A stretch of 64,000 nucleotides of DNA from Glycera tridactyla (lineage: Eukaryota), in contig OZ286459.1 of the NCBI GenBank assembly GCA_965644265.1, forward strand, positions 108,004,001 through 108,068,000, in the 5' to 3' direction. This document shows positions 1 through 64,000 of the stretch, piece after piece (within the stretch, counting starts at the first letter, position 1; each line of letters starts with the position of its first letter). Position numbers and translations under genes: made by a program. A model generated the notes under the pieces. It saw only the letters and a program-made list of their open reading frames with translations. It ran no database searches and was not told the origin of the DNA.

Positions 1-30
1 ATCATGTAAATTACATCAAGCATGTATATA

Positions 31-207
31 CAGTCGAACCCACCCTAAGCATACACCGTGCCAGGCAAAAGCATATCTTGAGCAACCTTGCAGTATTCAT
101 GCGGCCAGATTATTTTCACTTCAATTTACCTGTACTTAGCATGCACCTGTTCTAAGCATGCACCTTTGTTTCTTCTCTAAGGAGCATGCTTGGCACAGGT
201 TTAACTC
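31..207. mobile_element. Small Tc1/mariner-type MITE
   Basis: Flanked by TA on both sides. Left end CAGTCGAACC; right end GGTTTAACTC, a 7/10 match to its reverse complement. Internal AAGCAT/GCATGC repeats; no ORF. Confidence 0.55.
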
Positions 208-619
208 TATACGGAAGAGGGAAGATGTGTCTATTCGGAAGCTCGTTTTGAGTGAACTAAATGAATNNNNNNNNNNNNNNNNNNNNNNNNNNNNNNNNNN
301 NNNNNNNNNNNNNNNNNNNNNNNNNNNNNNNNNNNNNNNNNNNNNNNNNNNNNNNNNNNNNNNNNNNNNNNNNNNNNNNNNNNNNNNNNNNNNNNNNNNN
401 NNNNCTCCCTTCCTCTCTCTCATTCTCTCTTTCTCTCTCTCTGTTTGTGTTCGCGCGCGCGCGTGCACGTGTGTGGGTCGAGTATCTAGTGCCTGTAAGC
501 TCATCATTCCATGAATTCAGATTTCTTTCCATGTATCATAGTTGGGATTGGCCGCACACATTCGCCAAATGTATAGGGAAAGGTATGCACATACTACATA
601 TGTGTCTAGCAAGGCATAT

Positions 620-755
620 ATACGTCCGTATAAAGGCCGCCTGGTTATAAATGCCCCCCTAGGTCAAGAATAAATGATCTCTCCAAAATGGCCACCTGTC
701 TACAAAGGCCACTTCTAATGCGACCGAAAATAGCCTTTATCGACAGCTTCGACTG
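620..755. mobile_element. Partial MITE of the TACAGTC(G/A)AA family (right end only)
   Basis: Ends CAGCTTCGACTG-TA. Carries GGCCACCTGTCTACAAAGGCCAC, similar to the copies near 46960 and 54420. No left TIR seen. Confidence 0.45.
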
Positions 756-1130
756 TATATGAGATATAAATATTCGTATGTGATAGAATGTGTTATGACC
801 CTTACCCCCATTCCCTGCTGTCCTTTGCTGGCATAAAGAAAGGGAACGTGGTTGTCTGGTTGACAAAGTACTGTTTTAAGCCTCTTCACCCCATACCATA
901 GGATGCATAGACATCAATTTCATCTTCAATCTATGCCTTGTTTATGCACTGCTACTCATGTGTGTGTGTGTGTGGGGGGGGGGGCGGTGTTTGTGGGAGG
1001 ATGCACTTAGCATGGATTTTAACAATCAGGTGTTCATGCATTCTACTAACAATACTGATGTGTCGAATCCCTAACTGGTGATGGGATCTTAACTTTGTTT
1101 TCAACCTGACCTTTTCCCAGGGGTTATACT

Positions 1131-1295
1131 ATGAACAAAAGCAACATACATGACTTTCTTGCTTGCTTACTCTCTGAAAGTGATAATATTGGTCAGCCAT
1201 ACATGCTTTCTGTATGTGATTTACCAACTGTGTACGTTATTGATGCTATGGCATTTATATAGAGATATCAGCACATCGATGCTCAGTGTTTTTGA
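1131..1295 (+). pseudogene. N-terminal part of the XPG/FEN1-like nuclease of the Academ remnant
   Basis: Translates MNKSNIHDFLACLLSESDNIGQPYMLSVCDLPTVYVIDAMAFI*RYQH, resembling the first acidic motif (VIDxM) of PIN/XPG nucleases. Contains an in-frame stop. Confidence 0.55.
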
Positions 1296-1349
1296 GGATG
1301 CCTGCCTTGCAGGCATCCTTCTTACCACTCTCGTTTGGGACTGCAGTTT

Positions 1350-2120
1350 AGATGACAAAAAATGGAACAAATTTTAAACTTTTCTTTGGGGTAGAAGAAT
1401 GAGAGTCATAAACTGCTCCGATTGCTATGAAATCTTGTATGGTTGTTGTGAAAGCCTGTCTGCTTTGCATAGATCACTTGGATAGCTCTTTATGAGTCTA
1501 TCTTCCATGAAAATGGCTCCTACTTCCAGAAATTTCCATGTCAGCTCATTTTCGATCTTGGCTCGCCATCAGGTTTGACACCACTAATGATATGAATACT
1601 CTCTACTTTTTTCTGTTCATTTCAAACTGATGTTTCATTGCATTATCTGTGTATAAGTTTCAACATTTTAATCCTGGAAGCCATTTGAGCATTTAACACA
1701 CCATTTGTTCCTTCATAGATGGAATTTACATATTTCAGGTCAGGTTTGGAGATTAAGACAGCTCTGTGATGAATAAATGAGGCACCCACATGCAGACGGA
1801 AATGGGAAAGCAGACGACAAATATCGAACTAATGCTTTAAACGATTGCACGAGTCAATCCCTCAGCAGTAATTTGTGTCATATTCAAGCATAAACCTCGA
1901 GAATCTGTCGAATATTTGCCTTGAGTGGGTGAGCGTGCGTTGACTGCCTGAATGACTGGGGTTTAAAAGACCTTAAACCCGAACAATCAAGCAAATAATC
2001 AGTCACTACCTCATCTGGCATTCTTTTTTCGGCATAAAGGCCTAGTTTCTGATCTTCTCCTGAGATATTTTGCAAAGATACTTCAACTGCCACCAGACTG
2101 TTGCAATGAAATTCATTTCA
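1350..2120 (-). pseudogene. Probable inverted fragment of upstream Academ transposase coding sequence
   Basis: Minus-strand frames look like decayed coding sequence (NELTWKFLEVGAIFMEDRLIKE near 1490-1552; ORF 1884-2093). They sit between two plus-strand parts of the nuclease. Confidence 0.35.
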
Positions 2121-2129
2121 TTAGAGAAA

Positions 2130-3230
2130 GACATGACTCTAATCCTAAGATGAGTTTAAAGAGGGATAAACGGGTGTTACAAGGTGGATCAAGTTACCAT
2201 GTACCAGCAAAGTATGTCCCATGGCATATGACAATGTTGAGATTCCTGACATGAAACTCCCAATGTACTTTGCCAGAAGTAATACCAATATGCTCAGTTT
2301 TATAAGTGTAAGGATTCTCCCAGGTACCAGTAGTTTTCTTGGTGGAACATTCACAGACAAGACAAAGGCAGTTCAACTTCCCAGTGATTGACCACTGACC
2401 AATGAGAATCTCAGTTGTGAAAAACATGAAGAGGCTGATAGTAATATATTAGCACAAGCTGCTTTTCCAACCAATCAGTATGAACAGTTCTGAGTAGCCG
2501 TCCATGCCACTGACACTGATATTGTGATCTTATGTATGTACCATTTCTGCCATCTGCCTTCTTTGGTAAAACTGTGTATCCTGAAAAAATGATAGACATT
2601 CACCAGTGCATTAATTACCACAGATACTGTCAGAAAAGTATTACAGACAAGAGCATCATTGCTGCAGCACTGATGTATGCTTATCTACTGACAGGCTTTG
2701 ACAGTGTGAGTTACATTTATCGCTAAGGGAAGCACAGGCCCTGTAAATGGCAGATAGTTTCCTCAACATGACAATATTTGGCCATTGTGGTAACTCCAAA
2801 GCTGTCACAAACTTGGTTGTGAAGGAAGCCAGGGCACTCATTGTAGGTCTATATACACCTCAACATTTCAGTGATCTCAACATGTTGCGCCGACACATGT
2901 TTGCTTCCAGCAGGTCTGATTCATGGTCACTTCTCCCAACTGAGGATGCATTTTGTCAACATTCATTGCATGCTCTGTATCAACTCATTATCTACAAATG
3001 CACTCACAAGAGCAATATCTGCTTGCTACCAGTAACTGAATATGGGTGACATACCATAGATGGCAGACTGCAACCACTAATGATGACAAAGCCAGCAAAA
3101 CCAACATCTATTGAAGCAGTTTCATGAAACTGAAAAGGTGTCAAAATGCTGAATGTGCCAGATCAGATGTTTCTTGTTTTGTTGGGTGTGCCTGTGTGTG
3201 AGGATTCATATAGAAAATTCATCTGATAAA
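2130..3230 (+). pseudogene. C-terminal XPG-like nuclease and Cys-rich region (first copy)
   Basis: FLGGTFTDKTKAVQLPSD*PLTNENLSCEKHEEADSNILAQAA...*VAVHATDTDIVILCMYHF, then (frameshift) LLTGFDSVSYIYR*GK, then LLPTEDAFCQHSLHALYQ...YG*...DGRLQPLMMTKPAKP. Multiple stops. Confidence 0.75.
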
Positions 3231-6200
3231 GACGAACCTTATCAGGTGAGTGTGGTACCAACCCCTGTTTCTTTTGAGAGGTCAGCATGGCACTGACTAC
3301 AGTTTTCAGCCTATGGTGGCAACTGAATTTTATTTTTGAACACTTATTCGAATTCCCAAACCTATTTTAGTGCATAAGAAATAGCTTCAACGTTACATGA
3401 ATGGAAATTTTTCATCCAGTATATGATTTCTGTGCAAAGCTTGATGCTCGGGAAATGGTTTGTCGTTTCATATGATTGATTGTTTTACCAATTTCCATTG
3501 TCAGCAACACCTTGTTATGTTTTATTAGCAGATTGGTTAAGGTGAATTACAATGGTTGCTTTTGATAAAATTATCATTATAGGAACAACAGACTGTACAA
3601 GTGATTGATATGTCCAATAAAATTTTGATTCCCTGTTTTTTCACATAATTATCACCCATTTTCCTACATTAGAATATCAGTTTAACTTCCCAGTGATTGA
3701 CCACTGACCAATGAGAATCTCAGTTGTGAAAAACATGAAGAGGCTGATAGTAATATATTAGCACAAGCTGCTTTTCCGACTAATCAGTATGAACAGTTCT
3801 GAGTAGCCGTCCATGCCACTGACACTGATATTGTGATCTTATGTATGTTCCATTTCTGCCATCTGCCTTCTGTGGTAAAACTGTGTATCCTGAAAAAATG
3901 ATAGACATTCACCAGTGCATTAATTACCACAGATACTGTCAGAAAAGTATTACAGACAAGAGCATCATTGCTGCAGCACTGATGTATGCTTATCTACTGA
4001 CAGGCTTTGACAGTGTGAGTTACATTTATCGCTAAGGGAAGCACAGGCCCTGTAAATGGCAGATAGTTTCCTCAACATGACAATATTTGGCCATTGTGGT
4101 AACTCCAAAGCTGTCACAAACTTGGTTGTGAAGGAAGCCAGGGCACTCATTGTAGGTCTATATACACCTCAACATTTCAGTGATCTCAACATGTTGCGCC
4201 GACACATGTTTGCTTCCAGCAGGTCTGATTCATGGTCACTTCTCCCAACTGAGGATGCATTTTGTCAACATTCATTGCATGCTCTGTATCAACTCATTAT
4301 CTACAAATGCACTCACAAGAGCAATATCTGCTTGCTACCAGTAACTGAATATGGGTGACATACCATAGATGGCAGACTGCAACCACTAATGATGACAAAG
4401 CCAGCAAAACCAACATCTATTGAAGCAGTTTCATGAAACTGAAAAGGTGTCAAAATGCTGAATGTGCCAGATCAGATGTTTCTTGTTTTGTTGGGTGTGC
4501 CTGTGTGTGAGGATTCATATAGAAAATTCATCTGATAAAGACGAACCTTATCAGGTGAGTGTGGTACCAACCCCTGTTTCTTTTGAGAGGTCAGCATGGC
4601 ACTGACTACAGTTTTCAGCCTATGGTGGCAACTGAATTTTATTTTTGAACACTTATTCGAATTCCCAAACCTATTTTAGTGCATAAGAAATAGCTTCAAC
4701 GTTACATGAATGGAAATTTTTCATCCAGTATATGATTTCTGTGCAAAGCTTGATGCTCGGGAAATGGTTTGTCGTTTCATATGATTGATTGTTTTACCAA
4801 TTTCCATTGTCAGCAACACCTTGTTATGTTTTATTAGCAGATTGGTTAAGGTGAATTACAATGGTTGCTTTTGATAAAATTATCATTATAGGAACAACAG
4901 ACTGTACAAGTGATTGATATGTCCAATAAAATTTTGATTCCCTGTTTTTTCACATAATTATCACCCATTTTCCTACATTAGAATATCAGTTTAACTTCCC
5001 AGTGATTGACCACTGACCAATGAGAATCTCAGTTGTGAAAAACATGAAGAGGCTGATAGTAATATATTAGCACAAGCTGCTTTTCCGACTAATCAGTATG
5101 AACAGTTCTGAGTAGCCGTCCATGCCACTGACACTGATATTGTGATCTTATGTATGTTCCATTTCTGCCATCTGCCTTCTGTGGTAAAACTGTGTATCCT
5201 GAAAAAATGATAGACATTCACCAGTGCATTAATTACCACAGATACTGTCAGAAAAGTATTACAGACAAGAGCATCATTGCTGCAGCACTGATGTATGCTT
5301 ATCTACTGACAGGCTTTGACAGTGTGAGTTACATTTATCGCTAAGGGAAGCACAGGCCCTGTAAATGGCAGATAGTTTCCTCAACATGACAATATTTGGC
5401 CATTGTGGTAACTCCAAAGCTGTCACAAACTTGGTTGTGAAGGAAGCCAGGGCACTCATTGTAGGTCTATATACACCTCAACATTTCAGTGATCTCAACA
5501 TGTTGCGCCGACACATGTTTGCTTCCAGCAGGTCTGATTCATGGTCACTTCTCCCAACTGAGGATGCATTTTGTCAACATTCATCGCATGCTCTGTATCA
5601 ACTCATTATCTACAAATGCACTCACAAGAGCAATATCTGCTTGCTACCAGTAACTGAATATGGGTGACATACCATAGATGGCAGACTGCAACCACTAATG
5701 ATGACAAAGCCAGCAAAACCAACATCTATTGAAGCAGTTTCATGAAACTGAAAAGGTGTCAAAATGCTGAATGTGCCAGATCAGATGTTTCTTGTTTTGT
5801 TGGGTGTGCCTGTGTGTGAGGATTCATATAGAAAATTCATCTGATAAAGACGAACCTTATCAGGTGAGTGTGGTACCAACCCCTGTTTCTTTTGAGAGGT
5901 CAGCATGGCACTGACTACAGTTTTCAGCCTATGGTGGCAACTGAATTTTATTTTTGAACACTTATTCGAATTCCCAAACCTATTTTAGTGCATAAGAAAT
6001 AGCTTCAACGTTACATGAATGGAAATTTTTCATCCAGTATATGATTTCTGTGCAAAGCTTGATGCTCGGGAAATGGTTTGTCGTTTCATATGATTGATTG
6101 TTTTACCAATTTCCATTGTCAGCAACACCTTGTTATGTTTTATTAGCAGATTGGTTAAGGTGAATTACAATGGTTGCTTTTGATAAAATTATCATTATAG

Positions 6201-7606
6201 GAACAACAGACTGTACAAGTGATTGATATGTCCAATAAAATTTTGATTCCCTGTTTTTTCACATAATTATCACCCATTTTCCTACATTAGAATATCAGTT
6301 TAACTTCCCAGTGATTGACCACTGACCAATGAGAATCTCAGTTGTGAAAAACATGAAGAGGCTGATAGTAATATATTAGCACAAGCTGCTTTTCCGACTA
6401 ATCAGTATGAACAGTTCTGAGTAGCCGTCCATGCCACTGACACTGATATTGTGATCTTATGTATGTTCCATTTCTGCCATCTGCCTTCTGTGGTAAAACT
6501 GTGTATCCTGAAAAAATGATAGACATTCACCAGTGCATTAATTACCACAGATACTGTCAGAAAAGTATTACAGACAAGAGCATCATTGCTGCAGCACTGA
6601 TGTATGCTTATCTACTGACAGGCTTTGACAGTGTGAGTTACATTTATCGCTAAGGGAAGCACAGGCCCTGTAAATGGCAGATAGTTTCCTCAACATGACA
6701 ATATTTGGCCATTGTGGTAACTCCAAAGCTGTCACAAACTTGGTTGTGAAGGAAGCCAGGGCACTCATTGTAGGTCTATATACACCTCAACATTTCAGTG
6801 ATCTCAACATGTTGCGCCGACACATGTTTGCTTCCAGCAGGTCTGATTCATGGTCACTTCTCCCAACTGAGGATGCATTTTGTCAACATTCATCGCATGC
6901 TCTGTATCAACTCATTATCTACAAATGCACTCACAAGAGCAATATCTGCTTGCTACCAGTAACTGAATATGGGTGACATACCATAGATGGCAGACTGCAA
7001 CCACTAATGATGACAAAGCCAGCAAAACCAACATCTATTGAAGCAGTTTCATGAAACTGAAAAGGTGTCAAAATGCTGAATGTGCCAGATCAGATGTTTC
7101 TTGTTTTGTTGGGTGTGCCTGTGTGTGAGGATTCATATAGAAAATTCATCTGATAAAGACGAACCTTATCAGGTGAGTGTGGTACCAACCCCTGTTTCTT
7201 TTGAGAGGTCAGCATGGCACTGACTACAGTTTTCAGCCTATGGTGGCAACTGAATTTTATTTTTGAACACTTATTCGAATTCCCAAACCTATTTTAGTGC
7301 ATAAGAAATAGGTTCAACGTTACATGAATGGAAATTTTTCATCCAGTATATGATTTCTGTGCAAAGCTTGATGCTCGGGAAATGGTTTGTCGTTTCATAT
7401 GATTGATTGTTTTACCAATTTCCATTGTCAGCAACACCTTGTTATGTTTTATTAGCAGATTGGTTAAGGTGAATTACAATGGTTGCTTTTGATAAAATTA
7501 TCATTATAGGAACAACAGACTGTACAAGTGATTGATATGTCCAATAAAATTTAGATTCCCTGTTTTTTCACATAATTATCACCCATTTTCCTACATCAAA
7601 ATATCA
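2369..7606 (+). repeat. Tandem array, 4 x 1309 bp, near-identical units
   Basis: Units start at 2369, 3678, 4987 and 6296. The ORF track recurs with a 1309 period (2532/3841/5150/6459). Only a few substitutions separate the units. Confidence 0.97.
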
Positions 7607-7924
7607 TTTTCTGGTTTTTTACTCACAAAATTATTGTTGAAATCTGGCGACAGACTCACACCTTTGCATGAGAAAGTCAAGGAACCTATATATGTGTGAA
7701 ATATTTACAGAATATCATCATAGAGCAAACTTATTGGGGTGCACTTTGTATGTGAGCTGGCCAAAATGACCCTTTTTGGAGACAATAGGTCCTGTCATGT
7801 TTTGTCCTCTACCATACAAGGCAAGAGGATATCTCTTAGTATCTTACTTTCCCATAATCCTGAGATATTAGTGCTTATGATAAGATGAGATACAAAAATA
7901 TATCTTTCCGGGCACTTTCTTGAG

Positions 7925-7943
7925 AGGTCTGGCTCCCTGACTA
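7925..7943 (+). mobile_element. Possible DNA-transposon terminus (AGGTCTGGCTCCCTGACTA)
   Basis: Resembles ...GGTCTGG...GACTA ends of non-autonomous invertebrate DNA elements (recalled). No matching left end found. Confidence 0.2.
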
Positions 7944-10900
7944 ATACCAGAGATGCAAGAAAATCACAAAGAAATAGACACCAAGATTCAATAGCTCTAT
8001 CTTTCTCTTTCTCACTTACATGCTGCGGATAACCGGTACCTCACTCAATGCGAGCGAGAGAATCTCATACAAAATTGCCTGAGGATGCGTGCAGGAGAGT
8101 GGATATAAGTAGGGACATCGTGCATAATTCAAGGTCTTCTATTGGATTTAGTATGAGTTGAGTACGAGTCACAGTTATTCACCTGAAGGGACATCTGCAT
8201 GCAATTTATCACATTAAGTAACAGAGGAAGATACAGATTCACTGCCTTGGTGAATACCTCTCTCAGACATTCACTCACTCCTGTCTCTTGATTGGCCATC
8301 AGTAACCATCTAGGCCATTGAATGTGAATGGTTAGTGACAGCTGATAATACACGAGCATTCTGCACATGATCCAAAGCCTTGCTCTGATCCTGCCGTTTG
8401 AAAAGGGACCAAAGTTTAATATACAAATACCTCATTTTGGTAACTAGTGTCACCAAACATGAAGGATTATGGTAATATTCAAAGGACCGATTTGGTGACT
8501 GGGCAAAGTTTCAAACGGTTTGTCAAATCATTCTGTTAATTCTCTGTTCCACCAGGTGCTAAAATGTCAGGTGTAGCTGTCTCTCGGGAGCTCATCTATT
8601 TCTCTCTTTCTCTCTCCCCATCTCCCTCTCTCTCTCTCCATCAATGCAACAGTCTGCCAATCCATAGGTGGTGTTATTATACAGTCTGAACTGCTGCACA
8701 CCCCTTCTACACACATGCGAAGACCACCTGCCCACAAAGGGCACCTTGAGCAGTGGTCATGAGAGTGCTTCATGCAGTGAACAACCTGTCCATAAAGTAA
8801 CCGAAGGTGGAGTGGCAGACAGACAGCCAGCCAATCAGACACCAATTCAGGGAAGAGAATGTGACTATCAAAAACAGGATGCTCAGGGGAAATTTGTGTG
8901 GGAGAGTCATTACTTGTGGGTTTGAATGCAGTGTAATCTACTGTCCATCTGGCATAGTCAGCAACGCTGTCCTTACTTGTCTTTCATGATTACGTTGCTT
9001 TCCTACTGGTACACAGTTCAGTTTTTTCCAACTGCTTCATTCCTCCTGCCCCATACATCTTCTGAGATGGTACCACATTTCTTTACTTTGATTTTTCAGT
9101 TTTGATCCAACTGTCTGTAACTTTCATATCGAATGGGAATCTGTGCAATGATCCTGTTAATTCAATGTTGCTTGAATTCCCATAATGGCATTCAAATATC
9201 ACACATTCTCCCAGATCAATCAAACAAAACTCGTTTTCTCTAAGCCCTGGCCAATATACGGTCATCCATAGAGTGACATTTCCCAATAGATCATGAGATC
9301 AACGAATTTTGGGTCAACGATTAAATTTCTTATTGGGTATGTATCCCGGACAACGTAGCCATGGCTTCACGCCTGGTCTCTTCCAGCATCCCATACCCAT
9401 CCTCTGCTTCCTTCCTGTTATTGATTGCCCTTTGTCTTTTCTCCCCAAATAAAAAACTCCATTATCAATTACTGCCGCCATTTCATCTGACATACATACC
9501 ACCTCTTCATCACATATCGGATTTTCCTTTCCGAACATGAAGAGTGTAATGCCAAAAGGGAATTCCTTAGGGTAAATACTCGAATGAGTCAAAGTATAAA
9601 ATCGTTTGTTCCCTAGGCATAGAATATATGTGGTGCAAAACGCGTCAAACAGCGGCTACCAGATGGTGATTGATTGATTGATTGATTGTTTATCATCTCA
9701 CATCCTTTCAACGCATGTAGGGCTATTCTATGATGACTAAAACCACTCATTTCTGGCATCTTGCACCGATGTAACACAATATCCCCTATAATAGGGAATC
9801 TCATATCAACTTCTTGCATTGGGTTTCCCTCGGATATTCTACATGTTTACCACTGTGAAATAGATATGATTCTCGCATTTAAAGAATGGGGCGCTTTCGC
9901 AAATGGTTGTGTTTCGAGATGCAGTCTAGGTCAGTCAGGATTGATATTGCCAAACTGTCAAAGTCACATAAGATTCTATCTCTCAAAAGACTCCATATCA
10001 AACCAGTGAAACACCTGATCATTCAGGCTTACAGAATCAAATCTTGGTGAGCATATCCAAACAATAACCAGCAATAGTTGCACAATTGCTTCTCAGAGAT
10101 ACCTATGGTCGTCTGAAATCAACAGAATGTAGCTCTGGCCTCTTGAATAAGATCCTAGATTGCCTCTCCAATGCATACCTCGGGCAGCTCTCATATCACT
10201 CTTTCGAGAGTTCTGCTCAATAATCAGGAAGTTGCCACCATTGAAGTGGAAAACAACAATGTATCACATTACCATTAACCAGCCCCCCCCCCCATCTCCT
10301 ATACAGCACATCTTTCTGCAAACGAGGCATTTTCCTTGAGTTTGTACACCTTGAACATTGTCCCTCGAAAGATGTACTACATTATATATGAATCTCTCCT
10401 AGTTTGCTTCAAGTGAGCTCACCCTATCACAGACTGCCAACTTTTGGATGATTGGGGGCAGGTCTATTCCCGATTGATGTTTATGCATCGATTGCAATGG
10501 TTTAGTTCCAGGGATGGTTCCATGGGTTCATTATGTCTCAATAACCAAGGTGTCATATATAGGGAATCGTAGCCATTATATTTCAGGGTGTGCCACAAGG
10601 TGTAGTCTGTGACAGCAGCACCGGAAAGATCACAACTTCTCGGGCCTTGACAATGCCAATGATGACATGACACGGTCGAAAATAGTCGAACACGTTAGTC
10701 TACACTTTGCTTCGACCTCGATTAGACATGATGTTGCTAGGAGTCCTCATGGGAGCGACGGTACCATTCTGACCAAGCTAAATCAAGTAGGTAACGAGGG
10801 CCCAAGCAGCAATAGTGTATTATCACACTTACACCTGTATGAAGCCCAGACAGGCATCGATACCAGATTTGACAGCACTGGAATCACGGGGATCATGGCA

Positions 10901-12240
10901 CTGACATTGAGTTCACTCTGTCATAGGAAATGTTTGATGTGACAGTGGAACTTCAAATGAGTATTTGGACTTCTCCAATTAAAAGAGATGACCATAGTCA
11001 TTGTCCACCATGCCATGTACATCGAACCTGTTCACGAAGATCATCAATGATCACAGAATGTCCAAAACGCGGGTACCAGGCACACCAGTTCTGGGTTACT
11101 AGGGCTTCGACTAGGTTTACTAGGTCGTGTGATGGCACCGTACTGCAAGCATAGGGCACCCATCATTGTAAAGCTGGTTTGAAATTGACAGCTCGTAATT
11201 GAATGCATTGGCTGAGTATTATCCGAACCTAATGCTTTCCCCTGATTCAAGTACTGCTCTTTGCGATAAAAATAATAATGATAAAGCATAGCTATCAGGC
11301 GTGAGTGTTAGCATCAAGCCAATTGCATAGTTGGATATGCTATCGTCAGGTTTACTATGTTCATGTTAGGTAGTTAGATGGTCATCTGGACTGTGAGCTA
11401 CTTCCACTTGACAACCATTCAGGTGCCATTCATCTTGTGTCTAGGGTTTGTGGGAGTAAAGTCTACAGGGAAGAGAACATCTAGCATTCATTGACCAGGA
11501 ACACATGCCATACATAATCCTGTGTGTTGATACATGCCATTTTACCTCAAACAAACAAGACACAGAAAGTCGTCTCTGTATTCAGACGGCCCTGTCAGAG
11601 TTTAATGAAATGTATGATCCCAAAGCATTATATATGATATATATTCCTGAAATGTGCATGTTCTGTCCTGCAGGCAGAGGCGAGGATGGGTGCGACAGGT
11701 TCTTGTTTGGTAGTAGCTGACAGTTCAGACACCCTTCTTCCCACCTGACACGATCTATATTACAGAGGGCTTAAACTCAAGCTTGACAGCAATGCTTTCA
11801 CTGTCTACTTCTAGCGATGATTGATTGATTGATTGATTGATTGAGTGAGTGAGTGATGTTGAATACCTTTCAACCCAGGTTGGGGTGTGTGAGACCTGAG
11901 GGATAGGTCGGTTCTCAAAAATATTCTCTGGACAATACTACGACTGTGAAAATCTATTACTGGTATTTTGAATGATTCCTGCATTTATCGTGTTTTTGCT
12001 TTTTGTGAAGAGTAAAATCACTTCTAAATTGAGAAAGTACTCTTGTCGATGACATCTTCCTGATCTTCGCAAAACCACAGGATGGATACCTACATGCGTA
12101 TATACTGATACAGTGTTTGTATTTTTCTGCATATGCAGAAATTATATTCATTCAAGCAACTGGGCCCAGAAATCAGTTGACACTGACATGATGTACATTG
12201 ATGTGGCCCTGGATTTCTCTTGATGAGAAAAAAATATATG

Positions 12241-12308
<68 letters not shown>
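12241..12308. repeat. (GATA)n microsatellite
   Basis: About 17 perfect units. Confidence 0.97.
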
Positions 12309-27500: not shown

Positions 27501-27780
27501 TTGGATGTGCTTGAATATGTTCACACGTACATTTCTGTGTGTATATTTGTAAGAGGAATGACTGGCTCTGCCCACATTCAGTTCAAGTGGATAATTGCAT
27601 GATTGACAGATGGAGGTTGTCAGATAGAACAGCCTCGTGAAATCCTCTGCAAACTTTGCCTCGTGGTATGTAATTTCATCTCTCAGAAGGTGATCACGTA
27701 CTACAGTCTTGTGTAATCATAATGCTGTGTGCTATACACTTCAGAGGATACACCCCAAAGTCATTCAGTCAGATAGATGA

Positions 27781-27813
<33 letters not shown>

Positions 27814-29071
27814 GCCTGCCACACACGCACGCACACACACACACGCACGCACACTTGTAGCGATAATAGTGATAGTGGTGCTTGTGAGTGTGAAGGGACC
27901 CAGTAATAATCATATCAATTAAAACCATGATCGCATAACATTGCTCCTATAGGAATTATCTTCATGCTAGTTGGTAGGGTAGAGTGGGCAGTATTTATAA
28001 CTAGAAACTAGAAGTGCACCATTTCGCGAAATGAAATAAAACATGAGAGCATGATCTTGATGAAGACAAGATGATGGTGGTGGATGAACAACCAACATAA
28101 GTGACAGACACTGGTACAAGGACGATTAGGACGATACTGCGATATCAAGCCACTATCGATAAGGAAAGATATGGTGTCTGTTAGTTATTCTCAACCAAAA
28201 CTAGATATTGAGATCAATACTCACTACTTAGGGAGCATTCACTACAGAGCAGCATTGGTGAGCAGATCAAACTGCAAATTTTGCTGGCCACTTTTGTCGA
28301 AGACAACAATAGAAATGTTAGTCTTGTATGCTCGTGTGCTGATGGTCCTGAACGTACAGCTATACAATGTTAGTCTTGTATATCAGAGTGAATGTACATG
28401 TGCTCACAGGCTTAACAAGTACACCTGTACAATCTTAATAGTGTATGTCAGCGTGATCACACATGTGCTCACACGAATACAAGGTGCGACTAGCTACAAT
28501 TTCATGCACTCTCCTCAAATTGCACTGGTGTGAATGTCTGCATACACTCGAATATTTTGAATAGGATTCACACTTTAGGAACATCTCAGTCGGAATGAGG
28601 AAGTGATGATGCATCGCATCAGATGATGAGGGATTTCTCCAAGGTTGTGACCACGATTGCAGGTTGTACCTGATTGGTTTGTCGTTATGTTGGTGTTCAA
28701 ACATGTCTAACTTGTCTTCCAGATCATGCACCATGGCGACAGGATGTGGGTTATTCAATTAACATAAGGTCAGAAAGCTTTGATTTGGACATAATCTGCT
28801 ACATTTCACAGTTTTGTACCAGTCATTTTCCCATGTATTCAGCCCAGATATAAAGGAGTGAGGGAATTCTCACATTTTCTTGATTTTTTTCTTGGATTTT
28901 CTTCTTATAAACTCCGTTCAATATCTATTGACATCCAGCCTGGAATTGTTGATTGATTGACATGAATCATGGACTGGTATTCAAGACACGTTCAGTCCTT
29001 TTCAGAATATCATTTGACCTATGATTGGTTGAGAATAAGACAACTTGTACACCTTTGGCTTTGAGACTTAC

Positions 29072-29190
29072 CCTCAACCAGTGATGTATATAGGGTAACA
29101 TTGGCTGCTTTGCGCCGCCCCGCGGGTAAACTTAAACCTATTGTCTCTAATTTTTCCCTGAGGGCCCGGCCACCATTTTTAGATTTTGCC
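29072..29190 (-). CDS. TFAP2: AP-2 exon 5c (third copy in transcript order, 119 nt)
   Basis: tttctcttgcag|G GCA AAA...GTT GAG G|gtaagt. Reads [39 protein letters not shown]; 34/39 identical to human TFAP2A exon 5 as recalled. Confidence 0.96.
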
Positions 29191-29243
29191 CTGCAAGAGA
29201 AAGCCGAAAACAGGAGTTGTAAATGTGTCTAGCGTTCTCTTAC

Positions 29244-29362
29244 CTTCAACCAGAGATGTGAGGAGAGTGACCGTAGCTGCCTTACGTCGGCCCGCTGGTA
29301 AACTTAAACCTATTTTCTCTAAACTGTCTCTTAGCGATCGTCCCCCGTCTTTATTTTTAGCT
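29244..29362 (-). CDS. TFAP2: AP-2 exon 5b (second copy, 119 nt)
   Basis: cattctcttgcag|A GCT AAA...GTT GAA G|gtaaga. Reads [39 protein letters not shown]; 32/39 identical to recalled human sequence. Confidence 0.95.
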
Positions 29363-29425
29363 CTGCAAGAGAATGGCAAGAAGGGGCTGGTAAGAGGCAG
29401 CAAATGGTAGGTGAAGCAGCCTTAC

Positions 29426-29544
29426 CTTCGACGAAAGACGTCAAAAGACTGCCTTTGGCAGCTCGGCGTCGTCCAGCCGGTACAGTAAAACCAACTCGTT
29501 CTAATTTATCGCGAAGACTTCCGATGTTACTTTTCGATTTGGCC
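29426..29544 (-). CDS. TFAP2: AP-2 exon 5a (first, most divergent copy, 119 nt)
   Basis: cttctcttttag|G GCC AAA...GTC GAA G|gtaagg. Reads [39 protein letters not shown]; 23/39 identical to recalled human sequence; no stops or indels. Confidence 0.88.
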
Positions 29545-31891
29545 CTAAAAGAGAAGTTAATAGATGACCTAGACTCGTGAAAAGATCACCTGGTGAAATG
29601 AAAAGAAGAGGAAAGTTGAAAGTCGACATGGTGTGCGGAGATGGCATTGTCGACATCCGTTACAAACATCCGACAGACTTCAAAGCTAAAATAGAAAGGC
29701 ACCAACAGACATTTAGTACTCAATGGCAATTCAACACTAGCAATAGACACACTTTTTATAGCTGATGACAATGCATTAGTCATAAACACTTGATCAAATG
29801 CAACTCGTTTGATTGTGTTCCTCCTATTCAGAGAGGGTACTTGGTGCGTATTGATTGCGGAATCAAACTCGATTGTTCCCAAGTGGGTTTGTCAGCAATG
29901 CACTTGGAATGAAATGACAAACAAATTCTTGAACACATTGGTTGATCTATTCATGCCATCTATTATTAATACATTGGGAAATATGGCCATGTGGCCGATC
30001 GTTCACCTTCAACTTGAGCATTAGAAATGAGAGTGACGGGGGTCTATTGTGTGCTTTGACCTTCCAGGGGTCAATTTGTCCTGGACAAAATTTCACCTGC
30101 CTTTGCCATCAAGCACAGGAAGTGGACTGTAAAAACCGCACTACGATACACTGATCACATTTCAGCGTACAAACTGGGTATGGACAGTAGAACTAACAAA
30201 TTTTACCCATCTTTTTTGCAAATTTCCATCCTCCACCCTCCCTCAAACAGAAGGGATTTTACAATTCTATAAGGAATATTTTGATATAAATCAGTAATAA
30301 ATCCATCCGATTATTGGGGGTTAATGCTCAAGGGGTTTTATATAATGGTGAGTGTGTGAGTACGGGGTCATAATGGCCACTCGACATGTTGCATCAGGGT
30401 TGTCAAGGGCTAGCAGAGCCTTAGTGTTCCCAAGGAGCACCAGGTTAAACACCGGACATTACCAATAACACAGAAACACAGAATAACGTAAATCTTAGGG
30501 GAAAGCATAAATATCATAATAACCGAAAAATCAATGAACTGATTTGCGAGAACATACACTATGTGTATACTCAAAGATCATGTTTGTGGATTTTCGGCGT
30601 TTTTGGTGTTTCCAGTGAGAATGGTCAAGTTCGTGTTTCGGGAATAGATCCTCAAAAGAACTTGAGGAGTGCCGACCAAGCACTCCAGATAATAGTGCTT
30701 ACTACAAAAGCGGTGTTTGCTACCTGAACGAGAACAAAAAGGAGACCGTGTGAGAACCACTGAGATCTCATTAAAACCCCTGCTGATGACCCCTTGTTAC
30801 ATGCTTAACCCCTCCCTGAGACATGCACATGCTGTTTATGAAGAATAAACATCCAAAATACCAATAGATCCTCGCTTCAGCATTTAAGAATATCCGCATT
30901 GAATTTGTATGGCGTCATCATACCAAAGTGGCGACGCAGTTCATGATGCAGTCTAAGGTCATCTATTGAAGGTCCACCAACTGTTCTTGAGTTGAAGGTG
31001 AAGCAAAAAGTCTCATAGAAGCCATAGCGAATACTACATAAATGTGGAAGGCTTATAGGACACATAGTTGAATTCCAAACTTAATGGGCATCAGCATCAT
31101 TCCATTGGTTTCCTGAATAGGAAAATGTATGGACATTTTAAACACATTGAAGCAGTTCCAAAGTGACAAATCATATTTTATGTGCCAAAGACCATGCCAT
31201 TCTATTAAAGTTTACTGAAATTCATGTGCCTTTCGAACGCATACTTTGCGGTTGTATGTTTCATACTTTGTGTGGCTTTTGGGGTAGATAATCGCGATGT
31301 TCAAGCATGCTAATCATCATGATAATTACATCACTCGGATATCTATATCGACCCTCTAGATTTGGGAAGTAATACAGATAAGCTTAGTGATTTGACCCCG
31401 AGGATGTTATGCGGCATCCTTCACTGGGAAGCTGTAGTATTGTCTGTTTCCGTGCAGCTCATCATGTTTATGAATCCACTGAGAATCCACTTACCGCCCT
31501 TCGCATTTAGACAAAGTGGAACCCATGGACCCATCCAGACTAATCTCTCGACGAAACACCATGATGTATTAGGGGCAACGATGACACCAATATATCAGTG
31601 GCCAGATGCAAATGCATCACTTATTCGGAAAATTGGCCTGTAATGAATGGGGTAGTGAAAAAGGAAGTTTGCAAAAGGAGGTGAATAACCCTGATACCCC
31701 ATTTAGCTTGCCAGCCTACTTGAATATCCACAATCACCAAATGATGCATGTCAGAATTGAGTGGGTTTTTTTCTGAGTACCAATCTACCTTGTATTTTTT
31801 CCTGCCAGATGTGTTACCTTTCACAGACAGCTATGTTTACCCCGTATTAAAACAAAGTACATTTCCGAAGAGTAGGTTTTAGTAAGTGCTC

Positions 31892-32152
31892 CCGGAAGTG
31901 ATTTCCGGTGCTTTATTTCACCTCCACCACACGAGAGCGGCACTCTTAAATGTGTTCCTTTGCACAATCGCAGCCATTCGATCTCCGCGCCGCTTTTATC
32001 TCCGGCTTTATGCGGCTCAAAACAGCAATTTCCATTTCAATGGTGCACTTAGGTTCTCAATGGAGTTGGCGGCAGTTCATTTTCGAGTCGGGTGCGGGTT
32101 TTTAGGTGGATGATCACCCGAGCAAAACAGGCGGGCGCGGTGCACCATTGAA
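31892..32152. promoter_or_regulatory. CpG-rich intronic element with inverted ETS-like sites and a 13-bp inverted repeat
   Basis: CCGGAAGTGATTTCCGG at 31892-31908. TTCAATGGTGCAC (32036-32048) and GTGCACCATTGAA (32140-32152) are perfect reverse complements. Function is inferred only. Confidence 0.3.
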
Positions 32153-35100
32153 TTGCCGAACAATGCTCTCTGAATAGAAGACGCGTATCCTGAGTTATCT
32201 AGCAAACAACTTGATTATAATTACCAAGCCTAGACAGCCTTCAGCATCCTTCCACACAATGACGCCATCTTGGATTTAAGTATGATGAGTTTAAACGACA
32301 CCAATCTTTACATCAGCGACAACAAGTAAACTAAGCTCGAAGTCAATGCTCAATTGTGTCATTAGTGGAAATTATTTAGAAAAGTGACTTATTTTGTGAC
32401 AGAGTAACTTCAGGTGTGATTTTGTTGGAGTATCACGACATCTATTGGAAGTTGTGTGCCGTTTTGGCTCAAGAAGAGGAGTCAGTGACGGGGAAGGAGA
32501 GATACAATCTTGGTATACAACTAATGCGACCACCCGGGAAGGTGTCATGAGCTCCCTGCTAGAAAGGGAAAGACGTGTGGTGTGTGCCACGTGTACTACA
32601 TGGACTGAGAAGGCAGAAACTAACATTCAGAATTACCTGCCTACCCGAGCCCATCAACAACCCAGATTGGAGAAGGGAGAGTATATCCAACTTCGGTCTT
32701 TAGACTTACTANNNNNNNNNNNNNNNNNNNNNNNNNNNNNNNNNNNNNNNNNNNNNNNNNNNNNNNNNNNNNNNNNNNNNNNNNNNNNNNNNNNNNNNNN
32801 NNNNNNNNNNNNNNNNNNNNNNNNNNNNNNNNNNNNNNNNNNNNNATCGTTTATGATCATTTGCCACCAGGTAAATATACACGCCCTAGCCAGGTGGGTA
32901 GCTATCATCCTGGTTTGCATAGAGAAGCATGAGATGGAATATACAAGAAATACACAGGTGTCATCATTACCCGGCATACGATATGCAGTAATACAAGAGT
33001 TAATGAACATCCTGGTGTTTTTGAATGGAGATGCTTTACCGCAGACTGTGCCGGCTATGTGAGTGCCACCTGTCAACTTTTACCACACTTTTACCACACT
33101 TGACGGCAGCCATTCTGAAGCGCATACAACGTTTGACGGAGAAGACAATGCAATGTCACTCGTTAACCCTCAACCCTTCCATACCCCCATCCATTTCAGC
33201 ATCTGTTCATTCCTATAATAGTTGAAATCACAGTTACCCTGGGATAATTCTTCATTTGCATGACCTACTCATATTAGCTTTTGGTATATGTAAAATAAAA
33301 AAACACCTGTAATTTCCGAATTACCGATCTTTAAGATAACAGATAAAAATCAAGTCCTTATAGGTACTTCAATGATAATGCCGATGGAATACAAAGCCCT
33401 CCTCCATATTGGATATAGCATTTTTGCAAGAAATAATGAAAGTTTCCGATGATATTTATGAAGGTGAAGTCATGTCTTTTGCGGGAATTTTTTGAATATT
33501 GAACTGATCGAGCTCTCTGTCAGATGAAGTGTTACCATGGCGCAGTGAGGCATAAGATGTGACCATATGTGACTTGATTGACAGAGTCGTGTGTTGACTG
33601 TCAGGTGATTGAATGGGAAGGTGTGAGAACACATGTCATGTGAAAATGACAAGCTTCGCACCCCGCCGAGTTAATAGGGACTACTCGATAAAAAATCCTC
33701 GGGACTGCCATCATATAGTTTGCAGGGCGCATTTGGTTGGGGCTGACGTAAAAACCCGAAAAAAAGTCAGGCGTCTAACNNNNNNNNNNNNNNNNNNNNN
33801 NNNNNNNNNNNNNNNNNNNNNNNNNNNNNNNNNNNNNNNNNNNNNNNNNNNNNNNNNNNNNNNNNNNNNNNNNNNNNNNNNNNNNNNNNNNNNNNNNNNN
33901 NNNNNNNNNNNNNNNNNNNNNNNNNNNNNNNNNNNNNNNNNNNNNNNNNNNNNNNNNNNNNNNNNNNNNNNNNNNNNNNNNNNNNNNNNNNNNNNNNNNN
34001 NNNNNNNNNNNNNNNNNNNNNNNNNNNNNNNNNNNNNNNNNNNNNNNNNNNNNNNNNNNNNNNNNNNGGCCTCGCACCGCAGCTGAGACTTCATCCCCGG
34101 CGCGACATATATAACTCACCTAGTTACATATATGTTTTATACAAATGATGAACCATGTGTGGGGTCCCCCAAATTACACGCTAGTAGGAGGTGATATATA
34201 GGTGTTAAGAGTACATGGCGGGGGCCTATAATTTAATCGGAGACGATGACATAGAACTTTATACCTTGTTGACAGATGCTCCCCAAGGGGCGTCATTCAA
34301 CTTTAAAAACTCACAATAATTCGAACGTGCCTCAATTATTCAAATTATGTCACATGCTGACTTAATATTCTTTCTCTTCTTGTAGAACTGCGAAATGTAC
34401 TCAAAACGTTTTTCTGAATCTACATTGGTTTAGGTAGAAGCAGGGTATCTATAAAGTTCATAAAATCATGCAGTGGTTGGTATTAGTTAGAGCAAGGGAG
34501 TGGAGAGAATATGACGAACTATGAGGAATACATCAAGTTGGTTGGTACATGGCCGTGGTTAATAACACGCCTGAAATGCCAGCTGACACAATTATGGCAG
34601 TCGGCAGAGGGAAGACATAATAGCGGCATGACTTCTGCAAGTATTCTGGACCTATGCCAACCAACTCCTGCCAATTTTATCCTTGCACTTTCAATTGAAA
34701 ACAACAGAATGGGGTTATCATGATTGAAGTATTTGTTGAGTCGCTTTCACTGTGGGACAGACAGAAATGAACTAATGGATGAACACCCATCCATATTGAT
34801 TGACTACGCAGGATAGACCCGACAGAATGACAGACAGACAGACTACAGAAAGAGAAGATGAAAAAGAATCATCAAAGTGATGGTTGAAGATGCTACGGCA
34901 AGTGTAAACAGCTGCAGTGATGAGCAGATGAGTGTGAGCCATCTGCAGAAATGACGAGTGTCAAAAGCAGCTGGTGAGCATCTTCCTGGATGCCATAAGT
35001 AGCTGGCTTGTAAAGCCCATCACAAGATGTTGTGCAAGCCGCCATTAGCCTGTCAACCCAACAAAATGCACCCTATCCAAGGGTAAGAAAAGTACTGACA

Positions 35101-36268
35101 AAACCTATACTCCATCCTCTATCCAACCCATATCAAGTACATGATGTTTGAATGATTACAAATGAATTCCAGTTGTTCTCTGAAAAGTATTATTTGCAGA
35201 GAAGCTAACCTATTGCAGAGAAGGGAGTGTTGAAATGAGTACTGAAGTACAGCTCAAGAACAACAAGTAGAAAAAGAAGAGATGGAGAAAGAGTGGCAGG
35301 AGAACTCTTGCAAGTGTCAGAAGCAATTGACTGGCACTCCTTTGATTTCATTAAAACAAGCAGAGAGGTAAACTTAATTGTGGCGTGCTTGGTCTTGATA
35401 TTTGCATTAATAATGGCATGTGTGTGTGTGTGTGGGGGGGGGGGGTCTGACACCTTCTTGTCTTTGTCGGCTCGGTCTGTCACAATAGAAACTAATGTAC
35501 CTCTCGTTATGGGTATCGCCCTTTGTCTTCAGAAGGATAGAAGGATGGATAAATGGAAGANNNNNNNNNNNNNNNNNNNNNNNNNNNNNNNNNNNNNNNN
35601 NNNNNNNNNNNNNNNNNNNNNNNNNNNNNNNNNNNNNNNNNNNNNNNNNNNNNNNNNNNNNNNNNNNNNNNNNNNNNNNNNNNNNNNNNNNNNNNNNNNN
35701 NNNNNNNNNNNNNNNNNNNNNNNNNNNNNNNNNNNNNNNNNNNNNNNNNNNNNNNNNNNNNNNNNNNNNNNNNNNNNNNNNNNNNNNNNNNNNNNNNNNN
35801 NNNNNNNNNNNNNNNNNNNNNNNNNNNNNNCTTAATACATCTCCTCAATGTCCTATGGATGCGTCCTCCTCTAATTACCATAGCAACATCAGAAATCTCC
35901 AACATCTGGCCAATTTGAAGTGACACTCAACGACACTCAAATATTTTGATTTATCTATGCGCGACGACTGCATTTGTTTATGTTAGAGAAGAGGGTCTCC
36001 TCTACGAAGTGTCCGAGCGACAGAACTAACGATGTACTATTTACTTGTAGATGCGATCCTGCTTGATATTGGAGCACTTCGTCAAATAAATAAGACTTGT
36101 CCGTTGGCCGAGAGTAAATAAGCAGCTTCCTTTGATAGGCGCTAGGTGGCCGTGTTAATGACGCAACTGGTGGCGCCATCGGGTGGTATTTGTGATAGTA
36201 CAACTCGACAGTTATTCCTAGGCATTTTCCGCTTTCTGACCGAAGTCTCAACAATTTGAGAGAAATTG

Positions 36269-36415
36269 GTGTTCTATAACAGGGTTGAGACCATTTGAAA
36301 ATTCGAATCTTTGAATTCTCTCTCTTATAGTTTCACCAACATGTGTTCTATAACAGGATTGAGGCTATTTGAAAATTCGAATCTTTGAATTTTCTTTCTT
36401 ATAGTTTCACCAACA
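36269..36415. repeat. Two-copy 74-bp tandem duplication
   Basis: GTGTTCTATAACAGG...TATAGTTTCACCAACA starts at 36269 and again at 36343 with a few mismatches. Confidence 0.9.
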
Positions 36416-39400
36416 CAAGTCATCGAGAAATAAATGACACACATTCTGAGTAATTTCACTTACCCGCCTGGTCAAAATTCAGTATAGGGCAAAATCACAT
36501 ATACAGCAGGGCAAATTCGAATATACAGTTGAATTTGACAAGCGAAATACGTGGACTTTGAAGCATTCTCATATGAAAGTTGCGTTAGCCAAAATGTAAG
36601 CCTGCGATGCTGGATCAGCACATACATGCATAGTGAAAAACAGTTTTCAACCGGCGTGTAACATCTGTTGAAGGGAAACCGTGTTTGTTTATTTTAGACG
36701 CTATGTGAATAAATCAACACATGCTTTTGAAAAATTGTTTTGTCCTGTTGATGCGGAGTTGAATGAGAGAGGGGGGAGATAGTAGTTGTTGGATAAGACA
36801 AACAAGATTCAGGTTTGAAGTGTTGAAAATCCAGCTGATTCTTCATCAAGCGTTATGGGAAGCGGTGCGTTTTATCTGCTCCAGGTTTTAGCAGGCTACG
36901 ACGGTCGAGCTAAGAGCCGGTGCAGTCAGGCGTGAATGAGCGAACCTAATGCATCCCATTCGCCCTCCATCAAAGCGGCGAGTTGCAGAAGTGTGAGCCA
37001 ACATGACCCTTGTAACACCAGCTGTGACCAGGGACCGTAAACATTAACCTTAGGAAGGATTCCAAAAGGATGGATTGGTTTGTGTATGCCGTGTTCTTGG
37101 CATAATGCCATCTCCTCTGCAGGCATCACCTTCACAAACCCCAGACACAAAATGATGGGGACCAACAAGATTGTCATGTGGCAATTATCAAGCCAGGGAA
37201 TTAGGTATGCCATGGCTTTCATGAACCCAAAGATGGCATATCTTACTGGAAGCTGACACTCAAGTCGGATAGCAATGCTTCAGTTCAAGTTTCTTATACT
37301 GCACTCTCCGAAAAGGGCGGACGAGCCTCAAAATACAACTGTTTCAATAACTGTGAAAATGCGAGTTGTAATCCTTTCCCGACCATACCTATGACATCTG
37401 TAATTCATCTTTGTACTTGGCAATGAGATATATCGAATGGTACTTCGGGTAAGGATCGGGTTGGAATTGCGTCAGATTCAACTTCATCATAATAGCTAGT
37501 GAGTATCGTTGAATATCTTAGGAAAGATTAGAAGGATATGTATGCTGTTCGGATGGTGGTGTTAAGATGACACCAACGTCACAGGGGTGCTGGCGAGCGC
37601 ATGTGCGGTTACAGTCGACGTGCTCCCTCTGATCTTGGTTCGACGTACGCGGCGTGAATGACGACGAAATGGCGTCACGCGACCGGTCCGTCTTCTCACG
37701 TTACGGCACCATGACGCGTAGACCGGTTTGGTGGCTTGTCTTCCCCGCTAGAGCCCGTATCAGTCAGTACACAACAGGATAGAAGCAATGCCAATAGGAT
37801 AGTAGTCGTATACCCAACTGCGGTTTATTAACCAGATATCTTCTATTTGAAACCCGAGTAAAGTTTTGAAGCGATTCATAGCAAACGGATCCTATGGATT
37901 CAGTATGATATGTAACACACTTAAAGGGACCTCGGGTAAGAATATCTTATAATCGATTATTCACTATACCCGACTATACACGAAAATCTATCTTTTATTA
38001 CAAAATTGTGTCACATTGATGACTTGAGTTCTTCCATGGGGCAGAAACTGCTGGAAGATATTTTAGAACGTCTTCACTCTTCATTGTTTTGAATACAATG
38101 TCCGATGGCACTATGCTATTGAACGCTGAAATGATGCCGACCAACTGATCCTATACAGGCAATCTGTTACACAACATCACGAGAGAGAAAATCAATCGCC
38201 AACAAGACTTTTTTTCGCCCACGAAGGTTGTAAGTCAATCACGTGCCTAACCCACATAACATATGCACGCATATCGCCAATAGCCTGGGCTTTGCTCTGC
38301 TACGAGCTCGACATGCGATCATGGTAACATATGTAAGGGGGTTATATCACAAAGAACTAGGGTGACTCTAAAATTGGGGGTAAAGTCAGTAAAAGATAAG
38401 TGAGAAAACCTTCCAAATTTCTAATTACTGCGGTTATTTTGTGAAATGATGCGTTGCTCTTTCAATGCAAGTTATACATCATGCACAATTTTCGTAAGTG
38501 AGAAAAAAAATTAGCAGTAGCACAAAAACTGTCCTCGACGGTGTCAGGTGAGAGTGGGATTGGATTACGTCAGGGGTAAACTACTTCAGCGAGACCGAAG
38601 CACGTGGAGAATCACACTCATGCTATTCGAGCAATTAAAACATGGCAAATATTGATGTCGATTGCATACATAATGCTGACCCAGGTGTTCAGCCTACGGC
38701 CAAATTTCGCGCGCACGCGTGCACACTTGCATGCACTGACTAAGTTGTGTATACTGTTTGCTGTCAAGAGCACGCCCTAGTAAGTAGGAGATTTTGGGTG
38801 CATCCTTTCATCAAAGCCTGTTCATGGCTATATGTCCAAGTGTCATTTTATTGAAGATAATANNNNNNNNNNNNNNNNNNNNNNNNNNNNNNNNNNNNNN
38901 NNNNNNNNNNNNNNNNNNNNNNNNNNNNNNNNNNNNNNNNNNNNNNNNNNNNNNNNNNNNNNNNNNNNNNNNNNNNNNNNNNNNNNNNNNNNNNNNNNNN
39001 NNNNNNNNNNNNNNNNNNNNNNNNNNNNNNNNNNNNNNNNNNNNNNNNNNNNNNTGAAGACTTCATGAAAAGAATCACTAGGCCTCGATACCCAGCATCC
39101 AAATTCATCTTTCTGTGGCTGAGAGGAGTGCAGAATTATAGGTGAGCCCATTTATGTGGGAAGTCCTATGAATCAGTGGGTTGGCTGTGGAGCGCATATA
39201 TCAGTAAGCGGGTTTCGATGTCAGCCACAGGACCATCTGCTCTCGAGATATATTCACGAGCGACAAGTAGGTAATGCAGTGGCAAGCCAACAAATCAGTT
39301 TAGCCACCTAGTATAGCCCTTTGTCTCAACCACTCGCTCTGCTTCTACGAGAAATATGGACCTTCACTAATGCCTCATTTCTTGTTTATCTCCATCATTC

Positions 39401-39469
39401 ACGGGCACTCAAGAGGTGGGTATCTAATGTATTATTGGAAGAAGTAATAGTCATCTTTGTTGTCATTTT

Positions 39470-39506
39470 TGTTATTGTTGTTGTTGTTGTTATTGTTGTT
39501 GAAGTA

Positions 39507-39541
<35 letters not shown>

Positions 39542-39950
39542 CGTGGTAGTGGTAGTATGGCTGTAGTAGTTGTAGTNNNNNNNNNNNNNNNNNNNNNNNN
39601 NNNNNNNNNNNNNNNNNNNNNNNNNNNNNNNNNNNNNNNNNNNNNNNNNNNNNNNNNNNNNNNNNNNNNNNNNNNNNNNNNNNNNNNNNNNNNNNNNNNN
39701 NNNNNNNNNNNNNNNNNNNNNNNNNNNNNNNNNNNNNNNNNNNNNNNNNNNNNNNNNNGTGGTAGGCTATGTAGTAGATGTAGAGGTAGTAGTAGAAGTT
39801 GTAGAATTAGTAGTTATGGTGGTTGAGGTAGTAGTTATTGTTGTTGTTTTGATTGTAAAATTAGTAGCAGCGGTAATAGTAGTTTTTTGTTGTTGTTGTT
39901 GGTGGTGGTGGTGGTGGTGGTGGTGGTGGTGATGGTGAGGTGGTGATGGT
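39470..39950. repeat. (TTG/TAG/TGG)n compound repeat around an N-run
   Basis: Visible in the sequence. Confidence 0.9.
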
Positions 39951-41683
39951 GATGTTGCAACATTAGCCGCAGCAGCCAGACATCTAACTGCATCAAAATA
40001 ATCCAATACCGAACATTTATACGTCGGTGTAAAAAAGGAGGTTGGCATCTGGTAAATATGGGTCAAAATGATATTCAGATAACGTTGCCTTAAGGGCGCA
40101 TTCTTCTAGATGGAGCGTGAGGAGCGGAGATGGGGGGGGGGGGGGGGGGCTAGACTAGTGTGTCAGAGACAGTGGGTAGTGCCTAGTATGAAATGATATT
40201 CGGCCAATAACCATGATCACTTGCCCGAATGAGATCAGGTTGGGCTTGTAGCCCCGCGCCACTCTCATTATCATGTCCTCGGGCAAGAACATGACAAAAT
40301 CCGGATCATCACCATTCTACCGAATCTCCCAAATTACCAAATTCACAAACATATCTAATCATTCAAAGAATGATTTGAAGACTAGAATGAATATGCAACC
40401 AGTGAAATGTAATAGTCAACGAGATAGCAAGTGAGGAAGTAGGAGACACGTTTTGTAGAATTCAGGATCAATCCGGTATATGGGAAAGAAGGTCGGCCAC
40501 CTCATTGTTAATGCGGCAAATTCTACGAACGTGGTTATGTTCATATTTATTTACAAGAGAATCTCCGGCGCTAGTAGAAGCAAGCCTAAGAAAACAAGAC
40601 AGCAGCAGTTCTTGCACAATATCTCATGCCTAGATACCAGCTGCACGTGCAAGAAATGATAAAAAAAGAGAATTTCTCCTCAGAGAAGCATTCCCTCGAC
40701 CAATCACCCCTGGATACACCAGATCTCTTGACAACTATTCGTCACCAGGAGACAAATCTCCATATAAAGAAATGAGGTTTAGAAGCCAGATCAAAATAAG
40801 GATAAAACTCTTTCGCAGGTGGTGCTGATTAAAAATAGATATCCGTCCAAAAAACGATGTCAGGAAGGAATGGACCTTATATATTCAGATACATTAACCC
40901 AGTGACCGACCTACAAGGGTAGGTATGTGGGTGGGTAAGTAGATAAATTGATGGATTGATGGGTGGATGGATGGATGGATCACGGGATAGATAGATAGAT
41001 AGGCGTGAATTAGTATTTCTACATGCCCGTCTTTGATGTATTTCATCGGAGTTGGTTGATGGTCGTGTTAGGCAGGTAGCCACGAAACACAGTTACCAAT
41101 AGTGGTCGCTATGGACAGGGATCCGCTAGACAGGTGATCTTTAGACAGATAGAAGTTTCTCAAGTATAGATTATTCACGTAATACTCATAGACTGGATTA
41201 TTCAGGATTACATCGCAAATGCGCCGATCCTATTCTATCTCAGGGTGAGAGGAATGATATTTTGGCAGTGAGTATGAATCTGTGTGTTGTGGGAGAAGGA
41301 GAGCCCCCGGGGCACCATTAATGAACGTGACCCAGTCTGTGAGTTAGTGTAGCGTGCTTACTGTAGAGTGTGAGCACATTGTCAAATGTCCCTGCGGGCA
41401 TCTCATCCTCCTCCGCTCACACTAACTCACTAACCTGGCAATCCTTGCTGACATGTCTTCTAGTCAACTATTTCTACGTCTAATCTCTTCACACTACTCA
41501 CGCAACCTGGTTAGATGTAACCCACTGATTTCCAGAAGATTATACTCTTTAACAAACTTCCAACAACCTTTTAGGTAACAGACCAATTCATATAGTGTTG
41601 GGATTACCTAAAGGTCACGAACATTATAGTTGTTGTCCTCGTAATTATAAAAAGATACTACTTTCCTTCTTATTGATTCATTG

Positions 41684-41684
<1 letters not shown>

Positions 41685-41719
<35 letters not shown>

Positions 41720-41775
41720 TCATCACCATCGTCATCATTATTATCGTTATTGTTGTTGTTGTTGTTGTTGTTGTT
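41685..41775. repeat. (ATT/ATC/GTT)n compound repeat
   Basis: Visible in the sequence. Confidence 0.9.
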
Positions 41776-44021
41776 GCTATCACCAATTTTCATCAATCAT
41801 CATTGAGGTTAACTTCCACTTTCCACTACCATCCTGCATCTTCACCAAGACAACAATCAGAAGAATGACCTCCTCCTCCTCCTCCTACTCCTCCTCCTCG
41901 TCATCATTACCAGCGATCAACTTCAAAATGGACTTCAAAAACACTTCTGCAATGAGGCAAGTGACTACATCAAGCAGACAAAACAGGCACGGGCACACAG
42001 GTGTGAACAAGAAGCATCCAGGTGTTACCATGACAACTATCCACGTGCAATGACGTGACACAAGGGGGCAGGTTGCTGCCAACATACGTCATATTTACGC
42101 TTCCACTCACTCACTCTCCATCTACCTCATACTGTGCCCTTTTATCGCCCACCCACATTCACTACCAAAGACCACCCCATAACAACGTCAAGTCCAACAG
42201 ACCAACTAGCGCGATATCCAGGAATGTAAACAACAAGCTATCGCGAGAGTTGACCCGTCTACATCAAACTAAGACGAGATCTGACAAGTGAACTAACGCG
42301 AGATTTGAATGATGACGAGAGCTAGAACACAGTAGTATACAGACAGGCATAACAACTGCAGACTGTTGGAGCATCGAACACGTTGGATACAGATAGCAAG
42401 AAATAAGCAGTAAAACACTTACTGCGATTCATGCCCTCTATAGCAAACAACCAGGACACAGCATGAAAGAGAGAAAGAAACGTCTTTTTTCAGAGCTTGG
42501 AAATCTTTTGGTATGATTCATGCTCTAAAACAGCCAATTTAGTACACATATCACAGTATTTATCACAGTTGATTTACTTATGTCTGTACTACTGCGTTGG
42601 TTCTCTTTATCAGAATATCAAGTCCAAACACCAATATTAAACTGACCACTTTGGTATCAGTGTGTACCTATCATGACCACATAGGTCTGCTAAGAAACTT
42701 TCAGGTATCTCTTTCACACCCTTCCTGCATCCAGACCACATAGAACACTATTTGCTATATGTGAAATATCCGAAGTACGCACCGACAGTTTTCTATCGAA
42801 GAAATCCAAAAATTTTCGAATACTAGAAGAAAGAGAATTTGGAAATTTGGAATGTGTAGAACATTGCAACCAGGCCAAGAATACATCCACTCATACCAGG
42901 TTAGGGGGGAGAGTTGTAGTGTGTGTATTCTAATCCTATATATCTATGATTTGTAGAAGCAATCCTTCCAAACACACCTCATGTTCACACATCATAAATG
43001 CCCACACACCGCACATATATGATAAACCAAAGAGGCACACACCTAAATACATAACTATCATTTGTTCTTACAAATATGCTACATCAGATTCAATCAGACA
43101 ACTGCCCTTGGTTTACCCCACCAGCAGCACTACCCCAGCCACAAGCATCTTCTGTGGGTCACCAATCCATCATCCCTAGATTACACTATCTGACAGAACC
43201 ACCACCCTCACATTATTGGACAGATCACCCTTCAAAAGAACAAGAACACATTTATCTCCTGTTATGTAGACCACATCCATACACATACACATCCAAGTCA
43301 TCCGCCCACTCACAAAAAATGTAAACAGAAATATGACAAGAACTGCCAACGAAAAATAATGAATCACTGCCGAAATATGCCAATACTTGAATCGTAGCCA
43401 AGTTACCAGGTTCTCCAATGTAAAACAACACAAGCAAATTCGCCTCGCCCGGGCGTTGTAACAAGCATGGAGTTTATCCTAACTTTTTCAGTGCTAGACA
43501 CACATCAACAATAGGGAACACAGCAAAGAATCAATCTTTTTCAGAATTGAAATAAAACATGAGCAACGTATCNNNNNNNNNNNNNNNNNNNNNNNNNNNN
43601 NNNNNNNNNNNNNNNNNNNNNNNNNNNNNNNNNNNNNNNNNNNNNNNNNNNNNNNNNNNNNNNNNNNNNNNNNNNNNNNNNNNNNNNNNNNNNNNNNNNN
43701 NNNNNNNNNNNNNNNNNNNNNNNNNNNNNNNNNNNNNNNNNNNNNNNNNNNNNNNNNNNNNNACACAGACGCAGATCATTCGGAAACAAACTTTTGTCAT
43801 GCTTTTGTGATTAATGGAAGTAGTTGCATTCATTGAGTTTGTTGTTGATGTTATCAATAATATCATTATTATTATAACTATCAGTATCATTACCATTATT
43901 CCTTATCATTATTATCATTATTATTATTACTATTCATCATGATCAATACTATCATTATCATTAGGATAATTATCATTGTTGTTAATATTTGATATGTTTT
44001 GATTTGTAGTGAGCCTCTTAC

Positions 44022-44217
44022 CGTCGTAAGACTCCTCCTAAGAGTGAAGCATTGAGGCACTCAGGTGGGGAGAGGCGCCGCTGTACTTCAGCTACGGTGA
44101 CTTTATACTTGGAGGTGGAACTGAGGAGAGAGAGTCGGCCAGGCACAGAACAGAAGACGTCTGTTGGTGTTGGCATCCCACTGATGACGATATCCTTCTG
44201 GTCGGGCTTCCGTATAC
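44022..44217 (-). CDS. TFAP2: AP-2 exon 4 (196 nt, phase 1 to 2)
   Basis: ttctgatagcag|GT ATA CGG...TTA CGA CG|gtaaga. Reads [64 protein letters not shown](R); the core is essentially identical to vertebrate AP-2. Confidence 0.98.
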
Positions 44218-46940
44218 CTGCTATCAGAAACAGAAGAAGAAAGAAAATATGTGATTAGATGTGCTACTGGAACCTGTCGAATAAGACCAGGTTAATATTT
44301 CAAATTAGCTTACCCAGTCTCATACTTATGCGGCACAATACATGAGCGCTATAGATATAGGGAATCAGTGCTTATTGCATGTATCGTTGAGCACATCGCC
44401 AAAACAATTATGTGATCACACATTCAATTGTGTTAGATATGATGGGTATACAGAAGAAAGCGTCCGCATTTGTCAAACTCTCATCACATGAAATGGCATC
44501 ACCATTTGGTTCACTATATTCGCAAAATGTGCACGATAATTCCGCCTTGCATATATTGTCATCATTACATAATGCTTCTTTGGATCTGGCTCGAGAAGGA
44601 GTGGAGCCTGCTAAGGTGAGACTGTCATCATGGGGTATTCTGGTAGTGTCTAATGATGGGATGGGATGCACTGTAGTGGTCGGGGGATACTACTGTCAAT
44701 ATTCCTGCTGTTCGATTTCTGACACATAGCTGAAGACAGAGTCAATATTGTCTTGTGTGTGCGGTCATTGAGCGCAGGCAGAATCTGTCTTTGAGATGGT
44801 ATAATAGGACTCCAACCACTACCATAACCAACAAAAACGAGACAATACCATGATGTATAGATCATTTCCTTATCCATACAGTCACATAATGAAATTGAGT
44901 GATGTTAAGGTCTGGAAGTATTTGATAGTCAATTGGAGTATTTGAGATATGTTTTAGGGGGATTTTGATTATTCTGTGACTTTGGCATTGTACGTGTTCA
45001 TTTGAGGGGCACTGGGTGAGCTGCTCAAATATCCACAACAGTAGCCAATCAACACTAGCCACAGCCAGCACAAACAGAAGAAAAACAGTAACGATTGGCA
45101 GCGAGGAGGCAACAGCCAGTGCTGATTAGATGGTCAAACAGAGGGACAATACATGGCAATCCAGTCGGTACACACACTTGTTCCCACTTGTGTTTGTTGA
45201 CTGGGTGAAAACTGGGACGGCTTCATTCGATACATAGATTGAATCCAGGTTCAGCTAGACGCTACTGTCCTTTACCCCAACCACACTGACCCTGGCGTAC
45301 ATGCTTAGTCCTTTGTAACTAAATACAGACTTTAAGTAGAGAGAACCGTAACGGTGAATTGTGGCTATGAAGCACAGTATAATTTCCAACACCGTAATAA
45401 CCAAACCAGCTTCTGTTATACATTACTAAATTCATCAATCCAGCCATCAATCAAGCCATCAATCATTCAATGAGACGGGATTGATTTCTCGTCAATTGTG
45501 TATTATCCACCCTTAGTCATATAGTTCACAGAAATATTTCAGGATTATACACCTTCATCAATAATGTCTCATATAATATGTTAAATTCACTTGAGTATCA
45601 GTTTGGCTTTCTGCCTTGAAGCAGGATGGGCTGTCCATCACATGATTTCACACATGATAACATTCATGAAATCGATATCCCATAAACCAGCTATGGACCA
45701 GAACTGAAAGATTGCTGCTACCCAAATGAGGAATATAACCGATAAAACCAAGTGCCGAATATCTACTCAATCATTCTTACTGCAAGAACATGGGACCTAC
45801 TTGCTCATAATTCGAACACAAAATTTATATGAAATAAATCCATGTCACACTCAACTAGTTGAACCACAAAAATATTACCACATAAAGCATGAAATAAAAA
45901 GTGGAAGAGCACAAACGGCAATTAGAAACCATGTTAGTGGTGTATATCAGCGCTAGGTGCTGCAGCAGCAAACTCAAAAACAACCCCCCAAAACTAATAA
46001 AAATTTCTAAATACCACAGAACCTCCAAATATAGTCATACAGAAGATTATTGGTTATACTAAATGAGAATGATGAAGTCAAGCAGCATTCTGATAGGAAG
46101 TTGGTATTATCTGGTTACTCGTGGGTATATATCAATACAATCACTCTATTAACCCTTTGTAGTAGTGAGTGTCTATTCTAAAGGCTGCCATCAAATTGCT
46201 CCATTGTGCATATCATGTTGCAGGGCTGGGTCTTGACACTATGACTGTCTGAGGTCATCTTTGCTCCCCCTTTAGAAGGTCATTTGGTATTCCATGCTTA
46301 ATAATCTACTTCCTAAGGGAATAAATTCTATATGAATTATTGCAATGATTCATCATATCATTGTCATTGTATTCAATATCTAGGATTATCTAGCCAATGT
46401 TGAATCTTTTGAATCCACGTGTGTGTGTGTGTTCATTTCTGAGCAGCGAATCTCTGTAGTTGACCCAAGCAGCAAGCTGTAAGAGTGGGATGGTAGACAT
46501 ACAAAGGAGTACAAAGGTCTCATAATTTGACAAGGATGAATTCGCCAGATGAAGTGGTATTGTTGAATAGTGACTGAGCGAATCATCACACTGACATGCT
46601 CTCTCTATTGGCTGTGATGCGTATCAGCGGGACAACCTGACATTTAATACCGGCCCAGACTCACTTGACTGATTTAATGGCAGAAGTGAGTGGCTCTCAG
46701 GTTTCAACCAGGGTCAAAATTGGTGTGTTGATGTCTATATCGCAAATAATGCTTTGATTCATGGCCTCTGTTGTCAGTCCCTGTTGATATAACATTCAGA
46801 ATAGAAGCCATTGGACAGTGAAACATCTTCATTTGATCTAAATGAAATAAAATTTCATAGTGATGAGGGTGTGTTCACTTGGCCCACCACCCAAACACCA
46901 GCATTTCGAAGAATTTTCTGATGGGTTTCATGTAGAAAAT

Positions 46941-47048
46941 ACAGATAAGTCTACCTCAAGAGACCACCTCTCTACAAAGGTAACCTGCTCACAAAGGCCA
47001 CCCTGAGTAGAGTTCTCTGATGTATTGAGGGGACCAATAGCTGTCTGT
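46941..47048. mobile_element. Degenerate MITE, same family as 620-755
   Basis: AGACCACCTCTCTACAAAGG...CACAAAGGCCACC internal repeats after a TACAG start. Confidence 0.4.
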
Positions 47049-48619
47049 ACTTTGGGATCAATCTGTCATCCTTTAAGTTTATCCAGTGGAAGCAGTGAAG
47101 TTTGTTTCGTACTAAAAGGGACTGATGCGATGATATGACTGAATGGAACAAGATATTTGATGGCAGCAAACATAGCAATAAAGCAAGGGTGAGGAGCACA
47201 GATATGCCGCATGACTTCACAATTTGAAGAGAATATGCTTTACTTGAATTTTTGGGCAGATCCTCTTCAAATTGCCTGTAATGTGGTCCATATTTTTTCC
47301 ATATGTGAGGTGCCAAAATTTCAGGATAATACACAGCGACACCAGAACTGCTGCTGCAGCTGCGATCTAAAACACACCATAAAAGGACACATGTTGTTAT
47401 CAATCAATAAAGGATGATGACAAAGACAAACAATCACACAAGCTGAAACTGACATCAGATAGACTGGAGTCACAACTGGAGTCAAAACAATCAGTGCCAA
47501 CACACCACTAAAAATTGGACAATTTACCATATTTGGAGCACGCTAACATATGCAAATAGTGGTATTTTTCACCCGTTGATAGCTTTTCCCATTTGACAAC
47601 TCACTCAGACTCTCTGCGGAATCGTTTAGTATTTTTGGATCGAAAATTGCTGTCTCAGCTACCAACGTATCGATCCCATATTACGAAATGATGAAAGATG
47701 CCAGATACAATAGTAAAGTCACCGTGGTTCAATATTGGGACACAATCTAATTAGGTATGCATATAGTTTGCCTTAATTTGAGAAGCTGTGAGGATATTCA
47801 TAGATGGATGGTTGGTTTGGTTGAGAATATGTTCAACCAAGCAACCAAGCAACCAACCAACCGATCGACCAACTAAACAACCACTTAAGATATCTCTGTA
47901 CGGAATTGCATGTGTCCTTGCCTGCTCAATAGTGTATGAATGCTGACAGGGTGGTATAGGAACTGCCATTTCTATCACGGACAAGCGCTGAATTATGGCA
48001 ACGTTTGAATGCGATTCACATACTGGAATGAGCCCCGAAAACTCCAAGCTTTGCAACTGTACGACGTGACCTCGACAAAACCCGTTCAACAATTATCATG
48101 ACATTGAATCTAACAGCCTGCATTGAGAGAGAAACAATGATAGCTGTCTCGCTGTGATAAAGCCTTACTGGTCTTTTTTCACAACAAGCGCTTGATGGGA
48201 AATGTACGATTGGTTACAACAATGGTGGTATCAGTGTTACAATATCTCATTCTCTCATCATTAAATGGAGCGTCTAGGGTTGCATGCAAGATGGAAGAGT
48301 AAAGAGTAAAAACTGGCTGGCAATTCAATAAAGCCAGGGTATCTGTTCAGATGGAATGGGACTAGACTGCACAGAGCTAGCTGTCTTCAGAATCAACTGC
48401 ACTCGCAAACGGCGATTACATCCCACCCAGGATACGAGCAAATTTGCGACTACACGAATGGAACAAAGGCCCCTGCCGATGTGCATGCCACACAATAACC
48501 TTGACTCCACATTTCCCACTGGTTGCAGTCGGATTGGCGGAGGCAATACTCAGACTCGATCTTGCCCCCATATACATGTGTGTGTATCTGTATTTGTGTG
48601 TCTGTGTGTGAAAGGAGGA

Positions 48620-48880
48620 AAAGATTGAAAGAAAAGAGGGGAAAGGAAGAAGAAAAGAAAGGGAGAAAGAGAGATTAGCAGTGAAAAAGAAAGACAAATA
48701 GTAGAAAAGAGATAAGAAAAAATGCAAAGGAAGGGTGAAAAAATGACAGAACAATAAATGACCGAAAAGGAGCACAGGCAGGGAGATAGAGAAAGAAAGA
48801 AAGAGAGAAAGAAAGAGAGGGAGATAGAAAAGGAAAGGGACAAAAAAGAAAGAATAAGAAGATGAATAAATGACAAAATA
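48620..48880. repeat. Purine-rich (GA/GAA/GAAA) low-complexity tract
   Basis: Visible in the sequence. Confidence 0.85.
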
Positions 48881-50779
48881 AATATTTATTCCTTTTCTTT
48901 ATCAAAATAGATTCCACTCTCAAATCTGGCGTTCGGGCATAATCACCACCAACAATAGCATTCTGCAGAAAATGAGATTTCTTTTCAAGTTTGCCACACA
49001 TTTTGTGTAAAACCATGAAGTCAAAAGTCAAGGGAATTTATTAGTCTGACAAATCATTGCATTCCACTCTGGATTCGCGTGATCACAACCAAGTTGTGTC
49101 TATGGAACATATTAAACTGCCTGCAAACGTTTTATTGTCACTGGCTTTGTGGATTCTAATTTGATGCGATTGTTAGAGGAGCGCATTTCAGGCGGACAAT
49201 AGACTTTCTGCTTGATGTATACTAGTGAAATTTCATCCGTTCGTGTGCTTCTCTCTAATCCGGCAGCAGGTTTCGTGCCTCAAATGGAGATGAAAGCAGA
49301 GCGATTCGCACTCATTATGATCCTTAGATAATGCTCTTGGCACCTGAGCTGCTAAAACACCAGCTGATTCCACCCACGAGAGGGACCTTCTCTGTAAGGC
49401 GACCGTTTTTTTCTCTCTCACGGGCCCATTCAGTCCCTTCTTTAAAGAGACCGTTTGTCGTCTCATACCATTCCGGTTTTTTTCTGGATCATTACAACAA
49501 ATCACCAGAAAAGGCGATTTTGTTCATGTGCATCATGTCCTATGTCGAAATCATAATAGGCAATATTTGATATAAAGTAAAATCTAAATCAACTACAGTC
49601 GAAACGCCGAAATGTGGTCGCTCAAGTCTTGTGGTTCATTAATACATGTGAATTATAATGAAAATACTTGAGCCGGAAATCAGAAAAAAAATGTTTGTAC
49701 CACTTGAGTGAAGACTCCGGAGATTGGTGTTCCCCTCACACACAGGGGTCGGTGAGGGTAGGGAAGTCGATTTCGGGGTGAGGGTGTTAAGGAAAGATGA
49801 GTGAGCAACTTGATACTTCACTCAGGTGTGAACCTATTGAGTGCAAAACGCAATTTGACTGTCACTTGCGTTTACCGTTATTAGCAAGCATTCTAGCTGA
49901 TGCGCACACGCGCGTGCGTGCCCCAGCACGCCGCACAGATGATCCTCTTAAACCACCTAAATACTAGATTATCTCCTCTCATAATCCCATGATCCACAGA
50001 ACAAAATGGCCGACTGCCATACTAGTTTCCTTCCTCCATCGGCAGAAAACTAGGACAGCAGCGATGCGGTGATATCTTCACGAAATCACTCCACAATTTC
50101 AGATGATGTGGCACCTGTGAGGTATGTGAATGGGGTCAGATATGTGAATATGTAATATACACAAATGTTTGGATCAGAACCAGTCTACTGATGTTTAAAA
50201 TCAATGGTGCAGCATGAAAACATATTTGGGTCACCATACTTGATTTCGAATGACATCGAATCGACTCGTCCATGCGCGAATACAATTCCTAACTATCATG
50301 AAATTATTTGGCTCCATTATCCTCTTCCAAAGCTGGCAACGTGAGCATCCTAGTGGATTGGAATATGTCTAAAGAGAAATGACATTAATAGATGATTATT
50401 TTCAAGTTGAGGACCGAAATAGACAGGAGATCATGAAAGAGAGAGCACGCGTGTCATCATTGGTGGTATTGATCGACAGTTAGTCAACTGCAAAATGCAA
50501 TAAATGCATGCCAGTTTTTAGTCAGTCAATCTATATAATATACTTAACGTTGATGCCCTGATTGTATGCATGCTAGGCACGCTCAATTCCATGCCGTGTT
50601 CATTTCAGGCTTGATGAGAGTTCGGGGTGATTTTGGCTCGATGCAAGTCCTGTCCATTAGCAGATGTTTGCTTGAAACATAATATGCCGTGGACATTTCA
50701 TGATTTTATGTGACAAGAAGGGCGACTCCCGTGTCAGTACCGATGATAAACCAAATTGGACGAATCTTGATTGGCTGTC

Positions 50780-50935
50780 CTGTGATGATGATGGTGTTGC
50801 TGGTGATGATGGTGTTGATGATGGTGATGATGATACTGCTGCTGCTGCTGCTGCTGCTGATGATGGTTATGCTGTTTTTTGTTATCGTTTGTGTTGTTGT
50901 TGTTGTTGTTGCTGCTGCTGCTGCTGATGATGATG
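50780..50935. repeat. (GAT/GCT/GTT)n compound repeat
   Basis: Visible in the sequence. Confidence 0.9.
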
Positions 50936-51939
50936 CCAACGAAGACGAGGACGTCAGCAACCAGTGAGAATGACGTACTTATCACGTGATATTCATGAAT
51001 CATGACGCGATCATGTCACCTGACAAAAACAGGAGCAGAGGCGGAGTATTGATCGGACAAACCGGCCCGATGTGAGGCGGTCAGGTGAAAAATGGACGGT
51101 CAACACAGTGCATCTGACGTGTATTTACGCGACGTCAAATAGTGCTGGGCTTCAGCAGACTCCGCCGAGGCAGTTACAGGCCTGATCGATCCTTATGCAA
51201 GTGGGAAACCTCCATCAATTTGGAGCAGTTCAAGTCCTAAGCACACACAGTTCCACCAAAATACACATTCACAAAATGAATTATAAATGAACATCCAGGC
51301 CATGCTGAATGGGATTATCTTGAGCCAGTTGTAGTCATCCATCAAGTAGAATTTGAAAGATTGTCTCTTTAAGCATGTCATGTATCCCTGGTTTGATTCC
51401 ATCTGCCCATACCTAATTTTGGTCATGAAATAAATGCAATAAGCAAATGAGGCCATACTTGATAGCTATGGCTTTCAGACCTCATAGTTTTCGCAAAGAA
51501 CGTGGTATGAGCTAGTAGTAAGTTCGAGATGTTTCTATCGCAGTGAACCCGAAATGACTGTGCTAGGTGAGGGACAGGATGCTGATGGTCAGACTCTAAT
51601 ATGGTTAAAATGGTGCACTTAGTCAGGCTAGTTGGGACATGATGTATGTCAGTCCCAGTGGTCAAGAATGGCCGCATATCGGCACGCCCTGATCATTATC
51701 GTGAAAGATGGGCAAGCTGCTAGCTCATCTAAGGCCAATACTCCACAAAACTGAGAAGTGCTCTTTACATGTGCAATCAGATTCATATCAGCATCTTCAC
51801 AGTATCTCTGTATCTGTATATGGATCAGAGTATCAGTACAAGTATCTTTAGCTGCATCTATATTAGTAACAGTATCTGTATCACCATCTCTATCAATATC
51901 AGTATCAGTGTATCATTACAAGTATCTACCATATGTATT

Positions 51940-51985
<46 letters not shown>

Positions 51986-52030
51986 GGTGGCGGTGGTGGT
52001 GATGGTGGTGATGGTCACGTGGTGGTGAAT
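51940..52030. repeat. (TAG)n(TGG)n repeat
   Basis: Visible in the sequence. Confidence 0.9.
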
Positions 52031-53589
52031 GTAGTGAAGTTGGTGAGATCACACGTCCTCGGGATATTTGTTTCAACCTTGCGACAAACGAAGAATACGA
52101 CCATTCCAACTCTTGCATGTGCAAGGCTTAAAGACCGACAGAAGTGAGGATGATGTTGAGAAGGCAAGTGAAAAGCTCTCGTGTTTACGAGGCAAGAGGG
52201 CGACAAGTCTTGTGTAATCTGAGAAGTGAACAAAGGTAGCATAACTGGCATCTGGTGGCGACGGGGATAATCAACCAAGAAGCATGTTACGTCGGCTTCA
52301 TTGTTCCCTTCCTAATGGCGTCGGTTGTCAGCGCTGATCATGTGTCACCGTTTCCATGCCACCTCCACCCCGAAAGTAGAATACCCATCCCCTTCATCCT
52401 TTCCTCTAACAGACCCAGACCTTGACAATAGCCCCAATTCGGGAAGAAGATTCGCCAAGGACCGAGTTGGCGACTGCGCAAGTCGCAGATGTAACATAAG
52501 TGTTGTTGGTGACGTCACAAAGCGTCAAGTTGAGGTACTTCCGCGCACTAGAGATGTCACCGCGAGTGTCCCTTTCCCGCTACATGTGTTACATTTCAAA
52601 ATTTTCAAAATTGATTAATTGATTGATTGACTAATTGTGTAAGGTTTTATATGGTCCATACTAGAAGTCACCAATGTAGTGAGATGATTCCTGGATAGGG
52701 AAAACACAGGAGTTTGTCAACAGGTAAATGCAGCAACTGCCACGCACTTAATCGTGAATACTACACCTAATATCAGCCCGAGTTCTGGCAATCAAATGAG
52801 GCCATAAGATAATTTGACAGGCATGAGAGCAGTATAAAGCGTTCCGTTATCGGCCAACTTGCATACTTCACGCCTTGATGACTATATTGTGATGTCAAGT
52901 TTATGATTTAAATGCAAGGGGTTGTTGTCTATTACTGCTGTGAGGGGAGGAGATTAGGTCAACAGGATTCCGAATTTACAATGACAAAAGTACCAATCAA
53001 AAATGCTAGATTCTGCCCCCAAAATACTGTACACCAACAACAGCTATAATTCCGACATCACAGGCTTAAAGATGATATGATCGCTATAGGGTATATATAA
53101 CACGAATGAGGTCATATGAGGAGGGGGAGAGCTGTTTTTTCAAGTTTTTTGTTGATTCAGTGGATATGGTTTATCATGGAGATTGGTGAGAATTCTCGGT
53201 GGGACGAGCAATCATTGGCGAGCCAATTAAGGCAGCTTATTTTGTGGGTGATGATGATGATTAGGGTTGTAAGTGGCTGTGATTACCTTCTTCTCTAACA
53301 CGGCACCCATGAAATATTATCGGCCTAGCTCCACAAGACAGCCTGCACATGCACACACCCTCCTCCTCCTATCTCTCTCGCTGGATTGCAGGCTTCTAGG
53401 TGGTTAGCAACGCAGGTCTGATAACACTACAAAAGCTGGGGATCCATTAGACCTGCTGGAAGTCCTACATCTCATGTTTGTCTGCCATTCACTTTCGAGG
53501 AGGACCAGGGCAAGGGGCACACCATCAACCAGAACAGCAAAAACAACAACCAGAACATCTACAGCTACGATCAAAAGGACAAGTTCTAG

Positions 53590-53820
53590 AGAAGTGCAGA
53601 TGAAGAAAAGGAAGACAATAGAGAAGACCGCGAAGAAAAGGAGGAAGAGAACAGAAGAAAGGGAAGAAGAAGAAAAAGCCAAGGAAGAAGAAGAAGAAGA
53701 AGAAGAAGAAGAAGAAAGAAAAGAAGAAAAAGAGGAGGGAGAGGGGAGAGGAAGAAGGGGGAAAGTGGGAAGAGAAGATGAGAGGAAGGGGAAAATAGGG
53801 AAAGGGGAGGGGAGAAGAAG

Positions 53821-53852
<32 letters not shown>

Positions 53853-53905
53853 GGAGGAGGAGAAGAAGAAGAAGAAGGAGAAGAAGAAGAAGTAGTAGAT
53901 GAAGA
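53590..53905. repeat. (GAA)n / purine tract
   Basis: Visible in the sequence; source of the poly-E/R and poly-L/S ORFs. Confidence 0.93.
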
Positions 53906-54393
53906 GGAGTAAGGAAATACGATCCGGGAATCATCATCGACCTGGATCTACATGTGGGTTACTAATAAGACTGCGTCAGTACTATTCCATGAATAACGAT
54001 GTTGATTTCTTCTGACTACGTATTTCAACAACAACGATGCCGATGCCTTAGCTAGACGTCAATTGATGATAGGATGCGCCTAATGACGTCACACGTAACT
54101 ACGTCTCCGTCCTCTTGAGCAGGAAATCGCCAAGCTCATTCGGCAAATTGCTACCAAATACTGGCACCGATTTGAAATGTCCTGTTTGCTCCCGTCTTGC
54201 TGCATCCTGTGGTGAGGTCATCAACGACGTGAGACAACCGTCACCTAACTTCCGCTTCCGTTCACTAATGACGTAGACTTTGCGTTAATGACGTCAGCAA
54301 GATGAGGGATCGTGATAAATGTGATAACTATATCAAGGACGTAATAACAAGCATTCCTCATACTTATATCCAGGGCAGTACAGACCGTAGATA

Positions 54394-54549
54394 CAGTCAA
54401 ACCTGCGTGAGGGATCGCCTCTATACAAAAGCCACCTTGCCTATAGAAACCACTCTGAGATGTTACCATGATTGCAATTTCCAAAGTAAACAACCTCTCT
54501 ACAATGACTACTTTCTGATGAGACCAAGGGTGGTCCTTATATGCTGAAC
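54394..54549. mobile_element. MITE of the TACAGTCAAACCTG family
   Basis: Starts TA-CAGTCAAACCTG, contains TATACAAAAGCCACC and ends ...GGTGGTCCTTATATGC with a decayed right TIR. Confidence 0.5.
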
Positions 54550-57500
54550 TACCAGGTACCTGATAATGGCAGCGGTGTCATTGGCAACGGTGGCAATGAT
54601 GGTGGTGGTAGCCAAGCAGTCAAATTCCACATTTTTCTCAACGCATCAGCCGAGGCAAGTCATCGTATGGATCATTTTTTCTATCATCAAAAATTGTGAA
54701 ACTGTTGACTTTTTTTATGGGATGAGTATCCTGAGCTCATGTTTCCAATTATGTGTTAGTTGCGGCATGTGTGGAGTGCTTTGTGAGGGATTTTCCGTCA
54801 CCTGCATACTGCTGATGTGGACACATTCCTTTGTCCCAAATACCCTCATCATATTTCTCATGGTAAAATATCCGGTCAAAATCAATCGCTGGAATTCCGA
54901 AGAGTTGCAAAAATGCAAGTGAGGTTGTTACATAGTTGCACAATATTGAGAGAAACTAGAAAATGTACCGGAATAGGAGAGTTATTGTAATTGTTCATCA
55001 CATTGTTGGTGTTGGGGTTGGTGTTGGTGCTGGTGATTGTGCTACCAGCATTGGTGATGGTGACGTCGACGGCGATAACAATGATCTTTTTTTTTCTATA
55101 TTCCCCTAGGAAATGTGACCGAAAAAGCAGTTGGACCACATCCACACCAATACTCACCACAGTTCTGAATAATGATATGGATGGGCCATGATACTATGCC
55201 AACCGCCTTTGTAATTAGAAGGTAGACCTGTACCGATGGGCACATGAAATTGGAAAGAGGCACATGGAATCATATACAAGGGGCCAAGATGGCACATACA
55301 TTCGAAAGTTACATGATAAGACTACATGGTTTGCGGCATATAAAAGTGTAAACTGGCTCATATAAATGTGCCCACAAAGGCCCATATATCCCGTTTAGTT
55401 GGGATAGCAATGTCCAAAGGAAGGTCAACAGTTTTGGAAGCTAGCTCATCGCTATTCTATACTGGAACAAGAGGATTATGTCAGGAGGCTGCTAGATGAT
55501 CTCTCCCACCGAGTGCATCATATCGAATTAGCTTAAGAATGAGATGGCTTTTGCTAGATGCTAAATCAATTTCCATCTCTCACAGCGCTTGCGGCACTTT
55601 TCTAGCCTCTAGATTCCGTGGGCGTCGCGTGCCTTCAAAACATCGTCAAAATAGACCGTACACCACCCACCCAACGTCTCAGGGACCCCGATATTATGAT
55701 CAGTGAACCCTGCTGAATTCCTACTTGTTTTGAAACGTCCATTTTGGTATTGTACCATACAAATCTACACATTCTGGTCATTCGGAAATGTCTATTCCTT
55801 TACATGATGAATGGCTTTGTCATTTCATACACGTGTATCTATTCAGATATCGTTCGCACCTCTTCGAAATGACCATCCCACTTGAAGAGTCATCAGTGTA
55901 TTCGATGCAACTACCTAATAGGTACCTATCGGATCCCCGCTTGTGTGTTTTCATCCAAAATTCACCTCTATTTGACTATACCTGTCTTACACAACCACTT
56001 TTTGCATTTCTAGGAACTGTCGTTTATTATATTTTTTGATTGTATATGGCATTATATATCTCTGCATAACTCTTCAATTTTGAGTATCAGAATGCATCTA
56101 GATATAAGCGTTCCGGTGATATATGTCTGCATTGGCGGAGCTTTGTGTATATTGATGAAGATAGAAGCAATGAAGATGGGTTTATTAAAGCCGTGTTCAA
56201 CACAGCGTGTGGCAATCTCAGTTAGCCTCTTGTGGCCTCCTATCATCCCAGGCGGGCTGCAGGACAAGATAGCAGCTAGCCAATGACCAGTTAACCACCC
56301 CAAGGTCATCTGTCTAAGGTCACTTTCATTCGGGTGACATTCGAGTGAGCAGCACGGAATTTAGAGATAACTGCGCAATTACGTTCATCCCTAGAAAAAT
56401 CATAGTGAACGTGTCCTCAAATCACAGTTGAGGAAATAGCGCGAGAAATTATCATGTTGATGAGTAGAGATGTAGAGATTGAATAGCACATGGATGTGTG
56501 GGGCTCCCATGAGGGCCAGCTCGGCCCCTCGGGGAGAACGCAGAGGCGTTCCGCTTGACCCGAACGCCGATCGCTCGCTGCGCCCGCCGGGAATACGCGA
56601 GAAGGCCCGCTCTCTCGCTCTCTCCCATATTGCCGTCGTAATATGCACTATTTTACCACCAAAATAGACTCCCTAAAACGCTCGAAACATATCCTGTAAA
56701 TTTCTCAACGCAATCATCTCAAGTTCGACTTCAGTGGCTTTACAACCCACAGCCATTCACTGAAATATTCGTTAAAATTTCTAAAAATGATTTCAGGGGT
56801 ATATCTCTATGTCATTGTTGGAATGTGGATGATGATGGTTTGTTAAAATGAAGGGGTTAACTTGGCGGATATCTGTGACTACAAGCGAATATTTGATAAT
56901 ATGACTGCATTAACCATTGCCCCGTCACCCTCCTATCTATGCTGCCACCGATTGAGCAGGATCAAGGCTTATCTGCGCAGTCAGGTGCCCCCCTAATAGA
57001 AATCTCAATCAAACGTTCACTCAGACGTACCCTACATTTCTTGCAGAGGCTTGCCTTCCTCGCAATCATTACTGAGTCTACCAATACGCAAATAATCACA
57101 CAAGGAATCAAATATGCTAAAATGAATGTCCAAAGCAGTGATGCATAGTATCGCCACGTCTTAACAGCTGTTAATACAGAGGATTATCACCACATGTCTG
57201 TTCATGCAAGTATCGTAACCCGGAGAGGTCATCCGAAAATTTGGGAAAGTTTTTTCATTATTTTGATTTGGCAGATGTTAGCCTTGATGTATGATGCAAG
57301 CAATGCGTTCCTATGACAATTGCCAGTAATGCACATGTCTCTCTTCTTTTGATCGTGACGTCAACCTTGAGGTCGAGATGAAAACATATGAAAGAATTCA
57401 CATGGTTGATGGACTGTTATCTGTAAAACATAACTTACATCCGGTACGAGGTACGCATGTCTGATTTGACCCTGCGAATCTCTCTGTCTNNNNNNNNNNN

Positions 57501-60500
57501 NNNNNNNNNNNNNNNNNNNNNNNNNNNNNNNNNNNNNNNNNNNNNNNNNNNNNNNNNNNNNNNNNNNNNNNNNNNNNNNNNNNNNNNNNNNNNNNNNNNN
57601 NNNNNNNNNNNNNNNNNNNNNNNNNNNNNNNNNNNNNNNNNNNNNNNNNNNNNNNNNNNNNNNNNNNNNNNNNNNNNNNNNNNNNNNNNNNTCACCCATT
57701 TATCTATCCACCTATCTGTCTGTATGTCTGTCTGTCTGTCTACGATACTAGAGCATGGGTGGTAACATCTATGATTTGGAGGGGCTATCCACCTTGAGAA
57801 AACGTCGGACCTTTCCTAGATTTCAATAGAGAGACAAGGGTTTGGTTTGAGTGAACAGACTGTATTGGTGAGCTGTTTCTCTCTGTGTGAAAGGGAGAAG
57901 GGGGAGGAGGACGGGGAGGCGAATTGGTGAATCAAGGCATCGATAATAAACTATTAAGCAGACAATTGCCTGCAGTTGGTTGGGCACAGCGGTCCGGTAC
58001 GCTCTGGGACCTGACTACTGTGCACTGTGCCCCACCAGCCAATTTAGCTGAGAATGCCAATTACTGGCAAGACGGATAAGTCACAGCGACGTCCCATATC
58101 CACACACACACACGCACACACACGCACACACACACCCTGTGTACATTCTCTAGAGCTGCTCTATACCTTCTCCCGTATTATCACAAGACAGTTCAGGAGA
58201 AATATAGATTATATAAAACACCTAGTTAAACGATATTCATTTTTCCACTGGTCTCTTGGTACTTTCTGATGTTTGGTTGCTCTCAATCGAAATAATTTAT
58301 TGGTTTGGATTAGCCTGTGTTTTTATTACTCTGTCCCGCTCTCTCATTCTCTCACTTTTGTCACTCTGCCTATTGTGTACTCGATCCAAGGGGTGGGAAA
58401 ATACACCATCACACTCTTTTTGAGTGGATAAGAAGTGCTCTCTCTATTCGAATGTGGGAATGTACATGTATAGGTTCAGTGGCTGGCTGATGGCATTCCA
58501 TGATGTCCAGCATGCTTGGGCCTTTCATTAGTCACAGCACATAATTCAAGTAACGGTTTCTCTCTGACCGACCATTAGCTTGACACTTTGTTTATATACG
58601 CGGAGCCCTTGATATTTCGCCCATCTAGCCGGACAGTTGGCTTTTGAATTAACCACAAAGAGTTGGCGACAAAGCGCGAAGGTGATGGCTTTTGGGAAAG
58701 TGGAAATGAGAAATCAGATTCTTAAATGTATGCTTCACAGGTCAAATCCAGACACACACACACGCACGCACGCACGCACGCACACATACACACACGCATA
58801 TTACTCACAAACACACATGAGAACTCAAACAATCACATGAACGCGACCCCCCCCCCACACACACACACGCACACGCCCATCTTGACATACTCTCAGCCGG
58901 GAATATGCTAAACCAACCATTCCTTCCGTTTCGGGTGTTTCATTTTTGCCTCGTCTTTCTCATATTCTGACCTGGTAGAGCAGACAAAATACGGATCGAA
59001 AACGGGAAATTCGCCATATTTGCATCAGGAATGGAAGGCCATAAAGCTGGGGGTAGAGTTGTCGTGTGATTGGCAATGACAGGCAGGCGTAAATGGGCAG
59101 AGTGTAAGCGACTAATACAGGAGCCGACCTTACTGTCATTACATGAAACATTACTTAGTCCAGCCATCACCATGGGATCGGGCATTCCAAGAGCTACATC
59201 ACGGCAAGATGCTCCCATCACGCCGCACCGCATCACTCCCCAAGGAGGCTGAGACAGTGCCAGCAGAACGGGAGGCAATCACTGCTAGCAACCGCACTGC
59301 CTTTGTCTTTTATTGGAAGAAATTGAGAGAGTGGCATTCGCGGAGATTGGAGGATGTAAAGTGAGATGTGATGGATGATGCTGAGGTCTCCAGATGTGAT
59401 CTCTGCATCCTCAACAATCAGGATTAACCAAGAGATGACCAGGGTGATGTCTCCTTTCTCGGCACCGCATACCTCTTATAGTATAATAAATACAACATGC
59501 TACCCCAAGACATAGCATTTCTGTTCAAATGTGAATCACGAATAAATTCGACAGTTCCAAAACTTTCCAATGTTCTGATAAACGAATCATGGTAGCTTGT
59601 TTGTACGTCGGTTTATTTGCTGGTAGGATCCTCGATTGGTTTGCTTGGCTTTTCGGACTAGGAGTTATCAGGTGTCAGGTAAGGTACAATCATCTCCCCT
59701 TGGTTAGACTCCGAACTCTTGTCGAACATGTGAAAACAGTGCGAATCATTAGGAAAGACGGGGCACATCTCGCCATGGTGTAGACAGACACCTGAGCCAA
59801 GGCGTCGGTGATACATCCAAAAAATAACCAAATTGTCAGAATCCCCAGATAGCAATCCAAGATAATGGAGTACCCGACTGAGAATCAGGCTCAAATCCTA
59901 CCCATCCACTCCAACACACACCTGTGCGCACGCACACACATATTCACACGCGCACGCACGTACGCAAATATGCACGCATACACCTTTCTTAAATTCTATG
60001 CTGTGCTTAAAATCCAATACACACCTGGTGCCGAGCCAGAGATGAGCCGATGGTGGTATGATTCAACTATTATAAAAGGTCATTGTGCCAGTTTTTTTCG
60101 GGAAAAGATTCAGCCATATGACCTCAATCGAGAGTGACAGTATTTCATATTTCATACGCTAGATGCCGTTATGATTTCATTATCGAGACTAATACTGTGC
60201 ATTGTGTCATTATTCATTCATGCCTTTCTTCATTGCTGCGATTAATACAGCCATGTGTTACTACTGCAGGGCGGTCATATAAACCCTCCATCCCTGGATC
60301 TTCCAGATTCCATTTCTGGTATTTTTTTTATTTTCTAATACTTTTTATTTTTTCATTATTTCTCCACTTGATATATAAACACATTGATAATAAACACGAG
60401 ATTTGTTGCTGAGAATAAGGAGAATTCAACTGCATTGGTTGAGTGCAACGATTTTAATGATGAGCGTTGCTCACTTCTAGCTCAAGTTTTATCGCAACCC

Positions 60501-61224
60501 TATCACAACCCACCGCCAATACAAATCTTGCTATCTCATTAAAACGGGTTCCAGATGATGCAATTAGAGCAGTAGGTCTATTCGACCAATCAGAGGGGCC
60601 CGCCTCAAGCTGGTTTTCATCATTAAGAGCTAGGTACCTTAATCAGGTTAAGCTCCGACAACATAAGCATGAGAAGATTCGCTGCGCTTTCATCTTCCCA
60701 ATCGCGACTAGCTAAATATTTTGCGGCCACTTGTGGGTGTTGTGTGGGAGATTGGATGGTGGTGTGGGGGAAAGATGGCCGCCGGGAAGATAGAGAAAGT
60801 GAAGGGAGGGGGTGATGCTTCCGCAAACAAACGTCTGATGGGAAGGATGAAGCTTTGATGGTTGGGTCTGCCTTGTCGCTATTCTTACCGCCCTGCGGGC
60901 ACCATCACCTTGAAACCTACATGACAAGCACAGGGTAGCCAACACACTCACTCTACTAGCACAGATTCTATACTAACTTACCCTCTGGCTTTATCTCACA
61001 AACTGACACACACACGCACGCACACACGCATCCACGCACACACAACACACACACACCCTTTGGTTCTCTCCCTTTCTATCACTCTCTCTTTTGAGCTTGG
61101 GTGTCTGAGTTTCATGAATATTTCCCTGCCATTGAATCCCCAGAAGAGTCCTGAATGATTCCACCAATGTGCATTACATGGGCGCCTCAATATAGCCCAG
61201 GTGGTGCTCATGGGACCAGTCAAC

Positions 61225-61417
61225 CATCCGACCAACCGACCAACCAACTAACCAACCAACTTACCAACCAACCAACCGACCATCTATCTCTGTCTCTCTC
61301 TGTCTCTGTCTCTCTCTGTCTCCCCCTCACTCTCTCTCTCGCTCTCTCTCGCCCCTCTCTCTCCCTCCCTCTCTGGCTGTCTGTCTGTCTCTGTCTGTCT
61401 CTGTCTGTCTCTCTCTG
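61225..61417. repeat. (CCAA)n followed by (CT/CTGT)n
   Basis: Visible in the sequence. Confidence 0.9.
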
Positions 61418-63194
61418 ATGACAGTCCATCCGTGCTCAATCAGAGTAGTGTCTCAGATGATGGCGGGCCCCTCGTGATATAGAAGCCCGAGAGGAAATCA
61501 GATATGACAGAGTTGCTGGCCTGTGCTCTGCAAATGTGCAGGCGCCCCAACACGCCAGCTAAATCATTATAGTATTTAGTTTCCAGTCCCAGTCACATGT
61601 CTAGTCCCCCTCCTCCTACCCTCCCACCCATCCTCGTCAGCAAGCATCTCATCCGTCCATTCCATCTGAATTTAATTGTTGGACAGTTCGAGTAGATAAT
61701 CTTGGCATGTCCTGTCAATTACTTCTATAGTTACTTCTATAGAGTTCCAATGAGTGGTGTGGTGATAGATATGTTCCCCTTGCCGAGGTTGTATTGTGCA
61801 ACCATATGGCAATTCAATCTACCTTGGTCAATGGAGGATACTCNNNNNNNNNNNNNNNNNNNNNNNNNNNNNNNNNNNNNNNNNNNNNNNNNNNNNNNNN
61901 NNNNNNNNNNNNNNNNNNNNNNNNNNNNNNNNNNNNNNNNNNNNNNNNNNNNNNNNNNNNNNNNNNNNNNNNCAAAACCACCATCATCACCAACAGCATT
62001 GATGCCACCCATTTAATGACCGTGACAGGTAATGCCTAGGACAGGGACACAAGAGGTGATACAAAACTGATCCAATCTTAGGCGGAATCAAGGTCAACAG
62101 TCCAATGTGACTGGGGTAGGATGAGCATCAGGGGATAAACAACTGGTGAAATCAGTCAGACCTGCTGTATTATACGTAGAAGAAATGATGGGACGCAGCA
62201 TGGGTGTATTATCTAGACAATGCCAATCCTGCAAGCAGGAGACACCTGCATAAACTGACTGTCACATCTCATCTCCTCATTATCAGCCTCGCCACAAATT
62301 AGATTAACCCTCCTGTGGATAACAAACATTGCCATTAATGTCGGCACAGATCTCCTCCTATAGTCTGTTCCCCATCTATAGTCTGTTCCAACGGACATGT
62401 TGCATTGGAGATTAAGGGTGAGAAGGGAGAGAGAAGAGAGAAGGAGATGAGGAGAGAGAGAGCGAGAGAGAGAAGNNNNNNNNNNNNNNNNNNNNNNNNN
62501 NNNNNNNNNNNNNNNNNNNNNNNNNNNNNNNNNNNNNNNNNNNNNNNNNNNNNNNNNNNNNNNNNNNNNNNNNNNNNNNNNNNNNNNNNNNNNNNNNNNN
62601 NNNNNNNNNNNNNNNNNNNNNNNNNNNNNNNNNNNNNNNNNNNNNNNNNNNNNNNNNNNNNNNNNNNNNNNNNNNNNNNNNNNNNNNNNNNNNNNNNNNN
62701 NNNNNNNNNNNNNNNNNNNNNNNNNNNNNNNNNNNNNNNNNNNNNNNNNNATGAGTAGTGTTCACTTCTTGGCGGAACTTGGTAAAGGAAAGTAATGACA
62801 ATGAAGGAGGCAGTTACTGTGGTGTTAATACGATTAAACACTTGAAACCCTTGAGCTGAGTTCACTGGATTTCGCTTATTTGCACAGCACTCGGGAATCA
62901 AGTAGAGCAGGGTGATTAAAGTCCAGACTCTTTATTTGCTCTTGATTGGTGGCGTAGAGTAGCAGTGAACAAGGATCAAACACCACTTCACTGTCACTCT
63001 GATCCTTTAGAAAACGCCGACATTCCAGTTCTCCTATTACAGATCACTATCAATTGCTTTTCAATCGATGGGAAGTCTGTAAATCGGGACATTCAACAGT
63101 GAGTAGTGATTTGGTTCTCTGTGTAGTGTTAGATATTCGCCTGGACAAGTGCTCTGCTTTGTTATGGTGCGGTTTTCAAGGATCACCAATACTG

Positions 63195-63390
63195 CCACCA
63201 CCACCATCATTACCAATACCATACCATCATCAGAACCACTACCACCATCATGACCACCACCGCTACCACCGCTACCACCCCCAACACCACCATCATCACC
63301 ACCATCGCTATCGTCGCTGATGTCATCATAGTCATTACTCCCGTCGCCACAACGACCACCACTACCAACAATACCGCCACCACCACCATC
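63195..63390. repeat. (CAC/CAT)n degenerate repeat
   Basis: Visible in the sequence. Confidence 0.85.
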
Positions 63391-64000
63391 AAGATCGAAA
63401 CCGGATGATTCATCCAGCGAGCTAACAATGGGAACAGCTCCCAATTCAGCGGTTCCCTCCGTTCAGTAAGTGTGAAGTTCAGGAGTCAATGAGACCTGGT
63501 TGGTTGGGAAATGCGGTTGTTTCGTGCCTCTCTGGCGAAGACGTGACAAATCGCGAGAAAGCTCGGGAGAGCTGCGAGATGCTACTGTGACTTTCCCCAC
63601 CCCTATTATCACCCAGCCAGGAATATGAGCGAAGGAGATGTAGAGTTGGCGATAATTGGTTCCGGATGACCATTTTAATACCACAGGCAATTACAAAGTC
63701 ATTAACTCAGAGAAAACGCATTGCAAGTATTCAACAGAGTTATAATATTTAAGAATTCATTCAATTCTCGATTTGACCACTAGTGATTTTTTTTCCTAAA
63801 TTGAAATAACTCAATATCGTCATTTTTATTTGGAAAATATATCAGGCGAATATATTGTCAATTCTTTCCGCAACCAATGAGAGAAATACGCATGACGTGT
63901 CCTGTTCGGGCAAGGTGGAGAGGCGGCAGTCCGATCGTCATCAAGGTTTCGCGGCTCGGAATTTTTCGCCTCTCGGTTACTGATGGGATCGATCAGTGTC

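What the first reader, a model, noticed from the sequence alone, without database searches (positions are those of the whole stretch)
29072..29544. Triplicated, apparently mutually exclusive exon encoding the AP-2 basic DNA-binding segment
Seen: three tandem 119-nt exons, each with AG/GT sites, phase 2 to 1 and an open frame, lie between single copies of exons 4 and 6. Their peptides are [39 protein letters not shown] (5a), [39 protein letters not shown] (5b) and [39 protein letters not shown] (5c). 5b and 5c share 31/39 residues, yet 17 of those 31 codons differ synonymously, so the duplication is old and under purifying selection. Established: this exon is single and highly conserved in vertebrate TFAP2 genes, and known AP-2 isoform diversity is mainly at the first exon. 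Inference: one gene makes three AP-2 proteins with different DNA-binding modules, which could form up to six dimer types because AP-2 binds DNA as a dimer. I know of no report of this in AP-2 but cannot search the literature.
Basis: partly seen in the sequence, partly recalled or inferred. Interest (0 to 1): 0.95.

Follow-up and report, generated by a model that had tools for sequence, protein, structure and literature searches.

The report
Three alternative DNA-contact exons in AP-2
An invertebrate AP-2 transcription-factor gene carries three intact tandem copies of the exon that encodes its DNA-reading loop, only one of which can be spliced in at a time, so one gene probably makes several AP-2 proteins with different DNA-contact surfaces.

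Summary
A minus-strand AP-2 (TFAP2) gene has three tandem 119-nt copies of exon 5 (29544-29426, 29362-29244, 29190-29072). They are separated by introns of 63 and 53 nt. Each copy has an AG acceptor, a GTAAG donor and an open frame. Including one copy keeps the frame open; including 0, 2 or 3 copies gives an early stop.

The copies are old and constrained: synonymous sites are saturated and dN/dS is about 0.1 or lower.

The layout is not unique. Four other unidentified genomes carry two tandem copies 58-65 nt apart, and both copies are under purifying selection. The brachiopod Lingula also has two copies, and its RefSeq isoforms X1 and X2 differ only by this exon. Owenia, Paralvinella and an oyster have a single copy.

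Exon 5 encodes Loop2 of the DNA-binding domain. The base-reading Lys257 is kept in all three copies, but backbone-contact residues differ. Copy 5a changes nine positions that do not vary in 112 other exon-5 peptides.

No transcript of this species could be found, so use of each copy, especially 5a, is inferred rather than shown. Seven literature searches found no paper describing this in AP-2.

Verdict: a real feature and a new member of a known kind, namely mutually exclusive exons that swap part of a transcription factor's DNA-binding domain, as in FoxP.

The parts
44022..44217 (-). AP-2 exon 4 (196 nt), single copy. It ends ...[12 protein letters not shown] with 2 bases of the last Arg codon. 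It encodes Loop1/alpha2 of the DNA-binding domain.
   Evidence: Pfam TF_AP-2 positions 1-44, 73.8 bits.
29426..29544 (-). Exon 5a (119 nt): [39 protein letters not shown]. This is the most divergent copy.
   Evidence: Pfam 29.7 bits. Nine residues are unseen in 112 other exon-5 peptides. dN/dS <= ~0.13 against other copies.
29363..29425 (-). 63-nt intron between 5a and 5b. The best branch-point-like motif is CTTAC, 34 nt from the donor.
29244..29362 (-). Exon 5b (119 nt): [39 protein letters not shown].
   Evidence: It has the same AKNKDGGR loop as the Lingula X1 exon.
29191..29243 (-). 53-nt intron between 5b and 5c. The only yUnAy motif lies 23 nt from the donor.
29072..29190 (-). Exon 5c (119 nt): [39 protein letters not shown]. 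This copy is closest to the canonical animal exon 5.
   Evidence: 37/39 identical to copy 2 of L001.
18432..18573 (-). AP-2 exon 6 (142 nt), single copy, starting G|GT GAA... ([20 protein letters not shown]...).
17762..18059 (-). AP-2 last coding exon (helix-span-helix dimerisation part) through the stop codon.
29409..29419 (-). 11-nt stretch CTGCTTCACCT just after the 5a donor. It is perfectly complementary to the exon 6 acceptor junction AG|GTGAAGCAG (18575-18565).
   Evidence: It is unique in the window. 5 of 500 shuffles reach 11 nt. It is not conserved in L003 or Lingula.

Best explanation
This is a cluster of three tandemly duplicated, mutually exclusive versions of exon 5 in the single AP-2 (TFAP2-type) gene of a spiralian animal whose AP-2 sequence is most like annelid sequences. 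Each pre-mRNA must keep exactly one of 5a, 5b or 5c, because the exon is 119 nt long and any other number of copies shifts the frame into an early stop. Such mis-spliced mRNAs would be unproductive and probably removed by nonsense-mediated decay. The very short inter-copy introns (63 and 53 nt, with branch-point-like motifs only 23-34 nt from the donor) may also hinder splicing of neighbouring copies to each other. The swapped segment corresponds to TFAP2A residues 256-294. It covers most of Loop2, which enters the DNA major groove, plus helix alpha3 and Loop3. All copies keep the base-reading Lys257 and the PAGRR loop, but they differ at backbone-contact and loop-shape residues. 5b carries S258N and N260D. 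5a carries N260S, G261N, G262I, R263G and K282R, among others. The dimerisation domain (exons 6-7) is common to all. The gene would therefore yield AP-2 subunits with the same dimer interface but different DNA-contact loops, able to form homo- and heterodimers with graded or altered DNA affinity or site preference. Shown here: the architecture, the frame logic, purifying selection, and conservation of two-copy versions elsewhere. Inferred: actual expression of each copy, decay of mis-spliced forms, steric hindrance, and functional differences in DNA binding.
For: Exact exon structure and splice signals are confirmed. Only single inclusion keeps the frame. All three copies match Pfam TF_AP-2 positions 46-84. 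For 5b-5c, dS is about 1.5 and dN/dS about 0.10. For 5a against the others, dS is saturated and dN/dS is at most about 0.13. Two tandem copies with 58-65 nt introns and AG/GT sites occur in L001/L002, L003, L010 and L004/L005. Copies at the same position in different species have dN/dS of 0.02-0.09. Between L003 and L010, each copy shows 15-16 synonymous against 2-3 non-synonymous changes. Same-position pairs between the window and L001 are more alike (35 and 37 of 39) than cross pairs (32 and 33). Lingula anatina RefSeq isoforms X1 (XP_013408010.1) and X2 (XP_013408011.1) are both 481 aa and differ only by this exon. Both exons lie in tandem in the Lingula genome. Structural roles of the residues come from the TFAP2A-DNA crystal structure paper PMC10450164. 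Residue rarity was measured against 112 distinct exon-5 peptides.
Against: No transcript or annotated protein of the window's species was found in the protein collections or by a splice-junction scan of metagenome contigs. Usage of each copy is therefore unproven. No 5a-like exon exists in 1.84 billion representative proteins or upstream of the copies in L001 and L003. 5a could therefore be lineage-specific and rarely used. 5a replaces residues that are invariant elsewhere, and in human TFAP2A the G262E change weakens DNA binding about 7-fold (PMC10450164), so 5a could be a weak or non-binding version. Two annelids (Owenia, Paralvinella) have only one copy. Whether 53-63 nt introns are too short to splice in this organism is unknown, and Lingula keeps its two copies 690 nt apart.
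Confidence: 0.72

Rival explanations
1. 5b and 5c are a functional mutually exclusive pair, but 5a is not a regular protein-coding alternative. It would be a rarely used, decaying or purely regulatory exon, for example a decoy whose inclusion lowers productive AP-2 output.
For: 5a has no counterpart in any other genome or protein searched. It changes nine positions that do not vary in 112 other exon-5 peptides, including invariant G262, [R/K]263, L276 and K282. Its Pfam score is much lower than the others, 29.7 against 45 bits.
Against: 5a keeps a pyrimidine tract, an AG, a GTAAG donor, an open frame and 22-24 of 39 residues despite saturated synonymous divergence (dN/dS <= ~0.13). It retains K257, K259, L265, R266, G273, PAGRR, AA and E294. 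That pattern would not survive long neutral decay.
Confidence: 0.18
2. Only one copy (the canonical 5c) is ever used. 5a and 5b are silent leftovers of tandem duplication.
For: No transcript data exist for this species. Annotated isoforms of molluscs, a nemertean, amphioxus, echinoderms and chelicerates show a single exon-5 version.
Against: dN/dS is about 0.1 with saturated dS between the copies. The upstream, b-type copy is conserved with dN/dS of 0.03-0.09 across the window, L001, L003 and L010. Splice sites are intact in every copy of every locus. Lingula RefSeq models use both of its copies.
Confidence: 0.06
3. The triplication is an assembly artefact, such as collapsed or expanded haplotypes or a mis-join.
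For: None specific. The window does contain masked or gap stretches elsewhere.
Against: The copies are only 56-73% identical at the nucleotide level. No N run lies within 28,000-30,000. The same tandem layout is seen in independent assemblies of other species.
Confidence: 0.01

Closest known systems
Lingula anatina AP-2 gene, RefSeq isoforms X1 (XP_013408010.1) and X2 (XP_013408011.1)
   Same: It is the same gene family and the same 119-nt exon. Two tandem copies in the genome are used alternatively in the models. The X1 exon carries the same AKNKDGGR...D[S/T]LEK loop as window 5b, and the X2 exon carries the TLY of window 5c.
   Different: Lingula has two copies, not three. The order is reversed (c-like first). 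The spacer is 690 nt instead of 53-63 nt. There is no 5a-like version. It exists only as automatic annotation, and no paper describing it was found.
FoxP / FoxP1 alternative forkhead-domain exons (Santos et al. 2011, PMC3002244)
   Same: A transcription factor has a tandemly duplicated exon inside its DNA-binding domain. The copies are spliced alternatively and the isoforms differ at DNA-contact residues. This is an invertebrate single-gene solution set against vertebrate paralogues.
   Different: It is a different fold and family. FoxP has two versions with expression demonstrated, and the duplication is dated to the bilaterian base. Here there are three versions, expression is not shown, and the distribution is patchy and apparently recurrent.
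Vertebrate TFAP2A-E
   Same: The DNA-binding and helix-span-helix domain and exon 5 content are the same. K257 reads the GCC half-site and Loop2 spans the exon 4/5 junction (PMC10450164; PDB 8J0K and 8J0Q matched).
   Different: From my own knowledge, vertebrates diversify AP-2 through five paralogous genes and alternative first exons, with a single exon 5 per gene. All vertebrate proteins retrieved here show one canonical exon-5 peptide.
Sterically enforced mutually exclusive exons (alpha-tropomyosin exons 2/3 type; recalled from memory, not read here)
   Same: Adjacent alternative exons are separated by an intron whose donor-to-branch-point distance looks too short (23-34 nt here).
   Different: The minimum spliceable intron of this organism is unknown. 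Frame incompatibility alone already explains exclusivity. Lingula keeps a long spacer.
Docking-site/selector RNA pairing clusters (Dscam1 exon 6, 14-3-3 xi; recalled from memory)
   Same: It is a cluster of more than two alternative exons. One 11-nt complement links the 5a donor region to the exon 6 acceptor.
   Different: No selector was found for 5b or 5c. The complement is not conserved in L003 or Lingula, and it covers the acceptor itself rather than an intronic docking site.

Membership tests
AP-2 (TFAP2) transcription factor gene | TF_AP-2 domain (Pfam PF03299) covering the DNA-binding and helix-span-helix regions | tested here: met
   Exons 4, 5a/b/c, 6 and 7 match profile positions 1-44, 46-84, 86-132 and 136-197, all above the 23.4-bit cut-off.
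AP-2 (TFAP2) transcription factor gene | DNA-reading residues of the solved TFAP2A-DNA complex (S222, S247, K257; R254/R255) | tested here: met
   ...SSTSKY......NASLL......LRR|AK... are present, and K257 is kept in 5a, 5b and 5c.
AP-2 (TFAP2) transcription factor gene | N-terminal activation region with the PY motif (exon 2) | not testable with these tools
   No match upstream of exon 4 within the window (44218-64000). Exons 1-3 must lie beyond the window or in masked sequence.
Tandem-duplication mutually exclusive exon cluster | Neighbouring exons of equal or similar length with the same splice phases | tested here: met
   Three adjacent exons of 119 nt, all entering after 2 codon bases and leaving after 1.
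Tandem-duplication mutually exclusive exon cluster | Sequence homology between the candidate exons | tested here: met
   22-31 of 39 residues are identical, with tblastn E-values of 1e-10 to 1e-16 between copies.
Tandem-duplication mutually exclusive exon cluster | Joint inclusion or skipping is incompatible with the reading frame | tested here: met
   0, 2 or 3 copies give a stop within at most 15 codons of the aberrant junction.
Tandem-duplication mutually exclusive exon cluster | Each copy maintained by purifying selection or conserved in other species | tested here: met
   dN/dS is 0.02-0.13. Two-copy versions occur in five other loci or species. 5a is supported by the within-gene comparison only.
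Tandem-duplication mutually exclusive exon cluster | Transcripts that contain exactly one of the exons, with each exon seen in some transcript | not testable with these tools
   No transcript of this species is in the collections. The only support is indirect: the Lingula RefSeq isoforms.
Sterically enforced exclusivity | Donor-to-branch-point distance below the spliceosome's minimum | tested here: inconclusive
   Predicted distances are 34 nt (5a|5b) and 23 nt (5b|5c), and spacers are 58-65 nt in four other loci. The minimum for this organism is unknown.
Docking/selector RNA pairing | Conserved complementary elements, one per variant, competing for a common docking site | tested here: not met
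   Only one 11-nt complement was found (5a donor region against the exon 6 acceptor). It has weak statistics (5 of 500 shuffles) and is absent in L003 and Lingula.

The most novel reading that the evidence does not exclude
AP-2 in a group of spiralians is a splice-programmable DNA reader. Alternative exon 5 versions give Loop2 variants with measurably different affinity, half-site or spacer preference. These include a recurrent AKNKDGGR form shared by this animal and a brachiopod, and a radical 5a form lacking the Gly-Gly-Arg. They would be deployed in different cell types and would combine as heterodimers, doing with one gene what vertebrates do with five TFAP2 paralogues. The tandem duplication of this exon would have arisen more than once (the annelid-like lineage, Lingula, and an unidentified planktonic animal), pointing to repeated selection for this solution.
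Probability: 0.3. Interest if true: 0.75.

Novelty: new member of a known kind. Interest (0 to 1): 0.55.

Why it matters
AP-2 factors are key regulators of ectoderm, neural-border and sensory-cell development. Their DNA-binding domain is regarded as nearly invariant, with isoform diversity thought to lie in first exons and gene paralogues. An exon cluster that swaps the loop entering the DNA major groove would add natural variants of Loop2. Their binding properties can be measured directly against the solved TFAP2A-DNA structure. It would also be a second clear case, after FoxP, where alternative splicing inside a DNA-binding domain in invertebrates parallels gene duplication in vertebrates. 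The patchy distribution (1, 2 or 3 copies in different spiralians) gives a tractable system for studying how mutually exclusive exons arise and are kept.

Tried and rejected
1. I ran phmmer with 5a against 1.84 billion representative proteins. No 5a-like exon turned up. The top hit, P0001, is a low-complexity repeat protein and a false positive.

2. I ran three profile searches for proteins of this species or close relatives. No protein of the window's species was found, and no transcript carried any of its three exons.

3. I scanned metagenome contigs for the spliced exon4-exon5 junction. Both matches were chance hits in bacterial-type sequence.

4. I tried to name the organism of L001 by searching papers for its assembly accession, and found nothing. 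A tree of the AP-2 C-terminal half leaves the window unresolved among Lingula, Owenia and an annelid group.

5. The Lineus locus could not be fetched because the gene is too long.

6. Exons 1-3 were not found in the window.

7. I tested the docking/selector idea. Only the 11-nt complement noted by another reader was found, and it is not conserved.

8. A codon tree of exon-5 copies is too short to resolve the duplication history. It supports only win_5b+Lingula_2 (91) and weak b-type and c-type groupings.

9. An Rfam scan of the window found nothing.

10. A first attempt to align separate exon pieces to a crustacean backbone misaligned exons 6 and 7, so I rebuilt the alignment.

Full report
**1. 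Observation**

The gene lies on the minus strand. Reading 29580 to 29040 shows three 119-nt segments at 29544-29426 (5a), 29362-29244 (5b) and 29190-29072 (5c). Each is preceded by a pyrimidine-rich tract ending in AG...cttctcttttag...ccattctcttgcag...ggctttctcttgcag. Each is followed by gtaag.

Motif scans and translation place a single exon 4 at 44217-44022, ending ...[13 protein letters not shown] single exon 6 lies at 18573-18432, starting [20 protein letters not shown]. The last coding exon lies at 18059-17762.

All six pieces hit Pfam TF_AP-2 in collinear order. The three exon-5 copies all map to profile positions 46-84. tblastn and an HMM scan of all six frames find no further copy in the window. 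Masked N runs in the long flanking introns cannot be inspected.

**2. Frame logic**

Joining exon 4 to any one copy and then to exons 6-7 gives an uninterrupted 250-residue C-terminal half. Skipping exon 5 gives an immediate stop. Including two or all three copies gives a stop 10-14 codons into the second copy. Retaining either small intron also ends in stops. So only single inclusion is productive.

**3. Age and selection**

5b and 5c share 31/39 residues, and 17 of the identical residues are coded differently. This gives dS of about 1.5 and dN/dS of about 0.10. 5a shares 22-23/39 residues with the others, at saturated synonymous divergence.

Against single-copy annelid exons, 5a has dN of 0.30-0.33 with dS saturated or about 2.6. 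A copy free of constraint for that long would not keep a frame, splice signals and about 60% identity. Nucleotide identity of 56-73% also rules out an assembly duplication.

**4. The same layout elsewhere**

A phmmer search with 5a against 1.84 billion cluster representatives found no 5a-like exon. It did find three open reading frames that run through two tandem exon-5 copies.

- L001/L002 is an NCBI assembly, GCA_022702875.1, plus its sequencing run.
- L003 is a 265-kb ENA contig that also holds exons 4, 6 and 7.
- L004/L005 are Tara Oceans metagenome contigs.
- L010 is another metagenome scaffold, found through a frame-shifted read-through.

In these four, the copies are 64, 61, 58 and 65 nt apart, and every copy has AG...GT.

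In L001, L003 and L010 the upstream copy shares S9/D12/T30 with window 5b. The downstream copy shares [A/V]9/E12 with 5c, often with N30 or an aromatic residue at position 34. Same-position pairs between the window and L001 are more alike (35 and 37 of 39) than cross pairs (32 and 33).

Same-position comparisons give dN/dS of 0.02-0.09. Between the fairly close L003 and L010, each copy shows 15-16 synonymous against 2-3 non-synonymous differences. So both copy positions are coding exons under selection in several species. The b/c duplication probably predates their divergence. The L004 pair looks like a separate duplication (weak support).

**5. Named species**

Profile searches seeded with the window's exons retrieved annotated AP-2 proteins, and I listed their cluster members.

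Lingula anatina RefSeq isoforms X1 and X2 are both 481 aa and differ only in exon 5. X1 reads [40 protein letters not shown]2 reads [39 protein letters not shown]. Both exons lie in tandem in the Lingula genome, 690 nt apart.

The Lingula X1 loop, AKNKDGGR...D[T]LEK, matches window 5b, and the X2 TLY matches window 5c. A codon tree joins 5b with the Lingula X1 exon (91%) but is otherwise weak. Common descent and convergence therefore cannot be told apart.

Other taxa have a single copy:

- Owenia fusiformis, Paralvinella palmiformis and an oyster have a single exon 5 in their genomic loci.
- All annotated isoforms of abalone, scallops, oysters, mussels, clams, octopus, the nemertean Lineus, amphioxus, crinoids, sea stars and horseshoe crabs carry one version.

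A tree of the C-terminal half without exon 5 puts L003 with annelids. It leaves the window unresolved among Lingula, Owenia and that annelid group. The window's nearest sequences by path are annelid-like.

**6. What the exon encodes**

The solved TFAP2A/B structures match this domain (PDB 8J0K, 8J0Q). In the structure paper (PMC10450164), Loop2 connects helices alpha2 and alpha3 and enters the major groove.

- K257 makes the base-specific contacts to GCC.
- S258 and N260 bond the DNA backbone.
- K259, R263, R266 and K282 belong to the positive DNA-binding surface.
- The disease mutation G262E weakens binding about 7-fold.

Exon 5 is residues 256-294. All three copies keep K257, K259, L265, R266 and PAGRR. 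5b has S258N and N260D. 5c differs mainly at K271T and L289Y.

5a has N260S, G261N, G262I, R263G, L276V, K282R, N285K, V286G, T287S and L292F. Nine of these ten residues (all but G261N) are not seen at their position in 112 distinct exon-5 peptides gathered here. G262, [R/K]263, L276 and K282 are invariant in that set.

The dimerisation region is encoded by the shared exons 6-7, so mixed dimers are plausible. That step is inference.

**7. How exclusivity may be enforced**

Frame incompatibility is shown. Decay of the mis-spliced forms is inferred.

The spacers of 53 and 63 nt hold branch-point-like motifs only 23 and 34 nt from the donor. Similarly short spacers recur in four other loci, although the gene's other introns are 0.4-15 kb. 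This fits steric hindrance, but the minimum intron of this organism is unknown and Lingula has a long spacer.

The 11-nt complement between the 5a donor region and the exon 6 acceptor is real and unique in the window. It is only modestly unlikely (5 of 500 shuffles) and is not conserved.

**8. What is missing**

No protein or transcript of this species was in the collections. A junction scan of metagenome contigs gave only chance bacterial matches. Expression of each copy, above all 5a, is therefore not shown.

One Logan transcript from an annelid-like species (P0360, run SRR26183964) carries a divergent exon 5, [39 protein letters not shown], in an otherwise normal full-length AP-2. This shows that non-canonical versions are expressed in that group. 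No sibling isoform was found for it.

**9. Novelty**

Seven full-text searches found no paper describing alternative or duplicated exon 5 in AP-2. The nearest published precedent is the alternative forkhead-domain exon of FoxP/FoxP1 (PMC3002244).

The two-exon form is already implicit in the RefSeq annotation of Lingula. Other first-stage notes on this genome list many tandem exon pairs with 41-44 nt spacers (unchecked). The AP-2 cluster may thus be one instance of a genome-wide habit.

I class it as a new member of a known kind: a tandem-duplication cluster of mutually exclusive exons inside a transcription factor's DNA-binding domain. The three-copy state and the radical 5a version are its particular features.

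Noticed in passing
window 2348-7600 (+): A tandem array of a 1309-bp unit with at least 4 copies about 95% identical to each other, downstream of the AP-2 gene's 3' end. Its nature is unknown (satellite or repeated element).
   Followed up: partly
L009:930-1046 (Logan SRR26183964; protein P0360): A full-length spliced AP-2 transcript of an annelid-like species carries a strongly divergent exon 5 ([39 protein letters not shown]; VGF as in window 5a). No sibling isoform or genome was available.
   Followed up: partly
L004:258-551 and L005 (Tara Oceans metagenome contigs): Two tandem exon-5 copies 58 nt apart in an unidentified planktonic animal. In the codon tree the two copies pair with each other, which suggests an independent duplication of the same exon.
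   Followed up: partly
L008 (Paralvinella palmiformis, GCA_025642065.1) / protein P0286: The deposited gene model KAK-type 'hypothetical protein LSH36_226g04021' inserts non-AP-2 sequence between exons 4 and 5 and between exons 6 and 7. This looks like retained or mis-called intron sequence. The genomic exons themselves are normal and exon 5 is single.
   Followed up: partly
window 29409-29419 and 18565-18575 (-): An 11-nt perfect complement between the intron just after the 5a donor and the exon 6 acceptor junction. It is unique in the window, reached by 5 of 500 shuffles, and not conserved in L003 or Lingula.
   Followed up: yes
window 36269-36415 and about 39300-40000: A 74-bp unit repeated twice (93% match) and a long GTT/GTG-type simple repeat lie in intron 4 of the AP-2 gene. 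Several masked N runs interrupt introns 4 and 5.
   Followed up: no
same genome, other windows (first-stage notes): Many first-stage notes on this genome report tandem duplicated, apparently mutually exclusive exons with 41-44 nt spacers (Nav, Cav1, TRPC, SERCA, EB1, Quaking and others). This suggests a genome-wide abundance of such clusters. I did not check them.
   Followed up: no

Follow-up and report, generated by a model that had tools for sequence, protein, structure and literature searches.

The minus strand of a 64,000-nucleotide stretch of the Glycera tridactyla genome (contig OZ286459.1, positions 108,004,001 to 108,068,000; referred to below as the window) was found to carry three tandem copies of exon 5 of an AP-2 transcription factor gene. 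One of them, exon 5a, is intact and strongly divergent in the loops that contact DNA. On balance we favour the explanation that 5a is a real, selectively maintained third alternative exon, whose isoform would read GCC with altered affinity or spacer tolerance. Among the points against this explanation, G262I and R263G fall in a human disease hotspot, and a 5a-like copy was found in no other sampled genome. Tandem alternative exons are a well-known device and are not new in themselves; what is new here is a third, strongly divergent alternative exon for the DNA-contact loops of AP-2.

An AP-2 gene with three adjacent copies of exon 5

We searched the 2.04-Gb genome in six frames with the Pfam TF_AP-2 model (PF03299); its matches on the window's minus strand make up the C-terminal portion of an AP-2 (TFAP2) gene (Table 1). 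Exon 4 matched model positions 1-46 (75 bits), exon 6 positions 81-136 and exon 7 positions 132-197, while positions 45 to 85 or 87 were matched by each of the exon 5 copies, with 46 bits for 5c, 45 for 5b and 31 for 5a. All exon 4-7 matches were above the cut-off of 23.4 bits, and this is the only intact AP-2 gene in the 2.04-Gb genome. The one other TF_AP-2 match in the genome, a weak one (L006, G000:C4:85821147-85821407, plus strand; 31 bits, model positions 13-102) lies on a different contig. It is intronless across the exon 4/5/6 boundaries, has a TAG stop inside and reads 'ANVT' in its exon-5 part as 5c does; in appearance it is either a processed copy that has decayed or a distantly related AP-2-like fragment.

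Table 1. Features of the AP-2 locus, in window coordinates (TFAP2A, human residue numbering)
Feature	Position	Strand	Description
Exon 4 (common to the isoforms)	44022..44217	-	Loop1, S222/K226 region, R254; ends in CG, two bases of the R255 codon
5a acceptor region	29545..29584	-	TATTAAC branch-point-like motif, pyrimidine run cttctctttt, AG; read directly
Exon 5a	29426..29544	-	119 nt, phase 2 to 1; divergent variant of exon 5; AP-2 residues 256-294 (C-terminal half of Loop2, helix alpha3, Loop3)
Spacer 5a-5b	29363..29425	-	63 nt; begins with the 5a donor gtaagg
Exon 5b	29244..29362	-	near-canonical copy
Spacer 5b-5c	29191..29243	-	53 nt
Exon 5c	29072..29190	-	most canonical of the three copies
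Exon 6 (common to the isoforms)	18432..18573	-	start of the helix-span-helix dimerisation region
Exon 7 (common to the isoforms)	17762..18059	-	remaining helix-span-helix, C-terminus, TGA stop

Direct reading of the DNA showed that all three copies are 119 nt long and in the same phase, each with a pyrimidine run and AG before it and GTAAG after it. The splice sites of 5a read ctcttttag upstream and gtaagg downstream, so that the interval 29426-29544, proposed for it in a first-pass annotation of this DNA, is the exact exon on the minus strand, bounded by AG and GT. The exon 4/5 junction falls within the R255 codon (CG/G); because exon 4 ends in CG, each exon 5 copy opens with the last base of this codon. 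When the exons were joined by script, exon 4 followed by any one copy and by exons 6 and 7 gave a 250-residue open frame running to the normal stop. Skipping of the cluster, or inclusion of two or three copies, led to premature stops. Two properties expected of a mutually exclusive cluster are thus present: neighbouring homologous exons that agree in length and phase and have separate splice sites, and a frame that is kept by single inclusion only. 5a, 5b and 5c are probably used one at a time. Exons 6 and 7 are common to the 5a, 5b and 5c isoforms, in agreement with the earlier proposal that 5a retains the dimerisation exons.

We have tried to detect the N-terminal AP-2 exons (Pro/Gln-rich activation domain, PY motif) upstream of exon 4, but tblastn with full-length AP-2 proteins found none on the minus strand between 44.3 and 64 kb. 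The window includes 2,957 N in masked runs, and the gene's first exons may be hidden in such runs, be situated outside the window or be too divergent for tblastn. Intron 6 contains a long imperfect CAC/CAT-rich microsatellite-like tract (about 18100-18290).

The spacer between 5a and 5b contains two stretches complementary to splice sites of the flanking exons. An 11-nt perfect complement, lying 7 nt after the 5a donor (29419-29409), faces the exon 6 acceptor (18575-18565) and was equalled in about 3% of shuffled spacers; as a hint only, pairing of this element could draw the 5a donor and the exon 6 acceptor together. The other stretch matches the exon 4 donor (G/GUAAGAGGC, the slash marking the junction) as a perfect complement over 10 nt (29398-29389 versus 44022-44013, minus strand) and precedes the 5b acceptor by about 25 nt. 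Matches of this length are no rarer in shuffles than chance allows (19-21%), though its location at a splice site is curious. Both stretches are taken as suggestive only. Both elements were sought in L013, a two-copy locus described below, and neither was conserved there. A search for RNA runs matching the exon 5 cluster found none. Four small runs of uncertain kind were found via exon 7 and the 3' UTR, and no contig from them aligned to 28500-30100 at 80% likeness. The runs searched neither show nor exclude expression of 5a or of any exon 5 copy.

Divergence of exon 5a and probable selection on it

The 5a peptide was aligned by HMMER with human TFAP2A (PDB 8j0k chain A, residues 255-295), and the alignment was gap-free from end to end. 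Residue numbering was fixed by R254, R255, A256 and K257 as given in PMC10450164. Counted by hand on this alignment, 16 of the 39 wholly encoded residues differ from the human protein. The differences cluster as NGGR to SNIG, LNL to FTV, RRK to RRR and NVT to KGS, with further E to D, D to E, K to R, I to V and L to F replacements, and include N260S, G261N, G262I, R263G, L274F, L276V, K282R, N285K, V286G, T287S and L292F. Both the count and the four clusters had been noted in the first pass and were reproduced by our translation and alignment. 5a has S260, N261, I262 and G263, and so carries Gly at the R263-equivalent position and, as had been proposed, Ile at the G262-equivalent position of the PMC10450164 numbering. 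The sites of branchio-oculo-facial syndrome (BOFS) mutations named in the first pass (R254, R255 and G262) are likewise found in the BOFS/NSCLP list of PMC10450164, which includes R254W, R255G/W and G262E.

The exon was also said to be intact, and we found no stops and no indels in it, with AKSK, PAGRR and LLTS.VE retained. Like the DBD-HSH structures of TFAP2A and TFAP2B (PDB 8J0K, 8J0L, 8J0R, 8J0Q), 5a has K257, A256, S258, K259, L265, R266, PAGRR and LLTS.VE. TFAP2A and TFAP2B are almost identical to each other in the exon 5 peptide, whereas 5a departs strongly from TFAP2A. The net positive charge of 5a is preserved, R263G being offset by N285K.

To test whether the changed residues are near-invariant, we took the exon-5 segment from 330 animal proteins and ORFs that our searches had found, which left 101 distinct peptides. 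At 10 positions (260, 262, 263, 272, 276, 282, 285, 286, 287 and 292) the residue of 5a was unseen in these 101 peptides, which upholds the earlier statement that near-invariant AP-2 residues are changed. The invariant residue is present in 5a at 255-259, 265, 266, 269, 273, 277-281, 283, 284, 288-291 and 293-295. Eighteen of the 23 internal positions conserved at 97% or more across the 101 peptides are kept, and four of the five changes at such positions are conservative (L to V, K to R, T to S and L to F).

A HMMER search of 1.84 billion protein cluster representatives for a 5a-like exon returned canonical exons only, at most 68% identical. One HMMER match to 5a, P0002 (2040 aa), was rejected as an AP-2 protein since it is without any AP-2 segment. 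A word-index protein search limited to 5a gave no candidate from an index that covers proteins of 46-147 aa, which longer transcript-derived proteins could escape. No hit was confirmed in a metagenome scan with 5a-specific peptide patterns, and no close relative of Glycera tridactyla was found by a search with the 5b ORF.

Third codon positions differ by 0.67 between 5a and 5b or 5c, which is near saturation, while positions 1+2 differ by 0.26-0.32. Pairwise dN/dS is uninformative for 5a, given the saturation of synonymous sites and the constraint on the sibling branch. We used a branch codon model (GY94-type, F3x4 frequencies) with 16 exon-5 sequences of 39 codons from the window and its relatives. 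On the ML topology, omega was 0.24 for 5a and 0.04 elsewhere, so that the value for 5a is about six times the background. The likelihood ratio test (LRT) against omega = 1 gave 4.02 (p about 0.045), and that of omega(5a) against the background value gave 3.65, which is near-significant. When 5a was forced to be sister to 5b, omega was 0.25 and the LRT against omega = 1 was 6.95 (p about 0.008). The first-pass annotation had named neutral evolution (dN/dS near 1) together with a lack of expression as an outcome that would speak against its reading; omega(5a) was found to be about 0.25 and neutrality was rejected, weakly (p 0.008-0.045). We conclude that constraint on 5a, although relaxed, has probably been real during most of its history; 39 codons are modest evidence for this, with which the pattern of residue changes agrees. 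Constraint or function may have been lost recently, as the neutrality test rests on the same 39 codons.

Exon 5 pairs and other alternative exons in AP-2 genes of other animals

Protein searches returned ORFs that read two exon-5 copies through a short in-frame spacer. Such two-copy pairs were found in at least 8 loci from genomes and metagenomes (L008/L009, L010, L011/L012, L013, L019, L020, L036 and L099). They are like the window locus in involving the same 119-nt exon with short spacers and in having 5b-type and 5c-type copies that group across species, but they carry two copies where the window locus carries three. Of the six pair spacers measured from coordinates, the shortest was about 40 nt (L036) and the longest 69 nt (L013). 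A nucleotide tree placed the first copies of the various species with 5b (ultrafast bootstrap 48) and their second copies with 5c (79); the 5b/5c pair, common to the window, L008, L010, L019 and L020, therefore predates these species.

A third, 5a-like copy was found in none of the two-copy loci. L013 spans exon 4 to exon 6 and contains two copies only, and in L008, L010, L019 and L020 there is nothing 5a-like within 1.7-3 kb upstream of the pair (in the window 5a sits 63 nt upstream of 5b). Further metagenome loci had a single exon 5 copy within their flanks in 77 of 80 cases. The sampled relatives are all distant, with exons 74-80% identical and introns that are unalignable, and the absence of 5a elsewhere therefore shows no more than that it arose in, or survived only in, the Glycera tridactyla lineage. 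Two loci, L014 and L015 (Logan SRR24442795 and SRR24442794), contain a compact AP-2 gene with a single exon 5 and introns of ~80-180 nt between exons 4-7, as judged from tblastn hit coordinates. Their exon 7 is 82% identical to that of the window, and they presumably come from a small-genome relative.

Some of the pairs include an odd copy, far milder than 5a. The divergent first copy of L013 (6010-6132), a locus whose exon 4 is the closest to that of the window (92% identity), is 78% identical to 5b, versus 61% for 5a. It has Val262 and Phe274 where 5a has Ile262 and Phe274. The split of 5a and this copy from all other sequences received 80% bootstrap, a value that long-branch attraction could yield. 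Phe274 was also found in the odd copies of L036 (3164-3286) and L099 (885-1007), a position that is Leu or Met in almost all AP-2 proteins, and the L036 copy has Val272, as 5a does. The sharing of Val/Ile262 and Phe274, by descent or by convergence, suggests a recurring 'odd copy' type. As to the check for 5a-specific residues in relatives, proposed in the first pass, a hydrophobic residue at 262 recurs in L013 and Phe274 in L013, L036 and L099, while no clear 5a orthologue was found.

A literature search on AP-2 alternative exons, both general and annelid, found no description of exon 5 alternatives. A tandem-duplicated alternative exon in the DNA-binding domain is already annotated in RefSeq for decapod crustacean AP-2 (e.g. 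Penaeus chinensis X4 versus X2/X6). The crustacean case differs from the window in affecting exon 4 (the Loop1 side) and not exon 5, in belonging to another phylum and in its mild divergence. The alternative exon 4 of Penaeus chinensis reads SNSKYKVTVSELQ...ILGGILRR in P0230 versus ...LLGGVLRR in P0240/P0245. Five Amphibalanus amphitrite models (P0156, P0158, P0162, P0163 and P0176) contain the two exon 4 copies one after the other, apparently through mis-annotation of two alternative exons.

DNA contacts and the probable role of the 5a isoform

In the TFAP2A-DNA structures (Liu et al. 2023, PMC10450164), each subunit of the dimer places its Loop1 and Loop2 in neighbouring major grooves, and the fixed Loop1-Loop2 distance acts as a ruler for the 3-bp spacer. 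Within exon 5 it is K257 that reads the bases, and binding is almost lost in the K257A and R254A proteins. R254, R255, K259, R263, R266 and K282 form part of a positive surface; A256, S258 and N260 make hydrogen bonds to the DNA backbone, which R263, K282 and N260 contact. The G262E protein binds about 7-fold more weakly than wild type (129 nM versus 19 nM; all from PMC10450164). We found that 5a keeps K257, the sole base reader of the exon, together with A256, S258, K259, R266, R280 and R281, and that R254 (exon 4) and R255 (across the junction) are unchanged in all isoforms. The backbone contacts N260, R263 and K282 are altered in 5a, as is G262, and Lys285 is gained.

Splicing of exon 4 to 5a and of 5a to exon 6 would produce a full-length AP-2 with unchanged Loop1 and helix-span-helix dimerisation domain. 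The replaced parts would be the second half of Loop2 (NGGR to SNIG), the start of Loop3 (LSL to FTV, K282R) and the turn that follows (NVT to KGS). As K257 and most backbone-contacting residues are kept and 260-263 are changed, we infer that a 5a subunit would most likely still recognise GCC half-sites, with the end of Loop2 predicted to be stiffer and differently shaped and the set of backbone contacts shifted. The result would be a lower or differently tuned affinity, or another tolerance for the half-site spacer or flanks, rather than abolished binding. A different spacer tolerance is to be expected because Loop1-Loop2 geometry is the spacer ruler in TFAP2A. Since every isoform would carry exons 6 and 7, 5a subunits are expected to dimerise with those of 5b and 5c, and one gene could therefore give three homodimers and three heterodimers with graded DNA binding. 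A more far-reaching possibility is that 5a and the milder odd copies with Val/Ile262 and Phe274 represent a second, selected DNA-binding mode of AP-2 with changed GCC half-site spacing or flanks, which we consider improbable.

Three other explanations of 5a have to be weighed. It could be an unused or dying duplicate, that is, a pseudo-exon that has lost its function and awaits a disabling mutation. Its presence in this genome only, among those sampled, the absence of RNA support, the unseen residues at 10 positions (including G262, R263, K282, T287 and L292) and an omega about six times the background, in a test that was near-significant, all agree with such a fate. However, the third positions of 5a are saturated and it nevertheless has no stop or indel, intact splice sites and pyrimidine tract, and 18 of the 23 near-invariant positions. 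Its omega of about 0.25 is below 1 in both tests (LRTs 4.02 and 6.95), and its substitutions at invariant positions are mostly conservative. We regard a dying exon as possible but unlikely. An isoform that dimerises normally while its DNA binding is poor or absent would act as a built-in dominant-negative, like the missense proteins of BOFS and Char syndrome or the human AP-2B splice form. The dimerisation exons common to the isoforms would allow this, and R263G, N260S and G262I should remove or disturb backbone contacts, G262E alone weakening binding ~7-fold (PMC10450164). AP-2 proteins (TFAP2B) with a defective DNA-binding domain behave in this way in Char syndrome (PMC3146506), and AP-2B is a natural inhibitory splice form (PMC7140685). 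Such a protein is nonetheless hard to reconcile with the retention of K257, K259, R266, R280 and R281 in 5a and of R254 and R255 at the exon 4 junction, given that mutation of R254 or K257 nearly abolishes binding, or with the unchanged net positive charge, N285K making up for R263G. Constraint at DNA-contact positions would be pointless in a non-binder, and a 7-fold reduction is modulation and not loss. We therefore hold a dominant-negative 5a to be decidedly unlikely, and a non-binding 'poison' subunit appears less likely than one with altered affinity or spacing.

It is also conceivable, at very low probability, that 5a is expressed and is biochemically equal to 5b and 5c, the time and place of splicing being all that sets the copies apart. 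5a, 5b and 5c do have the same core recognition residues, but ten residues of 5a are unseen in other AP-2 exon 5 sequences and are concentrated in two DNA-facing loops, and an equal protein gives no reason to retain a third exon. We thus return to a maintained 5a that would still read GCC, with altered affinity or spacer tolerance. The AP-2B splice form (Buettner et al. 1993, cited by PMC7140685) and the BOFS and Char proteins resemble this proposed isoform in that they are forms of AP-2 with altered DNA binding and a modulating effect on the normal protein. BOFS and Char alleles are single substitutions, whereas 5a exchanges an entire exon and leaves in place the residues that binding requires.

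Ectoderm and neural-crest-type programmes have AP-2 factors among their key regulators. The 5a copy replaces a human disease hotspot (G262, R263 and neighbours) within what is probably a switchable exon, and leaves the base-reading lysine untouched. Provided that it is expressed, 5a reveals which Loop2 and Loop3 changes AP-2 tolerates and provides a natural system for studying how loop geometry sets affinity and half-site spacing. It would then also exemplify a transcription factor, encoded by one gene, whose DNA-binding surface has diversified through a choice between exons and not by gene duplication. If a second binding mode is true, one gene would give six dimers with distinct target repertoires, and vertebrates may do something similar with five paralogues.
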